The notes beneath the pieces were generated by a model. The model had not been told where the DNA came from and did no database searches. It saw nothing but the letters and a program-made list of their open reading frames with translations. The position numbers and the translations under genes were made by a program. Positions 1-64,000 of a stretch of DNA of 64,000 nt are shown here, in pieces; position 1 is the first letter of the stretch; every line of letters begins with the position of its first letter. Source of the stretch: an uncultured Roseobacteraceae bacterium (GTDB lineage Bacteria > Bacteroidota > Bacteroidia > Cytophagales > Flammeovirgaceae); contig CAYMYI010000001.1 in the NCBI GenBank assembly GCA_964394585.1, positions 8,713 to 72,712 of the forward strand, read 5' to 3'.

Positions 1-18
1 TTAACATAGTGATGAGGT

Positions 19-984
19 TTACTCTTCGAGGACTTTTCGATCGAGCCCAGGAGGTAATGGCCCTTGGTACGATAGCTTAATACTCGCCAGTTTGCTTCCT
101 TCTTGGGCACATTGTTCAATACTTTTTCCTGAAAGCCAAGCCCCTAAGAATGCTGCCCAGTAGGTATCGCCACTGCCGGTACTATCACCCAAGCGTTCAG
201 GCGGTGTAGCTGGTATAAATACAGGTTCTTCGTCCGGGTTTCCCGAAACCATACTACCATCTTTCCCAAAAGTAAGCGCTACTACTTTTGCTCCCCACTC
301 GTGAAAACGCTGAATGGCTGTCTTTTTTCCGAGGTTTTCATTAGGGAATAAATTAATTACATCTTCTTGCCCAACTTTCACTAGCGGATTTAAAGCGCAG
401 AAATCTTTGACCAACCGAACAGCTTCTCTAGGATGCGCCCAATTTTTGGGCGAAAATTTCACGTTTAAGCTGAGCGGAATATTGGCTTCTTTTGCTTTAT
501 TAGCCAATTGCATTACCACGGTTTGAGCGGGTCTGCGGCTCAGTGCAAAACAGGTAGAATGAAAAAGTTTGATTCGCTGAAATACCTCGTCGGGGACTTG
601 TTTGGCGTCAAGCTGCTTATCGGCCATTCGGTAGGCAAGCCAATCGGCTTGCCCCAAACTACGCGATATCATCACCAACGACGTAGGAAATGCATCCTTC
701 CGTTCGATAAACTGGGTATCTACACCTACATCGGTAAGGGTTTCTAACAGATAATCACCAAGGTAGTCTTCTCCAATGGAGGCTACTAATGCCGTTTTAT
801 ACCCCAATTTAGCCATATTGCACACCAGATTGGCAGCACTACCTCCTTGGAAGCGTTGAAACTCACTGGTATCGCCTAGGTGATTGGCAACATCTTGCCC
901 AATTAAATCAATCAACAATGCCCCCACCGCTAATACGTCGTACTCGCCTTTGTAAAGTTGAGTTTCACCTGTTACAGTTTCCAT
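19..984 (-). CDS. PfkB-family carbohydrate kinase (ribokinase/fructokinase-like)
   Basis: ORF 19..1086 was trimmed to the ATG at 984 (METVTGE...) because the longer form overlaps the upstream symporter gene. N-terminal DVLAVGALLIDLIG and C-terminal DSTGSGDTYWAAFLGAW match the two PfkB signatures. It lies 26 bp downstream of a solute symporter gene on the same strand. Confidence 0.8.
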   Translation of the reverse strand: METVTGETQLYKGEYDVLAVGALLIDLIGQDVANHLGDTSEFQRFQGGSAANLVCNMAKLGYKTALVASIGEDYLGDYLLETLTDVGVDTQFIERKDAFPTSLVMISRSLGQADWLAYRMADKQLDAKQVPDEVFQRIKLFHSTCFALSRRPAQTVVMQLANKAKEANIPLSLNVKFSPKNWAHPREAVRLVKDFCALNPLVKVGQEDVINLFPNENLGKKTAIQRFHEWGAKVVALTFGKDGSMVSGNPDEEPVFIPATPPERLGDSTGSGDTYWAAFLGAWLSGKSIEQCAQEGSKLASIKLSYQGPLPPGLDRKVLEE

Positions 985-1010
985 ATTTACAGTATCTCGT
1001 TTATGCCGTT

Positions 1011-2705
1011 TTACCAAAACATCCCTACTACAATAGCTGTGATAATCAAAAGGAACACAGCCAAGATACGGTAGTTTTTGTACCATGGTAAAGCCTTCAG
1101 TTCTTCCGTTTCAGCTTTGAAAATGCCCACATGCCAGGTAAGATGCTCAATTTTTTCGATGGAAGGGGCGGGCGTCGCAAGGCTCACTACTACATGGATT
1201 AGTATACAAGCCACCATAAGCAATGGCGCAGTATGCAAAAAGTGCATCTCGCTTATTGTAGGCACCATGCCATTCAGCTTAATCACAATCATAAAAACAG
1301 CGATAAGCAAACCACCAATAAGGCTAGCAATAGCACCATGCCCGTTGCCTCTTTTCCAAAATAATCCTACTAAAAATACAGCTACTACCGGTGGAGCAAT
1401 AAACCCTAGAACGAGTTGCAGGTAATCCCACAGCGAAGAAAAGTTTTCAATTTGTGGAGCCCAAGCGGCTGCTAAAATCACTAGTACTACTGTAGCAATT
1501 TGACCTGCACGTACAAGCCCTTGGCTAGTAAGGTTAGGAGCAAGTTTTGAAACAAAATCCATGGTGATTAACGTAGACGCCGAGTTTAAAGTAGCACTGA
1601 TACTCGACGACATCGCAGCGAGTAACCCGGCAATTACCAACCCTAGCAAGCCGGTTGGTAATAACTTATAGATTAACACAGGATACGTCATGTTGGGGCA
1701 ATCACTCAAATTACTACATAGCACTGCCGCACCATCTTCGCCGGTGATGTAATAATTTAATCCGCTAATATCTAAATCGGAGAAAAGTACAATAGCTACT
1801 ACCCCTGGTAACACCATGAAAAAAATCACAGGTATTTTCAATAAACCTGCAAATAGAGCGCCCCAACGACCATGATTCAAGTCTTTTGCACTCAATACAC
1901 GTTGTACCATAAACTGATTGTTTGCCCAAAAATAGAACCCAAGCAAAGGCACCCCAAATAGCAACCCTGTCCAAGGCATATGACTCCCCGTCATGGGTTC
2001 TACCAAACTAAAGACTTCATCGGGGTTTTTAGCCACTGTACCTGCTTCGTGCAAATTGGCAAGTCCTGCCATCATACCATCCCACCCGCCTACTTCGCTA
2101 AAACAGAAATAGGTGAGCACCATCGAACCGGCAATCAGCAATACTGCTTGAATAACCTCGGTGTGCACTACCGAAGAAAGTCCTCCGGGAATCGTATACG
2201 CCGCTGCGGCAAATGCAAGCATGGCAATAATTACTGCTGAGTTAAGTTCAGGAAAAATGATTTTCAGAATCAAATTACCCGCATATAGTCCAGAAGCCGT
2301 ATCGATAATCACATTCCCTACAATGGTAATAAAAGAGAAATAGTAACGAGAACGGGTATCGTATCGCCTTTCTAAGAACTCGGGCATGGTATATACTTTC
2401 GAGCGCAAATAAAACGGCAAAAAGAAAATGGCAAAAAACACCAACACTACAGCGGCCATCCACTCGTAGTTATACACTCCTAAATTAGTATTAAATGCAT
2501 CGGAAGTAAGCCCTATTAGGGTATTACTCCCTATGTTCGCGGCAAATAATGAAATGCCTACAATGGGCCAAGTCATGTTTCGCCCTGCTAAAAAGTAATC
2601 TTCAGACGATTTTTGTTTCCCTTTCGAGATTCCATACCAAATAATCCCAAAGATATACACGATGATAATCACGATATCAATGGTACTGAGGGTTACATTT
2701 TCCAT
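1011..2705 (-). CDS. Sodium:solute symporter (SSS/SGLT family)
   Basis: Long polytopic membrane ORF (about 13-14 hydrophobic helices) with SSS-like sequence throughout. It was trimmed to the ATG at 2705 (MENVTLSTIDIV...), where the first TM begins. Confidence 0.8.
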   Translation of the reverse strand: MENVTLSTIDIVIIIVYIFGIIWYGISKGKQKSSEDYFLAGRNMTWPIVGISLFAANIGSNTLIGLTSDAFNTNLGVYNYEWMAAVVLVFFAIFFLPFYLRSKVYTMPEFLERRYDTRSRYYFSFITIVGNVIIDTASGLYAGNLILKIIFPELNSAVIIAMLAFAAAAYTIPGGLSSVVHTEVIQAVLLIAGSMVLTYFCFSEVGGWDGMMAGLANLHEAGTVAKNPDEVFSLVEPMTGSHMPWTGLLFGVPLLGFYFWANNQFMVQRVLSAKDLNHGRWGALFAGLLKIPVIFFMVLPGVVAIVLFSDLDISGLNYYITGEDGAAVLCSNLSDCPNMTYPVLIYKLLPTGLLGLVIAGLLAAMSSSISATLNSASTLITMDFVSKLAPNLTSQGLVRAGQIATVVLVILAAAWAPQIENFSSLWDYLQLVLGFIAPPVVAVFLVGLFWKRGNGHGAIASLIGGLLIAVFMIVIKLNGMVPTISEMHFLHTAPLLMVACILIHVVVSLATPAPSIEKIEHLTWHVGIFKAETEELKALPWYKNYRILAVFLLIITAIVVGMFW

Positions 2706-2975
2706 ATTTACTTTAGTTAGTGAGTAGTTGTATGATTGTGTAATTTTTAATGCAAATCCGTTATAAACTTCTATAAAATTAGGAGAATTTGGCACAAAAC
2801 CGAATTATTGTATCATATTCCCATACAAGGCAAAGTGCGGCATACTTATACCTGCGTTATACACACTCTTCCATTTGCACGCATCTAATATCCTTATGTA
2901 AATTGGGATTGGATAACTTCCGACATTTTGGATCTCACATTATCAAAATACAATTTTCTCTTATCCAACATAGTT

Positions 2976-3821
2976 ATGAATTTTACCCTCGACCCTACTT
3001 TGGTACACAGCCTCGTTTTGATTGTTCTATATGCGCTGGTTTTTCTGTTTGCCCGGTATGTCCGAAGTTGGTTTTCAACATTCAAAATAGGGCATCAACT
3101 TGTACATGAAGATAATAGCGCTTTTGCCATCAGCATAGCAGGGTATTTTATAGGGATTACAGCAGTTTTTGTGGGGGCTAGTAGAGGAGCTACACAAGGG
3201 TTATTGCACGATATCATGTTAGTCTCGGCATACTCTTTAGCCGGCATCGTCGCTATGAACCTCGCCCGAATTGTAAACGATCGCATTATTCTAGAACAGT
3301 TCTCAAACACACATGAAATTATCCAACAGCGCAATATCGCTGCTGGTATCGTTCAAGGTGCTTACTACATAGCTTCTGGGCTTATTGTAGCAGGGGCTGT
3401 AAGTGGCGAATCAGGCGGGCCGCTTTCCGCCTTCGTTTTCTTTGTAGTGGGGCAACTTATACTTATCATTTTTTCGCGAATTTACATAAGCATTGTAGGG
3501 TATTCAGTACACGATGAACTTAAAACGCAAAACGTTCCCGTGGCACTCAGTTTTTCTGGAAACCTCATTGCTATGAGCTTAATTATTATGAGAGCCATTG
3601 CGGGTACTTTTGTAGGTTGGGGCGAAAGTTTTTTATATCTGGTACTCGACCTTGCCCTCATAGTCTTGTATTTGGTATTAGTTCGGCAATATTTTGACCG
3701 CCTCATTATTCCCGGTTCTAAACTACGCAAAGAATTAATTGAAGACCGAAATTTAGGGGCCGGTGCCTTGGAAATGTTTGTGGCTATTTGTTTTGGCCTT
3801 GTGATTGTATTTCTGTTTTAA
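2976..3821 (+). CDS. Membrane protein with four DUF350-like repeats
   Basis: There are four repeats of a polar-x-x-N-x-A-x-A...G...I helix unit: HEDNSAFAISIAGYFIG, QQRNIAAGIVQGAYYIASG, KTQNVPVALSFSGNLIA and EDRNLGAGALEMFVAICFG. The start was moved to the ATG at 2976 (MNFTLDP...). Confidence 0.55.
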   Translation: MNFTLDPTLVHSLVLIVLYALVFLFARYVRSWFSTFKIGHQLVHEDNSAFAISIAGYFIGITAVFVGASRGATQGLLHDIMLVSAYSLAGIVAMNLARIVNDRIILEQFSNTHEIIQQRNIAAGIVQGAYYIASGLIVAGAVSGESGGPLSAFVFFVVGQLILIIFSRIYISIVGYSVHDELKTQNVPVALSFSGNLIAMSLIIMRAIAGTFVGWGESFLYLVLDLALIVLYLVLVRQYFDRLIIPGSKLRKELIEDRNLGAGALEMFVAICFGLVIVFLF

Positions 3822-5158
3822 TGTTGAAGCAAGTAGCGAATTTTCCACCGCAACCAACGGAGCGTTTGTTTGAATAGCGCTCCCAAACGCAACGGGAAAC
3901 TAAAATGTACCCATACGAGTCCAAGTACCCCGCCCACCCAATAGCTTAGAATAGTTACAAGAGCCACTGCCCATAATTTTTGAAAAGATAGGATAACCCA
4001 TAGGTTTCCGATCACATTCAATAAAACCATACACCACACTTGAACAAAACTGCGTTCAGGGTAGTGTAAGGCTTCTAAGGCCACTCCTGAAAACCGAAAG
4101 AAAGGCGCTAGTACGGTACTCAGTGCAAGCCCCCACCAAACTGCCTGATACTCTGTTTCGGCTAACCCAAAAGACAACCCCGCCATCAGTAAGGCTGCGG
4201 GAATCGAAAATAGAAAAGTCACACCAAGGTACATCCCCCAAATTCTCCGAAAACGAAGCATTTTTTTGGGGGGCTTCACCCCATTAAATACCGATACCAA
4301 GCGAGGGTACGCATTGGCTGTCATACTGCGGATTAGCAAATCAGACCATTCGGTAAGCCGAAGTGGAAGGTGGTAAAAAGCAAGACACTCGGGCGAAGCC
4401 AAAATTCCCAGCATAAACGTATCTGATGACTTCAACAAATTAAGAGCCGTAAGGCTGCCCATGCTGTATCTACCAAAATGAAACATTTTCTTTAACGTGC
4501 CCCAGGTTGCATATCGCAATATCGATATATCGCAAAGCCCATTGTACAGCGTAATTACCGAAGCGATAAGATGCCCTAGTAAATAGAATAACACAATTTG
4601 CACTACATTAAAAGGCTGCAGTGTATGCAGCAATACAAAAAAAGTAAACGTACCAAAAACCACTAAGCGCAAGCGAAAACTAAAAAGGAATAAACGCTTG
4701 ACATTCAAGTGCCACTGCGCAAACATAAACGGGAATGAAGCAACCAGCAGCAAAGGAGCGTAGTGCCAAAAAAGGTAATAGGCATCCCTTTCGAACGGCG
4801 CACTGAGCTGAGCACCTACCAACAAGCCGCCCATCAGAAGCAACGTTACCCCTCCCCCTATCCAAAGGCTTGCCGATAGATACGGAATGCGCTTCGTTTC
4901 TTCCATGCCACTCGTGTAGCGAATCAGTGCCGATTGCACTACCCCGGTGCGTAGTAACTCTAAAAAGCTACTACCGGTAATAAAAATGCCCCATTGCCCA
5001 AAACTGACTACCGGCAACGTGTAATATAAAATCAGCAGATTGAGCAGCCCCAATAAAGCAATGCTTCCGTTGTTCCACCACGCTTGCCAATGCGGACTCC
5101 CCCACAGTGCAGCCATGCCAAAGCCCTGTTTCGTGTTTTCTGTCTCAGTTTCCTTCAT
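3818..5158 (-). CDS. Polysaccharide biosynthesis / oligosaccharide flippase-like membrane protein (MOP superfamily)
   Basis: 446-aa polytopic membrane protein with Wzx/RfbX-like organisation. Its stop overlaps the convergent DUF350 gene by 4 nt. The family call is by general resemblance only. Confidence 0.5.
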   Translation of the reverse strand: MKETETENTKQGFGMAALWGSPHWQAWWNNGSIALLGLLNLLILYYTLPVVSFGQWGIFITGSSFLELLRTGVVQSALIRYTSGMEETKRIPYLSASLWIGGGVTLLLMGGLLVGAQLSAPFERDAYYLFWHYAPLLLVASFPFMFAQWHLNVKRLFLFSFRLRLVVFGTFTFFVLLHTLQPFNVVQIVLFYLLGHLIASVITLYNGLCDISILRYATWGTLKKMFHFGRYSMGSLTALNLLKSSDTFMLGILASPECLAFYHLPLRLTEWSDLLIRSMTANAYPRLVSVFNGVKPPKKMLRFRRIWGMYLGVTFLFSIPAALLMAGLSFGLAETEYQAVWWGLALSTVLAPFFRFSGVALEALHYPERSFVQVWCMVLLNVIGNLWVILSFQKLWAVALVTILSYWVGGVLGLVWVHFSFPLRLGALFKQTLRWLRWKIRYLLQH

Positions 5159-5249
5159 GAACTGTATATTGCGCCTTTAGGTACAAGCCGTAAAGCAATC
5201 GTATCTCATGGTACATTTTCCGTAAAACTAATTCATTTCCTTATTACCC

Positions 5250-6509
5250 ATGAAACGAACCCCCTGGTTATGGATACCTTCCCTTTATTTCACCGAAGGA
5301 CTTCCGTATGTAATGGTGATGACTGTATCGGTCATCATGTACAAAAAACTAGAAATTTCAAATGCGGAAATCGCCCTCTACACGAGCTGGTTATACCTAC
5401 CTTGGGTTATTAAACCGATATGGAGCCCCTTAATCGATTTAATAGGAAAGAAACGAAGTTGGATTACCGTAATGCAGTTTATCATTGGGGCTGCCCTAGC
5501 AGGCGTAGCCCTTACCATCCCTACAAGCAACTTTTTTCAGTTCACCTTAGCATTCTTTTGGCTAATGGCATTTAGCTCCGCAACGCACGATATCGCCGCC
5601 GATGGTTTTTACATGATTGGACTTACCAAACATCAACAAGCTTTTTTTGTAGGAATCCGCAGCACATTTTATCGCCTAGCAATGATTACCGGCCAAGGTC
5701 TTATTGTCATCCTAGCAGGTTATCTGGAAATTGTTTACAAGCCTACCATCGCTTGGAGTCTAACGTTTGGAGCTATTGCAGCCATGTTGGTCGTTTCAGG
5801 CATATGGCATCTGGTATTTCTTCCAAAAACAGAATACGATCGAGCCGCTCGCTCTTCAGAAAACCCATTACAAGCTTTCTTTGGCACTTTTGTACTCTTT
5901 TTCAAGAAAAAGAAGATTGGTTTTATCGTTGCGTTTCTTTTGTTGTACCGCCTCGGTGAAGCCCAGCTTGTAAAACTAGCCTCCCCCTTTTTACTTGATA
6001 CCCCTTCCCAAGGAGGGCTTGGGCTCGAAACTGCACAAGTAGGGCTGGTGTATGGCACTATTGGGGTGATTGCTCTTACCATAGGCGGTATACTCGGGGG
6101 CGTTGTGGTATCACAAAAAGGGCTCAAGTTTTGGCTTTGGTGGATGCTTCTTGCCATCAACATTCCCAACGGAGTCTACATCCTACTTTCCGTATTCCAG
6201 CCCAACTCATTCATATTGATTAGTGCCGCCGTAGCACTCGAGCAGTTCGGCTATGGTTTTGGCTTCACCGCTTATATGCTCTATATGATTCACATTGCCG
6301 AAGGTCCCCACAAAACCGCGCATTTTGCACTGGCAACAGGTTTTATGGCACTCGGAATGATGCTACCCGGTATGGTGAGCGGCTCCTTACAAGAATGGTT
6401 GGGCTACCCAGTTTTTTTCACGTGGGTGTTACTCTGCACCATTCCGGGGTTCCTCGTAGCAGCATTCATCCCTATCGAAGCAAACTTTGGGAAAAAAGCA
6501 TCCACATAG
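5250..6509 (+). CDS. ampG: AmpG-family MFS muropeptide permease
   Basis: The N-terminus WIPSLYFTEGLPYVMV is the typical AmpG start. About 12 TM helices across 419 aa. Confidence 0.75.
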   Translation: MKRTPWLWIPSLYFTEGLPYVMVMTVSVIMYKKLEISNAEIALYTSWLYLPWVIKPIWSPLIDLIGKKRSWITVMQFIIGAALAGVALTIPTSNFFQFTLAFFWLMAFSSATHDIAADGFYMIGLTKHQQAFFVGIRSTFYRLAMITGQGLIVILAGYLEIVYKPTIAWSLTFGAIAAMLVVSGIWHLVFLPKTEYDRAARSSENPLQAFFGTFVLFFKKKKIGFIVAFLLLYRLGEAQLVKLASPFLLDTPSQGGLGLETAQVGLVYGTIGVIALTIGGILGGVVVSQKGLKFWLWWMLLAINIPNGVYILLSVFQPNSFILISAAVALEQFGYGFGFTAYMLYMIHIAEGPHKTAHFALATGFMALGMMLPGMVSGSLQEWLGYPVFFTWVLLCTIPGFLVAAFIPIEANFGKKAST

Positions 6510-6633
6510 CTTTAAGCATAAGACACTGATTGTAAGGCATTCCCCCAGAATACTCAAAAACATCTTTACGATTTCCTTTTAAAGTTCTAAGTAATCTGTT
6601 TTTTTTGTACTGAAAGAAAAACGCAAGTAAAGA

Positions 6634-7437
6634 ATGATTGACACCCACGCACACATTTACGTGGATAAATTCAATGCTGATAGAGACGAGATGCTGGAAA
6701 GAGCGTTTTCGCAAGGAGTTTCGCACATTTTTATGCCAAATATCGACGAAGCTTCTATTGAATCCATGTTACAGCTAGCTGAACGGTACCCTACACAATG
6801 TTTCCCGATGATGGGTTTACACCCTTGCTCTGTAGCAAACAACTTCACCAAAGATTTATACTGGGTGGAAGAGTGGCTAGCAAAGCGGCCTTTCGTTGCC
6901 GTTGGGGAAATGGGACTCGACTTATATTGGGACAAAACGTATTTTGAACAACAAAAAGAAGCATTTCGCATACAAGCACAATTTGCCAAACAGTATGATT
7001 TGCCAATTGTGGTTCATACCCGCGAAAGCATGCAAGAGACTATCGAACTTCTCGAAGAATTGCAAGACGGATCTCTCAAAGGAATTGTTCACTGTTTTAC
7101 AGGAACTGTAGCCGATGCCGCTCGCATTGTTGAACTAGGCTTTTACCTAGGCATTGGCGGAGTCGCCACATTTAAAAAAGGAGGGCTTGATACAGTAATC
7201 CCCCATATCAATACCAAGCGTATGGTACTCGAAACCGATAGCCCTTACCTAGCACCTACGCCACATAGAGGCAAACGCAATGAGCCTGCCTATGTAAACT
7301 TAGTAGCAAATAAAGTAGCTGAATATCTTTCTACCGACGTAGAAACCGTTGAACGCATTACCGATGCCAATGCACTAACAATCTATTCCGTAGATCGTTA
7401 TCATATTCAGTTGAAAGAATACGTATCTGCTTCTTAA
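6634..7437 (+). CDS. TatD-family metal-dependent hydrolase (DNase)
   Basis: MIDTHAHIY metal-binding start, internal VHTRES and ETDSPYLAP motifs, 267 aa. Confidence 0.9.
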   Translation: MIDTHAHIYVDKFNADRDEMLERAFSQGVSHIFMPNIDEASIESMLQLAERYPTQCFPMMGLHPCSVANNFTKDLYWVEEWLAKRPFVAVGEMGLDLYWDKTYFEQQKEAFRIQAQFAKQYDLPIVVHTRESMQETIELLEELQDGSLKGIVHCFTGTVADAARIVELGFYLGIGGVATFKKGGLDTVIPHINTKRMVLETDSPYLAPTPHRGKRNEPAYVNLVANKVAEYLSTDVETVERITDANALTIYSVDRYHIQLKEYVSAS

Positions 7438-8142
7438 CTTTACAATGCCTAGTAAAAAATGAGATTTTTAGACACAGATATTACAACCTTTTCAACCTTC
7501 AGGGGGTCAATACCTGTAGAGAATAAGCAAAAGTGTTTATTCAGGAAAATAAATATTTAATTGTTTGCTATACTTGCATCATATAAGTTATCTTTAATTT
7601 TCTTACTGATAATAAGTGAGATTTTACAAGAAAAGCAGCAATTGAAAAGTTATCAGTTGCGGAAGTGTATTTCAAAACTGATGAAATGAAGGGAGGGAAT
7701 TGTTCCTCTCATATGTTCTTTGAAATTTAATAAGTACTGCCGGTAAACTCTTGAAGTTATCCGGTAATCAATCAGCTATGATTGTGCTTTTTCGTTGGGG
7801 CTGCCTCGCCGAAATTGGCTCAGTGGCGCAAGTATTGCAACTTGGTAGTTTTGTTAATTTTTACGTGTTTTAGAATTTTACTCCCTTGTTGCTCTTGCAA
7901 TATTGAAAAGATGGAAGTGAGAACGCCCCGCCAAGAAGTACATAACCATCGATTGCCCTCAGCATACTTCGAGCGTGTTACAGCACGCAAGGCGTCTTGC
8001 TGAGGGCAGAAACTAACATCTTTAACCTATGAGATCATTCAATCAATTATTTATTTAAACAATTGAGCCGGAGTGACTCGTAGTTTATCTGAGCAGTACT
8101 TTTAAATGATATTATTCAGTTTTTACACTTAAATCAAGCAAT

Positions 8143-8194
8143 AAGCCGCTATGTTGATTTTCTTTCGGGAATTAACGTAGCGGCTTTTGTTTTT
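8143..8194 (+). terminator. Intrinsic terminator-like hairpin with no coding gene upstream
   Basis: AAGCCGCTA (8143-8151) pairs with TAGCGGCTT (8178-8186). It is followed directly by TTGTTTTT. The nearest upstream + strand CDS ends about 700 bp away. Confidence 0.5.
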
Positions 8195-8312
8195 ACCTTT
8201 GGCAAATAAAAACGCTTCACGTTACTCGCTGTTTAGGGACACCCTTTTATCCCAAACTGCTTAGTGCTATAAAAACCTAGCAAAAATGCTGTAACGATGT
8301 TACTTTAGTCAG

Positions 8313-8951
8313 ATGCCTTCTACTTCTGATTTCCACAATTTATCTGACCATGACCTGGTGGTGCTATTTCGGCAACAGCAAGACCCCGCCATTACCGGCG
8401 AGTTGTTTCGCCGATATGCCCACTTGGTGATGGGTACTTGCCTCAAATATTTAAAAAATGAAGAGGCAAGTAAAGATGCTGTTATGGCAATTTTTGAAAA
8501 GCTATTAAACAGAATGCACAAATTCGAAATCCAAAATTTTAGTGCATGGCTGTATCAGGTTACCAAAAATTATTGCTTTATGGAACTACGGAAAGCGCAG
8601 AGTCAATCCAAAAAACATGGAGCATGGCAAGAAGATTTTCTGATGCTCCATATGGATACTCAGGAAGAGATGCATCTTACTAATGAACCTAGCTTTAAAG
8701 AAGAAAATCTGGCAAAAATGCATGAAGCCCTCCAAAAATTAAAACCCGAACAGAAACGCTGCGTGGAGCTATTTTATTTGGAGGGCCAATCGTATCAACA
8801 AATTGCAGAAACTACCGGGTTTTCTATCAAAAAAGTAAAAAGCTACCTTCAAAACGGAAAAAGAAACTTACAAAAAATGACCGTCAATAGCGTTTGGCTT
8901 GCCTCGCTATTATGCATGCATGGTATCGAAGCTCTAGATGTGCTATCATGA
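8313..8951 (+). CDS. ECF-type RNA polymerase sigma-70 factor
   Basis: Region 2 (LFRRYAHLVMGTCLKYL, AWLYQVTKNYCFMELRK) and region 4 (RCVELFYLEGQSYQQIAETTGFSIKKVKSYLQNGKRNL) are recognisable. Confidence 0.85.
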   Translation: MPSTSDFHNLSDHDLVVLFRQQQDPAITGELFRRYAHLVMGTCLKYLKNEEASKDAVMAIFEKLLNRMHKFEIQNFSAWLYQVTKNYCFMELRKAQSQSKKHGAWQEDFLMLHMDTQEEMHLTNEPSFKEENLAKMHEALQKLKPEQKRCVELFYLEGQSYQQIAETTGFSIKKVKSYLQNGKRNLQKMTVNSVWLASLLCMHGIEALDVLS

Positions 8952-10111
8952 ATACGAACCCACACGATAATACCCCTACTTTCCAAGAGATTCAGCAGTA
9001 CCTGCAAGGAAAACTCTCTGCAGAACAGCAACATCAGTTTGAGAAAAAAATGATGAGAAATTCGTTTTGGAACGATGCTGTTGAAGGCTGGAGTATCCTC
9101 GAGGCTTCTGAAAAACGTGAGCAATGGATGCAAGCCGTAGAAAGTAGTTGGCAGCAGGTACATACGCACCCTTCAACAGGGAAACGCATTATCTTATGGC
9201 AAAATATAGGCTCGATTGCCGCAGCGGTAACTTTACTAGTCATGGTAAGTTTTTGGGTAATCTGGGATTCCCCAGCTTCGCTATCCGATAGCTCGTTAGC
9301 GTTCGAAAGCATCTCGGAGCAGCAAGAGGAACGCATGTTTACCATAGAAGATACCACAGCCCCTACCCTACTTCGAGAGCCACTCTCTTCTGAAGCATCA
9401 AAAGAAGACGCTCTCACCGTAGAGCGTTTACCAGAAGAAAAAGAAGTTGAAGCTACGAGGTCAATTGCTAAACAACCTCCTCCTCGTTTTAAAGAAGAAA
9501 AAGTTAGCTCTTCCACGCCTAACGGTTTTCCGATTACGCAAGAAAAACAAACGGTGCCGAGCGAAATACCCACAAAAGCAGCTGCCGAAGAGCAAACGAT
9601 TGCGAGTGTTACTTTTCAAAACGATTCAACCGAAACCAACACCCCAGCAGCTACACTGGCAAGAACCGCTAAGGCTACCCGAGACGAGGCACGCCCTAAT
9701 AGCGAAACAGACGTGAGTGTGCAAGAAGCACTAGAAGAAGACGCTAGCGACGATATTGCCATGCGTTTAAACGCCTCTCCCAATGCTGTAAACCAACATA
9801 AATCGTATGCACCTAATCCGTACCAATTGTACAGTTTAGAGCGCTATGCAGAAGCCATTCCCCTATTGGAAGACTATCAGCGGCGAGCTCCCAAAAATTC
9901 TACGTTGCTTTATCTGCTCAGTGTGTGCTATTTGGAAACAGAACGTCCTAAACAAGCCATTGCCATGCTCTCCAAGCTGAAAAAGAAGGCATTCCCAGCA
10001 TTTGAACCTAAATCGGTCATCAACTTGATTGAAAAGGGAAAAACGCAAGAAGCTCTCGTAGTACTTCGGCAGTATACACTTGTAAACAAAGAACTGATTT
10101 TAAAAGAATGA
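8948..10111 (+). CDS. Putative anti-sigma factor: single-pass membrane protein with C-terminal TPR-like region
   Basis: The ATG at 8948 overlaps the sigma stop (ATGA). It has a short cytoplasmic N-domain, one TM (IGSIAAAVTLLVMVSFWVIW), a long acidic/Ser-Thr-rich linker and a TPR-like C-terminus (YAEAIPLLEDYQ...LLYLLSVCYLE). Confidence 0.55.
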   Translation: MNTNPHDNTPTFQEIQQYLQGKLSAEQQHQFEKKMMRNSFWNDAVEGWSILEASEKREQWMQAVESSWQQVHTHPSTGKRIILWQNIGSIAAAVTLLVMVSFWVIWDSPASLSDSSLAFESISEQQEERMFTIEDTTAPTLLREPLSSEASKEDALTVERLPEEKEVEATRSIAKQPPPRFKEEKVSSSTPNGFPITQEKQTVPSEIPTKAAAEEQTIASVTFQNDSTETNTPAATLARTAKATRDEARPNSETDVSVQEALEEDASDDIAMRLNASPNAVNQHKSYAPNPYQLYSLERYAEAIPLLEDYQRRAPKNSTLLYLLSVCYLETERPKQAIAMLSKLKKKAFPAFEPKSVINLIEKGKTQEALVVLRQYTLVNKELILKE

Positions 10112-10121
10112 CACTCTTTTT

Positions 10122-10973
10122 TTAAACTTTTGAAACCCGTTGTTTGTACCATACATTCAACACGACTCCCGCAATAGTAAGCCCCATACCCACAAAGGCT
10201 AGCCAATCGTAAGTTTCCCCGAAAAAGAAAAAGCCATAGGAGAGCGCAAACACAATGCTCACATAGCGCAGTACCGAAACCTTAGAGATTTCCTCTAATT
10301 GGATGGCGCGGGTCATAAAATATTGTGCAAACTGTGTTACAACACCAATGGTCAGCAAAATTGCCCAATCCCATCCTTGCGGGGGAACCCACTCTACAAA
10401 GTAACAATAAGCCCCTGCTAAAGGAGTAGTTACCAACGGGAAATAAAAGATGATTACCAGGGCATGCTCAGTAGTATTGAGCTTGCGAATAACGTTTTGC
10501 GCCAAGCCTGAAAAAAATGCTGAAAGAATGCCTAATCCTACAAAAATAGGAGCGACGCGAGGATCAAATCCTTCCACTAAAAGAATTCCGCCAAAGGAAA
10601 GTAACAAGAAAAACCACTGTAACCATACCACGCGCTCTTTAAGCATAAAACGCCCAATGAGATTACTAAAAACAGGGGCTAAGTAACCTAATACTACCGC
10701 ACTTGCCAACGGAATATTTTGCAAAACGGTAAAGTACAACATGAGCGCAATAGCTCCGAATACTCCTCGCATGAGTAGCAACCCTTTGCGGGTTCCCCAT
10801 ACCGATACCCCTTGCCCACGCAATAGCGCTACACTCAGCACAAACGAAACCAGCGAACGAAAAAAAACAATTTGTACGGCAGGAATATGCTGTAATAGCT
10901 TGACTAGCAAGCTCATGGTAGAAAAAAAGCTCACGGCGATGAGCATAAATAGCACTCCTTTTGATAACTTCAT
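10122..10973 (-). CDS. EamA/DMT-family transporter
   Basis: Ten hydrophobic helices arranged as two EamA-like halves. Trimmed to the ATG at 10973 (MKLSKGVLFML...). Confidence 0.75.
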   Translation of the reverse strand: MKLSKGVLFMLIAVSFFSTMSLLVKLLQHIPAVQIVFFRSLVSFVLSVALLRGQGVSVWGTRKGLLLMRGVFGAIALMLYFTVLQNIPLASAVVLGYLAPVFSNLIGRFMLKERVVWLQWFFLLLSFGGILLVEGFDPRVAPIFVGLGILSAFFSGLAQNVIRKLNTTEHALVIIFYFPLVTTPLAGAYCYFVEWVPPQGWDWAILLTIGVVTQFAQYFMTRAIQLEEISKVSVLRYVSIVFALSYGFFFFGETYDWLAFVGMGLTIAGVVLNVWYKQRVSKV

Positions 10974-11093
10974 GAAAATGGAAATTGGTATGGAATGCGA
11001 AGGTAGGGGATGCAATTGCCAAGTGCGAATCAATAGGGAATCCCTCAGTTGGTTAGTCTCCTGCTACAAAACTTTTAAGAAAGGGGCCACAGC

Positions 11094-11984
11094 TTAATAC
11101 AACTCATCAAGCTTCATACGTAAATACCGACTGACTGCTAAATAAGCACTGGCGGTACTTACCATCCCTCCTAAACAGACAATTCCTAAAAAGATTGCTG
11201 CATTTAGCCCAAGGTTTTGCAACAATGCCAATTCTTCAATCTGTTGTAAACTATACCAAAGCAACACCGCTAAAATTCCTGAAGCTATACCGCCACTTAA
11301 ACATCCCTGCCACAAAGCTTGCCATAAAAAAGGTTTTTTGATAAACCACCCCGTTGCCCCTACTAATTGCATACTGCGAATGAGAAACCGCTGTGAAAAT
11401 AGGGCGAGTTTGATTGAATTATGGATAAGCACTACAACAGTGATTAAGAAAATAGCGATAAAAACGCCCAATACAATTCCTATTCGGGCAATATTTGCAT
11501 TTATTTTGGCTACCAACCGCTCAGCATATACTACCTCAAATACACCGGAAAGAGTTTGTAGCTCTTGCTGAATGGCTTTCATGTGGTTGCTATCGTAATA
11601 ATCGGAGCGTATGTTTACTAAGAAGGCATCGCGTAGTGGATTTTCCCCCAGAAAACTCACAAAGTCTTCGCCGGTTTCGGCAGCCATTTGTTCTGCCCAT
11701 GCTTCTTTGCTACGATACCGAATGCGCGGTTGGTTTTGTTGTCGATCAATGTAGGGCTTAGAGGCTAATGCATTTTCTAACTTTCCTCGTTCTATTTCCG
11801 ACAGATCGTTGCTGAGCAGTATCTGTACTTCAATATCTTCTTTCAATTTTTGGGTGAGCCGAGAAGCATTCACTGTAAACAGCAAAAAAAGCCCAATCAT
11901 GAATAAGGCAGTGGTAATACTAAAAATCACGTTAGAAGCCGGATAACTTCCTACACGTTTCCGAGGTTGCAGTGCATTTGCCAT
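11094..11984 (-). CDS. ftsX: Cell-division protein FtsX-like permease
   Basis: TM1 plus a periplasmic domain plus three C-terminal TMs, with FtsX-like FLIRSMQLVGATGWFIKKPF. Trimmed to the ATG at 11984, because the 12143 start would overlap the divergent speH-speE gene. Confidence 0.75.
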   Translation of the reverse strand: MANALQPRKRVGSYPASNVIFSITTALFMIGLFLLFTVNASRLTQKLKEDIEVQILLSNDLSEIERGKLENALASKPYIDRQQNQPRIRYRSKEAWAEQMAAETGEDFVSFLGENPLRDAFLVNIRSDYYDSNHMKAIQQELQTLSGVFEVVYAERLVAKINANIARIGIVLGVFIAIFLITVVVLIHNSIKLALFSQRFLIRSMQLVGATGWFIKKPFLWQALWQGCLSGGIASGILAVLLWYSLQQIEELALLQNLGLNAAIFLGIVCLGGMVSTASAYLAVSRYLRMKLDELY

Positions 11985-12134
11985 AGGTTGAGGTTCAAGT
12001 CCGCTTGGTGAAATTAACACACACTTAGCATTTTCGCATAGCTTGTTTGTATCCGAAGTTTTAAAATCAGTCGGAGAGCTAGAAGTTTGCAGAGTTTTAG
12101 CAAACTTGTTCTGCACATCTTTTAATACATCATT

Positions 12135-13397
12135 ATGCCACAACTCAATGCCCTAGGGCGACACCTTATCGCTGAACTGTTCGATTGTCCTTCCTCCCTA
12201 CTACACGAAGTAGATCATGTTAAAGATGCGATGGTAACAGCCGCCCAAAAAGCAAATGCTACCTTAGTGAATGTAACGTTTCATCATTTTGCCCCTTTTG
12301 GAGTTTCAGGAGTCGTAGTAATTCAGGAAAGTCATTTGGCAATCCACACCTGGCCAGAGTATGGCTACGCTTCGGTAGATATTTATACTTGTGGCGATTC
12401 GGTAGATCCGTGGATAGCCCTTTCGAGCTTAGAAAAACAGCTACAAGCACAGCGCGTTTCGTGTATAGAACTTAGCCGCGGGCAAATGAGCCAACTCCCT
12501 GCTTCTCAACCACTACCTACGACAGTACCTCAAGGGGTGCTCCCTGAAAGTACATTTACTGAAGATATTTGGTTTACAGAACGCGCCCAGCATTTAGCGC
12601 TTTCAGTACGCCATGCAGGTACGCTGTTGCACCGAGAGGAAAGTCCTTTTCAAAAAATTGAGGTGTATCAAACAGCGGTGTTTGGTAAAATGCTCGTACT
12701 CAACGGCAGCATTGCCATTACACAGCAAGATGAAAACGCTTACCACGAAATGCTAGTACATGTACCAATGCTCAGCCATCCTTCCCCTAAAAATATTTTG
12801 GTGATTGGTGGCGGCGATGGGGGGGCTATCCGTGAAGTAATGCGCCACTCCGAGGTAGAAAAGGTAACCTTAGTAGAGGTAGACAAACGTGTCTCGGAAG
12901 TATGCAAAATGTTTTTCCCTTCGTTAGAGAGCGCCTTTGCAGATAGCCGCCTTCAGGTAGTGAACCAAGATGCACAAACCTTTATAGCAGAAAGCCAAGA
13001 GAGGTTCGACGTAATCCTCATGGATGCCAATGACCCCTTATACAGCAGCGAGCGCGCTATGGAAAGTAGCTTCTACCAAGCCCTAGAAGAAATTATGAAG
13101 CCTAACGCCAGCTTGGTGGTTCCGCTAGGTTCGCCGGCAATTAACCGAGCCGTATTTCGGCAAAACTTTCGGCTATTACAGCAGGTGTTTACCCCAAAAC
13201 GCGTAACGCATTATTTAGCGTTTACCCCTTCTTATTTAACCGGTATGTGGAGTTTTGCCCTGATAGAGGAAAAAGTGAGTGTAAACTCTGAACGGCAACA
13301 ACGGTTTGTTTCGCTGCATGATTTAAAGTATTACAATGCTGCCATCCATAAAAGTGCATTCCACCACCCTACGTTTGTAAAGCGGCTTTTGCAATGA
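12135..13397 (+). CDS. speE: Fused S-adenosylmethionine decarboxylase proenzyme (SpeH type) and spermidine synthase
   Basis: The N-terminal 115 aa carry the pyruvoyl AdoMetDC signature VVVIQESHLAIHTWPEYGYASVDIYTCG (Glu65-Ser66 cleavage site, Ser codon at 12330-12332). The C-terminal 290 aa carry spermidine synthase motifs (YHEMLVH, LVIGGGDGGAIREV, ILMDANDP). Confidence 0.85.
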   Translation: MPQLNALGRHLIAELFDCPSSLLHEVDHVKDAMVTAAQKANATLVNVTFHHFAPFGVSGVVVIQESHLAIHTWPEYGYASVDIYTCGDSVDPWIALSSLEKQLQAQRVSCIELSRGQMSQLPASQPLPTTVPQGVLPESTFTEDIWFTERAQHLALSVRHAGTLLHREESPFQKIEVYQTAVFGKMLVLNGSIAITQQDENAYHEMLVHVPMLSHPSPKNILVIGGGDGGAIREVMRHSEVEKVTLVEVDKRVSEVCKMFFPSLESAFADSRLQVVNQDAQTFIAESQERFDVILMDANDPLYSSERAMESSFYQALEEIMKPNASLVVPLGSPAINRAVFRQNFRLLQQVFTPKRVTHYLAFTPSYLTGMWSFALIEEKVSVNSERQQRFVSLHDLKYYNAAIHKSAFHHPTFVKRLLQ

Positions 13398-13453
13398 TAT
13401 ACTCGAAACGAATTGAGCAGTTCGCCGCTACGGTTGAAAATGAAGAGGCAATG

Positions 13454-14716
13454 CTAAAACAAGGACTCTACATTTTGTAAAGTGGCACTTTCCGGAGCGA
13501 GCATGCTGGCAATCATGAACGAGATAGACGCTACAACTAGCCCAATCATAAAAATGGTGTAAGCTATCCGCAAGTAGTGGTACTTTTTTCCCAAGACTGA
13601 CCCTATGAAATAAATATCGCGAATCATGCTGCCGTATAGATAGTCGGCATCTTCAATCATTTCTTTCATTCCCCACTCAAAATCTTGGAGTTTCATTTTA
13701 TAGAAATTGCCAAAAAACAACAGGTTTGCGCGTTTTTCTTGAATGTCTTCCTTCGTAAAACGGCCAGAAGTTACGTTAGGACGTGTAGCTAAAATGGCAA
13801 ATACGATGGAGGAAAGGCATACTGTGAGCAATAAAAATGTGGGAATGATAAGGTGTGGGTTGCTATCGAGCTTACGAATGAGCACCCCGATAATGATGGT
13901 GATAATGATAGAGTTGACCGAAATTAGTATGTTGGCTTTGCTATCGGCCATTGAGCTAAAATCCACATGGTTTCGGGAAGTAACACGGAACATGGTTTCA
14001 ATTCCTCTTTCAGGTCGCCCTTCTGCCTTCTCAAGTTTCTTTTTCATTTTCTTGAGCTGCGTACTATCTACTCCTAACTCGCTCATCAAATAGTCTTCTT
14101 CTTGTTTCTTCAGCTTTTTAAGCCGTTTTTCGAGTTTCTTAAGGTTTTTAGCCTTTCCCTCGTTCAAGTTTTCTTGGGCATACGGTGTGAAATATTGATG
14201 TTTTTCCAGAAAAGAGATGTTTTCTTCGAGCCATGCCTGTTCGGTATAAGTCGCCGGTTGGGTATGTTCCCATTCTTGGCGAAGCAAAAGACTTTTCTCG
14301 GCAAATTGCTTGGTTGAAAGGTGGTACAAATCAGCATCGCAGATTACCTGTTCTGCCAATGTTTTGGGGGTTTGAGGCATGCGAGTAGCCTCAATCAGAC
14401 CCTCTACTTGCACAATGCGGGCTTCATCCAGCCCTTCTTTTTGTAAAAATTCACGAGCAGTCTGCTTACTTACCGTTTCGTGGTCGTGGGTATTGGAGTC
14501 GGTGTAGCCAATATCGTGCAGCCATGCAGCAACTAACACCATTTCGAGGGAATCTTCGGGGAGAGCTGAAGCTTCTCCGATTTCTTGGGCAGCCTCTACC
14601 ACTTCTTGAGTATGGGTAAGATCGTGGTAGACAAAATGCGAAGGAAGGCTTTGTAAGTGCATTATGGCAAACGATTGCGCCGCTTCGACAAGTGAGGAGT
14701 GAGGTAATATAGCCAT
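13454..14716 (-). CDS. HD-domain phosphohydrolase fused to a PycTM-like (DUF5706) membrane domain
   Basis: N-terminal HD motif (YHDLTHTQEV...AAWLHDIGY), a Lys-rich coiled linker, then RGIETMFRVTSRNHVDFSSMADSKANILISV plus three TM helices. The C-terminal part resembles the Pycsar-effector/DUF5706 family as I recall it. Confidence 0.65.
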   Translation of the reverse strand: MAILPHSSLVEAAQSFAIMHLQSLPSHFVYHDLTHTQEVVEAAQEIGEASALPEDSLEMVLVAAWLHDIGYTDSNTHDHETVSKQTAREFLQKEGLDEARIVQVEGLIEATRMPQTPKTLAEQVICDADLYHLSTKQFAEKSLLLRQEWEHTQPATYTEQAWLEENISFLEKHQYFTPYAQENLNEGKAKNLKKLEKRLKKLKKQEEDYLMSELGVDSTQLKKMKKKLEKAEGRPERGIETMFRVTSRNHVDFSSMADSKANILISVNSIIITIIIGVLIRKLDSNPHLIIPTFLLLTVCLSSIVFAILATRPNVTSGRFTKEDIQEKRANLLFFGNFYKMKLQDFEWGMKEMIEDADYLYGSMIRDIYFIGSVLGKKYHYLRIAYTIFMIGLVVASISFMIASMLAPESATLQNVESLF

Positions 14717-14726
14717 ACGTTATTTT

Positions 14727-16994
14727 TTACTCGGTAGAAACAGAGGTAGAATTTTGAGAGGAGACATTGCGCTCCATTTTTGGCTTGGGCGGTTGTGTAA
14801 GTTGTTGCGATTCGCGCAGTAAACTCTGCGTATTGAGTGCATTAAGAGCGCTCGCAATGCTAGAAGCTAAATTTATAGTTACCTTTTGGATGAACTCTCT
14901 GCGATAAAGAGGGATTTCCTCTAACGAAGCCACCTCAATCACACCGTAAATCACCTCGTTCATCATGATGGGTTCGAGTAAAATAGCCTTAGGAATCATT
15001 TTCATAAGTCCTGTTCTAATGGCAGGATATTCTGAGGGGATGTCGTTCATGTAAATCGAGTCGCGATCTTGCCAACATTGGCTTACTACACCTTGCCCCC
15101 ATTCAATCTGTAAATTCATGTGTTTTTTGCGCTCGTAGGCATAGCATGCTTTCATTTCCAGCCATTCTTTCTGCCCGTTTTCCCGTTCGATGAGGTACAC
15201 TGCTCCTTGTGCCAACCCTACGTAATTCATAAGAAAATGAAGAGCTTGATCGGTGAGCGATGCCAAATCATGATTATGTTTTCGAAGGATATCGGAAAAC
15301 TGTGCCATCCCCTCGGTAGTCCAGTTGCGCTTTCGATCGTCGTCGGCAACTGACTTCAACTGATCTCGCATTTCAGTGAGCGATTTACCCAGCTGATCTT
15401 CTTCGCCAATAGCTTTAAAACTAGAGTCAAACTGCCCCTGTCCTATTGCTTCGGCAAACTTAGCTGCTTTATCAATTCTATCAATCAAATGGTTCATAGC
15501 GAAAGTAGTTTGTCCAATCTCATCCGTTCCAAACACATTTAACCGTTTCACCGATTTCCCTTCTGATAGCTCCATTAAGGTATTACGCAGTTTTTTAATG
15601 GGTTTTACAAACCAACGCGAGTAAAAGTACCCAAGTAACGAGGTAACCACAAAGATGACCACCATCGCTAGGAAGATGTTGCGTTGTAGGGTATAAATGA
15701 GCGAAAAGGCTTCTTCTTCTTCAATTTCAGAAACGATTGCCCAATCTACGCCTTCGATATCAAGATCGCTGAAGGCACTAAGCGAGCGCGTTCCTCGGTA
15801 GTTTTCAATAATTTCAACGCCGGTTACTCCTTGTAAAGCTAAGCGAGCGGCTTCGGTTTCTACAGGTTGAAATAATAGTGAGGTATTGTGCCGGCGAATG
15901 AGTTCCACTTCTTTGGGTGTGTACATTTTTTCAATAGTTTCAAAAAAACCATCGGGGTTTTCGATAAGCATGCGGGCATCGCTTCGCATTTTAAAGTCGC
16001 TGCCAATCAAGTAGGTTTCGCCGGTTACACCCAAGCCTTCTACTTCCCATTGCTGGTTACCGGTAATAATATTTCGGATAGCATTGGGTGAGATTTGGAA
16101 AGCGAGTACCCCAATTTTTTCTTGCTTATCGAAAATAGGCGATGCAATGAATGCCGCTGGGGCATCGTACGAAGGGGGATATTTTTCGAAGTCGGTCAGC
16201 GCAACAAAATTTTTAAAGGGCGATTCTGCCGCTTTACGAAAAACTTCTGCGATGTTGGAATCGCGATAAGGGCCATCTTTTAAGCTAGTCATGTAATCGA
16301 CTTCTTTAAAAACGGAATAGATGATGCGCCCCGATTCAGGCTCTATCAAGAAAATATCATAAATATCAAACTCTTTGAGGTAATTGCGATAAATGGAATG
16401 ATAACGCGCATGAACATCACTGTACAAGCTTCCATCGTTGCTTTTTTCGAGGAGGTCTTTAGAACCTGTAGGGTATGGGTTTCCGCTAATATAATAGAAT
16501 TGTAGCTTCAGCGAGGCGCTGTTATCAATCATAAACTCTTCTACGGTAGCGGTGGTATCGTTAGAAATTTTTTGCCATGCAGGTAAAAATTCCCCTGCGT
16601 AATAATCGTTCAAACTCACTAGCATAGAGTCTGGCGGTACATCTCCGTAAAAATCATTTTCTAAGAATAAAGAAGCATTTTTAAAATTTTGCATGGCATC
16701 CACAGTCATCCGACTTTCAGAAAGGGTAATCACCTGTTTACGAAGCTGGTCAAAATAATCGGTGATGGCTTGCCGTTTAGTTTCCCTTACCGAGCGTAGC
16801 TGGTCGAACGTTACTTTTTCTAAAGCATTAGTTGCCGAAATATACCCTAGCGCACCAATGGTAAAAATGGCGATGTTTGCCACAATAAATAGGGCTAATT
16901 GTACTTTAAATCGGATGCTGATATTTTCCCAGCGAAATCCCTCTAAAACGTTGTTCTTCGAGGCTGCTGGCTTTTGCGTTTCAGTGCTTTCCAT
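14727..16994 (-). CDS. Membrane sensor: large periplasmic (Cache-like) domain, HAMP and GAF, with no output domain
   Basis: TM1 (FKVQLALFIVANIAIFTIGALGYI), about 400 aa periplasmic region, TM2 followed by HAMP (FVKPIKKLRNTLMELSEGK...DEIGQTTFAMNHLIDRI), then a GAF-like domain (LAQGAVYLIE...VIYGVIEVASL). It ends 10 bp before the HD-PycTM gene. Confidence 0.7.
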   Translation of the reverse strand: MESTETQKPAASKNNVLEGFRWENISIRFKVQLALFIVANIAIFTIGALGYISATNALEKVTFDQLRSVRETKRQAITDYFDQLRKQVITLSESRMTVDAMQNFKNASLFLENDFYGDVPPDSMLVSLNDYYAGEFLPAWQKISNDTTATVEEFMIDNSASLKLQFYYISGNPYPTGSKDLLEKSNDGSLYSDVHARYHSIYRNYLKEFDIYDIFLIEPESGRIIYSVFKEVDYMTSLKDGPYRDSNIAEVFRKAAESPFKNFVALTDFEKYPPSYDAPAAFIASPIFDKQEKIGVLAFQISPNAIRNIITGNQQWEVEGLGVTGETYLIGSDFKMRSDARMLIENPDGFFETIEKMYTPKEVELIRRHNTSLLFQPVETEAARLALQGVTGVEIIENYRGTRSLSAFSDLDIEGVDWAIVSEIEEEEAFSLIYTLQRNIFLAMVVIFVVTSLLGYFYSRWFVKPIKKLRNTLMELSEGKSVKRLNVFGTDEIGQTTFAMNHLIDRIDKAAKFAEAIGQGQFDSSFKAIGEEDQLGKSLTEMRDQLKSVADDDRKRNWTTEGMAQFSDILRKHNHDLASLTDQALHFLMNYVGLAQGAVYLIERENGQKEWLEMKACYAYERKKHMNLQIEWGQGVVSQCWQDRDSIYMNDIPSEYPAIRTGLMKMIPKAILLEPIMMNEVIYGVIEVASLEEIPLYRREFIQKVTINLASSIASALNALNTQSLLRESQQLTQPPKPKMERNVSSQNSTSVSTE

Positions 16995-17251
16995 AGTATG
17001 CTCGTTTCCAAATCGAATCGATTTCCTTGCATTAGTAACTCAACTTTTGTGTCAATTGGTACATAAGCATGGTTACTCTTTGGGTAAATTACATAGAACC
17101 CATAGATATACCAAGAGTTATGCAATTTGAGGATTTCCTTGATTTGGGCAACCTAATTCTGAACGCTTTATAAGGCCCCACTTTCCCGGGCTTCTTCGTT
17201 TCGAGAATACCCACAAAGTACTGAAGTTAGTGAATGCATAGCTACCGAGCG

Positions 17252-18790
17252 TTAGCGTAGTATCATCAAATAGCCTTTTAGTGGGGGTAGGCCGCTTTCA
17301 AATTCTATGGTATAGAAATAAGTGCCATCGGCTAAGTTAGCACCTCCCCAATCGCTTTGATAATTGGTAGACTCAAACACAAGATTCCCCCATTGGTTGT
17401 ACACTTTTATAGTATGCCCGGCTGCTTGGTCGATGTTATCGATAATCCAAACATCGTTAAAGCCATCGGCATTGGGCGAAATCCCTGTGTGGACGTCTAA
17501 TGGTGGAATTACTCGGATAGTTACCGAATCGGTATTGGTACAGCCATCCTGATCGGTTACTTCGAGCACTACGGTATATTCTCCTTGTTCGGTGTAGCGG
17601 TTGACGGGCGTTGGGGTAATGGCAAAGCTGCTATCGCCTAAGTTCCACAGGTAGGAGGCGGCGTTCTGGTCGCTAACAGCAGAAAAGTTTACAGTTAAGG
17701 GGGCATATCCAATTAAAGGGGTTGCTTGAATTTCTGCAGGCACTACGCCCTCTTTCAGGTTCACGAAAAAAGGGACTGGTTCGCTTTCGATATCGTTTAT
17801 GGTTTGAGTTACATACAGCGTATCGGGTACTGTTTCCGGCTGGTAGATTTGCCCTGTGGTGAGCAACTCGTTCAAGCCTGCATCGGCATACCAACGTACA
17901 TTTAACCCATTGGCACTGGCAATCGGGATTGGCGTGTTTTGGCATACCACGATGGGAGAATTTATCGTTGGAGGGGCTACGGTATCAATACTAGGAATTG
18001 CGAAGGGAAACGTGATATTGCAGCCGTTGGCATCTTGCACAATAAGGGTGTAGTTACCCTCGGCGAGGTTATCAAATAACGGCTGGCTTTGAAAAGGCCC
18101 TCCATCGAGCGAGTAGGTTGTAGGAGCATCGCCCCCTTGTACTTCATCGATTTGGATACTTCCGTTCGCTGCTCCAATTAACGATGGGGTTATGGTAGTG
18201 GCACTTACACTGAACGGGCCATCTACTACGGTTTCGTTTCCATTTTTGCAGCCATCGCAATAAGTGGGTTCTATCGGCGCGACCCTTAAAGAAAAAGTTC
18301 CCTCTTCAAGATCGCTTTGTGAACCCACAATGATGTAAAACTCTTGGCGATTTTCCACACATGTTAACCCTGTGAAAAGCGCCATGCTATCGGCTGAAGC
18401 GCAGGCATCGGAACCCAAAAACCACTGCCCTACCCCCCCGCAAACGTCAGGGGTCATTAGCGCAACGTTTAATCGGGCATTGTCTTCAGGGATAATATCG
18501 ACGCGCATACCTCGGATGAAGGGCGTATCCAACGTAAAACGAAAATAAACAGTATTTTGCCAGGGATCTTCGCCTAAGCAACTCCCATTTAAAAATGTAT
18601 TTTCGGAAGTGGCTCCTACATTCGATACACTGTTCAGTTCGAGTACTTCTTGGGTGCGCACTACGCCCAAATCTGTTGCATTGCAGGGCAAGTCGTTGAT
18701 GGGAGCCTGTCCATAAACGGTAGTGGATATTATGACCGAAACGAACAGAAATAAAAACAAAATGCGAAAAGGAGTGATAGAAAATGCCAT
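17252..18790 (-). CDS. Secreted surface protein with SprB-type repeat, Ig-like and PKD domains, and a T9SS type-B (CHU_C) C-terminal sorting domain
   Basis: Signal peptide; PKD motif (YLWNLGDSS...GEYTVVLEVTDQDGC); C-terminal GISPNADGFNDVWIIDNI...YNQWGNLVF...DGTYFYTIEF...KGYLMILR, typical of the gliding-motility C-terminal domain. Confidence 0.8.
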   Translation of the reverse strand: MAFSITPFRILFLFLFVSVIISTTVYGQAPINDLPCNATDLGVVRTQEVLELNSVSNVGATSENTFLNGSCLGEDPWQNTVYFRFTLDTPFIRGMRVDIIPEDNARLNVALMTPDVCGGVGQWFLGSDACASADSMALFTGLTCVENRQEFYIIVGSQSDLEEGTFSLRVAPIEPTYCDGCKNGNETVVDGPFSVSATTITPSLIGAANGSIQIDEVQGGDAPTTYSLDGGPFQSQPLFDNLAEGNYTLIVQDANGCNITFPFAIPSIDTVAPPTINSPIVVCQNTPIPIASANGLNVRWYADAGLNELLTTGQIYQPETVPDTLYVTQTINDIESEPVPFFVNLKEGVVPAEIQATPLIGYAPLTVNFSAVSDQNAASYLWNLGDSSFAITPTPVNRYTEQGEYTVVLEVTDQDGCTNTDSVTIRVIPPLDVHTGISPNADGFNDVWIIDNIDQAAGHTIKVYNQWGNLVFESTNYQSDWGGANLADGTYFYTIEFESGLPPLKGYLMILR

Positions 18791-19046
18791 AAGGATACCG
18801 GATTGCTATACCTTACAAAAATCGGCAAATTTTACGCCTTTTCGGCAAAAAGTAGGAAAGCAATCGGCAGAGGAGTACTGCGCTATGGGCATACGGATGA
18901 ATCTCTGATAGGAAAATACGCTTTTTGCGTGTAAAAAATGCCCATACTGCTTATATTCAAAATAATTACAAACGGATTATAGCATGTATTTCTAAATTGT
19001 AGGATGCTACTTCCATCAATCTATTATTCAAATAATACTGCAAAAC

Positions 19047-20759
19047 ATGAAAAAAATTCAACTATTCGCACTGATTTTTCTGTTGAGTGCCTTAGGCTGC
19101 GAGCCACCGAAAGATACTACTGATACCCCTACAGAAGGGCGCTTGCCCGATGTAAGTGCCCAAGCCCCTACGAATGTTCCATTTACTTGGGATAACGCTA
19201 ATATCTATTTTTTACTGACCGACCGGTTCAATAATGGCAGTACGGAAAACGATGTAAATTTCGGGCGCGATGGCGAAACCGGTGTATTACGAGGATTTAT
19301 GGGAGGCGACCTTAAAGGAATTACTCAAAAGATAGAAGAAGGCTACTTTACAAAGTTGGGGATTTCTGCCATTTGGTTTACCCCAATCGTAGAACAGATT
19401 CACGAGGGAGTAGATGAAGGTACAGGAGCTACGTATGGTTTCCACGGATATTGGACAAAAGATTGGACTACGCTCGACCCTAACTTTGGCACGTTCGAAG
19501 ACCTTAGCGAATTGGTAGAAAAAGCACATGCCAACGGAATCCGAATCATCTTAGATGTGGTAGTCAACCATACCGGCCCTGTAACTGAGAAAGATCCTGT
19601 GTGGGAAAATTGGGTACGCACCGAACCGCAGTGTACCTATCAAGATTACGAGACGACGGTTTCGTGTACGCTCGTAAAAAACCTTCCCGATGTGTTAACC
19701 AATAGCGACGAGGAAGTAGGCATTCCGCCTCACCTTGAAGCAAAGTGGAAAGAAGAAGGGCGCTACGAACAAGAAATTGCAGAACTCGATGCGTTTTTTG
19801 AACGGACAGGGTATCCGCGTGCTCCTCGCTTTTACATCATCAAATGGCTCACCGATTACATCCGAGAGTTTGGCGTAGATGGTTTTCGGGTAGATACCGT
19901 GAAACATACTGAAGAAAGCGTATGGGGCGAATTGTGGAAAGAGGCATTGGCGGCTTTTCAGCAATGGAAAACAGAAAACCCAGATAAAGTAATGGACGAT
20001 AACGAATTCTATATGATGGGCGAAGTCTACGGATATGGCATTTCAGGAGGAAGAATGTACGATTTCGGCGATAAAAACGTCGATTATTTCGCTGAAGGCT
20101 TTAAAAGCCTCATCAATTTTGAATTTAAATACGATGCTAACGAAAAATCGTACGAAGAGATTTACACAAAATACGATAGCCTACTGCGCACCAAATTACC
20201 TGAACACAATGTGGTGAACTATCTTTCTTCGCACGACGACGGCAGCCCTTTTGATGCTCAGCGCACGAAGCCCTTCGAAGCGGCTAATAAATTACTGCTT
20301 GCCCAGGGTGCTGCGCAGGTGTACTACGGCGATGAAAGTAGCCGATCGTTAATCGTTGAAGGAACAGAGGGAGATGCTACGCTGCGCTCGTTCATGAATT
20401 GGGAAGAAATTGAAGAAAATGCGACACGTGGCAACCAAGAAATTATTGATGTGCTCATCCATTGGCAAAAGCTAGGGCAATTCCGCAAAGCCCACCCAGC
20501 AATTGGCGCAGGAGCACACGAAATGCTCTCAGAGAAACCCTATGTATTTAAGCGCATTTACCAACAAGGCGATTGGCTCGATAAAGTAGTGGTTGGACTC
20601 GATATGCCTGAAGGCGAAAAAAACTTACCAGTAACCGGTGTATTTGCCGAAGGTACTGAACTCACCGATGCGTATTCAGGCAAACGGGCAACCGTTACAA
20701 ACGGAACCGTTACGCTCGATACCCGACACAGTGTAGTACTACTCCACCAAGACTTGTAA
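19047..20759 (+). CDS. GH13 alpha-amylase family lipoprotein
   Basis: Lipobox LSALGC, and GH13 conserved regions DVVVNHTG, GFRVDTVKH, MMGEVY and YLSSHDD. Confidence 0.85.
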   Translation: MKKIQLFALIFLLSALGCEPPKDTTDTPTEGRLPDVSAQAPTNVPFTWDNANIYFLLTDRFNNGSTENDVNFGRDGETGVLRGFMGGDLKGITQKIEEGYFTKLGISAIWFTPIVEQIHEGVDEGTGATYGFHGYWTKDWTTLDPNFGTFEDLSELVEKAHANGIRIILDVVVNHTGPVTEKDPVWENWVRTEPQCTYQDYETTVSCTLVKNLPDVLTNSDEEVGIPPHLEAKWKEEGRYEQEIAELDAFFERTGYPRAPRFYIIKWLTDYIREFGVDGFRVDTVKHTEESVWGELWKEALAAFQQWKTENPDKVMDDNEFYMMGEVYGYGISGGRMYDFGDKNVDYFAEGFKSLINFEFKYDANEKSYEEIYTKYDSLLRTKLPEHNVVNYLSSHDDGSPFDAQRTKPFEAANKLLLAQGAAQVYYGDESSRSLIVEGTEGDATLRSFMNWEEIEENATRGNQEIIDVLIHWQKLGQFRKAHPAIGAGAHEMLSEKPYVFKRIYQQGDWLDKVVVGLDMPEGEKNLPVTGVFAEGTELTDAYSGKRATVTNGTVTLDTRHSVVLLHQDL

Positions 20760-20786
20760 GCCCATCGGCAAATCTTCCGTGAAAAT

Positions 20787-20826
20787 CCCCTCGGATGTTT
20801 ATAATGCGCTGAGGGGATTTTACATT
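20787..20826 (+). terminator. Intrinsic terminator after the amylase gene
   Basis: CCCCTCGG (20787-20794) pairs with CTGAGGGG (20809-20816) as 8 bp including one G-U pair. It is followed by the T-rich ATTTTACATTT. Confidence 0.55.
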
Positions 20827-20856
20827 TACAGATTGATAAAATGGAAACAACTTTAT

Positions 20857-22680
20857 ATGGACTCCTCCATTCTGGCGCAAACCATTGCCCAATTACAGCA
20901 ACTGGTTACCGATGCTAAAAACCTTGAACTAGAGCACCAAGAACGGCTCAACCGAGTACACCCCAAATGGCGTGACAGTGCTGCTAATTTATTACACTAT
21001 CGGGCTTTGCGGCGGCACGATATCCGCCAACTGCAAATTACTCTTTCCAAATTGGGGATGTCGCGGCTTGCAAAAGCTGAAGCGCATATTTTGCCGAGTG
21101 TGGAGGCTACTATTGCCATCTTGCAAAATTTTTTGCAGGCTAATCCGCTCGATTTGCAAAGCATCCCCTCCGAAAAAATTGAACTTGGAGGTACGTTATT
21201 AAAAGAGCACTCCGAAGCGTTGCTGGGCAAAACACCGCCTAATCGGAATGTGAGCATCATGGTAACTCAACCCACCGAAGCGGCTCACTCCCAAGAAATT
21301 GCCGATAAAATGCTTGCCGCCGGGCTAGATTGTGCTCGCATTAATTGTGCCCACGATACGCCCCACGATTGGAAAACAATGGTGCAATTTATTAAGGCAA
21401 GTGGGCACCAGCGCGGAAAAGAAGTAAAAATCTGTATGGACTTGGCAGGGCCTAAAATTCGAACCGGTGCCGTGCAGCCCGGTCCGCATGTGGTACGATT
21501 TAAGGCTCAAAAAAACGAAAAAGGAGAGGTAGTAATGCCTGCTCGTTTCTATCTACAACCCGAAACCACTCCCCCCGCTCCAGAATCAGTACCCGTCCCT
21601 GAGTCTTTTTTACAAGAACTAAGAGAAGGCACTACCTTGAAACTCCGCGATGCCCGCCAGAAAAAGAGAGTACTCTATGTAGAAGCAGTAGAAGAGCAGA
21701 AAGTAACCGTAGTATGCCACAAAACCGTGTACTTAGAAACTGGCACACGCCTATCTCTTAAAAAGAAAAAAACAGAAATAGTTGGCACCATAGGCGCATT
21801 GCCTGCTGTAGAAATGCCCCTTGTATTGCAAACAGGCGATGTGCTGTTGCTTACCAAATCGAATGCCCCGGGCATGCCTGCCGAGTACGACGATGCCGGA
21901 GACCTAATCCGCCCAGCGTTTATCTCGTGCACTGCCCCCCACGTATTCTACGATTTGAAAGCAGGGGAAACCGTTTTGTTCGACGATGGTAAAATCGCCG
22001 GCATTATCCAAAGTGTTTCTATCGAAGAAGTGAATGTTCGCATCACACATACGCCTCCTAATGGTGGTAAACTACGCGCCGATAAGGGCATTAACTTTCC
22101 GCAGAGCAACTTAAAAATCAGTGGGTTGACTCCTAAAGATATTACAGACCTCGATTTTGTTGCCGAATATGCCGATGTGGTGAATCTTTCGTTTGTGAAC
22201 CGTGCATCCGATGTAGAACGCTTGCGCGAAGAACTCGCCCGATGCAATGCCACCGAAAAGGTGGGTATCATCTTAAAAATTGAAACTGTAACGGGCTACA
22301 ATCAACTTACCGATATTTTGCTCACCGCTATGCAACACTATCCGCTGGGCGTAATGATTGCCCGTGGCGATTTGGCTATAGAAGCTGGCTGGCAAAATCT
22401 CGGGCGCATGCAAGAAGAAATTCTTTCCCTTTGCCATGCGGCACATATTCCGTTGGTGTGGGCCACTCAAGTGCTCGAAACACTCGCAAAAAAAGGCATT
22501 CCTTCCAGAGCAGAACTTACCGATGCAACCATGGCACAACGCACCGAATGCGTAATGCTCAACAAAGGCCCCAATATTGTAGAAGCCATTGGGATGCTTG
22601 CAAATATTTTAGTCGATATGGCATCGTACCAAAATAAAAAGGCGGCTATGCTTCCGCCTATGGCAAAAGCAAATGGGTAA
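20857..22680 (+). CDS. Pyruvate kinase family protein, long non-canonical form
   Basis: PK core motifs are present: SIMVTQPT, ARINCAHD, MDLAGPKIRTG, GVMIARGDLAIE, PSRAELTDA. There is an N-terminal extension of about 165 aa and no C-terminal allosteric domain. The start is set at ATG 20857 because the longer ORF would run through the terminator hairpin. Confidence 0.7.
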   Translation: MDSSILAQTIAQLQQLVTDAKNLELEHQERLNRVHPKWRDSAANLLHYRALRRHDIRQLQITLSKLGMSRLAKAEAHILPSVEATIAILQNFLQANPLDLQSIPSEKIELGGTLLKEHSEALLGKTPPNRNVSIMVTQPTEAAHSQEIADKMLAAGLDCARINCAHDTPHDWKTMVQFIKASGHQRGKEVKICMDLAGPKIRTGAVQPGPHVVRFKAQKNEKGEVVMPARFYLQPETTPPAPESVPVPESFLQELREGTTLKLRDARQKKRVLYVEAVEEQKVTVVCHKTVYLETGTRLSLKKKKTEIVGTIGALPAVEMPLVLQTGDVLLLTKSNAPGMPAEYDDAGDLIRPAFISCTAPHVFYDLKAGETVLFDDGKIAGIIQSVSIEEVNVRITHTPPNGGKLRADKGINFPQSNLKISGLTPKDITDLDFVAEYADVVNLSFVNRASDVERLREELARCNATEKVGIILKIETVTGYNQLTDILLTAMQHYPLGVMIARGDLAIEAGWQNLGRMQEEILSLCHAAHIPLVWATQVLETLAKKGIPSRAELTDATMAQRTECVMLNKGPNIVEAIGMLANILVDMASYQNKKAAMLPPMAKANG

Positions 22681-22736
22681 TTCAACTAAAATGTATGTGA
22701 TTTGAGGACTCCTCAACAATCCAATTAGCCTTGAGT

Positions 22737-23306
22737 CTATTTCCTCTCTTTCTCCTTAGGTGTGCCCGAAAGGATGCGTTCAATTTGCCACATATGCCGT
22801 TCGTTGTGGTAAATCACAATGCGCAGGGTATCGCCCAAACGCAATTTAGGGTACTTTCCCAAGGTGGTACTAGTTCGAACCGTTTGCAAATCGACGTTCG
22901 CCGCCTGATTTAGTAGCCGTTGCCACTCTTCGAGCTGCTGTTCAAACGCTTTCAATACGTCCAAATTTAAAGCACTTCCAGCAGGGTTTTTACTTTTAAA
23001 TGTGTTCATTTTTTTCATCTGAGGGCCGGGGAGCATACTTTGGGCAAAGTAATTTCCTACCCATCCGCTTGTAAAAGTTGGGCGAGGTGTGTGCTTGGCA
23101 CTTTGTATGCGCTGTGTTACTTCAGGTAAATAGAAATTCCCGTATCGCACTAGATGTTCTAGGCACTCTAGCACACTCCAAGTGGCTAAGTCGGGTTTCC
23201 AATTGAGGGTAGGCTCAGGGAGTAGTGCAAAATGAGCCAATTCTTCAAGGTGTTTTTCTATATACTGATTCAGCTCGCTAAGAAGTTGTGAAGAGGCGGT
23301 TTTCAT
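22737..23306 (-). CDS. DinB-family protein
   Basis: Four-helix DinB_2-like pattern with WSVLECLEHLVRYGNFY and IVIYHNERHMWQIERI (His triad). Confidence 0.65.
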   Translation of the reverse strand: MKTASSQLLSELNQYIEKHLEELAHFALLPEPTLNWKPDLATWSVLECLEHLVRYGNFYLPEVTQRIQSAKHTPRPTFTSGWVGNYFAQSMLPGPQMKKMNTFKSKNPAGSALNLDVLKAFEQQLEEWQRLLNQAANVDLQTVRTSTTLGKYPKLRLGDTLRIVIYHNERHMWQIERILSGTPKEKERK

Positions 23307-23383
23307 GGTTTTTACGTTAGGATGAATGAACTATTGAGATACTCAAAGGTGTGGAAAAGCCTCGGTAAAAATCTTGACGCCTG

Positions 23384-23923
23384 TCAAGATTTCTGAAGGC
23401 GTGATAAAGTTTCAGGCGACATACGCAAATACGAAGCGATGTATTTATGGGGTACTTCCTGAAATAAATGAGGGCTTCGTTCCAAAACGCGCTCGTATCG
23501 TTCCACCGGCGAGGTGATTAATAAATCGTTTTCGCGTTCCATCTGTTGCACCACAAAGCCTTCTAACAATTGAACCCAAGTATTGAGGCGCTCTGGGGTA
23601 CTGTATACAAAAGTCTTGAAAGTCTGCTTATCGATTACCTTGAGTGTGGCTTTTTTTAGTACCTGAATGTATAACCCAGAGGGTCGATCGGTGAGAAATG
23701 AGTCAAGTGCCGCAATGATATCCCCCCGATAGCCAAACCGAATGGTTTGTTCTTTTCCATCATCTAACCTAAACACATGCAATGTGCCTTGCTCTACAAA
23801 GTACAAACGGGTGTCGGTAGTGCCACCTACTTTAAGAAACTCTTGACGCGTCACTGTTACTTGAGTTTGCCAAAGCTGCTCAAGCTCAATTTGTTCTACA
23901 AGGGTGGCTATAGGGTTCATCAT
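23384..23923 (-). CDS. Crp/Fnr-family transcriptional regulator
   Basis: cNMP-binding-like beta-barrel (LYFVEQGTLHVF...IRFGYRGDII) plus a C-terminal HTH (YIASYLRMSPETLSRL). Confidence 0.8.
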   Translation of the reverse strand: MMNPIATLVEQIELEQLWQTQVTVTRQEFLKVGGTTDTRLYFVEQGTLHVFRLDDGKEQTIRFGYRGDIIAALDSFLTDRPSGLYIQVLKKATLKVIDKQTFKTFVYSTPERLNTWVQLLEGFVVQQMERENDLLITSPVERYERVLERSPHLFQEVPHKYIASYLRMSPETLSRLQKS

Positions 23924-23927
23924 ACAA

Positions 23928-24473
23928 CTAGGCTACTATCACCTGAGAAAGCTTGGCATCGTGCGACTCTATGGGCACATCTGGCAGACGTTGAAACCAA
24001 AATCCCACGCCTATTTGCAAAGCATGAGGGTGTTGTGCCAAAAAGCGATCGTAATAGCCCCCTCCATATCCTAAACGGTAACCTTCTTTTGAAAATGCAA
24101 GGCCGGGTACTATAATCGCGTCGAGTACCCCTTTGTATTCCACTTCGGGTGTAGGGAATTGTGTGCCGTATTTTCCTTTTACCAAACTACTGAGGGAAGA
24201 AAGCTGCAAGTGTTTTAACGTCTGGTGGGGAAGTGTCTTGGGAATTATAACGGTTATCTGCTCCTCCAAAAGGCGCTCTACCAAGGGAAGAATATTAATT
24301 TCGCTACGAATCGGTAAAAACGTATGGACCGTTTTGATTTCTGCCTCCCGAAGTGCATTCCACAACTGATGAACCACCGCTGCCGAACGTTGTGCATGTT
24401 CTTCTGGCGAGAGTCCGTTGCGTAAATAAAGCATTTTTTGCCGTATCGATTGTTTGGTAAGAGCCTCAAGCAT
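23928..24473 (-). CDS. 5-formyltetrahydrofolate cyclo-ligase
   Basis: IVPGLAFSKEGYRLGYGGGYYDRFL signature. 181 aa. Confidence 0.85.
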   Translation of the reverse strand: MLEALTKQSIRQKMLYLRNGLSPEEHAQRSAAVVHQLWNALREAEIKTVHTFLPIRSEINILPLVERLLEEQITVIIPKTLPHQTLKHLQLSSLSSLVKGKYGTQFPTPEVEYKGVLDAIIVPGLAFSKEGYRLGYGGGYYDRFLAQHPHALQIGVGFWFQRLPDVPIESHDAKLSQVIVA

Positions 24474-24635
24474 GATGTGTAGCAGGGTTTATCTGATATG
24501 AGGATTTTTTTTACTTGATTATCAAGGATGTGCAATGCTATATTTTTCCCAACCAATTTATTTTGAGTGTATACCCGATTGCGCAATGGCAACCGTTGAT
24601 GGGTTACTCAAGAAACAGGCTATCCAAAATTCTGT

Positions 24636-24667
24636 AAAAAAAAAGAGGGAGCCTGAGCTTCTCCCCC
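24636..24667 (-). terminator. Weak intrinsic terminator after the aminotransferase gene
   Basis: On the minus strand, a GGGAG/CTCCC 5-bp stem with a 9-nt loop is followed by TC plus T9. The stem is short. Confidence 0.35.
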
Positions 24668-24675
24668 TGTTCGAG

Positions 24676-25869
24676 TTATTTTAAAGCATTGAGGGCTTCT
24701 CCGATACGCCGAACGGCTTCTTTCAATTCCTCATCAGAAGCTGCGAATGAAATTCGAATACATTCCGGGGCACCAAATGCCGAACCAGTAACTACCGAAA
24801 CATGTGCTTTATTGAGCAGGTACATGGCTAAATCGTCGCTATTGGCAATGGTTTGTTCTCCATCAGATTTTCCAAAAAAAGCACTTACATCGGGGAAAAT
24901 ATAAAATGCTCCTTCTGGCGTATTTGTTTTAACTCCATCAATGGCATCGAGCAATCCTTTTACCAAATCGCGACGGCGCAGATAGGCTTCTTTCATCGCT
25001 TCTGAAGCCTCCATTCCTCCCTTCAAAGCGGCAATTGCTGCACGTTGAGCAATAGAATTGGTGCCTGAGGTAATCTGCCCTTGCAATTTATTACAAGCCT
25101 GTGCGATCCACTCAGGTGCTGCGATATAGCCCAAGCGCCAGCCGGTCATGGCATAGCCCTTAGAAAAGCCATTTACGATAATGGTACGATCTTTCAGGAA
25201 GTCGAATTCTGCGATACTGGCGTGCTTCCCTCCAAAATTGATAAACTCATAAATTTCATCAGAAATAATATAAACATTCGGATGGTCTTTCAAAACGTCT
25301 GCCAATGCGGCGAGCTCTTCTTTCTGGAATACGGTGCCCGTGGGGTTACAAGGCGACGAAAACAGAATGGCTTTGGTCTTTGGGTTGATTGCCTCTTTCA
25401 ACTGAGCCGCATTCACTTTAAAATCAGTTTCGATACTTCCTTTTAGAAATACAGGAACCCCCTCTGCAAGTTTTACTTGTTCGCTATAGGTTACCCAATA
25501 AGGCGTAAATACAATCACTTCTTCGCCCGGATTCACCAAGCTAAGCAATACGTTGGCAATCGATTGTTTTGCCCCTGTTGAAACCACAATGTTATTAGCC
25601 TTGTACGACAACCCATTGTCGCGCTGTAATTTTTCAGCAATCGCTTCGCGAAGGTCTTGGTAGCCAGGTACTGGTGGGTATGCAAAATATTTCCCGGATT
25701 GAATTGCTTCAATCGCGGCTTCTTGTATATGTTGAGGCGTTGGGAAGTCGGGCTCTCCCAAGTTGAGTTTAATTACCTCAATGCCTTTCGCTTGCAACTC
25801 ACGGGCTTTTACAGCCATTGCCAGCGTTGCTGATTCTGAAAGAGCGTTTAAACGGTTCGAAACTTGCAT
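24676..25869 (-). CDS. Class I PLP-dependent aminotransferase (aspartate aminotransferase-like)
   Basis: NPTG, the SKGYAMTGWRLGY Lys motif, and a CIRISFA C-terminal region. 397 aa. Confidence 0.9.
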   Translation of the reverse strand: MQVSNRLNALSESATLAMAVKARELQAKGIEVIKLNLGEPDFPTPQHIQEAAIEAIQSGKYFAYPPVPGYQDLREAIAEKLQRDNGLSYKANNIVVSTGAKQSIANVLLSLVNPGEEVIVFTPYWVTYSEQVKLAEGVPVFLKGSIETDFKVNAAQLKEAINPKTKAILFSSPCNPTGTVFQKEELAALADVLKDHPNVYIISDEIYEFINFGGKHASIAEFDFLKDRTIIVNGFSKGYAMTGWRLGYIAAPEWIAQACNKLQGQITSGTNSIAQRAAIAALKGGMEASEAMKEAYLRRRDLVKGLLDAIDGVKTNTPEGAFYIFPDVSAFFGKSDGEQTIANSDDLAMYLLNKAHVSVVTGSAFGAPECIRISFAASDEELKEAVRRIGEALNALK

Positions 25870-25894
25870 ATAATTGCTACTTTTTTTGGATGAA

Positions 25895-25934
25895 ATTGAA
25901 AAAAACTTCTCATAGCAGTTGCCATCGAGAAGTT
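25895..25934 (-). terminator. Intrinsic terminator closing the xrtF-traB/gumN transcription unit
   Basis: On the minus strand, AACTTCTC (complement of 25927-25934) pairs with GAGAAGTT (complement of 25904-25911). The 8-bp stem has a 15-nt loop and is followed by TTTTTCAATTT. Confidence 0.6.
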
Positions 25935-26001
25935 ACCTATGAATTAGTAAAATTAGAGATTCCCTGTATTTAAGCAAGCCCAGTTTTCGCTTACGCTTGC
26001 T

Positions 26002-26865
26002 TTATTTCTTAATGGGAGATACCGTAAAGCCTTGCAACCTAAGCAACGCCACTACACCTTCAGTGCCGGGCAGATGCGCCGCACCCACTCCAATAAAAAC
26101 ACGTTGGTTGGGTAACATTTTCGCAATGCGTTCTGCCATTTTTTGGTTTCGCTGAATAAGCAACACATCCCCAAGCTCCTCTCCATACGTTTCGAACGTC
26201 ATCGTATACAGACTATCCAGGTTTTCCGTTACATACAGTTCGATAAGATCATCGGTAGGATTTCCATCTTCGTCAGCAGCGTTCTGTAGCTCTTCGTAAA
26301 GCATATCTGCCTGCAATTGCAGAGGGATGCTATTAAATGCCGCCAATTGTTCGTCGAACGTTTCCAGCCCTACCACTTGTATCCCTTTTTCTTTGGCTAC
26401 TTCTTGAAAATGCAAATCGATTGGCAATTTATCGGATTGGAGCATATCTGTATCCGACATCAAAACCGATACAAAAATGGGTTTCATGCGTTCGGTAAAG
26501 CTTGCCATGATTCCCAATTTTTCATCCAACAAAGGCTTCACAAAGGCATACTGTTCTTTCGAGAGCAAATCGGAAAGAGTTGTATCGCCGGGCATAAACA
26601 GATGGCTCATCATTTCCATGTTCATGCCTTGGTCAAACTTTAACTCTCCGGCAAATACTTCGCATTGCTCGAAAAATGGCATAGCTCGTTCACTGGCTCG
26701 ATACACGCGCTCGTCGTTCACATGCATAGTCCCATAGAGGTACGAGGGCTGCATAAGTCCATTCCCACTAATTTCCCATAGAAGCTGGGCGTTTGTGGGC
26801 AACGCTACCCATAGATAACCGAAAAGGAAGCAGAATATGCGAATACATTGCAGAAATCTATGCAT
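26002..26865 (-). CDS. TraB/GumN-family protein (Tiki-like putative protease superfamily)
   Basis: Signal peptide, then LLWEISGNGLMQPSYLYGTMHV and C-terminal VFIGVGAAHLPG, both typical of TraB/GumN. Confidence 0.75.
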   Translation of the reverse strand: MHRFLQCIRIFCFLFGYLWVALPTNAQLLWEISGNGLMQPSYLYGTMHVNDERVYRASERAMPFFEQCEVFAGELKFDQGMNMEMMSHLFMPGDTTLSDLLSKEQYAFVKPLLDEKLGIMASFTERMKPIFVSVLMSDTDMLQSDKLPIDLHFQEVAKEKGIQVVGLETFDEQLAAFNSIPLQLQADMLYEELQNAADEDGNPTDDLIELYVTENLDSLYTMTFETYGEELGDVLLIQRNQKMAERIAKMLPNQRVFIGVGAAHLPGTEGVVALLRLQGFTVSPIKK

Positions 26866-26937
26866 AATGAGGATTATTTATTCATTGGTGGAATTTCAGA
26901 AAAGACATCTTCAATTTTAAAATAAAGTAAATGATTG

Positions 26938-27453
26938 TTATAATTTTTGTTCAACCTTGTAGAGAATTATTCCTAAAAGACAAATAAGTGGGGTTGCAAA
27001 AAAACTAAACAGCTTGTATACCCAATAACTCCTCCAAGAAAGTTGTTCAACTTCGAACCATCCGAACGTATCTAATAAACTGTGTACTACATATAACACC
27101 ACCATCACTTTGATATATCGCTTTACAAATAAACGGTTTGGCACCACTAAAGCGAGTACAATTACATTAATAAGAAAATAAAAAAGGAAAAAAAGGCGAT
27201 GATTTACCCAGAAGGCAAAGCGCAAATTGATACCAACTTTATCAGGGCTAGCTAATGGTAATTTACCAAGCAGTACCCAAGTGTATTCGCTAAAAAAATA
27301 GCCCCAGCTCTTGGGTACTTTATCTCCAAAATAATACCCCCAAATCAACGCAATCCCCCAAACGGTTAGGGCAAAAAAAAGCTTACTATTTAGGTTTTGT
27401 TTTGTGATTTTTCCCACTTTACACCCGATAATTTTTCTACCCAAATAACCCAA
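26938..27453 (-). CDS. Exosortase F system-associated membrane protein
   Basis: Small 4-5 TM protein immediately downstream of and overlapping xrtF, as expected for the XrtF partner family. The start is uncertain: TTG at 27453 or GTG at 27417, with no ATG nearby. Confidence 0.6.
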   Translation of the reverse strand: MGYLGRKIIGCKVGKITKQNLNSKLFFALTVWGIALIWGYYFGDKVPKSWGYFFSEYTWVLLGKLPLASPDKVGINLRFAFWVNHRLFFLFYFLINVIVLALVVPNRLFVKRYIKVMVVLYVVHSLLDTFGWFEVEQLSWRSYWVYKLFSFFATPLICLLGIILYKVEQKL

Positions 27454-27956
27454 AGAATAAAAACGATTACATAAACAGCAATTTTATACGTGTATTTGTG
27501 GTTAAAATCGAAGGTACTTGGACTTTCAATATAGTTGATTCCCAATAAAATCACTCTTATGATATTAGCTATATAAATTAGTAGCAACCCGAAAAGTAAA
27601 TACCATATTTTAGTGTTGGCTTTACCCGGAAAAATGAGTAAAAAGCCGATAAATAATACCATAATTTCTAACCCGTTGCAGGCATTGCCAATACCCACAC
27701 TTTGCACCCCATCAATGTATAAAATAGTGCCACTCAGTGCGGGTTCAAGCTTATGCTGATAGCTTTCGTAATAGGAATCCACCCCCAACCAATTCAATGC
27801 GGTTGTAGCTCCTTCGCTTACTAAGTAAGTTAAAGGTAAATCAATTACTCCACTAGGTTCTAGCATCATTGAATAAACAATCTGCCAAATGACTAGTAAA
27901 CCAATACCTTTTACCAAAAACTGCTGAAGTCGTGTAAGCTGGGCAAACCATTTCAT
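27390..27956 (-). CDS. xrtF: Exosortase family protein XrtF
   Basis: 188-aa polytopic protein carrying the exosortase catalytic motifs: Cys in GNACNGLEIM, Arg in ANIIRVILLG, His in FDFNHKY. Confidence 0.8.
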   Translation of the reverse strand: MKWFAQLTRLQQFLVKGIGLLVIWQIVYSMMLEPSGVIDLPLTYLVSEGATTALNWLGVDSYYESYQHKLEPALSGTILYIDGVQSVGIGNACNGLEIMVLFIGFLLIFPGKANTKIWYLLFGLLLIYIANIIRVILLGINYIESPSTFDFNHKYTYKIAVYVIVFILWVIWVEKLSGVKWEKSQNKT

Positions 27957-27966
27957 AGTATAAATT

Positions 27967-27995
27967 AGGGGCTATTTTTTGTGAAAATAGCCCCT
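27967..27995 (-). terminator. Perfect 12-bp hairpin between the mini-ORF and xrtF (putative attenuator or partial terminator)
   Basis: AGGGGCTATTTT (27967-27978) and AAAATAGCCCCT (27984-27995) pair around a 5-nt loop. On the minus strand it is followed by AATTTATACT and then the xrtF ATG. Confidence 0.5.
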
Positions 27996-28015
27996 GATAG
28001 AATAGTGCACAATTA

Positions 28016-28198
28016 TTATTTCTTCTTACTATATTTTGCAAAAGTTCGTACACCATACAATACCCCGACCAACAACAAACCCCATAACCCATCACTTAAT
28101 GGAACGGGTAAAGGTGCCGGTGCAGGCGGAAGGGGTTGCGCTGTAAGAATTGTCGGACTAACAATCATCACAGTAATAACCAATAACTTTTTCTTCAT
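28016..28198 (-). CDS. 60-aa secreted mini-protein with a PEP-CTERM-like C-terminal tail (candidate XrtF substrate)
   Basis: MKKKLLVITVMIVSPTILTAQ (signal peptide), PLPPAPAPLPVPLSDG (Pro-rich core), LWGLLLVGVLYGV (short hydrophobic helix), RTFAKYSKKK (basic tail). It has an ATG start and ends 59 bp upstream of xrtF on the same strand. A possible TTTG-N17-TAAATTTA promoter lies at 28268-28296. Confidence 0.5.
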   Translation of the reverse strand: MKKKLLVITVMIVSPTILTAQPLPPAPAPLPVPLSDGLWGLLLVGVLYGVRTFAKYSKKK

Positions 28199-28511
28199 CT
28201 TTCCGAGTGTTTATTTCGATATTGCTTCATCCATTTCTTAATAAAGCTCTATCGCGAGGCTCAACTTTAAATTTATAAATCTGCAATGTCGCCAAACTAT
28301 ACTCTACTAGTAGTTCATTATTTCTTACTTATTTCCGAATCTGGAAATTCCTCTGTAGAGGTAATCGCATTAGATAATTACTAAATTACATGTTTTATAA
28401 ATTTTTAAACAAAGAAAAAGCTTCTTGGAGGTTAAAAGGATATAATTTTCCATCCTTTCAGAATACCTTCATCATACCTAAGCGTCACGCGGCTCCTCAA
28501 GCATGGCTAAC

Positions 28512-29675
28512 TTACACCACCTCTCCGATGTAGGTGCTGCCATAGGTTCCTACACGATCCATCTGGTGGTAGTGCTTTCCTTTCTCGATATCAAACCGAA
28601 CGCGTTCTTTCACAAATTCTGGGAAAAAGTTAATCTCTGTAGCTGCTGAACGCATTAAAATTTTAGTGCCAGGTTTACTGTTTTCTAAAATGAGTTTCCA
28701 TTCTTCCTCTAAGGCTACTGGGTTATAATGGGCGAGCCAATCTTGGTGGTCTAGCAATACATAATGCGTGTATGCATCTGGCTTTTGCTGCAAAAATCCG
28801 CTGAACGAGGTAGTATGCACGTTGATCCGATCGATGGTATCTTGAAGCGTTTCGTAGTGGTCGGCTTTCAAATATTCAGGGCAGCTTTTCTTGGCATATT
28901 TCCCCATGATGTAGAGCCTCCAAAAGTAGTTGTCATGGATGGGCAGCTCTGTGAATACATGGCGCAGGTTATCTTTTAAATAACCAGCCATGCCTTGGGG
29001 ATATTTTTGCACAATCAGGTCGCGCTGCGCACGAGGCACGCCCAACATAGCCATGGTTACATGGCGGTTCATCACCCAAATGAGCAACTTACTCATTAGC
29101 TTCGGCTCTAAACGGTCGTACACCTCTCGCTGTTCCTCAGGGGTCTGACTGTTGATGAGTGCCGTTACCAGTTTGCGCAAATCTTTGTTCGAATTGAAAT
29201 ACTGCTTGAAAAGCCATGCGAAACTGCCGGAGGTTCCTTTAAAGTAAAACGTTTTTTGGTTGCCTTTTGGGTGGAAGAAGTCAGTTACTTTCTGGTCCCA
29301 ATAGCTTTGCGCTTCTTTAGAGAGTTGCTTCCGCAAGTGCTTGGCGTACAAAGCCCCGGCACTGTCGTTAGTACCCTTCCCAAACATTTTGAAGTGATGT
29401 TTGTAGTCGCCATGGCGGATGGTAGCTTTTTTGAGTTCTAGCAAGGCATTTTGGCGGTAGTTCATATCTACACAATGGATTGCCGAAGGCTTATCGAGCG
29501 AGTAGTCGAGGGCATTGCAACCCGCACTGGTAATCATGACTACTTTGCTATCAGGAGAAAAGTCAAGCAATTGGCGATCGACGCGCGGATCTTCCCAACA
29601 GGTATTATACACCAAATTGCTCATGTGAATTTTGGTAAACAGCCGATCACGCAGCTGGTTAATTCGCTTATTCAT
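28512..29675 (-). CDS. BtaA-like DUF3419 protein (SAM-dependent 3-amino-3-carboxypropyl transferase family)
   Basis: N-terminal YNTCWEDPRVDRQLL...VVMITSAGCNALDY is the family hallmark. 387 aa. Confidence 0.75.
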   Translation of the reverse strand: MNKRINQLRDRLFTKIHMSNLVYNTCWEDPRVDRQLLDFSPDSKVVMITSAGCNALDYSLDKPSAIHCVDMNYRQNALLELKKATIRHGDYKHHFKMFGKGTNDSAGALYAKHLRKQLSKEAQSYWDQKVTDFFHPKGNQKTFYFKGTSGSFAWLFKQYFNSNKDLRKLVTALINSQTPEEQREVYDRLEPKLMSKLLIWVMNRHVTMAMLGVPRAQRDLIVQKYPQGMAGYLKDNLRHVFTELPIHDNYFWRLYIMGKYAKKSCPEYLKADHYETLQDTIDRINVHTTSFSGFLQQKPDAYTHYVLLDHQDWLAHYNPVALEEEWKLILENSKPGTKILMRSAATEINFFPEFVKERVRFDIEKGKHYHQMDRVGTYGSTYIGEVV

Positions 29676-29871
29676 ACCACACAGATTTTCCGTAAAAATT
29701 TAACCACGAAGGTACAGCAGTTCTTTGGGGAATCGGGTTGCCAAGTTGCTAAGGAACTATTATCATTTTAAGAACATCCCATGGGTTTGCCCAAGAATCC
29801 TCTATTTTGCCGACTTATTCTACAATACCCGAGCGGAAACGCTTCCGAATCGGTGAATTCTCAACAGACTT

Positions 29872-31044
29872 ATGTGCGTTATGGCAACCCGTGTGTATTT
29901 ACAAGAGCAATTAGCATCGTTTCCTTGGTCTGCAACTCCCTTCTCTTCTTGTTTACAGAAGTTTTATGCTCCCCTCACTCAAATAGGGACGACACATTAC
30001 ATACAGAACTCTTCTCAATCGGTAGGTTTACTACCCGTAGAAGGGTATGCTATCCCTTTTAGTTATGCACCTTTCCCTCCTGCTCCGCAAAACTCATATC
30101 TTCTATCATTTCTTGCTCAATACTTCGATTACGCCCAAGAAGAAGTGCTGCAGAACGACAAGTACAGTGCATTGCAAAGGAACTTAGCGCGTTTTGCCGT
30201 AGGGGGTGTCCGGAAACTTTTTGAATGGTGGGGAATGGACAATGTGGTATTTATTAACAATCAACTTCTTTCTACCAATTTATATCCTGAAATTTCGCAG
30301 GAAGCTTGGTCTGAAGCGATCCGCGCTCTTCAAGCACAATTTCCCCACCGTGCTTTGGTGTTTCGCACACTCAACGAAATCACGAACGAACCGCTTATTC
30401 AGTTTTTAGCCGATTCGCACGGTGCCCACCGCATTACCTGCCGGCAAGTCTACATCTTACCGAAAGCATACGATGCCTACCGACGGAAACGTGCCTTCAT
30501 CCGCGACCAAAAACTGTGGGAAAAGGCCAACCGATTCCATTGGGTAAAAAAAGAAGTGTTTAGCGAAGAAGAACTCGAAACAATCTTACAGTATTACCAT
30601 ACCTTATATATAGATAAGTATTCTAAATTTAACCCGATTTATACGAAAGAAATGATTCGGCAAAGTGCCGCTAGTGGTTTGCTACATTATTACTTATTGC
30701 TCGAAAACGATACCCTCGCCTTGAAAGCCGTGCAAGCCGTTGCAAAAAGTAGCACCGAAATCACTACTCCTTTCATCGGGTACGACCCCAACGAGCCCCA
30801 AAACGCAGGGTTATATCGGTTCATGAACCTTCAACTCATGCAGCTCGCCCACGCCGAAGGGCTGCGTCTTAATATGAGCAGTGGGGCGGCAGAATTCAAG
30901 CGCCAACGCGGTGGGGAAGCTACGTTTGACAACCACATGGTCATTTGTCATCACCTCGCTCCAAGCAAACAAAAGCTTTGGCAGCTTATTGCCACAATTT
31001 CTGATAAATTTGTGCGTCCTACGTTCCAAAAAATGAAACTATGA
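29872..31044 (+). CDS. FemAB/CelD-like GNAT-fold acyl/aminoacyl transferase (family uncertain)
   Basis: C-terminal GLYRFMNLQLMQLAHAEGLRLNMSSGAAEFKRQRGGEA resembles the FemAB-like/DUF482 and CelD-type GNAT motif. The start could be ATG 29872 or 29881. Confidence 0.5.
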   Translation: MCVMATRVYLQEQLASFPWSATPFSSCLQKFYAPLTQIGTTHYIQNSSQSVGLLPVEGYAIPFSYAPFPPAPQNSYLLSFLAQYFDYAQEEVLQNDKYSALQRNLARFAVGGVRKLFEWWGMDNVVFINNQLLSTNLYPEISQEAWSEAIRALQAQFPHRALVFRTLNEITNEPLIQFLADSHGAHRITCRQVYILPKAYDAYRRKRAFIRDQKLWEKANRFHWVKKEVFSEEELETILQYYHTLYIDKYSKFNPIYTKEMIRQSAASGLLHYYLLLENDTLALKAVQAVAKSSTEITTPFIGYDPNEPQNAGLYRFMNLQLMQLAHAEGLRLNMSSGAAEFKRQRGGEATFDNHMVICHHLAPSKQKLWQLIATISDKFVRPTFQKMKL

Positions 31045-31694
31045 CTCCTATTTTAGAAGGAATTAAATATGGGTTTATCCTCGTGATTATGGTGGGGCCG
31101 TCTTTCTTTTATCTGATTCGAGTGAGTTTGATGAAAGGCTTTTCCTACGGAGTGGCATTTGCCTTGGGGATTCTCCTCACCGACTTTTTCTTTGTATTTG
31201 CGATTTTCTTCGGGCTTTCTAAGCTGTTTCAGAATATTGATTTTCAGATATACGCTAGTTTGATTGGGGGTATTGTATTGTTGTTTACCGGCATACAATA
31301 CTTGCGATCTTCGAAGCAGCACCAGGCTCAGCTCAACGATAATCCCGAAACGGCCACACTACATTTGGGCTGGTTAGGATATACTTTAAAAGGAATACTG
31401 ATCAACGGGCTTAACCCATTTACCATTATGCTTTGGGTAGGAATCTTAGCTTCGGTGATGACTCAGAAAAAATATGCTACAGAAGAATTTAGTGCATTTG
31501 CCATTGGCGTTTTAGGCACGGTAATCACTGCCGATGTCCTCAAAGCATTTTTAGCCAACCGAATCGCTAATATTCTCAACGAGCGCTTATTACGCTTAGC
31601 CGATCGCGTCTTAGGTATCATTTTCATGCTACTAAGCATTCGGTTTTTCTATTTCTTTGTGCAGCATTTGCAAGAAGGCTCTCTGCATTTTTAA
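31041..31694 (+). CDS. LysE-family amino-acid exporter
   Basis: Six-TM protein of 217 aa with LysE-like GPSFFYLI and NGLNPFTIMLWVGI. Its ATG overlaps the preceding stop (ATGA). Confidence 0.8.
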   Translation: MTPILEGIKYGFILVIMVGPSFFYLIRVSLMKGFSYGVAFALGILLTDFFFVFAIFFGLSKLFQNIDFQIYASLIGGIVLLFTGIQYLRSSKQHQAQLNDNPETATLHLGWLGYTLKGILINGLNPFTIMLWVGILASVMTQKKYATEEFSAFAIGVLGTVITADVLKAFLANRIANILNERLLRLADRVLGIIFMLLSIRFFYFFVQHLQEGSLHF

Positions 31695-32077
31695 AGGGGA
31701 AGAGTTCCCTCCTGCAAAATCCCTCCCTGTACCATTCTGAAAAATGTGGCGGTATTAATTCAGAATTCCTCTATGTAATGGGAACTGTTGTTTTGAGCAA
31801 GTCCCCATTTTAAAAACAATGTACAAATGAAGATTTTTTCGTAAAAAACTAACAATAAACCCCACTAGGGCAAGTTCCCATTTTATTTTGTGATAACTTT
31901 TAAAATTTCTTCTTGAAAAACGAAATGTTATCAGGAGTGTGCTCAAATGTTTGCATTTTAGGAAATGTTCAAACAAGAGGTGGATACCCTTCAAGGCTTT
32001 CACACTAGCCTAAACAATGCGGTGGTATTTTTTCAGGAACGTCCTTACTTGATTAAGCCCGAGTTTTAAAAAGATTT

Positions 32078-32893
32078 TCAAGACCTAACCCTCTCAAAAC
32101 CATTTGTTTTGAATACGGTAAGGTCGTGTAAAATCAGTATGGGTACTTTCGGACTTGCCGCAAATGCCATGGCGTGGTCGGTACGAAAGACCCGACTCAT
32201 AAAGCCATGTTTCCGCCGTACTAGAACCAATAAATCGTTATCCCCTTTTAAATCGAGGTAATATTGAATGCCTTTGCTAATGTTAGCACTATGTATCCGC
32301 TTGAAGGAGTATTTCACATTTTCAGAATCAAAGACATACTTTTCGCGGCGGCGCTCTAAATGTTCGGCAGGTGTCCCATGCTTATCGGTAGTTTTTACAT
32401 GGGCAATCCGTACCTCTGCCTCAAAGTGTTGTGCGAGGGCTACCAATATATCGAGGGCATCATCATTATCTAAAAATTGAAAATCGCTTGCCCACATAAT
32501 GTATTGGTAGGGCTGAAAATGCCATTTTTCAGGCAGCACCAGTACGGGAATGGTTGTAGAAGAAAGCACATCGGTAGTGTGGCTTGTGCCTAAAATCTTC
32601 CCCAACCCTTGCGCACCTTTTGTTCCCATTACCAAAAGCGCAACCGGATAATTTTCTTGGCAATGGGCTACAGCTGCTTCCAAACCTCCTTTAATGGCGA
32701 GTGTTTCGGTAATAGGGAGTTGATAGGTTTGAAAAAATGCGGCAAACGATTCTGCTACGTTTTCTTCGGATTCTGAAGCAGCATACGCATTCAAACAAAG
32801 CACTTTTCCTTGCAGTGCGTTTGCCAATGCCCAGGCATATTGTACAGCGTTCGCAGCTGTTGAGGAGAAATCGGTGGGGACTACTATGAGCAT
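32078..32893 (-). CDS. Tandem universal stress protein (UspA) domain protein
   Basis: Two Usp halves: LVMGTKGAQGLGKILGTSHT...PVLVLP and LLVLVRRKHGFMSRVF...VPILIL. Confidence 0.8.
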   Translation of the reverse strand: MLIVVPTDFSSTAANAVQYAWALANALQGKVLCLNAYAASESEENVAESFAAFFQTYQLPITETLAIKGGLEAAVAHCQENYPVALLVMGTKGAQGLGKILGTSHTTDVLSSTTIPVLVLPEKWHFQPYQYIMWASDFQFLDNDDALDILVALAQHFEAEVRIAHVKTTDKHGTPAEHLERRREKYVFDSENVKYSFKRIHSANISKGIQYYLDLKGDNDLLVLVRRKHGFMSRVFRTDHAMAFAASPKVPILILHDLTVFKTNGFERVRS

Positions 32894-32899
32894 AGCGTT

Positions 32900-34942
32900 T
32901 TAGCGTTGAGTGTTGGCTTGCTGAATGATGGCAACTGCATCTTCCGGCGTGTGTACAGGGAGCTGGCACGTGCGGTTGTAGCAAACATAAACCGTGGTTT
33001 TACCTGCAATCGCTTTGCGTCCTTTCAAAAGCTCTAAACTGTCATCTTCTTTTTCAGAAGCGATAATTACTTTATTCGGAATGTAGGTTTGGCGCATTTC
33101 AAGAGCCATAAAGGGAGATTTTCTACCCACAATCACTACCTCTGCGGTTTTTCCTGCCACCATGGTAGCCAAACTCGCCCAATTCGATACATATTCCATG
33201 TCTTTATACAACAGGCTGCTCACAGTTTGTAACATGGTTTTACTTTTGGCAATCCACTCACTGTTCCCTAGGGCAACGCCTAGCAGGTATAGGTTATGTG
33301 CCATGATAGAGTTAGAAGCCGGAATCACATTGTCAAATACTTCTTTCTTTCGGGCAATCAGTTGTGCCGCTTTCGCATCGGTGAAAAATAACAAGGGGTC
33401 TTTTTCATCGTGGAAGGCTTCGAGGGCATAGGAAGTAAGTTCTGTCGCTCGGAACAACCAATCTTTTTCAAAGCCGGCTTGGTATAGTTTGTAATACCCT
33501 TGAATGACCGCTGCGTAATCTTCTAAAAAACCCATTACGGAAGCTTTTCCGGCTTTGTAAGTATGCCAAAGCTGCCCGTTCGGTTCGGTCATGTGTTCGT
33601 CGATAAAGCGAGCAATTTGCTGTGCCGAAGCCAGATACGCCACCCTGCCGGTTGCCATGTATGCATCGGCAAAGGCTTGAATCATCAAGCCGTTCCACGA
33701 AGTAAGGATTTTATCGTCGAGCTGGGGGCGTATTCGTTCAGCACGGGTCGTCATCAAGACGGTTTTCCAATGAGCAATTTTTTCGTCGAGTTCGTCGTAG
33801 CTAATGCCTTGCTCTACTGCAAACGTTTCTTCATCTACTGATCGATAGAGAATATTTCTACCATGTTCCCAGTTTCCTTCGGGGTTTATGCCGTAATACT
33901 GTCGGAAAATCGGCAAGTCATCCTCAGCAATCAGCGATTGGAGTTCTTGGTATTCCCATGTGTAATATTTGCCTTCTACACCTTCGCTATCAGCGTCGAG
34001 CGCTGAGTAGCACCCCCCTTCGGGGCTCATCAGCTCTCTCACCACAAACGCTAGCGATTCTTCGATGACCTCCAAAAAGGCAAGGTCGCTGGTAAGTGTG
34101 TACGCATCGGTATATAGCGAAATCAGTTGGGCGTTGTCGTAGAGCATTTTTTCAAAATGGGGTGCAAACCATTCAGCATCCACAGAGTAGCGCGCAAAGC
34201 CCCCTCCGATTTGATCGTATATACCTCCAAATGCCATTTCGCGAAGCGTTTTTATCGCATGATGGAAGGCTTGCTCATTCCCCACAAAATCGTAGTACCG
34301 CAGCATGAAGCTATACAAGGTAGGCATGGGAAACTTAGGTGCTCGCTTCATTCCACCAAAGTTCGGGTCGAACTTTTGGGCTAACTTTTCAAACGCTTTG
34401 GAAAAGTCTGGGAAAGAGAACTCCCATTCGGTTTCCATACCGAACCGCTCATATTCAGATTGTTGCAATGCACGGGTTACCATTAAAGCCGATTCGTCGA
34501 GTTCATCGCGCCGCTCTCGGTAAACTTGCGCTATTTGGCGAAGCACACTTTCCCATTGGTTGGGGGGGAAATAGGTTCCTCCAAAGAATGGTTGTTGTTT
34601 TGAGGTAAGGAATACATTGAGCGGCCACCCTCCTTGGACACCCATCGCCTGCACGGCTTCCATATATACTTGGTCGATGTCGGGGCGCTCTTCTCGGTCT
34701 ACCTTGATACACACAAAGTACTGATTCATCAGCTGGGCGAGTTGTTCGTTTTCAAACGATTCTCGCTCCATCACATGGCACCAATGACATGCGGCATAGC
34801 CAATACTCAGTATAATGGGTTTATCTTCTTGCTTGGCTTTCTCCAGCGCCTCTGCCCCCCATGGATACCATTCTACAGGATTATGAGCATGTTGCAAAAG
34901 GTAAGGACTGCTTTCATTTGCCAATCGGTTTGTGTATTTCAT
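32900..34942 (-). CDS. Thioredoxin-domain protein (DUF255/YyaL, SPATA20-like) with a six-hairpin domain
   Basis: [18 protein letters not shown]...[17 protein letters not shown]-terminus. 680 aa. Confidence 0.9.
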
Positions 34943-35082
34943 AAAGTCATTCTTGTGCTGCCAAACACACTTACTATTTTTTCTGCTAATCTACAAGTTT
35001 ACCTAAAAATGTTGCTTTTTGCGTAAATTTATTGCATTTAATAAAGTACTCTTTGCCGCATTGGCTACATAATTCCGTCAAA

Positions 35083-37566
35083 ATGTATTTCCCTCCTCCA
35101 TATTACAGCATCATCTTTGGCAGATTAGCCAGGAACTTTTCCGGTCATCTGTATGGCTTTATGGTATTTTTAAGTATTGTAGGTTGTACGCCGGAGTCGC
35201 TACAAGAAAACGCCACAACCGATTATGAAGTATCTTCCCTTCAGGAACAGCTAAAAGGGTTGCCTTCCATCAAAGGGCAAGAGCGTTATCTTGCCTCACC
35301 TTCGGTAACGGCAGGCGACCGTGTGTATGCCGTAGGCCACCAAGATGGCTCCTTTCCAGATATCGGGTGGCACGTTGAAGGGGAAATGGGAGGCATTTGG
35401 TGTCATCCTATCAAGCTATTAGATGGATTTACCGCGCATATTGCAACGGAAGACCAACGTATTTGCCTTACCAAAGCCGATGCCTTCATCAATTATCCAA
35501 TGGCTACTCAACGCTCATACTCTTTACCCAATATTGGGTTAGAGGTACAACGGCTTCAGTTCGTCCCCGACCAAATAAACGGAATGATGGTTGAATACAC
35601 CTTCGAAAATCAAACCCAATCGCCCATCCATTTTCAGTTTTCGTTCAGTGGCTTTACCGACTTAAGCCCAGTTTGGTTAGCCGAACAAGCAGGCATTCGC
35701 GATGGTACCGATACACTCACCTACCTCGAGTCGGGCGATTTTCTTGCCCGCGACTCCCAAAACGAATGGTTTGCTACATGGGGAGCACAGCAAGCCCCTT
35801 CCGAACATTCGTACCGTAGTGCATGCAACTTTACAAGAAGAGGAAAAGGAACGGTTGGCACGCTCACCTACTCATTAGAAGTAGCGGCAAAGCAGACTAC
35901 TACGCTCCAGCTTTTTATTGCAGGTTCTTACACTTCAGAAATTGAGGCTACAGAAACACTTCAAGAACTTAAAAAACACAGCGATACACTCATCCGAAGC
36001 AAAAAAGAACGCTACCAAACCATTGCCGAAACAGCCAAGCTGACCATCCCCGATACTACCTTGCAGCAAGCATTCGAATGGGTGAAATACAATACCGATT
36101 GGCTTATCCGCGAAGTGCCTGCTATCGGTCGAGGTCTCTCAGCTGGTATTCCCGATTATCCTTGGTGGTTTGGCTGCGACAATACCTATGCCTTACAAGG
36201 GGTATTAGCAACTGGCCGTCCCAATCTCGCCAAAGAGACCTTGCAATTGCTCCATCAGCTTTCAGAAAACACGAATGGAAATGGGCGGATTATTCACGAG
36301 GCTTCCACTAACGGGGTGGTGTTTAACCCTGGCAATCTTAACGAGACCCCACACTTTGCCTACATGCTATGGAATTACTACGAATGGACCGGCGACCGTG
36401 CTTTTTTGGAAGCACTTTACCCTACCGTGAAACAGGGTCTACAGTGGTTGCTTACCACACAAGACGCCGACGGGAACTACTGCCCCGAGGGTGCCGGTAT
36501 GATGGAAATTCATGGGCTCGACTCTGAAATGATTGATGTGGCTGTTTACACCCAACAAGGCCTTGAAGCCGCCGCTAAAATGGCTGAGATTTTTGGTGAA
36601 AATGAATGGAAGATGAAATACCAACAGGCTGCCGATTCGATTAAGCTACAAATCAATGAAAATTGGTGGGTTGAAGAGGCAGGCTCTTTTGCCGATTTTA
36701 TAGCCGATAAAGCCAAAGCCTTAGAATTAGTGAGTGGTGCAATTATTCGAGCAGATACCCTACAAAAACCTTGGGCCGTTGCCGAATTACAAGCTGTACA
36801 AAAGCAAATGCAAGCGCTACCCTCCAATGCCAAGCAGGGCTTTGTAGTTTACCACAACTGGGTAGTTAATACTCCTATGGAAATGGGAATTGCAGACTCC
36901 GCCAAAGCCCTGAGAGCTTTAGATACCGGGCGAAAATTTGTGAATCCGTTTGGGGTATTTGTTACAGGGATTGACCGCGACGAGTCTGCAGGCACCGATG
37001 ATAGTTCCTTTGCCGAAGACATGGAAATATTCTCGTATGTGGGTGCCGTAATGACCCTGCCTACAGGCGTACAGGCGATTGCAGAGAGCAACTATGGCAG
37101 GCCGAACCAGGCTCTCGACTACCTTCATCGTATGGTGAACTCGTTTAGTTATGCTCTGCCTGGTAGTATGTACGAGGTTTCTCCCGATTTTGGGATGATG
37201 GCACAAGCATGGAACATCTATGCACTTGCTAAACCTATTGTTCATCATTTTTTTGGTATCAGACCAGAAGCATGGCGAGCATACATAGCCATACGCCCGC
37301 AAATGCCCGATACTTGGCATAATGTTTCCCTTGAAAACCTCCCTATTGCCGAGAACGCTATTAGTATTTATAAGAAAGCTGAAGAGAACAAAGAACATTA
37401 CACCATTGAGCAAAAAGATGGTAATTGGCAAATCGAATTCATCCTTCCATACACTGCCGGCATGGCAGTACATGTGAACGATACCCCTCTCAAATTAATG
37501 ATTGAAGGTACCGAAGTTCGAATAGACCTATCAGGAATGCAGAATGACCTTACCGTAACTCGTTAG
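35083..37566 (+). CDS. Six-hairpin glycoside hydrolase-like lipoprotein (amylo-alpha-1,6-glucosidase/GDE_C-like)
   Basis: Possible lipobox SIVGC. The central (alpha/alpha)6-type region WWFGCDNTYALQGVLATG...ETPHFAYMLWNYYEWTGD resembles glycogen-debranching C-domain proteins. The start is uncertain. Confidence 0.6.
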   Translation: MYFPPPYYSIIFGRLARNFSGHLYGFMVFLSIVGCTPESLQENATTDYEVSSLQEQLKGLPSIKGQERYLASPSVTAGDRVYAVGHQDGSFPDIGWHVEGEMGGIWCHPIKLLDGFTAHIATEDQRICLTKADAFINYPMATQRSYSLPNIGLEVQRLQFVPDQINGMMVEYTFENQTQSPIHFQFSFSGFTDLSPVWLAEQAGIRDGTDTLTYLESGDFLARDSQNEWFATWGAQQAPSEHSYRSACNFTRRGKGTVGTLTYSLEVAAKQTTTLQLFIAGSYTSEIEATETLQELKKHSDTLIRSKKERYQTIAETAKLTIPDTTLQQAFEWVKYNTDWLIREVPAIGRGLSAGIPDYPWWFGCDNTYALQGVLATGRPNLAKETLQLLHQLSENTNGNGRIIHEASTNGVVFNPGNLNETPHFAYMLWNYYEWTGDRAFLEALYPTVKQGLQWLLTTQDADGNYCPEGAGMMEIHGLDSEMIDVAVYTQQGLEAAAKMAEIFGENEWKMKYQQAADSIKLQINENWWVEEAGSFADFIADKAKALELVSGAIIRADTLQKPWAVAELQAVQKQMQALPSNAKQGFVVYHNWVVNTPMEMGIADSAKALRALDTGRKFVNPFGVFVTGIDRDESAGTDDSSFAEDMEIFSYVGAVMTLPTGVQAIAESNYGRPNQALDYLHRMVNSFSYALPGSMYEVSPDFGMMAQAWNIYALAKPIVHHFFGIRPEAWRAYIAIRPQMPDTWHNVSLENLPIAENAISIYKKAEENKEHYTIEQKDGNWQIEFILPYTAGMAVHVNDTPLKLMIEGTEVRIDLSGMQNDLTVTR

Positions 37567-37572
37567 CACGGC

Positions 37573-39714
37573 TCAATACCGTATGCCTACAACCAGTACA
37601 TCGTCGGTTTGGCGTTGAGTTCCTTTCCAACGGTCAAACTCCTCTGCCAATGCTGTTTGCTGTTTTTCCATCGGCAGTCCAGATATTTGGAATAAGAACT
37701 CTCTGAACTTAGCCGACATGTATTTCCTTGGGTATGCATCGTCTCCTCCAAATTGATCTTGGTACCCATCAGAAAACATGTAGAACGTAGTACCTGGTGC
37801 AAGTGGAACCTCGTGCGTTTCAAAGATTTTTTCTTGGGTAGCGGGTACGCTTTCGATGGTAAACTTCGAACCTTTAATCCGATGCATTTCCGTTTTCCCA
37901 GTCGAATTGGTAGTTACATAACAGAGTGGATTTTTTGCTCCCGAATAGGTTACTTTTTGCGCAATTTCATCAAACACGAGCACTACCATATCCATCCCAT
38001 CTTTAGTTTGCTCAGCACGATGTTCCCTGTACAACAAACTAAACAACCGTTGCTCTACTCGGTATAAAATATCGCATGGTTCTGTTATATTATACTCGTT
38101 GACTACTTCATCAAGAATTTGGTTGCCAACAATGGTCATGAAAGCCCCAGGTACGCCATGCCCGGTGCAATCGGCCACTACCACAATCTTCTTTTTATTC
38201 TTTTGGGCATACCAATAGAAATCGCCGCTTACAATATCACGCGGACGAAAAAAGATGAAGGACTGCGGAAACTTTGTTAGAATTTGCTCCCCTGTTCCGA
38301 GCATCGCATTTTGAATGCGTCTGGCGTATCGCACGCTGTGCGTAATATTATCGTACGCCTTTTGTAATTCTTTGGTGCTTTTGGTAAGCTCTTCGGTACG
38401 CTGCTCAACTTTAATTTCTAAGTTTTCAGATAAATCTTCTACTTTATTAAATGCAACTGAAAATCGATACGAAAGCACAAAAAGCTGAATGAGCAAAAAT
38501 ACGCCAAACCCTACCGGAATAAGCTCACTTTCGATTCCGCCCCCAATCCCTTGCGTATGCAAAATATCGTTGACCGCCGTGAGAACAATGACCACAATCC
38601 CCACCATTTGCCAGGTACTTTCAGGGCGCTTATGCAAAGCGGCTTTCACTAATACATACACAATGTATAGGGCAAAAACGGCGGTTGCACCTACCAGTAT
38701 GGGCGTGATGGCAAACATCCAAGCTAGCGGCAGCACGGCAGCAAGAGCAGTGTATGCAAAGGCTGTAATCACCAGCACTTTCACCACCTTTGCATGGGCT
38801 TCAATGGGGTATAACGAGCGTACATAGAGCAATCCGAAAGGCACTACCACAAAAATAGAGAGGTAGTAAATCTTGGGTTGAATCCCCAACACAAACCCAT
38901 CGAGGTAAATTACAAAGTACTCGTATAGGTAGTGATCGCCAAAATCGAGAACTTTAATCGCCATGATGGTGCATATCGCCCCAAAATACAAGGTGGAAAT
39001 CGTCCGTTTCCGAAAAAACCAGAGCACAAAATGGTAGATTGCCATGATTAACAAACATCCTATCCAAATCAAATTTCCTGCATTGATCAGTTCTTTGCGG
39101 TTAAATACGCCATCGTACGTGCCTACATAAAAAGTTTCTTTGATACCCGATAAGAAAAAATTATAGTTTGAAACCTGAACGATAATTTCAATGGTGTTAT
39201 CCGACATTTGAAAGGGCACTACTCCATCAACCACCCCTTTAAAACCACTATTTTCTTGCTTGCCTACTATTCCGAAAGAATCGACCAATTGCCCGTTTAC
39301 CCATACTTTGCGCGCACCCCAAATCATAGGTATGAGTAAACCGGGGTTTTGAATGGGCTCTTTTAACGTAACATTCAGGCGGAAGGTAGCAAACCCTTTG
39401 GCGGGGTGGAGTTCGCCTTGCGTATCGGGGTTTGCCGTCCATGAACCAGGTACTCGGATGTAGTGAGGTTGAGGAACAGTTCCCTTCGAAAAATCATCGG
39501 GTGTTAAGAGGGCTTGCCAATAGAATTCCCATTCTCCTTCTAAACTCGCATGTTCCAACCCCACCAAGGTAACAGATTGCCAGTTAGCAACCCCTTTCAC
39601 GGGCGTTCCTTCGGGCGGCACTGGCTTAGAGCAGCCTGCCAATACAATGCTTAAAGAAAGAAAATAGAATAAATAACGCATGGGTTGAAAAAATCGAAGT
39701 CGTGTATATTTCAA
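37573..39714 (-). CDS. 7TMR-DISM receptor fused to a PP2C/SpoIIE phosphatase
   Basis: Signal/lipobox, an extracellular beta-rich domain, seven TM helices, a coiled coil, then PP2C motifs (SGDFYWY, DCTGHGVPGAFM, FSDGYQDQ, DDVLVVGIR). Confidence 0.8.
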   Translation of the reverse strand: MKYTRLRFFQPMRYLFYFLSLSIVLAGCSKPVPPEGTPVKGVANWQSVTLVGLEHASLEGEWEFYWQALLTPDDFSKGTVPQPHYIRVPGSWTANPDTQGELHPAKGFATFRLNVTLKEPIQNPGLLIPMIWGARKVWVNGQLVDSFGIVGKQENSGFKGVVDGVVPFQMSDNTIEIIVQVSNYNFFLSGIKETFYVGTYDGVFNRKELINAGNLIWIGCLLIMAIYHFVLWFFRKRTISTLYFGAICTIMAIKVLDFGDHYLYEYFVIYLDGFVLGIQPKIYYLSIFVVVPFGLLYVRSLYPIEAHAKVVKVLVITAFAYTALAAVLPLAWMFAITPILVGATAVFALYIVYVLVKAALHKRPESTWQMVGIVVIVLTAVNDILHTQGIGGGIESELIPVGFGVFLLIQLFVLSYRFSVAFNKVEDLSENLEIKVEQRTEELTKSTKELQKAYDNITHSVRYARRIQNAMLGTGEQILTKFPQSFIFFRPRDIVSGDFYWYAQKNKKKIVVVADCTGHGVPGAFMTIVGNQILDEVVNEYNITEPCDILYRVEQRLFSLLYREHRAEQTKDGMDMVVLVFDEIAQKVTYSGAKNPLCYVTTNSTGKTEMHRIKGSKFTIESVPATQEKIFETHEVPLAPGTTFYMFSDGYQDQFGGDDAYPRKYMSAKFREFLFQISGLPMEKQQTALAEEFDRWKGTQRQTDDVLVVGIRY

Positions 39715-39789
39715 AGTAAACGAATAACTTTTTACATAGTCTTTTAAAATGGAAAAGAACAGTGGAAATGTCGCATAACTGACTTTTTG

Positions 39790-40380
39790 CTAATACAACG
39801 GCACATTGGGGCTATTCGGGGGGAGTTCTTTCCCCTTGTCATTCATCGTAAAGCCAAATACAGACCCACAAATTCCGCCAATAATATGGGCAAATTGCGA
39901 AATGTTATCGTTTGCCATAATGTTTACAATTTCCTTCCCTAAAAACAGCAATACTACTAAGATGAATGTAAGGGGGATGTGGCCTCTTTGCGCATTCACC
40001 ACAGAGCTTAAAAGTATAAACATGAAAACGATTCCGCTGGCACCGAGCAAACCTGTGGAAAATAGTAGAACATTGAGAATACCGGTTACCACAGCAGTGA
40101 TGAGCATCATAAATAATAGAGCCTGTGAGCCATATTTTTCTTCCAAAATAGGCCCTAGCAGCAAAATAAAGGTGAAATTGCCGACTAAGTGCTCCCATCC
40201 TCCATGCCCAATCACATGCGAGAAAAGACGCATGTAATCAAAAGGATTTGCCAAATTCATGGTAGGGTATACGGTAAAAAAGGGCATCACTTGCCCCAAA
40301 AGAAGAGGGTCTGTGGCTAATACCACCACGCAGGTTAGGGTAAAGGTCAGAATCACCGGAGCGTTGTAATGAATTTTCAT
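39790..40380 (-). CDS. Rhomboid-family intramembrane serine protease
   Basis: HxxxH...N (HVIGHGGWEHLVGN), catalytic GASGIVF and a downstream AHIIGG His. Confidence 0.8.
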   Translation of the reverse strand: MKIHYNAPVILTFTLTCVVVLATDPLLLGQVMPFFTVYPTMNLANPFDYMRLFSHVIGHGGWEHLVGNFTFILLLGPILEEKYGSQALLFMMLITAVVTGILNVLLFSTGLLGASGIVFMFILLSSVVNAQRGHIPLTFILVVLLFLGKEIVNIMANDNISQFAHIIGGICGSVFGFTMNDKGKELPPNSPNVPLY

Positions 40381-40481
40381 AGCAATGAGTTATCAACAAA
40401 ATAAGCGAACGTTCTTTCTAAGAAAAGATTTTTAAAAGTTAGTACTTTATACCGACCCTACCAATCTGCCTTCGTTACATT

Positions 40482-41123
40482 TTACACATAGAAGTATACG
40501 GTGGTAAAGTGGCAAAAACTTCCGGCGAGTACCCAAACATGAAACAAGGCATGGTTAAACGGAATGCGCTTTATGCTGTAAAACAAAGCGCCAATCATGT
40601 AGGAAAGCCCCCCTGCAAAAACCCAATAGGCCCCTTCTGTGCTCATATTCTTCAAAAACGTTTTAAAGGCAAATACGACCAACCAACCCATTGCCACATA
40701 CATTAAAGTGGATAGCACCTTATACCTGCCTGTGTAGAAAAGTTTGAGTACCATGCCTATACAGGCAAACCCCCATGCTAGTCCTAAAATTACCCAGCCT
40801 AACGTGCCCTGAATGGTAACCAGCGCAAAAGGGGTGTAGGATCCAGCAATGAGCACATAAATTGCCATATGGTCTAAAACCTTCATACGTTGCCGCCTTT
40901 TACCCTGGGGGCTGCTGTGATATCCTGTAGATGCCGCATATAGCAGCATAAGGCTTATTCCAAAAATGGTAAAACTCACCATTCGCAAGGTGCTCTCAAG
41001 CTCAATAGCCCTCAAGATTAAAAATATTGTGGCGATTACACTGAGGCATAACCCTATTAAGTGGGTACTTACATTCCATTTTTCTTCTAAAGGCGAATAG
41101 GCATTTTCTGAGGTCGGTTTCAT
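40482..41123 (-). CDS. Hemolysin III / PAQR-family membrane protein
   Basis: Seven-TM protein of 213 aa with HLIG, STGYHS, LDHMAIYVLIAGSYTP and HALFHVWV motifs. Confidence 0.85.
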   Translation of the reverse strand: MKPTSENAYSPLEEKWNVSTHLIGLCLSVIATIFLILRAIELESTLRMVSFTIFGISLMLLYAASTGYHSSPQGKRRQRMKVLDHMAIYVLIAGSYTPFALVTIQGTLGWVILGLAWGFACIGMVLKLFYTGRYKVLSTLMYVAMGWLVVFAFKTFLKNMSTEGAYWVFAGGLSYMIGALFYSIKRIPFNHALFHVWVLAGSFCHFTTVYFYV

Positions 41124-41352
41124 GTTTACAAATATAACCTACCCCTAAAAACAGTGATAAAATTATACGATTCGCAAAGCAAGTTATTTTAGTTTAGTGT
41201 ACTGATTTTCATATATTTATACTCAATAACTCACTAGGAGTTCATAAAGGCTTCACTAATGATACATATATTGTTAAATGTAATTTAATGTACTTTCAGG
41301 CACATTCAGAGTTCTAAAAATGATTTTTGTGAAACACTAAGACAGAAGTATT

Positions 41353-42183
41353 ATGAAAAAAAGTATTCTTATAGGTGCGCTTTGGTTGTGTTTCGGACAA
41401 CTGCAAGCACAAACCGTTCAAATTAAGGGAAGTGATACGATGCTACCATTGGTGCAAGCACTCATTGAAATCTACATGGAGGTACACAACGATAAAAAAG
41501 TAAGTGTTACCGGTGGCGGAAGTGGTACTGGTATTGTTGCGCTAATGGATGGCTCTGTGGATGTAGCGATGGCATCGCGCAGTCTGAAAACAAGTGAAAA
41601 GCTAAAACTCAACAATGCTGGTAAAAAATATATTGAGAAAGTCATCGCTTTTGATGCCCTTTCCATCATTGTGCATCCTTCTAACCCTGTGAACCAACTC
41701 ACACGCGAACAATTGGAGGGCATTTTTACCGGTAAAATCACTAATTGGAAAGACGTGGGAGGAAAAGACATGCCCATTGTTGTATTCACTCGGGAAAGTA
41801 GCTCAGGAACGTATGAGTTCATGAAAGAGCATGTAATGGCGAAAAAAGAGTTTGCCAACACAGCAATCGGTAGCCCTTCAAATGCCGGGATTGTACAATC
41901 GGTAAGTCAAACTCCTGGTGGTATCGGCTATGTGGGTCTTGCTTACATCGAAGATGTGATTACCCCTGTTTCAGTTTCATTTGGAGGAAAAGAGTTTATA
42001 AAACCTTCGTTTAAGAATGCGCTAGATAATGTATATCCGATTTCACGACCTCTACACTTGTACTATTTGCAGTCTTCTGCGAAAAACGTACAAGAATTTA
42101 TAGATTTTGTAATGACGCCACTTGGGCAAGAAATGGTTACACACAAAGGCTATATCCCTAAGCAATGGGATGGCAGTAAATAA
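41353..42183 (+). CDS. pstS: Phosphate ABC transporter substrate-binding protein PstS
   Basis: IKGSDTMLPL, GGGSGTG, LTREQLEGIFTGKITNWKDVGG, RESSSGT. Confidence 0.9.
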   Translation: MKKSILIGALWLCFGQLQAQTVQIKGSDTMLPLVQALIEIYMEVHNDKKVSVTGGGSGTGIVALMDGSVDVAMASRSLKTSEKLKLNNAGKKYIEKVIAFDALSIIVHPSNPVNQLTREQLEGIFTGKITNWKDVGGKDMPIVVFTRESSSGTYEFMKEHVMAKKEFANTAIGSPSNAGIVQSVSQTPGGIGYVGLAYIEDVITPVSVSFGGKEFIKPSFKNALDNVYPISRPLHLYYLQSSAKNVQEFIDFVMTPLGQEMVTHKGYIPKQWDGSK

Positions 42184-42200
42184 TATAAACGCCAACGTTC

Positions 42201-43388
42201 ATGCAGTTGAACAAGATACTCGGTCAGCTTATACAAATTATCATCTATGCAAGTGGGGTTACAAGTGCACTCATTGTATGTTTGATAGTCATCTTTTTGT
42301 TTAGGGAAGGGGCGGGACTTTTTTCCCGCATTCCTCTTACCGAAACGTTTGCTGTGGCGGTTCATTCCGATAACCCAATCAGTGTGTTAGAGCCACTGGA
42401 AATTCGCCAAGTTATCGAAAAAGACCTTACAAAATGGAGCCAAACTACCGAGTGGGAGCACCCTGTAGAATTACTTACGATGGACGAAATTGGCGAATAT
42501 TTCACAGAAGAAGAGCTCGGTGCCGATTTTGAATTTTTAAATCAGCGCATTGCAGAGTTTCTCACTACTCGGAAGGGTGCCCTAGCCATTCTTCCTAAAG
42601 ATTACCTCCCGCAAAATGCCAAATTCGTCGATATTGATAAAGTTTCGCTGCAAACTTTCGTTACAGGGAAAGACTGGTATCCTACGGCAATGCCATCGCC
42701 CCAACTAGGAGTCTTACCCATTATATTAGGTACGATGTGGGTTACCTTTGGCGCCGGATTGATTGCCTTGCCCATCGGCGTAGCGATTGCCATTTACCTA
42801 GCCGAAGTAGCCCATAAACGGATACGTAGCATTGTAAAACCGATTATTGAGCTTCTTGCAGGCATTCCTTCCATTGTGTATGGCTTCTTTGGTTTGGTAG
42901 TTTTAGTACCTTTAATACAATCATGGTTTAATTTGCCTGTAGGCGAAACAGCCCTCACCGGAAGTATCATTTTAGCGTTTATGGCGCTTCCTACAGTCAT
43001 CACACTTTCCGAAGATGCCATTCGCTCTACTCCCATCGAATTAAAAGAAGCTAGCTTAGCACTAGGTGCTAATCGTTGGCAATCGATAGTGCGTATTATC
43101 TTACCCTATGCTTCATCAGGGATTACCGCAGCTTGTATTTTGGGGTTAGGGCGTGCCTTTGGAGAAACCATGGCAGTGCTCATGGTAACGGGGAATGCCG
43201 CTGTGATGCCCCAATCGTTTTTACAACCGGTGCGAACTATTACGGCGACCATCGCAGCCGAACTTGGCGAAGCCCCTCAAGGAGGCATCCATTACGAAGC
43301 CCTCTTTGCATTGGGTAGTATACTTTTTCTATTCACCTTTCTTATCAATCTTACTTCCAGCTTGCTAGCTGCTAAACAGAAAGGATAG
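42201..43388 (+). CDS. pstC: Phosphate ABC transporter permease PstC with an enlarged first periplasmic loop
   Basis: The PstC core includes the EAA loop (EASLALGANRWQSIVRIILP). An insertion of about 90 aa lies between TM1 and TM2. Confidence 0.85.
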   Translation: MQLNKILGQLIQIIIYASGVTSALIVCLIVIFLFREGAGLFSRIPLTETFAVAVHSDNPISVLEPLEIRQVIEKDLTKWSQTTEWEHPVELLTMDEIGEYFTEEELGADFEFLNQRIAEFLTTRKGALAILPKDYLPQNAKFVDIDKVSLQTFVTGKDWYPTAMPSPQLGVLPIILGTMWVTFGAGLIALPIGVAIAIYLAEVAHKRIRSIVKPIIELLAGIPSIVYGFFGLVVLVPLIQSWFNLPVGETALTGSIILAFMALPTVITLSEDAIRSTPIELKEASLALGANRWQSIVRIILPYASSGITAACILGLGRAFGETMAVLMVTGNAAVMPQSFLQPVRTITATIAAELGEAPQGGIHYEALFALGSILFLFTFLINLTSSLLAAKQKG

Positions 43389-43389
43389 C

Positions 43390-44244
43390 ATGAACAAGAA
43401 CACGATACAAGCCGGCATATTCGCTTTTTTAGGGCTGCTTTCTTTGTTAGTAGTATCTTTAGTAGGGATTCTCATTCTTTTCATTTTTATGCGGGGAGCC
43501 TCTATCATCAGTTGGGAGTTTCTTTCACAGCCGCCCAAAAATGGAATGATGGAAGGTGGGGTATTTCCCGCAATTATAGGCACATTGATGCTAGTATTGG
43601 GCAGTTGCTTTTTTGCTTTTCCCATCGGGATTTTAGCAGGCATTTTCATGAACGAATATGCGAAGGAAAATGTGTTTAAAAAGTTTATTAGTATGATGAC
43701 CAACAATCTGGCCGGTATCCCTTCCGTTGTATTCGGTTTGTTCGGTTTATCTCTTTTTGTCAATACATTTAATTTAGGCGTAAGTGCCCTTGCAGGAGCT
43801 TTAACGCTAGGCCTTATGATTCTGCCTATTGTCGTTACTACTACGGAAGAATCGCTCAAACAAGTAGAAAATAATTACCGCTTGGCAAGCTATGCTATGG
43901 GGGCCAGCAAGTGGTACACTATCCGTAAAATAATACTTCCTGCCGCTATGCCAAATATCATTACCGGGCTGATTATCTCCATAGGGCGTGTCGCCGGAGA
44001 AACCGCTCCTATCATTTTTACGGCGGCAGCCTATTTCCTGCCCGATGTTACCTTTTCATTCATGGAGCCTGTAATGGCACTCCCCTATCACCTGTATGTA
44101 ATAGCAACAAGTGGTACTAACCTAGAAGCTTCGCGAGAAATCGCCTTTGGTACAGCGCTCATTCTCATTACGATTATATTAATCTTAAATCTTCTTGCGA
44201 ATTTTCTGCGAATTCAGTTGAGCAAATACACGAAAACACGATAA
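43390..44244 (+). CDS. pstA: Phosphate ABC transporter permease PstA
   Basis: Six-TM permease with LASYAMGASKWYTIRKIILP and the PstA-typical AAAYF region. Confidence 0.9.
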   Translation: MNKNTIQAGIFAFLGLLSLLVVSLVGILILFIFMRGASIISWEFLSQPPKNGMMEGGVFPAIIGTLMLVLGSCFFAFPIGILAGIFMNEYAKENVFKKFISMMTNNLAGIPSVVFGLFGLSLFVNTFNLGVSALAGALTLGLMILPIVVTTTEESLKQVENNYRLASYAMGASKWYTIRKIILPAAMPNIITGLIISIGRVAGETAPIIFTAAAYFLPDVTFSFMEPVMALPYHLYVIATSGTNLEASREIAFGTALILITIILILNLLANFLRIQLSKYTKTR

Positions 44245-44247
44245 ACT

Positions 44248-45003
44248 ATGGACTATGCAATAGAAACGCACAAGTTGAACTTGTTCTATGGTGAAAAGCA
44301 GGCGTTGTTCGATGTAGAAATGCCCATAGAATCCAAAACCATTACTGCGTTTATTGGACCTTCGGGGTGTGGGAAATCTACCCTCTTACGTGTGTTCAAT
44401 CGCATGAACGATTTGATCGAAAGTGTGCGTATCGAAGGGGAAGTATTGGTAGAAGGGCAAAACATTTACGACAAGCAATTGGACGTAAACGAATTGCGCA
44501 AGCGCATTGGAATGGTATTCCAAAAGCCCACCCCTTTCCCTAAATCTATCTTTGAAAATGTAGCGTATGGACTTCGCGTAAACGGTGTGAGTAACAAGTC
44601 TGAAATTGACGACACCGTAGAAATGGCACTGAAGGAAGCTGCCTTATGGGAGGAGGTAAAAGATGACCTAAAAAAATCGGCGCTTTCTCTATCGGGAGGG
44701 CAACAGCAACGCTTGTGTATTGCACGAACCATCGCTGTAAAGCCCGAAATCATTTTGATGGACGAGCCTACATCGGCGCTCGACCCAATCTCTACTACCA
44801 AAGTCGAGGAGTTGATTTTTGAACTACAAAAAGAGTTTACGATTGTGATTGTAACTCATAACATGCAACAAGCCATGCGGGTGAGCCATAAAACGGCTTT
44901 TATGTACGAAGGCTATTTGATAGAGTACGACGACACCAACACTATTTTTAACAATCCCGCACAAGAACGTACTCAAAACTACATTGCCGGCAAATTTGGT
45001 TGA
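44248..45003 (+). CDS. pstB: Phosphate ABC transporter ATP-binding protein PstB
   Basis: Walker [10 protein letters not shown], signature LSGGQQQRL, Walker [12 protein letters not shown], and PstB-type termini. Confidence 0.95.
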
Positions 45004-45033
45004 TTTGTCATTCTACTGAAGCAAGATGCTTGC

Positions 45034-45846
45034 TCATACGCAAGCATCGTACAGTGTTTTCGCCAATAGGGCATCAAGATCTTGGTCTACCAACAAATGC
45101 CCTTTATCCATTACATGCAGGGTAGCGCACAGTAAGGGCGCGGCAAACTGTTCTCCTCCTTTTACCGGAATTACCTCGTCGCGGATACCGTAGAACATTT
45201 CTACAGGAATTTCTCGCGCATTTAGCAACGATTGGATGTGGGAAAGATCCGGCACAAATGCATGTACTGAATCGTAAATTCGAAAAAAGCGTAAACGTTG
45301 TTCTTTGGTATAAAAATGATTAAAGGTGAAATCGTGTAAGAATTTAGAGAGGAGTTTCAAACGGAAGGCGATGCGAACAATCGCAAAGAACAAAGGAGGA
45401 ATTTGCATAAAAAATTTGATAATGCGGACAAGCCAACGCGGTGTTGAAATTACATCGTACAACTGATGGGTCAGGATACCATCAGGTGCCAATAGATACA
45501 CCTTATCGAGTTCATCGGCAAATTTAGGAATCATCGTAAGTGTTATTTTCCCTCCCATGCTGTAGCCCATAAGAGTGATCCGCGTTTTTTGTTCCCTCTG
45601 CATTACGAGGCGGATAATCTGTTCAATATCTTGTTGGGTAAAGATGCCTTCTTTCCATTGAGTATCGCCGTGGTAAGGAAAGCTTAGGGCATACACCGTG
45701 TATTTTTGAGAGAGCGAGGGGGCTAAATGCCGAAATAAGCGGGCATTATCGCCAAACCCGTGCATTGCCACTAGCAAGTGGTCGCCATTGCCAAATTTTA
45801 AACATTCAATTTTAGATTGCCGATAAGGCAGGTATATAGTTTCCAT
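45034..45846 (-). CDS. Alpha/beta-fold hydrolase
   Basis: HGFGDN oxyanion region, nucleophile elbow GYSMGG, C-terminal GHLL. Confidence 0.7.
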   Translation of the reverse strand: METIYLPYRQSKIECLKFGNGDHLLVAMHGFGDNARLFRHLAPSLSQKYTVYALSFPYHGDTQWKEGIFTQQDIEQIIRLVMQREQKTRITLMGYSMGGKITLTMIPKFADELDKVYLLAPDGILTHQLYDVISTPRWLVRIIKFFMQIPPLFFAIVRIAFRLKLLSKFLHDFTFNHFYTKEQRLRFFRIYDSVHAFVPDLSHIQSLLNAREIPVEMFYGIRDEVIPVKGGEQFAAPLLCATLHVMDKGHLLVDQDLDALLAKTLYDACV

Positions 45847-45883
45847 GAAGATTAGGTTAAGATTCTTTAGGGCAAAAGGAAAA

Positions 45884-45924
45884 CATAAAAAAGCCAGTGG
45901 AACGGGAAGATCGCACTGGCTTTT
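45884..45924 (-). terminator. Intrinsic terminator after the thiolase gene
   Basis: AAGCCAGTG (45891-45899) and CACTGGCTT (45914-45922) form a 9-bp stem. The minus strand reads stem-loop-stem followed by TTTTATGTTTT. Confidence 0.65.
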
Positions 45925-45963
45925 GTGGTATTGCTTCCCCTTTTAGCACTTGGGGAAAAAAGG

Positions 45964-47139
45964 TTAGCTAAGTAGCTCGTAAATGCCGGCAACCCCTTGT
46001 CCACCACCTACGCAGGCAGTTACCATACCGTACTTCTGTTTGCGGCGGCGCATCTCGTTAAAGAGTTGCACCGATAATTTAGCACCGGTACAGCCTAGCG
46101 GGTGCCCAAGTGCCACAGCTCCCCCATTCACATTAACAATATCAGGGTTTAAGTCGGCAGCTTTCATTACCGCCAACGATTGTGCGGCAAAAGCTTCGTT
46201 CAGTTCAATCTGCTCGATGTCGTTCAGCTTTAGGTCAGCTTGTTTCAACGCTTTCGGAATGGCATCTTTCGGCCCTATACCCATAATTCGTGGGTTCACT
46301 CCTGCCGAAGCATAAGAAACTAAACGAGCAATAGGCTCTAGGTTAAACTCTTTCACCATTCGCTCCGACATCACCATTACGAAGGCAGCGCCATCGGACG
46401 TTTGCGAAGAATTACCTGCGGTTACCTGTCCCCCATTTTTGAACGCCGGACGTAGTTTCCCAAGCCCTTCCACCGTACTTTTTCGAGGTCCTTCATCGGT
46501 ATCTACTACGTACTCGCGCGTTTCTTTTTTACCTTCTGCATTGAGGAACGTTTCCTTTACATTAATCGGTACGATATCGTCTTTAAACTTCCCTTCTGCA
46601 ATAGCTTTCAGGGCTTTTTCATGCGATTTTACCGAAAACTCATCTGCCATTTCGCGCGTAATGTCGTACTCTTTTGCCAACTCTTCGGCAGTAAGCCCCA
46701 TGCTGAGGTAATATTCTGGATGTTCTTCGGCAAGTCGATAGTTCAAAGCGGTTTTGTAACCCAGCATAGGCACCATCGACATCGACTCGGTACCACCGGC
46801 GATAATGCAATCTGCCATGCCCGCATTAATTTTTGCACTTGCCAATGCGATTGCCTCTAGCCCTGAGCCGCAATAGCGGTTTACAATCATGCCGGGCACA
46901 TCGGTAGTATCGAATGCAAGTAGCGAAATCATACGTCCCATTTGCATTCCTTGTTCTGCTTCGGGGATTGCACACCCACAAATTAGGTCGTCCACTTGCT
47001 TATTTTCCAATCCGGGCACTTGCGCCATCAAATGTTTGATTACATCGGCAGCTAAATCATCGGGGCGATAGAAACGAAAGCCTCCTTTTTTTGCCTTTCC
47101 TACGGCAGTTCTATATCCTTTTACAATATATGCGTTCAT
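45964..47139 (-). CDS. Acetyl-CoA C-acyltransferase (thiolase)
   Basis: Active-site Cys in NRYCGSGLEAI, NEAFAAQ, GGAVALGHPLGCTGA, CVGGGQG. Confidence 0.95.
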   Translation of the reverse strand: MNAYIVKGYRTAVGKAKKGGFRFYRPDDLAADVIKHLMAQVPGLENKQVDDLICGCAIPEAEQGMQMGRMISLLAFDTTDVPGMIVNRYCGSGLEAIALASAKINAGMADCIIAGGTESMSMVPMLGYKTALNYRLAEEHPEYYLSMGLTAEELAKEYDITREMADEFSVKSHEKALKAIAEGKFKDDIVPINVKETFLNAEGKKETREYVVDTDEGPRKSTVEGLGKLRPAFKNGGQVTAGNSSQTSDGAAFVMVMSERMVKEFNLEPIARLVSYASAGVNPRIMGIGPKDAIPKALKQADLKLNDIEQIELNEAFAAQSLAVMKAADLNPDIVNVNGGAVALGHPLGCTGAKLSVQLFNEMRRRKQKYGMVTACVGGGQGVAGIYELLS

Positions 47140-47205
47140 AATAATTCGTCTTTAAAGGTTTGTGTAAAATTGAATTAGGTGAATGGTTCGTATACAGAAC
47201 ACCGA

Positions 47206-49611
47206 TTAGTTGCGAAGCGGTTTCCCTTTAAATAAGATGCTATGGATACGCTCAAGCGTTTTCGGTTCGCCGGTTAGGCTCAAGAAAGCCTCTCTTTCCA
47301 AATCCAATAAGTATTGTTCCGATACTTCGGTAGGCTGCGATAAATCGCCACCGTTGATTACGTAATTGAGTTTTTGCGCTACTTTCGCATCGTGTTCGCT
47401 AGCGTAATTCGCATAACGCATACCTGCTACTGCAGCCGCAAACGTTGCAATGCCAGCTTTACCCTGTACTTTAATATTGGTGGCTTGCACTGGTTGCGTA
47501 TACCCTGCCTCAGCCAATTCAATAGCACGTTGCTTAGCATCGCTTAACAAGCGTGCCCGATTTAAGGTTACCCTTCCTTTTGAATTGATGTAGTCCATCG
47601 CCATCGCTTCGTGAGCCGAAGTAGCCACTTTTGCCGTAGCAATATTGGTGAAATATTTTTCTAAGATATTAAATTCAGGATCTCCTTTTCCATATTGTAA
47701 AGAGGCGCGAAGAGCCATTTCTTTGGTTCCACCACCCGCAGGGATTACCCCTACGCCAAACTCTACCAAGCCCATGTAGGTTTCGGCATGTGCCTGAATG
47801 GCATCGCAGTGCATGGAAAGTTCGCAACCACCACCAAGCGCCAAGCCTGCCGTTGCGGCTACTACTGGAATGCTCGAATAACGTGCACGCATCATAGTAT
47901 TTTGGAACTGGGCAATCATCATGTTGATTTCGTCGAACTCTTGCTCGCCGGCATACATGAATATCATGGCGAGGTTAGCGCCTGCGGAAAACTGGGCGGC
48001 TTCGTTTCCAATTACCAGCCCGCGATAGTCTTTTTCTGCTAGGGCGATTGCCGTATTGATTCCTTCTACTACTTCGGCACCAATCGAATTCATTTTGGTG
48101 TGGAGCTCTAAGCCAAGGATGCCATCGCCGAGGTCGAAGACAGACGTACCTGCATTACCCCAAACCTTTTTGTTTTCGCGAAGCGTATCGAGCAGGATTA
48201 ACCCTTCAGTACCAGGAATTACTTTGTACGATTTCGACGGGATGTCGTAGTATTTTTTCAGACCATTTTCTGATTTGAAGAACGATTCTGCACCGCTTTC
48301 CAACATCTCGTACACCCATGCGGCAGGTTTTTCGCCGGCGGCTTCCATCTTAGCAACGGTTTCTTTCACTCCGAGCACATCCCAAGTAGCAAATGGCCCA
48401 AGCTCCCAACCGAAGCCAGCACATACGGCTTGGTCGATGCGGTACGTTTCATCTGAAATTTCGGGGATTCGGAACGAGCAGTAGCGGAATAAATCGTAGA
48501 AAATTGAGCGGTAGAACTCCCCTGCCCGATCGTCGAAGTTTGCTAATAGCTTAATCCGTTCTTGTAGGCTATCAATTTCTTTCGCTTTGGCAAGGGCATC
48601 GAACGATGCTTTCGTTGTCGCGCCGTATTCAAAGGTTTTAAGGTCAAGTTCTAAAATAACGCGCTTGCCTTTTTCGTCTTTACTCTTTTTGTAATATCCC
48701 TGTCCGGATTTATCGCCTAACCATTTGCGATCGTACACTTCCTGCACAATTTTCGGAAGTTTGAACTTCTCGCGCGATTCGTCTTCGGTAAGCGCTGCGT
48801 ATAAGTTGTTCGATACGTTGACCATCGTATCGAGACCTACCACATCGGTGGTGCGGAACGTAGCCGATTTTGCCCGACCAATTACCGGGCCGGTAAGTTT
48901 ATCTACTTCGTTTACGGTAAGTCCCATCGCTTCGATGGTATGCATCCCCGACATGATGGCATATACGCCCACACGGTTCGCAATAAACGCAGGAGTATCT
49001 TTACAAAGTACCGTTTCTTTTCCTAAGAACAGATCTCCATAGTGCATCAAGAAATCGATAATGGCGGGGTCTGTTTCAGGGCCAGGGATAATTTCGAGCA
49101 ATCGGAGGTAGCGTGGCGGGTTGAAGAAGTGAGTGCCGCAGAAGTGCTTGCGGAAATCGTCGCTCCGTCCTTGAGTCATCATATGCATTGGAATCCCCGA
49201 AGTATTTGAAGTGATGAGTGTACCCGACTTGCGGAATTTCTCTACTTGTTCAAACACTTTCTGCTTAATATCAAGCCGCTCTACCACTACCTCGATGGTC
49301 CAATCGCATTCGGCAATGCGTGGCATGTCATCGTCGAAATTACCTGTTTCGATGAGGCGAACTGCACTTTTATCGAATAATGGCGAAGGGTTGGATTTCA
49401 CGGCAAAAGCCAGGGCATCGTTCACAATGCGGTTGCTGACTGCAGGCGTTTCAAGGGTAAGCCCCATTGCTTTTTCTTTATCGTTCAGTTCACGAGGAAC
49501 GATATCGAGCAAGAGCACATTTACACCAATGTTGGCGAAATGGCAGGCTATGCGTGAACCCATCACTCCTGAACCTAACACGGCTACTTTCTTAATGCTT
49601 CTGTTTTTCAT
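47206..49611 (-). CDS. Bifunctional 3-hydroxyacyl-CoA dehydrogenase / enoyl-CoA hydratase (FadN-like domain order)
   Basis: N-terminal NAD fold VAVLGSGVMGSRIA, and a C-terminal crotonase fold (FSAGANL...GLALGGGCEL). 801 aa. Confidence 0.9.
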   Translation of the reverse strand: MKNRSIKKVAVLGSGVMGSRIACHFANIGVNVLLLDIVPRELNDKEKAMGLTLETPAVSNRIVNDALAFAVKSNPSPLFDKSAVRLIETGNFDDDMPRIAECDWTIEVVVERLDIKQKVFEQVEKFRKSGTLITSNTSGIPMHMMTQGRSDDFRKHFCGTHFFNPPRYLRLLEIIPGPETDPAIIDFLMHYGDLFLGKETVLCKDTPAFIANRVGVYAIMSGMHTIEAMGLTVNEVDKLTGPVIGRAKSATFRTTDVVGLDTMVNVSNNLYAALTEDESREKFKLPKIVQEVYDRKWLGDKSGQGYYKKSKDEKGKRVILELDLKTFEYGATTKASFDALAKAKEIDSLQERIKLLANFDDRAGEFYRSIFYDLFRYCSFRIPEISDETYRIDQAVCAGFGWELGPFATWDVLGVKETVAKMEAAGEKPAAWVYEMLESGAESFFKSENGLKKYYDIPSKSYKVIPGTEGLILLDTLRENKKVWGNAGTSVFDLGDGILGLELHTKMNSIGAEVVEGINTAIALAEKDYRGLVIGNEAAQFSAGANLAMIFMYAGEQEFDEINMMIAQFQNTMMRARYSSIPVVAATAGLALGGGCELSMHCDAIQAHAETYMGLVEFGVGVIPAGGGTKEMALRASLQYGKGDPEFNILEKYFTNIATAKVATSAHEAMAMDYINSKGRVTLNRARLLSDAKQRAIELAEAGYTQPVQATNIKVQGKAGIATFAAAVAGMRYANYASEHDAKVAQKLNYVINGGDLSQPTEVSEQYLLDLEREAFLSLTGEPKTLERIHSILFKGKPLRN

Positions 49612-49692
49612 TGTTTAGATTGGTTAAAATTTGATGATGTATGATTTTTCCTATTTACTAGTTGAACTTAAATGCATTCTAGGGTTGGAGTA

Positions 49693-50205
49693 CTACGGCT
49701 TAAATAGTTCGTCGGTAATGCCTTCGGCAGCGAGTTTGACTTTTACTTCGCTCAGGATTTCAGTATCGTAATTTTCAATCACATGATGAATTTTATCGAT
49801 TACTTGAAAAAACACGGCTAGCTCTTCTGCATTAATGATCTGCTCTAATTTCCGGTGAAACGCTTTAACCGTTTGCCGCGATAGCTCTCGTTTCAACTTA
49901 CCTTTTTCGGTAAGGTGGATGATTACCTTCCGCTTATCCCCTTCATCAGATCGGCGTTCAATCAACTCGTTTTCTTCCAACGATTTGAGCATACGTGTTA
50001 AGCTTCGCGCCTCCATGCCCATCAACGGAGCAATTTTAGTGGCTGGCGTTCCCTGCTCCCGGTCGATATTGAGTAAAACAAACCCTAAGGAATGGGTAAT
50101 CCCATAATCTGCGCCTAGCATGTTATACATTTTAGAAATCGACAACCATGCTGCCTTAATGCTAAAGTCAACCGATTGTCGCTTCTTATCTTCTTTTACA
50201 GGCAT
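49693..50205 (-). CDS. MarR-family transcriptional regulator
   Basis: Winged-helix core PATKIAPLMGMEARSLTRMLKSLEENELIERRSDEGDKRKV. First gene of the beta-oxidation operon. Confidence 0.85.
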   Translation of the reverse strand: MPVKEDKKRQSVDFSIKAAWLSISKMYNMLGADYGITHSLGFVLLNIDREQGTPATKIAPLMGMEARSLTRMLKSLEENELIERRSDEGDKRKVIIHLTEKGKLKRELSRQTVKAFHRKLEQIINAEELAVFFQVIDKIHHVIENYDTEILSEVKVKLAAEGITDELFKP

Positions 50206-50262
50206 GTGATCCGTTCTTTTTAATGATAGTTTGTATGTGTTGTAACAAATATAGAAAATTTA

Positions 50263-50276
50263 TTATGCATGCATAA
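50263..50276. promoter_or_regulatory. Perfect 14-bp palindrome TTATGCATGCATAA, candidate MarR operator
   Basis: The sequence is self-complementary and lies 58 bp upstream of the marR start, in the divergent promoter region. Confidence 0.4.
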
Positions 50277-50557
50277 CAAATTAAAAAAATTAACCGATTC
50301 TACTAAAAGCCTACACTCACTAAAAATAAGAGTACTCTCCATACAGCAAAAGCGAATTTACCCAAGCGTAGGAAGCTACAGTAATCATGATGAATGCTTG
50401 GTTAAGGTGTTTTCCAAAATGCTCCCCTTTTAAATCATTTATATCAATAGATCAGAAAAAGAGAAGTTCTTAATGCCATATTAAATGATAAAAAGCACTC
50501 AATTACCTAAATCTTGGTGTATTTTTGAAGTGAACCCTCACCAACCATTGTATCACT

Positions 50558-51565
50558 ATGCTGTCGATTCCGAATCGCGCAAACCTCACATTTCTTGTAC
50601 CCCTTGGTATCTTTCTTTTTTCGGTAGGTCTGAGTTGCTCGCCAATACTCAACACTCATCCCGAACTTGCCATCGGTATTACATATGATCTTGCGCTACT
50701 CACACCTTTGGCGTATTTGTGGGTAATTTGGAAAAAAGAAGTTCCTAAAATCACGATTGTACCTGTATTTGTTGTTGGAGTATTTACAGCCAACGCAATC
50801 TTGCCTGATTCACAACAAATGCATGTAGACTTATTAAAAAACTATCTTTTACCGCTACTAGAGCTAGGCGTTATTGGGTTTATTGGATTTACCGTATACC
50901 AAATGCAGCGCAAAATCACACAACATGCGGCAGTTGACTACGATACGTACCAAGCCATACGTCTTGCCGCACTCGACACTGTAAAATCGCCTAAAATTGC
51001 CCAATTGCTTGCCTCTGAAATCGCTATGATATACTACTCGTTTTCTTGGCGGAAAAAGAAAAACTCCTCGCCTTTACAGTTTACAAACTTCAAAAAAAGT
51101 GGTGCAGTCCCTTTCTTTTACACTGTATTGTTTATTGTTGCTATCGAAACTGCCGTATTGCACTTACTTTTGGTAGAATGGAATGGAGTAATCGCTTGGG
51201 TACTCACGCTCAGCAGTATGTATGCAGGTATTCAATTATTTGGGCATGTACAAGCACTCCGGTTGCGTCCTCATACTTTCAACAATGATTCTTTGCAACT
51301 GCGCTATGGCATCATGGGCGATATAGCCATTCCTTACCAAGCTATCGAACGGATAGAAGCTACTTCGGGACCTTTATCAAACCAACAGAAAACTGTAAAG
51401 CTTGCTTTATTTAAAGATTTTGAAGCTCACAACATAGTCATTTACTGTAAAACCCCTCAACAGGTGCACAAACTATATGGTTTAAAAGCAGAAAGCTGTG
51501 TAATTCTTTGCTATGTCGATGATAAGGAGAACTTCATCAGTTCTATTCAAGAAAGAATATTATAA
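50558..51565 (+). CDS. Hypothetical membrane protein with a C-terminal soluble (possibly bacterial PH-like) domain
   Basis: Six or so TM helices followed by a soluble region of about 100 aa. I recognise no family signature with confidence. Confidence 0.5.
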   Translation: MLSIPNRANLTFLVPLGIFLFSVGLSCSPILNTHPELAIGITYDLALLTPLAYLWVIWKKEVPKITIVPVFVVGVFTANAILPDSQQMHVDLLKNYLLPLLELGVIGFIGFTVYQMQRKITQHAAVDYDTYQAIRLAALDTVKSPKIAQLLASEIAMIYYSFSWRKKKNSSPLQFTNFKKSGAVPFFYTVLFIVAIETAVLHLLLVEWNGVIAWVLTLSSMYAGIQLFGHVQALRLRPHTFNNDSLQLRYGIMGDIAIPYQAIERIEATSGPLSNQQKTVKLALFKDFEAHNIVIYCKTPQQVHKLYGLKAESCVILCYVDDKENFISSIQERIL

Positions 51566-51580
51566 AAACCTATAAATGAA

Positions 51581-52282
51581 ATGATACAGGCACGCTATGC
51601 TATCATTGTGGCAGGAGGTAAAGGCACACGCATGGGGAGCCAAATCCCTAAACAGTTTTTACCGATAGCAGGTAAACCCGTCCTAATGCACACTCTAGAG
51701 CGGTTTGCACAAGCAAAAACAACTATTTCGGTGGTGCTGGTGCTTCCTCAAAATCAGTTTGAGCCATGGGAAGCCTTATGCAAAAAGTATCGGTTTACGC
51801 TACCTCACCAATGTGTGATAGGAGGTGCTACACGTACTGAATCGGTATTCAACGGACTGCAGGTTTTGCCCGAGCAAGGGCTTGTTGCCGTACACGATGG
51901 AGTTAGGCCGCTGGTATCCGACGCACTCATCGAACGAGCTTACCAAACTGCTGCTGCCAAAGGGAATGCCATTGCTGCCGTTCCGCTGAAAGATTCGATC
52001 CGCCAACTACACCCCGATGGCACGAGCTATGCGGTCGATCGGTCGATGTTTCAGTTGGTACAAACGCCCCAAACGTTTCAATTAGCACTATTCAAAGAAG
52101 CCTATCGGCAGGCAATGCAAAGCGCGCAAACCTTTACCGACGACGCCAGTGTTGCCGAAGCTGCCGGGCATACCATTCACTTAGTATCCGGCGACTACCA
52201 AAATATCAAAATTACCACCCCCGAAGATCTGCAATTTGCCGAAGCTTTTCTAAGGTTTCCTCAAACACATCCCCACCAATAA
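51581..52282 (+). CDS. ispD: 2-C-methyl-D-erythritol 4-phosphate cytidylyltransferase
   Basis: AIIVAGGKGTRMG...PKQFL, VHDGVRP, VQTPQTF. Confidence 0.9.
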   Translation: MIQARYAIIVAGGKGTRMGSQIPKQFLPIAGKPVLMHTLERFAQAKTTISVVLVLPQNQFEPWEALCKKYRFTLPHQCVIGGATRTESVFNGLQVLPEQGLVAVHDGVRPLVSDALIERAYQTAAAKGNAIAAVPLKDSIRQLHPDGTSYAVDRSMFQLVQTPQTFQLALFKEAYRQAMQSAQTFTDDASVAEAAGHTIHLVSGDYQNIKITTPEDLQFAEAFLRFPQTHPHQ

Positions 52283-52294
52283 ATCATCATTGCT

Positions 52295-53113
52295 ATGAGC
52301 GAATTCATCAAAACTACCGAGCAAACCTCAGCACATACCGACTTGGAAAAAAAAACGGTAGCGGAACTGCTTGCCGCTATTAACCAAGAAGACCATAGCG
52401 TTCCGCAGGCAGTTGCTCAGGCGCTTCCTGCTATTACCTCGTTTGTAGAAGCACTTATACCTCGTTTTAAAGCGGGTGGTCGCTTATTTTACATAGGCGC
52501 GGGTACAAGCGGCCGACTTGGTATTTTAGATGCCTCGGAAATTCCGCCAACGTATGGCATGCCACACGACCGCGTAGTTGGACTGATTGCCGGGGGCGAT
52601 CGAGCGATTCGGAAGGCGGTAGAATTTGCCGAAGATAGTATGGAGGTGGCACAAAAAGATTTGGAAACCTACCGACTCACCCCCAACGATACGGTAGTAG
52701 GCATTGCCGCTTCGGGCACTACGCCGTATGTGATTGGTGGTGTGCAGTATGCCCAACAATGCGGGGCACTTACGGCGTGCATCACCAACAATGCAGGCGC
52801 TCCGCTAAGCCAAGAAGTAACCTTTCCCATAGAAGTAGTGGTAGGGTCTGAGTTTGTAACTGGAAGCACACGTATGAAAAGTGGTACAGCTCAGAAACTT
52901 GTTTTGAACATGATTTCCACCGCCTTAATGATTCAGATTGGGCGCGTAAAAGGCAATAAAATGGTGAATATGCAACTGAACAACCAAAAATTAGTACAAC
53001 GCGGCATCCGCTTTTTAGTAGAAGAACTTGCTATTACTGAACAAGCCGCAGCTCAACTCCTTGAAAAACACGGTTCGGTTAAAGAAGCGATGCGCAGTTT
53101 TAATACTCAATAA
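52295..53113 (+). CDS. murQ: N-acetylmuramic acid 6-phosphate etherase
   Basis: SIS domain with GAGTSGRLGILDASE.PPTYG, IAASGTTPYV, GSTRMKSGTAQK. Confidence 0.9.
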   Translation: MSEFIKTTEQTSAHTDLEKKTVAELLAAINQEDHSVPQAVAQALPAITSFVEALIPRFKAGGRLFYIGAGTSGRLGILDASEIPPTYGMPHDRVVGLIAGGDRAIRKAVEFAEDSMEVAQKDLETYRLTPNDTVVGIAASGTTPYVIGGVQYAQQCGALTACITNNAGAPLSQEVTFPIEVVVGSEFVTGSTRMKSGTAQKLVLNMISTALMIQIGRVKGNKMVNMQLNNQKLVQRGIRFLVEELAITEQAAAQLLEKHGSVKEAMRSFNTQ

Positions 53114-53122
53114 CTCGTGCTA

Positions 53123-54031
53123 ATGTCTGCGTTTCCCAATCCTTTGCGCACACGCTTTGCCCCTACGCCTAGCGGCTTTTTGCACATTGGCAATGCGTTT
53201 TCTTTTTTAGTAACGTGGCTCATCGCCCGGCGGCAAAAAGGTTCTATCCTTCTGCGCATCGACGACCTCGATGCCGCTAGAATGCGCCCCGAATATGTGC
53301 AAGATATTTTTGATTCGATAGCCTGGCTTGGGCTTACTTACGACGAAGGTCCCACTTCGCTACACCAATTTCAAGCTGCCTATTCTCAGCATACACGCCT
53401 CGCGTTGTATCAACAATACTTACGCCGGCTCATTGCCACAGAAAACACCTTTTACTGCCGTTGTTCTCGCAAACAAATACAGGAACGTAGCCCCGATGGG
53501 CAATACCCCATGACCTGCCGCCAATACCATTACACACGAACTGAAGGAAAAACTGCACTTCGAGTAATCACACCGCAACATGATAGCATCGTTTCAATAC
53601 CAGATATCTATTCTCCTCAAACAGTAGATTTGTACCGCTCCATGCGCGACTTTGTAGTGCAACGGAAAGATGGACTCCCTGCTTACCAAATTGCCTCCCT
53701 TGCCGATGATGCTCATTTCCGAATTAACTTTGTGGTACGAGGCATCGATTTGTGGGAATCGACTGCTGCTCAACGCTATTTGGCTAGGCTACTAGCAGAA
53801 GACTCATTCCTTGCCCTCCGTTTTTACCATCATCCTTTACTGCTCAACGAAAATGGGGAAAAACTCTCAAAGTCGGCAGGGGTTACGGCTTTGCAGTCGC
53901 TTCGGGCTGAAGGTATCAGACCTCAAAAAATATATCAACTAGTTTGCCGGCAATACCGCCTTCCGCTATCGGCAGCTTCATCATTATCATCGCTACTCGA
54001 TGCCTTTTCCGCACTGCCCTTCATGCACTAG
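53123..54031 (+). CDS. gluQ: Glutamyl-Q tRNA(Asp) synthetase-like truncated GluRS paralogue
   Basis: RFAPTPSGFLHIGN (HIGH) and KLSKS class I motifs with no anticodon-binding domain. The start is ATG 53123 or GTG 53117. Confidence 0.75.
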   Translation: MSAFPNPLRTRFAPTPSGFLHIGNAFSFLVTWLIARRQKGSILLRIDDLDAARMRPEYVQDIFDSIAWLGLTYDEGPTSLHQFQAAYSQHTRLALYQQYLRRLIATENTFYCRCSRKQIQERSPDGQYPMTCRQYHYTRTEGKTALRVITPQHDSIVSIPDIYSPQTVDLYRSMRDFVVQRKDGLPAYQIASLADDAHFRINFVVRGIDLWESTAAQRYLARLLAEDSFLALRFYHHPLLLNENGEKLSKSAGVTALQSLRAEGIRPQKIYQLVCRQYRLPLSAASSLSSLLDAFSALPFMH

Positions 54032-54230
54032 CCTCTGCCTTCTCCTTATAGAAAAGCGACAGGGTTTACCGACCGAAATCGCACAGTTCCTTACAGTATC
54101 GGACAAGAAAGAACAATCAAAAGCATATAGCAATTAACTGATTTTAAATCAATTAAAACCAAGTGGTGTTACTATTGATGTACGAGTTCATATTTTTTCA
54201 TCCTCCTCATTTATTTAAATCGCAGCAATT

Positions 54231-55415
54231 ATGAAACGTAAACTTATCGTAGTAGGGAGTGTACTAGGCATTTTGGCACTTTCTGTAGTTGCCATGCAGT
54301 TCTTATCGAGCCAAAAGGAAGAAGCTCCTAAAAAAGCTGCTGCTGAAATTAAACGCTATGTAAAAACTACGACAGTAGCCTACGAAAATATTCCTACCGA
54401 ATTGGTAGCCTATGGGCGAGTAAGTTCTGCGCTCCCTCTCGACATTATTACCGAAGTAGCGGGCAAAATGCAACAAGGCGCTATTCCGTTAAAAGCCGGG
54501 CAGCGGTTCTCGCAAGGGTCTCTTCTTTTTAAAATTGATGATACTGAAGCACGGCTCCGCTTGCAAGCCTCCAAAAGTTCCTTTTTGAAAGATATTGCTT
54601 CTATCTTGCCCGACTTCAAGGTCGATTTCCCCGAAAGCTATCCCACCTGGCAACAATATTTCAATACGCTCGAAGTAGACAAACCCCTCCCTGATTTACC
54701 CAAGCATCGCAATAATAAAGAAAAAACATTTCTAGCTACCCGCAACATCTACAATTCATATTATACCATAAAAAGTACAGAGGCCAACCTCGATAAATAC
54801 AATGTATATGCGCCTTTTTCAGGGAGTATTGCCGAGGTAATGATGCAAATTGGCTCGTATGTAAACCCAGGTAGTAAAGTAGCCCGCACCATTAAAACGA
54901 GTGCGTTAGAACTTAATGTAGCGGTAGACCCTAACGACATCAAATGGGTAAAACCAGGGAGTATTGTAGAAGTTTCTACTGAAAGCGACGACGTAACTTG
55001 GCAGGGGAAAGTACTTCGCATTGCCGATATACTAAACACCAACACACAAGCCTTAGATGTATTTATCAGCATATTGCCTAATGAAAATAAAGTGTATGAA
55101 GGCATGTACCTCAAAGCGACCCTGCCAGGCTCGAAAGTAGAAAACGCTATGGAAATCCCTCGGGCAGCCTTGGTTTCTAACACACAAGTGTACACCGTTG
55201 AACAAGATAGCCTTTTGGCAATTCGGAAGGTAACTGTCCACAAACTCAACGCCGAAACGGCGATTGTATCGGGGCTGCAATCTGGGGAGGAGCTCGTAGT
55301 AGAACCTCTCATCGGGGCATACGAAGGCATGAAAGTATTCAAGCTAGAAGACGCTGAAAAACAGACAGCTCAAACTCCTGAAAATCAAGAGACTTCTGAC
55401 CAAGAGAAGGCTTAG
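54231..55415 (+). CDS. RND efflux periplasmic adaptor (membrane fusion protein)
   Basis: N-terminal TM/signal, coiled-coil hairpin and beta-barrel regions typical of the HlyD_D23 family. Confidence 0.85.
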   Translation: MKRKLIVVGSVLGILALSVVAMQFLSSQKEEAPKKAAAEIKRYVKTTTVAYENIPTELVAYGRVSSALPLDIITEVAGKMQQGAIPLKAGQRFSQGSLLFKIDDTEARLRLQASKSSFLKDIASILPDFKVDFPESYPTWQQYFNTLEVDKPLPDLPKHRNNKEKTFLATRNIYNSYYTIKSTEANLDKYNVYAPFSGSIAEVMMQIGSYVNPGSKVARTIKTSALELNVAVDPNDIKWVKPGSIVEVSTESDDVTWQGKVLRIADILNTNTQALDVFISILPNENKVYEGMYLKATLPGSKVENAMEIPRAALVSNTQVYTVEQDSLLAIRKVTVHKLNAETAIVSGLQSGEELVVEPLIGAYEGMKVFKLEDAEKQTAQTPENQETSDQEKA

Positions 55416-55460
55416 ATTTTCTACATATCCACAATTTTTTACTGATTTATCGAAAGTATC

Positions 55461-58400
55461 ATGCGCAAGGCTGTAAAATTTTTCGTCAAGTATGGCATCA
55501 TGCCCAACATCGTGATCGCCATGACTATCATCGTAGGCTTTTTTAGCCTATGGCAAACCAAGAAAACCTTCTTCCCGGAGCGGGAGTCGCGCTTTCTGAG
55601 CATCTCGGTGGCTTATTTGGGGGCATCGCCTGAAGAAATGGAAGAAGGAGTTACCCAACTCATCGAAGAAGCCATTCGCAACTTAGAAGGCGTTGAAGAA
55701 ATCAATTCCACCTCTTCGGAGAACCGCGCGAGTATCAGCGTAAAAGTGCTGGAAAACTACGACCGCGAAGAAGTTTACACCGAACTCAAAAATGCCATCG
55801 ACCAAATCAGTTCGTTTCCAGCCGGTGCTGAGCGCCCCGTAATATACAAGCAACGCAATACGCAAACGGTGATGTGGCTGGGGCTAGTTGGCGACGAAAA
55901 CACCAACCTCTACGATTTAAAGCGCTATGCGGAAGATATCGAAGACGAACTGCTTGCGAGTGGAGAAGTATCGCAAGTATCGGTGATGGGATTCCCCAAC
56001 TTGGAAATCTCGATTGAAGTATCCGAAGAAACGCTGAACAAATATGGCCTTACGTTCGACCAAGTTACCGCTGCCGTTCGTGGAAATAACCGCGATGTTT
56101 CCGGAGGTTCTATCAAAACATCATCGGAAGAGATTCTCATCCGTTCGCGTGGCAAAAAAACCGAAGCCGAAAAAATTGCCAACATCATCGTAAGAACCAA
56201 CGCCGATGGTAGCAAACTCTTATTGAAAGATGTTGCCACTGTAGAAGAAAAGTTTGCGGATGTTCCGAGCTATTCTACGCTCAACGGCCAAGAAGCCGTA
56301 TACATCCGCGTAGATAAACTCATTACCGAAGACTTAGAAGAAATCGCAGACTTTGGGAAAGAATACGTGAAGAAATTCAACGAAGAACACCCTCACCTTA
56401 CCCTCGAGGTAAACTTTAGCTTTATGGACATGCTACAACAACGCCTCGATATGCTCGTGAGTAACGGAATCATCGGGTTATTACTAGTGCTAGTGGTGTT
56501 GGGCTTGTTTCTAAGTTTGCGTTTATCGGCATGGGTTGCTTGGGGAATTCCCTCGTCGTTTTTAGGGCTGTTTATTTTGGGCATGTTTATCGGGTTTACC
56601 ATCAATATGATTTCCCTCTTCGGGATGATCCTCGTAGTAGGTATTTTGGTGGATGACGGTATCGTAATTGCCGAAAATATCTTCTCACACTTCGAAAAAG
56701 GCAAAAGCCCGATGGATGCTGCCATCGACGGTACGTTGGAAGTGTTGCCTGCCGTAACCACCTCGGTAACTACTACAATGGTTGCCTTTGCGCCTTTGCT
56801 CTACCTAGAAAGTTTCAGCTTCCTTCGCGATTTGGCAGTCGTAGTGATTTTCAGCTTAGGCTTCTCACTCATTGAAGCATTCTTTGTACTCCCTGCTCAC
56901 TTAGCAAGCGAACACGTACTCCGCGTGAAAAGTAAAAACTCAAAAATTCGTTCTGCCATCAATCGTTTTATCGATTTCATGCGGTACAAAATCTATGGAA
57001 ATATGCTCAAAGTAACGCTCCGCAATAAATACATTACCGCGGCAGTTGTATTGGCATTGTTCCCCCTCACGTTTGGGTTACTCGGCGGCGGATTTATCAA
57101 AGCCACGTTTTTCCCTCAAATCCCTTTCTTTTCGGTTAGCGTTGACATCGCCTTTAAGCCCGGCACACGCGAGCAAGTGGTAGAAGAATACGTAAAAAAG
57201 TTTGAAGATTATGTATGGGAGGTAAACGAAGAAATGAAAGCTGCCAGTGGCGATACGCTGAACCCCATCAAAACCTCGTTTGCCGGTATTGGCTACTCGC
57301 GCCTAGGCAACGGAAGCCATGTAGGGCAGGTGCAGCTATTCTACCGAGAAGATGGCAACGTGAGCGATGTGGAAATCATCAAGCGATTACGCGAAAAAAT
57401 TGGGGAAATCCCTGAAGCTGAAAAACTTTCTATTGGCAACTCGAACCAATTTGGGAAGCCGGTGTCGGTAAAAATTATGAGTAAAGACCCTGAAGCGTTA
57501 GAAGGTGCCACGGCGTTCCTTAAAAACGAGTTGCAGCAGATGGAAGAACTCAAAGAAGTGAATGACGACAATAACATTGGAAACCGAGAGCTCCAAATGG
57601 AACTAACTCCACAAGCGTATTTTGTAGGGTTTTCTCAAGGAGAGATTGCCAAACAGATTCGCCAAGGATTCTTTGGCGAGGAAGTACAACGCTTCCAAAA
57701 AGGGAAAGACGAAATTCGCGTTTGGGTGCGTTACCCAAAATCGGATCGCATATCGCTAGGGCAACTCGAAAATATAAAACTCAAGCAAGGTGAAAGTGAA
57801 TATTACTTCAAAGATTTGGTGGACTACTCCATTGAGCGTGGAATTGCCGATATCCAACACTACCAAACCAACCGAACCGTAACGGTAGATGCCGAACTCA
57901 CCGATCCGTATGCTGAACTTCCTCCTATTTTGGCTCGAATCAACAACGACATTGTCCCCCGTATGTTGGAGCAATTCCCTACGGTAAAAACCGAGAGCGG
58001 TGGGCAAGCAAAAGAAAGTAATAAGGCAATGGTGGAGCTAGTTACGTTCTTTGGTGGAGCCTTCCTGATCATCATCATCTTGATTATGATTACCTTCCGC
58101 TCATTTTACCAAGCCATGCTGGTAATTACGATGATTCCCATCGGCTGGATAGGTTCAGCGTGGGGGCATGGGATTGAGTCGTTTAGAGCTTTGTTGTTCA
58201 ATGCAGAACACCCCGGTTTCCCCATCTCGTTGCTCAGTGCTTGGGGGATGATTGCCCTTTCGGGGGTTATCATCAACGATGCTGTGGTTTTTCTCGATAA
58301 ATACAACCGAAATTTGAAAGAAGGCATGAACGTAAACGAAGCAGCCTACGATGCTGGTGTATCTCGTTTCCGTCCGATTATTCTCACCTCGCTTACTACT

Positions 58401-58703
58401 GTGTTGGGACTATATCCACTCATCTTAGAGAAAAGCTTTCAAGCACAGTTCCTAATCCCGATGGCAATTTCCGTAGCATATGGTGTGCTGATTGGTACAT
58501 TTATCATTTTATTGTTCTTCCCCGTGCTCATTGTGATTTACAACGATATCCGCGTATGGGCTAAATGGCTATGGACTGGCAAAAAACCTACGCGCGAAGA
58601 GGTAGAACGGGTAATTATTGATATGAAAAAGAACCATCCGGAAAGAGCCGCTGCGCTACAGAAGGGTCAAGCAAAACTTCCAGAACCAGAATTAGTTCAC
58701 TAA
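55461..58703 (+). CDS. RND efflux transporter permease (AcrB/CzcA superfamily)
   Basis: 1080 aa with 12 TM helices and two large periplasmic loops. VVGILVDDGIVIAENI and SGVIINDAVVFLD motifs. Confidence 0.9.
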   Translation: MRKAVKFFVKYGIMPNIVIAMTIIVGFFSLWQTKKTFFPERESRFLSISVAYLGASPEEMEEGVTQLIEEAIRNLEGVEEINSTSSENRASISVKVLENYDREEVYTELKNAIDQISSFPAGAERPVIYKQRNTQTVMWLGLVGDENTNLYDLKRYAEDIEDELLASGEVSQVSVMGFPNLEISIEVSEETLNKYGLTFDQVTAAVRGNNRDVSGGSIKTSSEEILIRSRGKKTEAEKIANIIVRTNADGSKLLLKDVATVEEKFADVPSYSTLNGQEAVYIRVDKLITEDLEEIADFGKEYVKKFNEEHPHLTLEVNFSFMDMLQQRLDMLVSNGIIGLLLVLVVLGLFLSLRLSAWVAWGIPSSFLGLFILGMFIGFTINMISLFGMILVVGILVDDGIVIAENIFSHFEKGKSPMDAAIDGTLEVLPAVTTSVTTTMVAFAPLLYLESFSFLRDLAVVVIFSLGFSLIEAFFVLPAHLASEHVLRVKSKNSKIRSAINRFIDFMRYKIYGNMLKVTLRNKYITAAVVLALFPLTFGLLGGGFIKATFFPQIPFFSVSVDIAFKPGTREQVVEEYVKKFEDYVWEVNEEMKAASGDTLNPIKTSFAGIGYSRLGNGSHVGQVQLFYREDGNVSDVEIIKRLREKIGEIPEAEKLSIGNSNQFGKPVSVKIMSKDPEALEGATAFLKNELQQMEELKEVNDDNNIGNRELQMELTPQAYFVGFSQGEIAKQIRQGFFGEEVQRFQKGKDEIRVWVRYPKSDRISLGQLENIKLKQGESEYYFKDLVDYSIERGIADIQHYQTNRTVTVDAELTDPYAELPPILARINNDIVPRMLEQFPTVKTESGGQAKESNKAMVELVTFFGGAFLIIIILIMITFRSFYQAMLVITMIPIGWIGSAWGHGIESFRALLFNAEHPGFPISLLSAWGMIALSGVIINDAVVFLDKYNRNLKEGMNVNEAAYDAGVSRFRPIILTSLTTVLGLYPLILEKSFQAQFLIPMAISVAYGVLIGTFIILLFFPVLIVIYNDIRVWAKWLWTGKKPTREEVERVIIDMKKNHPERAAALQKGQAKLPEPELVH

Positions 58704-58771
58704 TCATCCCAACAGTCAGTTTCTTTCCAAACTGACTGTTACTTTTGGTAATACTCTTAAAGAATTTGTTC

Positions 58772-59521
58772 ATGAAAATTAGACACACAATTGGCTTGTG
58801 CATAGCACTTTGTTGGACTGCTATGGGCAACGCCCAAGATTTTGACGCTACCCTTCGCAACGTACCGATGGAGCAACGAAAATCCACTCAATTTAAACTC
58901 TTTCAGCCTAGCGATTTGGCAGACTCTACCTTGCGCAAAAACTATGTGGGCATACGCGTAGGTGCCAATGTCAGCAACTTTGTGGGCGATGCTGCAGGCA
59001 CTAGTGGTTTGGTGGGCTTCCGCGTAGGTATCCTCTATGGCAGGCGGTTTAACCGAAGAGCTTCGGCGCAAATTGAGCTTGCTTACTCGAAGCAAGGAGC
59101 ACAGCAAGATGAATCGACTTTACAAACGGGCATATTGCTAGACTCCGGCCTTACCATTGCCTCCAAATACAACTATGTTGCCCTGCCTATCTCTTTTAAA
59201 TACTATCCTTCGGATAACCTCGGCTTATTTTTGGAAGCTGGTGCAAGAGCTGCATTGCTTCTAAATGCAGAGTTGCAAGGCACAGGCGGAGCCTACGCTT
59301 CTACCGAAGATGACCGCATCGATATTGCCGAACGCTTAAATGCTACCGATATAGGGGCATTTTTGGGTGTGGGGTTTTCGTTTCATCAAAATGTGGACTT
59401 TGCCCTGAGGTATCATTACCATTTCACCAATTACATCGACAATGCCCACAGCTTAACCGAAAGCTCGGGAACATTTCGTAATGCACTGATTCAAGCTACG
59501 TTAGGATTCTATCTATTCTAA
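58772..59521 (+). CDS. Small outer-membrane beta-barrel (porin-family) protein
   Basis: Signal peptide ending NAQ, alternating beta-strand pattern, C-terminal aromatic residue (FYLF). Trimmed to ATG 58772. Confidence 0.65.
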   Translation: MKIRHTIGLCIALCWTAMGNAQDFDATLRNVPMEQRKSTQFKLFQPSDLADSTLRKNYVGIRVGANVSNFVGDAAGTSGLVGFRVGILYGRRFNRRASAQIELAYSKQGAQQDESTLQTGILLDSGLTIASKYNYVALPISFKYYPSDNLGLFLEAGARAALLLNAELQGTGGAYASTEDDRIDIAERLNATDIGAFLGVGFSFHQNVDFALRYHYHFTNYIDNAHSLTESSGTFRNALIQATLGFYLF

Positions 59522-59563
59522 CATCATCCTTTCAAAATTTTCCATTCAAACGCAGAGATTCTC

Positions 59564-60895
59564 ATGAAACTACGCATACTTACGCTTGCCTTTTGTGTGC
59601 TGAGCTTATCGGCAACTGCACAAAAAAAATTATCGCTCGCCGAGGCAATCCAAATTGGCCTTGAAAACAACTACGATATCCGCATCGAAACTCGCAATAT
59701 TGAAGTTGCCCGCAATAATAATGCACTCGGAGAAGCTGGTTTTCTCCCCGATTTAACGCTTTCGCTCACGCAATCGAACCGAGTAACCAACATCGATAAC
59801 CCTACAGCATTCGTGGGAGGCGATATTGTGAATGTGGGGATTAACCCGGTAGTGAACCTCAACTGGACATTGTTCGATGGGTTTCGTGCACAAATCACTA
59901 AAAGTCGGTTGGAAAACTTACAAAAAGATACAGAAGGTAACGCCGCCATTGTGGTACAGAACACCATTCAGGCGATTATTCAAGGATATTATACCGCTGT
60001 ACTCGAAAAAGAACGTTTGAAGGTTTTTCAGCGCTCGCTCGATCTCTCACGCGAAAAGTACGATTACGTGAAACTTAAGAAAGATTTAGGCAGTGCCGTT
60101 ACCACCGATTTATTACTCGAAGAAAGTAACTATTTGAACGATTCTACAGCATACATCAATCAAATTCTTACTTACCGGCAAGCACTGCGCACGCTCAACA
60201 TTTTATTGGCTGAAGAAAATATCAACACCGATTATCAGTTTACTAATTCGCTCACTTTTGAAGAAATTGAATACCAACTGACTCTGCTATACGATAAAAT
60301 GACCGCCAACAATGTGAACCTAAAACGGCAGTATGTATCGCAGGCTATCTTGCGCGATGCTGTGGGCATTGCCCGTGCGGGGATGTACCCTCGAGTTGAT
60401 CTCAATTTGAATTTTTCGGATAACATTAGTTCGCAAGATGTGAGCGGCTCTACCCTAAGCGATGCCCCTCAGGTTCCGGTAACGGGTACTACCATCAACT
60501 ATGGGGCAACTTTTACCATTACTTTTAATTTATTCAACGGTGGTCGCATTAAACGAGCGATTCAAAATGCGATTATTCAAGAAGAAATTGGCAACTTACG
60601 CATCGAAAACTTAGAGCTTTCTTTAAAGCGCGATATGGAGGCTGCCCTCGATTTGTACAACACCCGTAGGCAACTGAAGGGCATTGCTACCAGAACCAAA
60701 GAACAGGCAGAACTCAACCTAAGCATTAGCGAAGAACGCTACCGCAGCGGTACGATTAACTCGTTTGATTACCGCACGGTACAAAACACCTACATCAACG
60801 CTGCCCTGAGCGAGTTACAGGCAATTTATAACTTGATTGATGCCAATACCCAAATTTTGCGATTATCAGGCGGGTTGGTAGAAGAAGACGAATAA
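59564..60895 (+). CDS. TolC-family outer membrane efflux protein
   Basis: Signal peptide, LSLAEAIQIGLENNYDI start, and two repeated coiled-coil/beta halves. Confidence 0.85.
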   Translation: MKLRILTLAFCVLSLSATAQKKLSLAEAIQIGLENNYDIRIETRNIEVARNNNALGEAGFLPDLTLSLTQSNRVTNIDNPTAFVGGDIVNVGINPVVNLNWTLFDGFRAQITKSRLENLQKDTEGNAAIVVQNTIQAIIQGYYTAVLEKERLKVFQRSLDLSREKYDYVKLKKDLGSAVTTDLLLEESNYLNDSTAYINQILTYRQALRTLNILLAEENINTDYQFTNSLTFEEIEYQLTLLYDKMTANNVNLKRQYVSQAILRDAVGIARAGMYPRVDLNLNFSDNISSQDVSGSTLSDAPQVPVTGTTINYGATFTITFNLFNGGRIKRAIQNAIIQEEIGNLRIENLELSLKRDMEAALDLYNTRRQLKGIATRTKEQAELNLSISEERYRSGTINSFDYRTVQNTYINAALSELQAIYNLIDANTQILRLSGGLVEEDE

Positions 60896-60906
60896 ACAAG
60901 CGACCC

Positions 60907-63165
60907 TTATAAATTGAGCCAATAGGTGAGTTTTGCTACAATAGCACGGTTTTTCACCTTAAAAGTATCGGGAAAATAATTATCGGTATACACTAAGAAG
61001 AAGTCAGAAACTGGCTTGAATCGGTATTGCAATCGGGCATTGATATTCACATTATCGAGCTGGTTATTGTACTGAAAAAAGGTAGTTAGAAACACTTTGC
61101 GCGAAAAGGTTATATCGAAGCGAGGCCCTAATAACCAGATAACGCCATCGGTGTATTCGTCTGGTAACTGAATGTTGTTGTAGGTGAAATTTAAGCTAGC
61201 AATGCCAAAGGGTTGAAAACGATAGTTAAATACTCCTGAAAAACGCGTGAGACTGCCATTAAAAAACTCACCAAGGCGAGCATTGAAATCAAAAAATATT
61301 GCTGGGCGCCGATCTGACTGAAAATTGAAGTTGACGCTATTGTAGCTGTAATCCGTTCCTTCAGGTAAGGGAATCCCCTCTTCCGAGCGCGTAGGGTCGA
61401 AATCGTCAAACAAATAGACATAATCGTTCTGCACACTTACCTGCATTTCGGCGGTATTATTGAAGCTAAAACTGTATGATAACGTGTAGTTATGATCGGT
61501 ACGCCCTAACTCTGGGGTACGAATGTACCCATATGAAAACCCGGGTCCATGGTTGGCTATTTTTTTATTCGGATACCAAGTGTATTGAACCGAAGGGTTG
61601 ATCCGCGTATAGCCCGCTCGTGGTAAAAACCCTGTTTCGGGGTTGTAGTTTTCGCCTACAATCTGGTGCGACCACGTAACGTTCAAAGCAGGTTTATTGT
61701 ACGAAAGCGTAGCGCCGTGCGAAAAGGCATCGGTATTTAAATCGCTATCTGCCGAAAACGACCGGTGGTAAAACAGCTTTCCATTCCATACATTATCGGC
61801 GGATGCTAAGTTGTAATCAACTCCCAAAATTCGGTTAAAGTTTTCCGAGTCGATGCCTGCATTCAAAGTAGAATCGGAATTTAGCGTATGCGTTGCCTGC
61901 CGATTGATAGCAATCACCGAAAGGTTAGAACGGGTAAATAGCTGCCGCTGCAGAGCAAATACCGAATAGTTAAACCCTGGCTGTGCAATGTCTTCATCTT
62001 TAGCCGTTTGCATATTCATTACGCCAATGCGCCAATTTTTATCAATCCGTCCGCTGAGCCTTGCCCCGTAACTTATGGCATTTGGCACACTTAAACCGGT
62101 AGAAGGATCTTCAGCAATGCCGATTCGCCGCGAGAAGAACGGGCGCATATCGGGCGTACCGAAGGAAGCGAATAAATCGGCGTTTTCTAAAAAAAATTGG
62201 CGTCGCTCTGGGAAAAACAGCTCAAACCTTGTGAGATTGGTTTGCTGCACATCTACTTCTACTTGCGAAAAATCAGGGTTAAAGGTAAGGTCTAGGTTTA
62301 AAGAAGGCGTTACGGCAATTTTTGCATCTCCACCAATATCGAAATTACTATTCCCGTCTTCTCCAGCCTCGTAGTCGCGGTTGAACCCTCCGGCTACGTA
62401 TGGAATAAGCGAAATATTAGCACCGGGCTTGGGCAATGGCTTTTCAAACTTGAGTTTTCCCCCGTATGCCAGCGAAATGATACTCATATTTCGAGGCGTA
62501 TGCCCCCATGTAGAACGTTCGGGAAGTTGGCTTTCAATCCTGTAGAAATTGGTTCGCCACTCTTGCGAGCCCTCTTTATAGCGCAAAGTTTTGAATGGAA
62601 TCTTCATTTCAGCCGTCCAATAACCCTCGTAGGTTTGTGCCTCGGCAAACCATTTATTATCCCACGAAAGGTCGAAGTCTTGCCCACCTCCACCGCCGGC
62701 ATTCCCCGAAATCAAGCCTTCGCGTTGTACCCCAAACGGTGTAATCCCAAATAGCAACCCGTTGGTTTGATCTTGAAACGGATCAAGAATGATGGTAATC
62801 CCATCGTTTTGCACTCCTCGGTAATCGCGCCGAAGCGAAGTAATTACATGTTTATCCCCCTCTACAGGGTTTTTACACACAAAGCCTACGTAAAGGTAGT
62901 TATCGTCGTAGGCAATTTGCGCCTGAGAAAATGATACAGAAAATGCTGTATCGAAAGGGAAATATTGCCAGAACGTATCCACTTTTTGCGTGAGTTGCCA
63001 TATTTCTTCATCGAGTTTACCATCAATCTCAATGGGTTGTTCTGTATATTTTGCATGGATTTCCGGAAGGATTCGTTCAGTTTGCGCATTCACAGAAGAG
63101 GCTAAACATAAAAACAGTCCGCATAGAACTGTTTTGTAAAGCATTGAAGAGGAGTGTAGTCGCAT
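60907..63165 (-). CDS. DUF5916 / CBM9-like domain outer-membrane-type protein
   Basis: Signal peptide, a CBM9-like N-domain (IDGKLDEEIW...) and a long beta-rich C-terminal region ending in an aromatic-rich strand. The call is by resemblance only. Confidence 0.6.
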   Translation of the reverse strand: MRLHSSSMLYKTVLCGLFLCLASSVNAQTERILPEIHAKYTEQPIEIDGKLDEEIWQLTQKVDTFWQYFPFDTAFSVSFSQAQIAYDDNYLYVGFVCKNPVEGDKHVITSLRRDYRGVQNDGITIILDPFQDQTNGLLFGITPFGVQREGLISGNAGGGGGQDFDLSWDNKWFAEAQTYEGYWTAEMKIPFKTLRYKEGSQEWRTNFYRIESQLPERSTWGHTPRNMSIISLAYGGKLKFEKPLPKPGANISLIPYVAGGFNRDYEAGEDGNSNFDIGGDAKIAVTPSLNLDLTFNPDFSQVEVDVQQTNLTRFELFFPERRQFFLENADLFASFGTPDMRPFFSRRIGIAEDPSTGLSVPNAISYGARLSGRIDKNWRIGVMNMQTAKDEDIAQPGFNYSVFALQRQLFTRSNLSVIAINRQATHTLNSDSTLNAGIDSENFNRILGVDYNLASADNVWNGKLFYHRSFSADSDLNTDAFSHGATLSYNKPALNVTWSHQIVGENYNPETGFLPRAGYTRINPSVQYTWYPNKKIANHGPGFSYGYIRTPELGRTDHNYTLSYSFSFNNTAEMQVSVQNDYVYLFDDFDPTRSEEGIPLPEGTDYSYNSVNFNFQSDRRPAIFFDFNARLGEFFNGSLTRFSGVFNYRFQPFGIASLNFTYNNIQLPDEYTDGVIWLLGPRFDITFSRKVFLTTFFQYNNQLDNVNINARLQYRFKPVSDFFLVYTDNYFPDTFKVKNRAIVAKLTYWLNL

Positions 63166-63272
63166 TTGCAGTAGGGTTGTTGAGTAGTATTCAATTCTGT
63201 ATACACAGATTTTTTCATAAAAAAACGCATGAATATAAAGAACTTACCCTAAATAATAGAAGCCTGTTTTTT

Positions 63273-63437
63273 TTAAATACACATCTTATCGATGGCAACG
63301 CTAGTGCGCTCAGGAGTGGCGAGTTCGTCGAGTTCGCCCGCTTCCTTTAAGTAGGCAAACGTTTTTTGGGCTTCCTCTTCGTCGACAATGCTGATGGCTA
63401 CGCCTACATGCACAAGTACATAGTCGCTGGTTTGGGC
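63273..63437 (-). pseudogene. hypC: hypC (hydrogenase maturation chaperone) C-terminal relic
   Basis: The minus-strand translation is SDYVLVHVGVAISIVDEEEAQKTFAYLKEAGELDEL..., the conserved HypC C-terminal half. The N-terminal half, including the essential Cys2, is missing, and an in-frame stop lies immediately upstream. Confidence 0.7.
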
Positions 63438-63450
63438 TTATGGTACCATT

Positions 63451-63718
63451 TCAAGGCTTGCCTCTTTTACGATGCCCCCAAATATTGCCGTTAGAACCAT
63501 ATCCTGCACCATCCCATGTAATTCCTAAAATCCGTTCAGGACTTTGTAACAGATGATGTTCACCTAAAATCGCCGCGAAGTGCGCTTCGTGATGCTGTAC
63601 CTGTTTCCACTCTACTTCTTTGGTTTACTGCATCAACTCACCAAGCTTCGAAGTAAAATAGGTAGGATGGGCATCGGTCAGGATTAACTGAGGCGAGTGC
63701 CCAATCATTTCTAAAAGG
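63451..63718 (-). pseudogene. hypF: hypF (carbamoyltransferase) internal fragment with a nonsense codon
   Basis: The minus-strand translation is [44 protein letters not shown]...[19 protein letters not shown]. This matches the HypF Kae1-like domain motifs HHxAH and DGxGYGxDGxIWGG. There is an internal TAA at 63625-63627, the frame breaks after IWG, and about 650 aa of a full HypF are absent. Confidence 0.7.
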
Positions 63719-63855
63719 TTATTTTATTATGCTTTCATCTTCCAAAATTGTTAATAAATTTATCTTTAAAAAGATTTAATATTAAACATTATCTACTTTT
63801 TTATACATTGCGACAGTAAATCGTTTTCCTAAATCATGTTTAATTTTAACCCATT

Positions 63856-64000
63856 ATGCCCATGTCTACTTCAGAAATTGCCCAGCGCCTTGTAACCTTG
63901 TGTCGGCAAGGTCAGTTTACCCAAGCGGTCGAAGAATTATTCGCCGATGATGCCGTTAGTATGGAACCTGAAGCCGCGAACGTTCCCAAATTAGAGGGAA
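63856..64000 (+). CDS. SnoaL-like / NTF2-family protein (5' partial, runs off the window)
   Basis: MPMSTSEIAQRLVTLCRQGQFTQAVEELFADDAVSMEPEA... resembles the N-terminus of small NTF2-fold proteins. There is no stop before the window end. Confidence 0.45.
   Translation, partial: MPMSTSEIAQRLVTLCRQGQFTQAVEELFADDAVSMEPEAANVPKLEG

Follow-up and report, generated by a model that had tools for sequence, protein, structure and literature searches.

Adjacent dCache-HAMP-GAF receptor and HD-PycTM genes, probably independent neighbours in one small Cytophagales clade

A gene for a membrane-bound sensor that ends in a GAF domain lies immediately upstream of a gene for an HD phosphohydrolase fused to a Pycsar-type membrane module, and the question raised by this locus is whether the two encode a sensor-effector module, as an earlier note on this DNA had suggested, or are neighbours with separate functions. 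The locus was analysed within the whole stretch of DNA at hand (64 kb), hereafter called the window. The reading preferred here, with a probability of roughly 0.7, is that of two independent genes, neighbours in one small Cytophagales (Flammeovirgaceae-like) clade and probably co-transcribed, which do not constitute a conserved signalling or defence module.

Layout and domain content of the two genes

Both ORFs were found on the minus strand exactly where the earlier note had placed them, and the 10-bp spacing was likewise confirmed (Table 1), the sensor stop codon TAA being followed by AAAATAACGT and then by the ATG of the HD-PycTM gene. No terminator-like site was detected between the two genes by a consensus scan of the minus strand, and the 300 bp preceding the HD-PycTM start contained no TAnnTTTG motif. 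The terminator-like hairpin downstream of the HD-PycTM gene, a weak pattern match, likely marks the end of the transcription unit. Because the gap is short, no terminator separates the genes and a hairpin follows the second of them, co-transcription in the clade of the window is probable. GC content was even throughout the region.

Table 1. Coordinates of the two genes and their parts, counted from the first nucleotide of the window
Feature	Coordinates	Strand	Evidence
Sensor gene, 755 aa	14727..16994	(-)	ORF; Pfam; NCBIfam; AlphaFold2 model pLDDT 85; fold search
Double-Cache ligand-binding domain, ~aa 57-431, between TM1 and TM2	15702..16826	(-)	fold match; dCache_1 sub-threshold
HAMP domain, aa 457-507	15474..15626	(-)	PF00672, 40.6 bits (cut-off 25)
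GAF domain, C-terminal, aa 575-717	14844..15272	(-)	GAF_2 47.2 bits (cut-off 28.6); GAF 25.6 bits
Intergenic gap, 10 bp, AAAATAACGT	14717..14726	(-)	sequence
HD-PycTM gene, 420 aa	13454..14716	(-)	ORF; Pfam and PADLOC; homologs; AlphaFold2 model pLDDT 89
Cytoplasmic HD phosphohydrolase domain, ~aa 25-175	14192..14644	(-)	PF01966; invariant residues; fold
Lys/Glu-rich helical linker, ~aa 176-236	14009..14191	(-)	AlphaFold2 helices 178-214, 218-232
PycTM / pJV1-spdB3-type 3-TM module, ~aa 237-406	13499..14008	(-)	PF18967; PADLOC PycTM; TM segments; conservation
Terminator-like hairpin, 25 bp after HD-PycTM stop codon	13416..13429	(-)	consensus scan, weak pattern match only

In the HD-PycTM protein, the HD domain scored 36.7 bits against PF01966 (Pfam cut-off 22), and its metal site is intact (H31, H67-D68 and D127/D129, with H35, H79-E80 and H132 also present); all these residues were invariant in two family alignments (A1 and A2, 46 and 74 sequences, respectively). 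The nearest folds identified with Foldseek were 2pjq, 2pq7 and Bacillus subtilis YpgQ (5dqw), with TM-scores on the target of 0.67-0.73 and a probability of 1.00, 2pq7 being the only PDB sequence match for the protein. YpgQ acts on (d)NTPs as a Mn-dependent pyrophosphohydrolase (PMC8177086). The all-helical fold and the H...HD...D metal site are shared with the YpgQ/YedJ-type proteins (5dqw, 2pjq, 2pq7 and Escherichia coli YedJ, 3gw7), but these are soluble and of ~200 aa whereas HD-PycTM is a membrane protein, and the sequence identity is only 15-24%.

The linker that follows is the least conserved part of the body of the protein, the C-terminal tail alone varying more. The C-terminal region, which the earlier note had recognised as DUF5706/PycTM type, was matched by PF18967 over the whole model (aa 281-392, 132.9 bits against a Pfam cut-off of 27.2), and PADLOC PycTM models (154-165 positions) were aligned nearly end to end at aa 250-403 with 64, 51 and 44 bits. 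The CBASS '2TM effector' models of PADLOC also matched this region (E down to 8e-13), and Pfam SLATT models gave no match in the protein. Three TM segments were identified by hydropathy (aa 262-280, 290-308 and 388-406), and the module is arranged as an amphipathic pre-helix, TM1, TM2, a conserved cytoplasmic loop (ATRPN, NLLFFGNF, KY..LR) and TM3. It is better conserved than the HD domain (column identity 0.75 versus 0.56). Judged by homology, HD-PycTM is most likely a membrane-embedded YpgQ-like nucleotide phosphohydrolase on a Pycsar-type 3-TM channel module.

For the sensor, Pfam, the predicted structure and hydropathy agreed with the earlier description of a two-TM Cache-like/HAMP/GAF protein without output. 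The order of its parts is TM1 (aa 31-49), an extracytoplasmic double-Cache domain, TM2 (aa 440-458), HAMP, a helical linker, GAF and a tail that is disordered in the AlphaFold2 model (residues 734-755). When the domains named in that description were scanned, PF18967, PF01966, HAMP and GAF (as GAF_2) all exceeded their cut-offs, and dCache_1 (37.6 bits) remained under its cut-off of 45; the domain was nevertheless assigned as double-Cache because its predicted fold matches the solved double-Cache domains of PctA/B/C, CtaA, DctB and Mlp24 (Foldseek E about 1e-7 to 1e-8). The ligand-binding module is 40-45% identical to its counterpart in MCPs, class III cyclases, PP2C phosphatases and histidine kinases. 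Invariant residues were observed in the double-Cache domain across homologs.

The GAF domain is the sole cytoplasmic globular domain downstream of HAMP, and its predicted fold matches fRMsr (3rfb) with a TM-score on the target of 0.71. Since the NKFDE-type motif of cNMP-binding GAF domains was not present, the link through nucleotide binding by this domain that had been proposed is unsupported. No output domain was found after the GAF domain in Pfam or NCBIfam searches, the NCBIfam matches in the protein being confined to the TM2-HAMP region, and none of the recognised outputs (MCPsignal, HisKA/HATPase, GGDEF/EAL, cyclase or PP2C) is present. Thus the protein resembles dCache-HAMP chemoreceptors and sensor kinases such as those listed above in having two TM helices around a double-Cache domain and then HAMP, but unlike them it stops at GAF. 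It is a member of a small family of dCache-HAMP-GAF receptors in Cytophagales, and ~10 homologs (760-840 aa) from several genera, Flammeovirga among them, have this architecture with a terminal GAF domain. Having no catalytic output, the sensor would have to pass its signal on by contacts of the GAF domain with other proteins.

Distribution of the gene pair

Conservation of the pairing was assessed in 87 HD-PycTM loci representing 68 lineages at 70% identity; 58 loci had at least 2.3 kb of upstream sequence. Of 96 loci encoding HD-PycTM, a sensor homolog was present only in L010-L012, which represent one relative, the closest (66-68% identity), and thus in 1 of the 68 lineages and 1 of the 58 loci. 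In Flexithrix, Chondrinema and metagenomes, whose HD-PycTM orthologs are 59-61% identical, the neighbours are different. Conversely, HD-PycTM was found near none of the three sensor homologs of 33-40% identity that had usable flanking DNA; for the 53% homolog the contig stops 69 bp downstream, and those 69 bp contain stops in all frames. In a third lineage both genes are probably present (P0002/P0122; gene presence only).

The sensor-effector module proposed earlier therefore fails by the refuting conditions set out in the earlier note, since the pairing is not conserved and the HD protein is widespread, occurs in housekeeping contexts and is unrelated to the sensor. A narrower version, in which the two genes form a lineage-specific module whose receptor senses an extracytoplasmic ligand and whose GAF domain directly gates or inhibits HD-PycTM, is unlikely. 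It would account for the 10-bp gap with no terminator in between, for the need of a sensor without its own output domain for a protein partner, and for the predicted location of both proteins in the inner membrane, and it draws on the L010 relative, in which the pair is kept although the adjacent three-gene block (CHU_C/amylase/PK) is inverted and the downstream gene differs. This persistence would fit selection for keeping the genes linked in the clade. However, 67 of the 68 HD-PycTM lineages lack the pairing, as do all sensor homologs at 33-40% that could be checked, orthologs elsewhere do without the sensor, the sensor GAF has no cNMP-binding motif, and the HD-PycTM of the window has every residue that is invariant in the family and no insertion peculiar to its lineage. 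That the two genes adjoin is most probably a peculiarity of this one clade, in which they share transcription at most.

The HD-PycTM family and its relation to Pycsar effectors

The window gene is the local chromosomal ortholog of a very large Bacteroidota HD-PycTM family. The homolog search returned at least 8000 candidates, with 770 clusters at 50% identity and E<=1e-30; among the matches listed, all homologs were of ~400-420 aa with HD plus PycTM, and at least 120 of them were alignable over their full length at 50-67% identity and 88-100% coverage. Identity to the window protein, which shares this architecture and length, tracks taxonomy (Flammeovirgaceae ~60%, other Cytophagales ~50%, Flavobacteriaceae 40-49%). 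Most family members differ in context, since they are divergently transcribed from an SdiA-regulated-like gene beside Metallophos-Omp85 or have PPK1 and a SixA-like gene nearby, whereas the window gene follows a dCache-HAMP-GAF gene. Recurrent neighbours of the family encode a Metallophos-Omp85 protein, an SdiA-regulated/phytase-like protein, PPK1 and a SixA-like phosphatase, and the dominant neighbour families were SdiA-regulated, His_Phos_1, PFOR, PPK1 and Metallophos in a sample that is metagenomic and phylogenetically non-independent. Both the sensor and the HD-PycTM families are already in public databases and already named, the latter as 'Pycsar system effector family protein' or 'DUF5706 domain-containing protein' at NCBI and as 'predicted metal-dependent HD superfamily phosphohydrolase' at JGI; no description of the function of the HD-PycTM family was found in the searchable literature.

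Defence genes are typically patchy in distribution and located in defence islands. The genes of the window are of housekeeping type (FtsX, SpeD-SpeE, amylase, pyruvate kinase, the Pst transporter, IspD and TatD). With an HMM derived from class III cyclases among the neighbours, no such cyclase was detected in 48 window ORFs, PADLOC detected no PycC match or defence system among all window ORFs, and Guanylate_cyc was not among the matches listed (25 of 67 window Pfam families). As the earlier note had stated, the window has no cyclase and the locus is not a canonical Pycsar system.

Compared with the TM effectors of Pycsar and Pucsar systems (PycTM and PucTM; PF18967, formerly DUF5706), the C-terminal 170 aa of HD-PycTM match the whole module, but an N-terminal HD domain and linker (~235 aa) are added, for which the PADLOC models are too short; in addition, HD-PycTM has no adjacent PycC or PucC cyclase and lies outside a defence island, in a conserved chromosomal family with non-defence neighbours in 68 lineages. 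The cyclase-linked EcPucTM forms a hexameric channel (bioRxiv 10.64898/2026.08.12.744502), and its three TM helices and helical cytoplasmic region have counterparts in HD-PycTM. CBASS 2TM/SLATT-type effectors, whose PADLOC models match the same membrane region, are thought to form membrane-breaching oligomers upon nucleotide binding (bioRxiv 10.64898/2025.12.03.692087), but the HD-PycTM of the window has no CD-NTase, SMODS or TIR partner.

These likenesses bear on a further explanation, in which HD-PycTM is a self-contained or 'orphan' Pycsar/Pucsar abortive-infection effector, its pore opened by cNMP from a remote cyclase and its HD domain degrading the signal and so setting a threshold. Such a role is improbable. 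HD-PycTM is homologous to the PADLOC models of PycTM and of CBASS 2TM effectors over their full length, eukaryotic class I cNMP phosphodiesterases are among the more distant matches of the HD fold, stand-alone PycTM-like genes occur on viral contigs, and a membrane class III cyclase matching PycC models (E 1e-23) adjoins HD-PycTM at a few loci and lies directly downstream of it on the Fulvitalea chromid. A cNMP link of the family is possible because of these few cyclases; however, they were near HD-PycTM at five metagenomic loci, corresponding to only 4 of the 68 lineages, in varying orientation, and PycC models match any class III cyclase. Among 146 immediate neighbours of HD-PycTM, Pycsar models matched only two, both generic class III cyclases. 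The nearest HD relatives are NTP pyrophosphohydrolases and not cNMP phosphodiesterases, and the stable housekeeping context, the agreement of identity with taxonomy, the conserved non-defence neighbours and the lack of a cyclase in the 64-kb window also argue against an effector of this kind.

That the sensor arose by decay of a histidine kinase or MCP whose output was lost, so that the adjacency is meaningless, is very improbable: relatives with the same Cache-HAMP module do bear HisKA/HATPase, MCPsignal, cyclase or PP2C outputs, but the reading frame is intact, AlphaFold2 models the entire GAF domain with confidence, the ~10 homologs share the GAF-terminal architecture, and no kinase or MCP remnants were seen in the DNA after the sensor gene, since HD-PycTM begins 10 bp later.

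Possible role of HD-PycTM

Under the preferred reading of two independent genes, the 3-TM module of HD-PycTM would oligomerise in the inner membrane, with EcPucTM as the model, and the oligomer would keep the HD domains at the surface of the membrane for the hydrolysis of a nucleotide or other phosphoester. The HD active site and the highly conserved cytoplasmic loop would share one small phosphorylated ligand and act on it or respond to it. From the recurrent neighbours (Metallophos-Omp85, SdiA-regulated/phytase-like, PPK1 and SixA-like) we infer a function in phosphate or nucleotide homeostasis at the cell envelope, and not in abortive infection. Substrate, oligomeric state and the role in phosphate homeostasis are suggested by homology and gene neighbourhood.

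A bolder reading, tentative at best, takes HD-PycTM for a cyclase-independent, physiological Pycsar/Pucsar channel in phosphate, polyphosphate or nucleotide homeostasis of Bacteroidota. As a hexameric channel in the inner membrane, it would sense a phosphorylated nucleotide with its conserved cytoplasmic loop and hydrolyse the same nucleotide with its catalytically intact YpgQ-like HD domain; the PycTM effectors of phage defence would be a derived branch of the HD-PycTM family, and in the clade of the window HD-PycTM would additionally have been put into the operon of an environmental dCache-HAMP-GAF receptor.

Automatic annotation has given the name 'Pycsar system effector family protein' to thousands of Bacteroidota genes that encode an intact HD hydrolase, are surrounded by housekeeping genes and lack a partner cyclase; Pycsar surveys that counted them would overestimate the frequency of Pycsar. 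The family is a reasonable target in the search for a role of the Pycsar-type 3-TM channel module outside immunity, and its conserved neighbours provide a lead towards phosphate or nucleotide metabolism.

Domain composition of the two proteins

HD-PycTM unites, in a single chain, an intact HD active site with a complete and highly conserved 3-TM module of the Pycsar type, and its genomic context is stable, non-defence, and devoid of a cyclase partner and of a conserved sensor partner. The reading preferred here (probability, about 70%) is that HD-PycTM is a nucleotide or phosphoester hydrolase of housekeeping context, that the sensor is a separate receptor, and that the two form no conserved module.

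The sensor and HD-PycTM genes (coordinates in the table below) are separated by a 10-bp gap (TAA-AAAATAACGT-ATG). In Pfam, HD-PycTM matched the full PycTM model (PF18967) at 132.9 bits (cut-off, 27.2) and HD (PF01966) at 36.7 bits (cut-off, 22), and its residues 250-403 matched the PADLOC PycTM models (154-165 positions) and CBASS '2TM effector' models nearly end to end. The sensor matched GAF_2 (47.2 bits), HAMP (40.6 bits) and, under the cut-off of 45, dCache_1 (37.6 bits). Searches of NCBIfam gave nothing new except a similarity of the HAMP region to sensor kinases and MCPs. By hydropathy, HD-PycTM has three TM segments (aa 262-280, 290-308 and 388-406) and the sensor two (aa 31-49 and 440-458). 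On the Pfam, PADLOC, hydropathy and AlphaFold2 results, the ORFs and domains described in the earlier note, including a sensor without an output domain, were borne out on all points.

Coordinates of the features discussed (L numbers denote DNA loci or contigs with HD-PycTM or related genes)
Feature	Sequence	Position	Strand
Sensor gene, ORF, 755 aa	Window	14727-16994	(-)
Double-Cache region of sensor	Window	15702-16826	(-)
HD-PycTM gene, ORF, 420 aa, downstream of sensor	Window	13454-14716	(-)
SpeD-SpeE fusion ORF, 420 aa	Window	12135-13397	(+)
FtsX-like ORF, alternative TTG start	Window	11094-12143	(-)
CHU_C/PKD T9SS cargo, alpha-amylase, pyruvate kinase block	Window	17252-22680
Corresponding block	L010	1-3951
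Pyruvate-kinase ORF, 633 aa	Window	20779-22680	(+)
790-aa protein with weak GAF match	L009	10567-12939	(+)
Cyclase gene, Fulvitalea axinellae	L108	5808-7016
HD-PycTM-like paralog, Chondrinema litorale	L109	4383-5546
Viral PycTM-like / nucleotidyltransferase genes	L103	1743-2426 / 2440-4080	(+)/(+)
Viral PycTM-like / nucleotidyltransferase genes	L105	4938-5621 / 5635-7281	(+)/(+)

Conservation of the gene pair

Adjacency was tested from both sides, at HD-PycTM loci and at sensor homologs. A single-protein scan of genome contigs gave only 4 HD-PycTM loci because the peptide patterns were over-specific to the query, and an alignment-driven scan of metagenome contigs then added 80; the sampled proteins had a median pairwise identity of 44% and formed 68 single-linkage lineages at 70% identity. 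No such sensor was found nearby in named genomes at 50-59% HD-PycTM identity (Flexithrix, Chondrinema, Roseivirga and Reichenbachiella) or near metagenomic orthologs at 60-61% identity. It stood beside HD-PycTM solely in the closest relative, whose HD-PycTM (P0003) and sensor (P0123) are 66% and 68% identical, respectively, and tblastn of the sensor against 96 HD-PycTM loci (E<=1e-3) matched only L010-L012, the three contigs of this one relative. The sensor was present at 1 of the 58 HD-PycTM loci with 2.3 kb or more of DNA upstream. Neighbours of the three sensor homologs checked (37%, 40% and 33% identity) were unrelated; the contigs of a further homolog, P0124 (53% identity), end 69 bp past the gene, and the stops in all three frames of that stretch appear to argue against a tightly coupled next gene. 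With the sensor in 1 of 68 HD-PycTM lineages and an HD-PycTM neighbour at none of the three sensor homologs, the two-gene sensor-effector module proposed in the earlier note was left unsupported.

Within the clade, the window and L010 differ by inversion of the CHU_C/amylase/pyruvate-kinase block and in the gene downstream of the pair (a convergent SpeD-SpeE fusion in the window, NUDIX in L010); the pair is still together, and its survival of the rearrangement favours linkage inside the clade. A third related lineage probably has both genes, as judged from the HD-PycTM proteins P0002 and P0003 (75% identical) and the sensors P0122 and P0123 (76% identical). Because a consensus scan found no terminator-like site between the genes and a terminator-like hairpin after HD-PycTM, the two are likely co-transcribed in this clade; scans for promoters of the sigma-70 type and for the Bacteroidota TAnnTTTG motif were uninformative. 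A real sensor-effector pair specific to the clade, with which this linkage would agree, is set against the single lineage in which the sensor occurs and is considered unlikely. A recent origin by horizontal transfer or on a mobile element was rejected, since the region shows uniform GC content and is flanked by housekeeping genes.

Several features of the flanking genes were also recorded. The block is inverted relative to the pair, and the relative carries an extra DinB_2 gene together with the NUDIX gene downstream. The pyruvate-kinase ORF is unusually long (from a GTG start; 607 aa in L010), and its Pfam PK barrel match lies chiefly at aa 380-595, therefore implying a large N-terminal extension or insertion. 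In the SpeD-SpeE ORF, S-adenosylmethionine decarboxylase (AdoMet_dc, aa 10-116) is joined to spermidine synthase (aa 145-384); the ORF shares its first 9 bases with the divergent FtsX-like ORF.

The HD-PycTM family, its neighbours and its membrane module

The HD-PycTM homolog search returned at least 8000 candidates, and among the matches listed all were about 400-420 aa with HD and PycTM domains, named at source 'Pycsar system effector family protein', 'DUF5706 domain-containing protein' or 'predicted metal-dependent HD superfamily phosphohydrolase'. When 1.84 billion representatives were searched exhaustively with HMMER, 770 clusters (50% identity) scored E<=1e-30 and 3154 scored E<=1e-10. 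Identity to the window protein falls with taxonomic distance (Flammeovirgaceae, about 60%; other Cytophagales, about 50%; Flavobacteriaceae, 40-49%), and the GC content around the gene is unremarkable. HD-PycTM is an ordinary representative of a family that is annotated already but functionally uncharacterised, on which a literature search for DUF5706 or HD-3TM fusions found no paper, and nothing in the locus is categorically new. Chondrinema litorale, whose chromosomal ortholog is at L007, has a further HD-PycTM-like paralog on plasmid unnamed8 (238 kb); it is divergent, with 43% identity across the C-terminal module, and its gene follows that of an NAD(P)/FAD oxidoreductase.

The HD metal ligands H31, H67-D68 and D127/D129 were invariant in 74 sequences, as were H35, H79-E80 and H132. 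In the AlphaFold2 model (pLDDT 89) the HD domain was nearest to 2pjq, 2pq7 and B. subtilis YpgQ (TM-scores on target, 0.67-0.73), and 2pq7 was the sole PDB sequence match. The activity of YpgQ is Mn-dependent pyrophosphohydrolysis of (d)NTPs (PMC8177086).

The window's 48 ORFs are of housekeeping type (PfkB, AcrB-type efflux, TatD, IspD, thiolase, Pst-type phosphate transporter, tRNA synthetase, FtsX, SpeD-SpeE fusion, amylase and pyruvate kinase). No cyclase was found among them, and PADLOC matches were generic cross-hits only; with neither cyclase nor defence context the locus falls outside Pycsar systems, in keeping with the earlier statement that it is not a canonical one. Flanking ORFs of 87 family loci were clustered and annotated with Pfam. 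None of the recurrent neighbours occurs in the window; four of them (the SdiA-regulated-like and Metallophos + Omp85 proteins, PPK1 and the SixA-like phosphatase) together suggest a phosphate/phosphoester theme.

Recurrent neighbours of HD-PycTM genes, with lineages counted at the 70% threshold
Neighbour	Loci	Lineages	Position
Metallophos + Omp85 protein, about 1210 aa	40/87	33/68	Divergent upstream
SdiA-regulated/phytase-like, about 286 aa	33/87	28/68	Immediately divergent gene in 28 cases, mostly 16-130 bp off
Polyphosphate kinase PPK1	19/87	17/68	Varies
790-aa protein, weak GAF match	19/87	13/68	Mostly convergent downstream
2-oxoacid:ferredoxin oxidoreductase	14/87	11/68	Varies
SixA-like histidine phosphatase	13/87	11/68	Varies

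The order SdiA-regulated-like then Metallophos + Omp85 is seen, for example, at L008, L009, L025, L057 and L077. The neighbour of about 790 aa (e.g., at L009 and L074) matches GAF_2 weakly (E 4e-4) and no other Pfam domain; it was rejected as a sensor counterpart because tblastn of the sensor against all loci (E<=1e-3) gave no similarity.

PADLOC found essentially no defence genes among 146 immediate neighbours, the exceptions being two membrane class III cyclases matching PycC models, a match that would be expected of any class III cyclase. Such cyclases lie near HD-PycTM at five metagenomic loci (L036, L042, L072, L078 and L085; 4 of 68 lineages) and are a weak lead to cNMP signalling for the family, not applicable to the window. 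They are of the adenylate/guanylate type (about 400-436 aa; PADLOC PycC E 1e-23), and on the pFA2 chromid of Fulvitalea axinellae a cyclase lies 262 bp downstream of HD-PycTM on the same strand. That HD-PycTM is an orphan defence effector, as its Pycsar-type module could imply, is improbable in this setting, and the label 'Pycsar system effector family protein', assigned to these genes automatically, probably misleads.

Column identity was 0.75 in the membrane module vs 0.56 in the HD domain, and 0.78 in the TM2-TM3 cytoplasmic loop. Because the module out-conserves the enzyme domain and carries invariant motifs (RGIETMFR, MAD.KAN, ATRPN, NLLFFGNF and KY..LR), it is, on alignment evidence, more than a passive anchor. 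A PDB fold search with the 3-TM module gave no match in a copy predating the EcPucTM structure. A 2026 preprint describes PycTM as a 'pJV1-spdB3 family 3TM' module and EcPucTM, a cyclase-linked homolog, as a cylindrical channel of six-fold symmetry to which each protomer contributes three TM helices; HD fusions go unmentioned in it (bioRxiv 10.64898/2026.08.12.744502). Under the preferred reading of HD-PycTM as a hydrolase, its C-terminal module, homologous and here likened to PycTM/PucTM, would, by analogy with EcPucTM, form oligomers in the inner membrane and keep the HD domains on its cytoplasmic side for hydrolysis of a nucleotide or other phosphoester, and the HD site and the conserved loop would probably handle one common ligand. 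A neighbourhood with phosphoesterase, PPK1 and SixA genes suggests that the protein may act in phosphate or nucleotide homeostasis at the envelope. It is tentatively proposed that the family could represent a physiological, cyclase-independent use of a Pycsar-type channel coupled to a nucleotide hydrolase.

Marine IMG/VR viral contigs (L103-L107) carry a stand-alone 227-aa PycTM-like protein without HD, in which the motifs MADTKAN and NPLFFGHF are kept; 14 bp further on comes the gene for a nucleotidyltransferase of 546 aa, which is of the class II CCA-adding/poly(A)-polymerase-like kind and has a GGAVRD motif.

The sensor as a probably separate receptor

The fold of the sensor model (AlphaFold2, pLDDT 85) matched the double-Cache ligand-binding domains of PctA/B/C, CtaA, DctB and Mlp24 (E about 1e-7 to 1e-8), and the C-terminal domain had a GAF fold with fRMsr as best match, followed by a disordered tail alone. 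A cNMP-binding GAF was rejected as unsupported, since the NKFDE-type motif of such domains is absent and fRMsr is the top fold match. Full-length dCache-HAMP-GAF homologs were few (about ten), and the ligand-binding module was 40-45% identical to that of MCPs, class III cyclases, PP2C phosphatases and histidine kinases. A truncated kinase pseudogene was rejected because about 10 homologs share the architecture and the GAF domain is modelled with confidence, and a decayed kinase is scarcely credible. The sensor is a separate dCache-HAMP-GAF receptor of a small output-less branch of dCache-HAMP receptors, and would presumably signal via protein contacts made by its GAF domain.

The double-Cache region is unusually conserved across phyla and output types; its invariant residues (Y132, Q165, N172, H195, D213, Y226, K230, D233, W316 and R341) suggest a common, specific ligand across output types.

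Follow-up and report, generated by a model that had tools for sequence, protein, structure and literature searches.

A divergent XrtX/PID-CTERM cassette with a 60-residue mini-protein as the probable substrate of a small exosortase

Between positions 26,938 and 28,198 of the window (the whole stretch of 64,000 nucleotides that was analysed), three genes follow one another on the reverse strand. The most upstream of them, at 28016..28198 (-), starts with ATG and encodes a mini-protein of 60 aa followed by a stop codon. A gap of 59 nt separates its end from the gene of a 188-aa exosortase (27390..27956 (-)), whose 3' end is in turn overlapped by the gene of a partner membrane protein of 159 aa (26938..27417 (-)). 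For the partner gene, the GTG at 27417 is a more probable start than the TTG at 27453 taken by the mechanical ORF. A sequence-only reading of the same DNA had described a four-part ORF upstream of a Cys/Arg/His exosortase, with 59 bp between them and an overlapping membrane protein further downstream, and all of these elements are present as it described them.

The mini-protein, translated as MKKKLLVITVMIVSPTILTAQPLPPAPAPLPVPLSDGLWGLLLVGVLYGVRTFAKYSKKK in agreement between the ORF list and the sequence, can be divided into five parts. Residues 1-20 (MKKK / LLVITVMIVSPTIL / TA; 28139..28198 (-)) have the features of an N-terminal signal peptide as judged by hydropathy and inspection, with MKKK followed by a hydrophobic h-region. 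Cleavage by signal peptidase I is predicted between A20 and Q21, which is far more likely than the cut after Q21 assumed in the sequence-only reading, because the latter would leave a Gln at -1 followed by a Pro at +1, both of which are disfavoured, and because the former agrees with the Q-rule for signal-peptide cleavage in Bacteroidota (PMC5837995, PMC10653852). In the homologues, the h-region likewise ends in A|Q or A|A. The Pro-rich core at residues 21-31 (QPLPPAPAPLP; 28106..28138 (-)) makes up most of the predicted mature peptide, and such a core is found in all homologues with variable length. It is followed by the signature motif V-P-L-S-D-G (residues 32-37; 28088..28105 (-)), a variant of the canonical [IV]-P-I-D-G-G in which P33 and G37 are invariant in the mini-protein alignment. 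A short, Gly-rich hydrophobic helix comes next (residues 38-50, LWGLLLVGVLYGV; 28049..28087 (-)), with G45 and G49 almost invariant throughout the family. With about 13-14 residues, the hydrophobic segment falls below the length that a 19-residue hydropathy window can register. Its length and Gly-rich character correct the sequence-only reading in a second detail, while the layout itself stood. The protein ends in a basic cluster predicted to be cytoplasmic (residues 51-60, RTFAKYSKKK; 28019..28048 (-)), and a K/R cluster occupies the equivalent place in all homologues. Residues 32-60 thus form the extreme C-terminus and combine a motif, a 13-residue hydrophobic stretch and a basic cluster, as in the tripartite sorting signals defined previously (10.1101/2023.06.07.544157). 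In the basic cluster, Lys predominates over Arg, and the hydrophobic segment is short.

Among the subfamily models, the exosortase is best matched by NF046081 (XrtX) with 166.7 bits, compared with 82.4 bits for TIGR04128 (XrtF) and 55.5 bits for XrtY. The XrtX score lies 3.3 bits under the curated cut-off of 170, close to that of the orthologue at locus L002 (169.0 bits), and the other enzymes of the XrtX clade score 171-214 bits with this model. The XrtF score falls short of the cut-off of 90, and true XrtF enzymes reach 143-233 bits. Both superfamily models are passed (TIGR04178 with 57.9 bits at a cut-off of 23, PF09721 with 41.4 bits at a cut-off of 25.7). The putative catalytic residues Cys93, Arg134 and His153 are invariant in the enzyme alignment. 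Hydropathy predicts four TM segments, and the positive-inside rule places the three residues at periplasmic ends of these segments or in a periplasmic loop. Among named sequences, an 'exosortase X' of Flammeovirga sp. OC4 is the nearest, with 49% identity, and no solved structure was found among the relatives of the enzyme. The surroundings of the locus likewise point to a member of the Bacteroidota near the Flammeovirga-like Cytophagales. In a neighbour-joining tree of 80 enzymes, built without bootstrap, XrtF is monophyletic (10/10) and sister to the XrtX clade, in which the lineage of the window enzyme forms the basal branch. By these sequence comparisons, the enzyme is of the XrtX type and not the XrtF that the sequence-only reading had named.

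The partner membrane protein appears to be related to the XrtX-associated membrane protein but divergent from it. It has no direct match in NCBIfam or Pfam, and its closest orthologues score weakly with the XrtX partner model NF046082 (18.1 and 13.2 bits), for which typical XrtX partners, at 33-50 bits, likewise remain under the cut-off of 75. Profile-profile comparison with hhalign aligned the partners of the window clade to the XrtX partners over 96 columns with a probability of 78% and an E value of 1.9e-5, compared with a probability of only 6% for the XrtF partners. The assignment as an XrtF-associated protein in the sequence-only reading also failed in the direct search, where the partner gave no match to TIGR04127 at E<=1, a model with which true XrtF partners score 143-160 bits. 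The two partner families are themselves homologous, as hhalign gave a probability of 94% for XrtF partners against XrtX partners.

The XrtX enzyme, its PID-CTERM target and its partner have already been modelled as NF046081, NF046080 and NF046082, with the target also covered by Pfam PF28310, although our literature search found no paper naming or describing the XrtX/PID-CTERM system. The premise of the sequence-only reading that the enzyme subfamily had no assigned target signal is accurate for XrtF (PMC10936215, PMC12188702), whereas for the XrtX type found here the target is already curated. Against the PID_CTERM model NF046080, the mini-protein scores 15.5 bits (E 0.012) through the helix only (profile positions 6-21), which is under the cut-off of 26, and a Pfam search of the mini-protein gave no PID_CTERM match; PF28310 is known here from precomputed tags on homologues. 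An HMM built from canonical tails alone, with the window clade left out, gave the mini-protein 14.2 bits, higher than all 2000 tail shuffles, and it was the single match among the 1151 ORFs of the window. The signature P-I-D(-G-G) is replaced by P-L-S-D-G with a one-residue shift, in which P and the final G align. In a census of 147 representatives whose motif could be recognised, it was PIDGG in 116, PLDGG in 19, PVDGG in nine, PIDNG in two and PFDGG in one, with no instance of PLSDG; VPLSDG is common to the mini-proteins of the window, L002 and L006. The mini-gene is encoded next to xrtX, as the description of PID-CTERM proteins has it. On this evidence, we consider the tail, with its VPLSDG motif, short Gly-rich helix and Lys-rich end, to be a diverged version of the PID-CTERM signal as curated (PIDGG).

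Family-wide, PID-CTERM tails are found almost only on mini-proteins. A tail-only profile searched against 1.84 billion proteins retrieved 2092 representative clusters at E<=1e-3, and among its best 150 matches, 149 were proteins of 45-112 aa that end in the tail. Proteins with PF28310, about 70 aa long, form at least 4868 clusters. No larger PID-CTERM cargo was present in any locus examined. In some homologues, the core is reduced to about 6-10 residues (for example, AQDPDV ahead of PIDGG).

Given that a protein search with the 60-aa query matched only itself, conservation of the mini-ORF was demonstrated through its gene neighbourhood. An ORF of like layout and 59-97 aa lies directly upstream of the enzyme in 63 of 76 XrtX-class locus entries, and within about 1.5 kb in three further entries; nine loci had no mini-ORF in the retrieved DNA, one of them with its upstream DNA truncated by the contig end. 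The absence of a conserved small ORF at this position, which the sequence-only reading had named as grounds for rejecting its proposal, was therefore not observed. Positional orthologues occur in dozens of species on both sides of the basal split of XrtX. The mini-proteins at loci L001, L002, L005 and L006 are orthologous and have a common layout, and the one at L005 carries a precomputed Pfam PID_CTERM match. The same inspection of true XrtF loci, searched to about 4 kb, found a mini-ORF of such layout in none of 10, while the motif-free filter used there recovered 50 of 59 mini-ORFs at XrtX loci as a positive control; the conserved upstream ORF that the sequence-only reading expected at xrtF loci is found at XrtX loci instead. 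Between the window and its two closest orthologues, core and tail show a pN/pS of 0.28-0.34, and the two orthologues differ from each other with a pN/pS of 0.12, with synonymous sites nearly saturated in these comparisons (pS 0.7-0.9). The mini-ORF is confirmed as a real gene under purifying selection and not a chance ORF. It is the sole tail-bearing ORF in the 64-kb window.

The gap between the mini-gene and xrtX contains a perfect 12-bp stem-loop at 27967..27995 (-), with a free energy of -17.4 kcal/mol (z = -3.5), whose core GGCTATTTTC..AAAATAGCC is invariant across the window, L002 and L006. Of the 38 loci in which the two genes lie 20 nt or more apart, 30 carry a hairpin with a T-run. In the other 21 of 59 loci, the gap is shorter than 20 nt or the genes overlap, and they are tightly coupled without a hairpin. 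The stem-loop is terminator- or attenuator-like and is possibly an operator palindrome. The Bacteroidota -7 motif TAnnTTTG is absent upstream of both the mini-ORF and xrtX, a sigma-70-type promoter scan being uninformative for Bacteroidota, and an Rfam search of the window gave zero matches.

The XrtX/PID-CTERM system and the locus share the three-gene order and a homologous enzyme and target, with a partner that is probably homologous as well. The targets are also alike in having a signal peptide, a Pro-rich core, a motif, a Gly-rich helix and a Lys/Arg tail, with the G...YG.[KR] spacing conserved. They differ in the motif, which reads V-P-L-S-D-G-L-W in the clade of the window, L002 and L006 compared with [IV]-P-I-D-G-G-[IV]-S, and in a CWPPPC pair that the main clade has and the window clade lacks. 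The mature peptide of the main clade, APPPPPxGxPxCWPPPC, shows strong conservation. In addition, the window proteins all score under the cut-offs, and the enzyme comes from the lineage that branches first among XrtX.

Taken together, we think it likely, largely by analogy, that the mini-protein is a dedicated Sec-exported pre-peptide cleaved by XrtX at the periplasmic face of the membrane to give a Pro-rich peptide of about 13-16 residues. The locus would then be a self-contained three-gene XrtX cassette, running from the mini pre-peptide gene through xrtX to the partner membrane protein. The 60-aa product would be exported through Sec and lose its signal peptide between A20 and Q21, after which the N-terminal Gln21 would probably cyclise to pyroglutamate. 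The short Gly-rich helix would hold the remaining 40-mer in the inner membrane, the Lys/Arg tail lying in the cytoplasm and VPLSDG at the periplasmic membrane boundary. XrtX, with Cys93, Arg134 and His153 predicted on the same periplasmic face as the motif, would recognise VPLSDG and cut there, removing helix and tail and leaving pGlu-PLPPAPAPLPVP... as the product. An acyl-enzyme intermediate would then probably hand the peptide on to an acceptor, either lipid or glycan, as suggested by the homologous archaeosortase A (ArtA), where cleavage is coupled to lipid attachment (PMC7157517, 10.1101/2023.06.07.544157); the alternative is release. The hairpin between the two genes would keep the substrate transcript above that of the enzyme. 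Our literature search turned up no experimental work on XrtX or PID-CTERM proteins, so the proposed processing rests on analogy. The central suggestion of the sequence-only reading, a dedicated substrate beside its own exosortase, is borne out by the adjacency in 63 of 76 entries, the conserved tripartite tail and the location of motif and triad on one predicted face, and the small Pro-rich remainder it expected after both cleavages agrees with the 13-16 residues predicted here. Counting against this reading are the scores of all three proteins under the NCBIfam cut-offs, the motif PLSDG in place of PIDGG, the 21 of 59 loci where mini-gene and xrtX are coupled without a hairpin, and the nine XrtX-class loci whose retrieved DNA holds no mini-ORF. 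The cores of 6-10 residues seen in some homologues are odd for a 'cargo' and are compatible with a non-substrate role as well.

A different role would follow if the mini-protein were never cleaved and remained with the XrtX-partner complex as a small single-pass subunit, a pseudo-substrate or a regulator, with the motif used for docking. This seems rather unlikely to us. The very short core in many homologues, such as AQDPDV, leaves little to 'sort', the 21 of 59 loci with gaps under 20 nt or an overlap with xrtX are arranged as for stoichiometric subunits, and a larger PID-CTERM cargo is absent from all loci examined and from the best 150 tail matches. However, sortase-type substrates are characterised by a cleavable N-terminal signal peptide together with a tripartite tail at the C-terminus, the hairpins at 30 of the 38 loci with a spacer point to much higher expression of the mini-gene than of the enzyme, the strong conservation of the main-clade mature peptide argues for a function of its own, and the short, Gly/Ala-rich hydrophobic segment would make a poor permanent anchor. 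Less probable still is that the mini-protein acts as both donor and acceptor, with XrtX joining units head-to-tail in the manner of a pilin sortase, or loading them onto another envelope molecule, to build a Pro-rich polymer or primer. A 'cargo' that is essentially a mere Pro-rich linker and a substrate gene apparently expressed above the enzyme, as the hairpins indicate, would suit such a product; Cys/Arg/His exosortases are suspected of transpeptidation, and the gene of a giant T9SS surface protein immediately upstream in 10 of 59 loci hints at a role in surface structures. Against polymerisation, pyroglutamate at Q21, if formed as the Q-rule (PMC5837995) would allow, blocks the N-terminal amine in the window protein, and the core sequences differ widely among clades.

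That the mini-protein is the missing cognate substrate of XrtF is refuted in the form first proposed for this locus. XrtF and XrtX are sister families with homologous partners (hhalign 94%), the window enzyme does reach 82.4 bits with the XrtF model, and XrtF targets are unknown (PMC10936215, PMC12188702), but the XrtX model is ahead by 84 bits with the XrtF cut-off of 90 out of reach, the partner does not match TIGR04127, and none of 10 XrtF loci (enzymes of 143-233 bits) has such an ORF nearby under a filter that recovers 50 of 59 in the control. We give hardly any credence to a spurious ORF or an ordinary small membrane protein with no link to the exosortase. AT-rich DNA often holds short ORFs, the direct protein search returned the query only, and no promoter motif was identified; these points are outweighed by purifying selection, positional conservation throughout the XrtX radiation and thousands of homologues with a curated Pfam domain.

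The preferred reading, a dedicated pre-peptide processed by XrtX, can be placed among the known systems. The XrtF system of Flavobacteriia (TIGR04128 with TIGR04127), which F. johnsoniae needs to form biofilms and colonise surfaces (PMC10936215), resembles the locus in its sister exosortase of about 180 aa and in a downstream partner gene that overlaps it and whose product is homologous by profile comparison, and differs in having no adjacent mini-ORF at any of 10 loci and in models that the window enzyme and partner fail. PEP-CTERM with exosortase A (XrtA, EpsH) shares the tripartite C-terminal signal and a polytopic membrane enzyme with Cys, Arg and His. There, one enzyme serves many proteins per genome, often large and Ser/Thr-rich, usually in EPS loci, whereas the relation in the window looks one-to-one with a mini-protein as the target, and no EPS genes lie near the cassette in the window. 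A further difference is size, XrtX being far shorter than XrtA; of the 241 positions of the EpsH model TIGR02602, the 188-aa window enzyme aligns only to 109-235. Archaeosortase A, acting on PGF-CTERM proteins in Haloferax volcanii, belongs to the homologous enzyme class and is the experimental precedent for removal of a C-terminal helix coupled to lipid attachment (PMC7157517), but it is archaeal, its substrates are large S-layer glycoproteins, and lipid attachment by XrtX would be an analogy to it. In the pairing of one enzyme with one target in tandem, the cassette fits a dedicated sorting system as Haft defines it, exemplified by JDVT-CTERM/MrtJ (10.1101/2023.06.07.544157). The enzymes of JDVT-CTERM-type systems are, by contrast, Rce1-like glutamic intramembrane proteases unrelated to exosortases, and their motifs contain Cys.

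For the window, these results amount to a correction, from the long-sought XrtF substrate to a divergent XrtX/PID-CTERM cassette. Because all three proteins score just or well below the HMM cut-offs, automatic annotation would probably label them as generic or hypothetical. The survey pairs an exosortase with a dedicated, nearly cargo-free substrate in thousands of Bacteroidota lineages. To our knowledge, no cleavage site has been mapped and no acceptor is known for any exosortase, so a tethered substrate of 40 residues with an enzyme of 188 residues would be about the smallest model in which to address the transpeptidase question. More tentatively, and with the odds against it, XrtX systems may be peptide-transfer machines and not protein sorters, ligating a Pro-rich peptide of 6-25 residues to a lipid, glycan or other envelope component or polymerising it. 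If so, a RiPP-like modification of the envelope would be widespread in Bacteroidota, with a CWPPPC loop in the main-clade peptide, and in the deeper clades peptide transfer may be tied functionally to the giant T9SS surface protein encoded upstream. It would also hint at the type of non-adjacent target used by the orphan sister enzyme XrtF, whose chemistry is suggested to be similar to that of XrtX by the homologous partner and the sister-clade position. The search for that target is narrowed by the 10 XrtF loci, at which it is not an adjacent mini-ORF.

A 60-codon ORF with an ATG start (28016..28198(-)), present in the raw sequence and among the mechanically called ORFs, encodes a mini-protein, MKKKLLVITVMIVSPTILTAQPLPPAPAPLPVPLSDGLWGLLLVGVLYGVRTFAKYSKKK; the ORF of a 188-aa exosortase (27390..27956(-)) follows it after a gap of 59 nt. 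The exosortase matches the exosortase/archaeosortase signatures (TIGR04178, 57.9 bits; PF09721, 41.4 bits), and its residues Cys93, Arg134, and His153 are invariant among its aligned relatives. The ORF of a partner membrane protein on the same strand overlaps the 3' end of the exosortase gene and ends at 26938. The sequence-only reading was therefore correct at the sequence level as to the mini-ORF and its neighbors, the Cys/Arg/His motifs of the enzyme, and the overlapping downstream partner.

Its assignment of the enzyme to the XrtF family, however, did not hold. The exosortase scores 166.7 bits against the NCBIfam model for exosortase X (XrtX, NF046081; cut-off 170) and only 82.4 bits against the XrtF model (TIGR04128; cut-off 90), and its closest named relative is "exosortase X [Flammeovirga sp. 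OC4]" with 49% identity. For comparison, 80 loci were fetched from species-representative genomes and 30 of their enzymes were scanned with HMMs, by which 20 were scored as XrtX and ten as XrtF (143–233 bits for XrtF versus 106–122 bits for XrtX). In a neighbor-joining tree of 80 enzymes, built with no bootstrap, the ten XrtF proteins are monophyletic and all others form a sister clade, the first split of which separates the window, L002, L006, and the Flammeovirga locus L001 (hereafter the window clade) from the remaining XrtX. The XrtX cut-off of 170 bits narrowly shuts out the window clade, which scores 165–169 bits.

The partner points in the same direction. It has no match of its own in NCBIfam or Pfam, and its nearest orthologues score 18.1 and 13.2 bits against NF046082 (XrtX-associated membrane protein), for which typical XrtX partners score 33–50 bits. 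In a profile-profile comparison, the window-clade partners matched the XrtX partners with an hhalign probability of 78% (E 1.9e-5) versus 6% for the XrtF partners, the two partner families being homologous to each other (94%). Comparison with the L002 orthologue, which has an ATG start, makes GTG 27417 the most likely start codon of the partner. The curated cut-off of NF046082 is 75 bits; if it governs naming, most XrtX partners, including that of the window, would be left unnamed.

Because a direct protein search with the mini-protein returned the query alone, we used synteny to examine its conservation. Each of the three nearest enzyme relatives has a small gene directly upstream in the same layout; the mini-proteins of L002 and L006 read ...AMAQAPPPPPPPVPLSDGLWGL..AGALYGVR..YK.KKK and that of Flammeovirga ...WAGPMLPPTPAGVPIDDGGYILLASGAIYGIYKFKSKRKKK, and the mini-protein of L005 (...ATAQPDLPEDVPIDGGASILAAAGLAYGAKKIIDKRKENKTED) carries a precomputed match to Pfam PF28310 (PID_CTERM). 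In a scripted scan of all 86 locus entries, 63 (59 distinct sequences) had a mini-ORF of 59–97 aa immediately before the enzyme gene, and three more had one within approximately 1.5 kb; one entry retains the remnant of a disrupted mini-ORF, and another is truncated by a contig end. All 63 belong to the XrtX clade; the ten XrtF loci contain no mini-ORF of this type. A motif-free filter for a signal-like N-terminus and a hydrophobic and basic C-terminus passed nothing in the ten XrtF loci, while it recovered 50 of the 59 mini-ORFs in the XrtX loci with just three other ORFs. The proposal of an XrtF substrate is rejected on HMM scores, partner match, and synteny. Botryobacter ruber (L034) encodes two PID-tail mini-ORFs, at 2129–2389(-) and 2834–3148(-), on the opposite strand about 1–2 kb from xrtX. 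In Pontibacter ummariensis (L013), a single such mini-ORF (3215–3490(+)) lies about 500 nt upstream of xrtX; cores of the Pontibacter type are long, Gly- and Asn-rich stretches. The disrupted mini-ORF of L055, upstream of 3779, keeps the C-terminal remnant alone (...KLYKNQQEKNTL).

The mini-ORF codes for a protein and is under purifying selection. The pN/pS of its core and tail is 0.28–0.34 between the window and the two closest orthologues and 0.12 between L002 and L006, with synonymous sites close to saturation (pS 0.7–0.9). Selection and conservation together exclude a spurious ORF.

The tail of the mini-protein matches NCBIfam NF046080 (PID_CTERM) over residues 37–52 with 15.5 bits (cut-off 26). 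An HMM built from canonical PIDGG tails alone, with the window clade omitted, gave 14.2 bits, versus 7.6 bits for the best of 2000 composition-matched tail shuffles, and ranked the mini-protein top among 1151 ORFs of the window (E 0.0019); the full tail HMM gave it 42.5 bits and matched nothing else in the window's 64 kb, where the runner-up scored 3.3. Within the window clade, the window, L002, and L006 have V-P-L-S-D-G-L-W where the canonical motif is [IV]-P-I-D-G-G-[IV]-S; the Pro and Gly of the motif are invariant in the alignment and the G...YG spacing of the helix is nearly so. By these scores and alignments, the tail is a divergent PID-CTERM, and the cassette of mini-gene, xrtX, and partner gene is a divergent, basal-clade XrtX/PID-CTERM member with a variant motif and all three components sub-threshold; it falls below two curated score thresholds and lacks the literal PID motif. 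The accession numbers NF046080, NF046081, and NF046082 run consecutively; curators evidently treated target domain, enzyme, and partner as parts of a single system. We found no paper that uses "PID-CTERM", or "XrtX" as the name of an exosortase; the system is known to the curators of NCBIfam and Pfam but apparently undescribed in the literature searched.

Across the family, at least 4868 clusters (90% identity) were retrieved with the mini-protein profile; the top 120 are all 69–111 aa, PF28310-tagged, and, where the source gives a name, "hypothetical protein". A 36-position tail-only profile, run exhaustively on 1.84 billion representatives, found 2092 proteins at E<=1e-3. Among the best 150 of these, 149 are 45–112 aa long (median 74.5) and match at their extreme C-terminus. 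As far as these 150 go, then, PID-CTERM tails belong overwhelmingly to mini-proteins. The one large protein, the Lys-rich P0162 (351 aa), contains KVAGGVALAAGAVYGAKKLHDKKKKK as an internal repeat in three copies, each of which resembles the PID-CTERM helix and basic cluster; it has neither a PID motif nor a signal peptide. This one-to-one pattern of consecutive genes corresponds to Haft's dedicated sorting system. A striking feature is a dedicated substrate nearly without cargo, a minimal and tractable model for exosortase chemistry: cores range from about six residues (AQDPDV) to about 50, and that of the main XrtX clade, APPPPPxGxPxCWPPPC, is highly conserved. The predicted mature peptide of this clade, APPPPPxGxPxCWPPPC[IV]P (e.g., L020, L035, and proteins P0012–P0131 from the profile search), has a Cys pair, spaced four apart, immediately ahead of PIDGG, which could form a disulfide loop or a modification site. 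Such a CxxxxC pair just before the motif occurs in 36 of 147 diverse representatives; window-clade mini-proteins have no Cys.

For two reasons, cleavage by signal peptidase I is much more plausible at A20|Q21 than after Q21. Gln is disfavored at −1 and Pro at +1. In addition, an N-terminal Gln, cyclized to pyroglutamate, is exposed in most Sec/SPI substrates of Bacteroidota (PMC5837995, PMC10653852). The C-terminal hydrophobic stretch is just about 13–14 residues long and Gly-rich. Hydropathy and the positive-inside rule place both termini of XrtX in the cytoplasm and the Cys/Arg/His triad on the periplasmic side, with Cys93 where TM2 begins, Arg134 where TM3 ends, and His153 in the next loop. 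With its Lys/Arg tail inside, the mini-protein would present VPLSDG at the periplasmic face of XrtX. By analogy with archaeosortase A (ArtA), XrtX is expected to cut in or close to this motif. For ArtA, removal of the PGF-CTERM helix is coupled to lipid attachment (PMC7157517), and transpeptidase chemistry is suspected for the exosortase Cys/Arg/His triad. The cut would leave pGlu-PLPPAPAPLPVP..., about 13–16 residues, joined to some acceptor or released. The neighbors of the cassette in the window (an aminotransferase, a TraB/GumN protein, a DUF3419 protein, a 390-aa protein, a LysE transporter, and others) gave no pointer to an acceptor. The mini-protein might itself be both donor and acceptor, as a polymer or primer, which we consider improbable.

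The spacing of the two genes bears on a further alternative, in which the mini-protein is a non-cleaved subunit or pseudo-substrate. The 59-nt gap contains a perfect 12-bp stem-loop (27967–27995(-); −17.4 kcal/mol, z = −3.5), flagged as terminator-like. The gap is at least 20 nt in 38 of the 59 distinct loci, and 30 of these 38 have a hairpin with a T-run behind it, in many cases of canonical form (e.g., CCCCGCAGCAGCGGGGTTTTTT). Such hairpins probably act by attenuation, holding the substrate transcript above that of the enzyme. The tiny size that cores can have and the tight, translational coupling of mini-gene and xrtX in the other 21 loci would suit a subunit, but the signal peptide, the conserved mature peptide, and the hairpins speak against it, making a non-cleaved subunit unlikely, though less so than a polymer or primer; we favor a cleaved substrate. 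The stem core GGCTATTTTC..(A)AAAATAGCC is invariant in the window, L002 (~3998–4030), and L006 (~2706–2742), although the flanks are not alignable and synonymous sites are saturated between these genomes. The constraint is thus on sequence, not on structure alone, and a palindrome bound by a protein or regulator, as well as a terminator, is possible.

Upstream of the cassette are a DUF3419-family gene (28512–29675(-); 393.8 bits) and, divergent from it, an ORF of 390 aa that matches neither Pfam nor NCBIfam models (29872–31044(+)); neither is conserved beside XrtX in other loci. Ten of the 59 distinct XrtX loci (L001, L005, L006, L008, L009, L016, L018, L019, L022, and L028) encode a large same-strand protein immediately upstream of the mini-gene, ending 2–192 nt before it; such a T9SS-type gene is absent from this position in the window. 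All ten lie in deeper, non-CWPPPC clades, including L006, the 61%-identical relative. The complete proteins are 894–1229 aa, and most others run past the locus edge. Nine of the ten have a T9SS Por_Secre_tail sorting domain, six above the Pfam gathering score, and PKD or Ig_7 domains are often present. The XrtX product may be functionally linked with a T9SS surface protein. About 9 kb from the cassette, the window encodes a protein of 512 aa (17252–18790(-)) that combines PKD domains with a CHU_C signal for type IX secretion, which supports an origin of the window from a member of Bacteroidota with T9SS.
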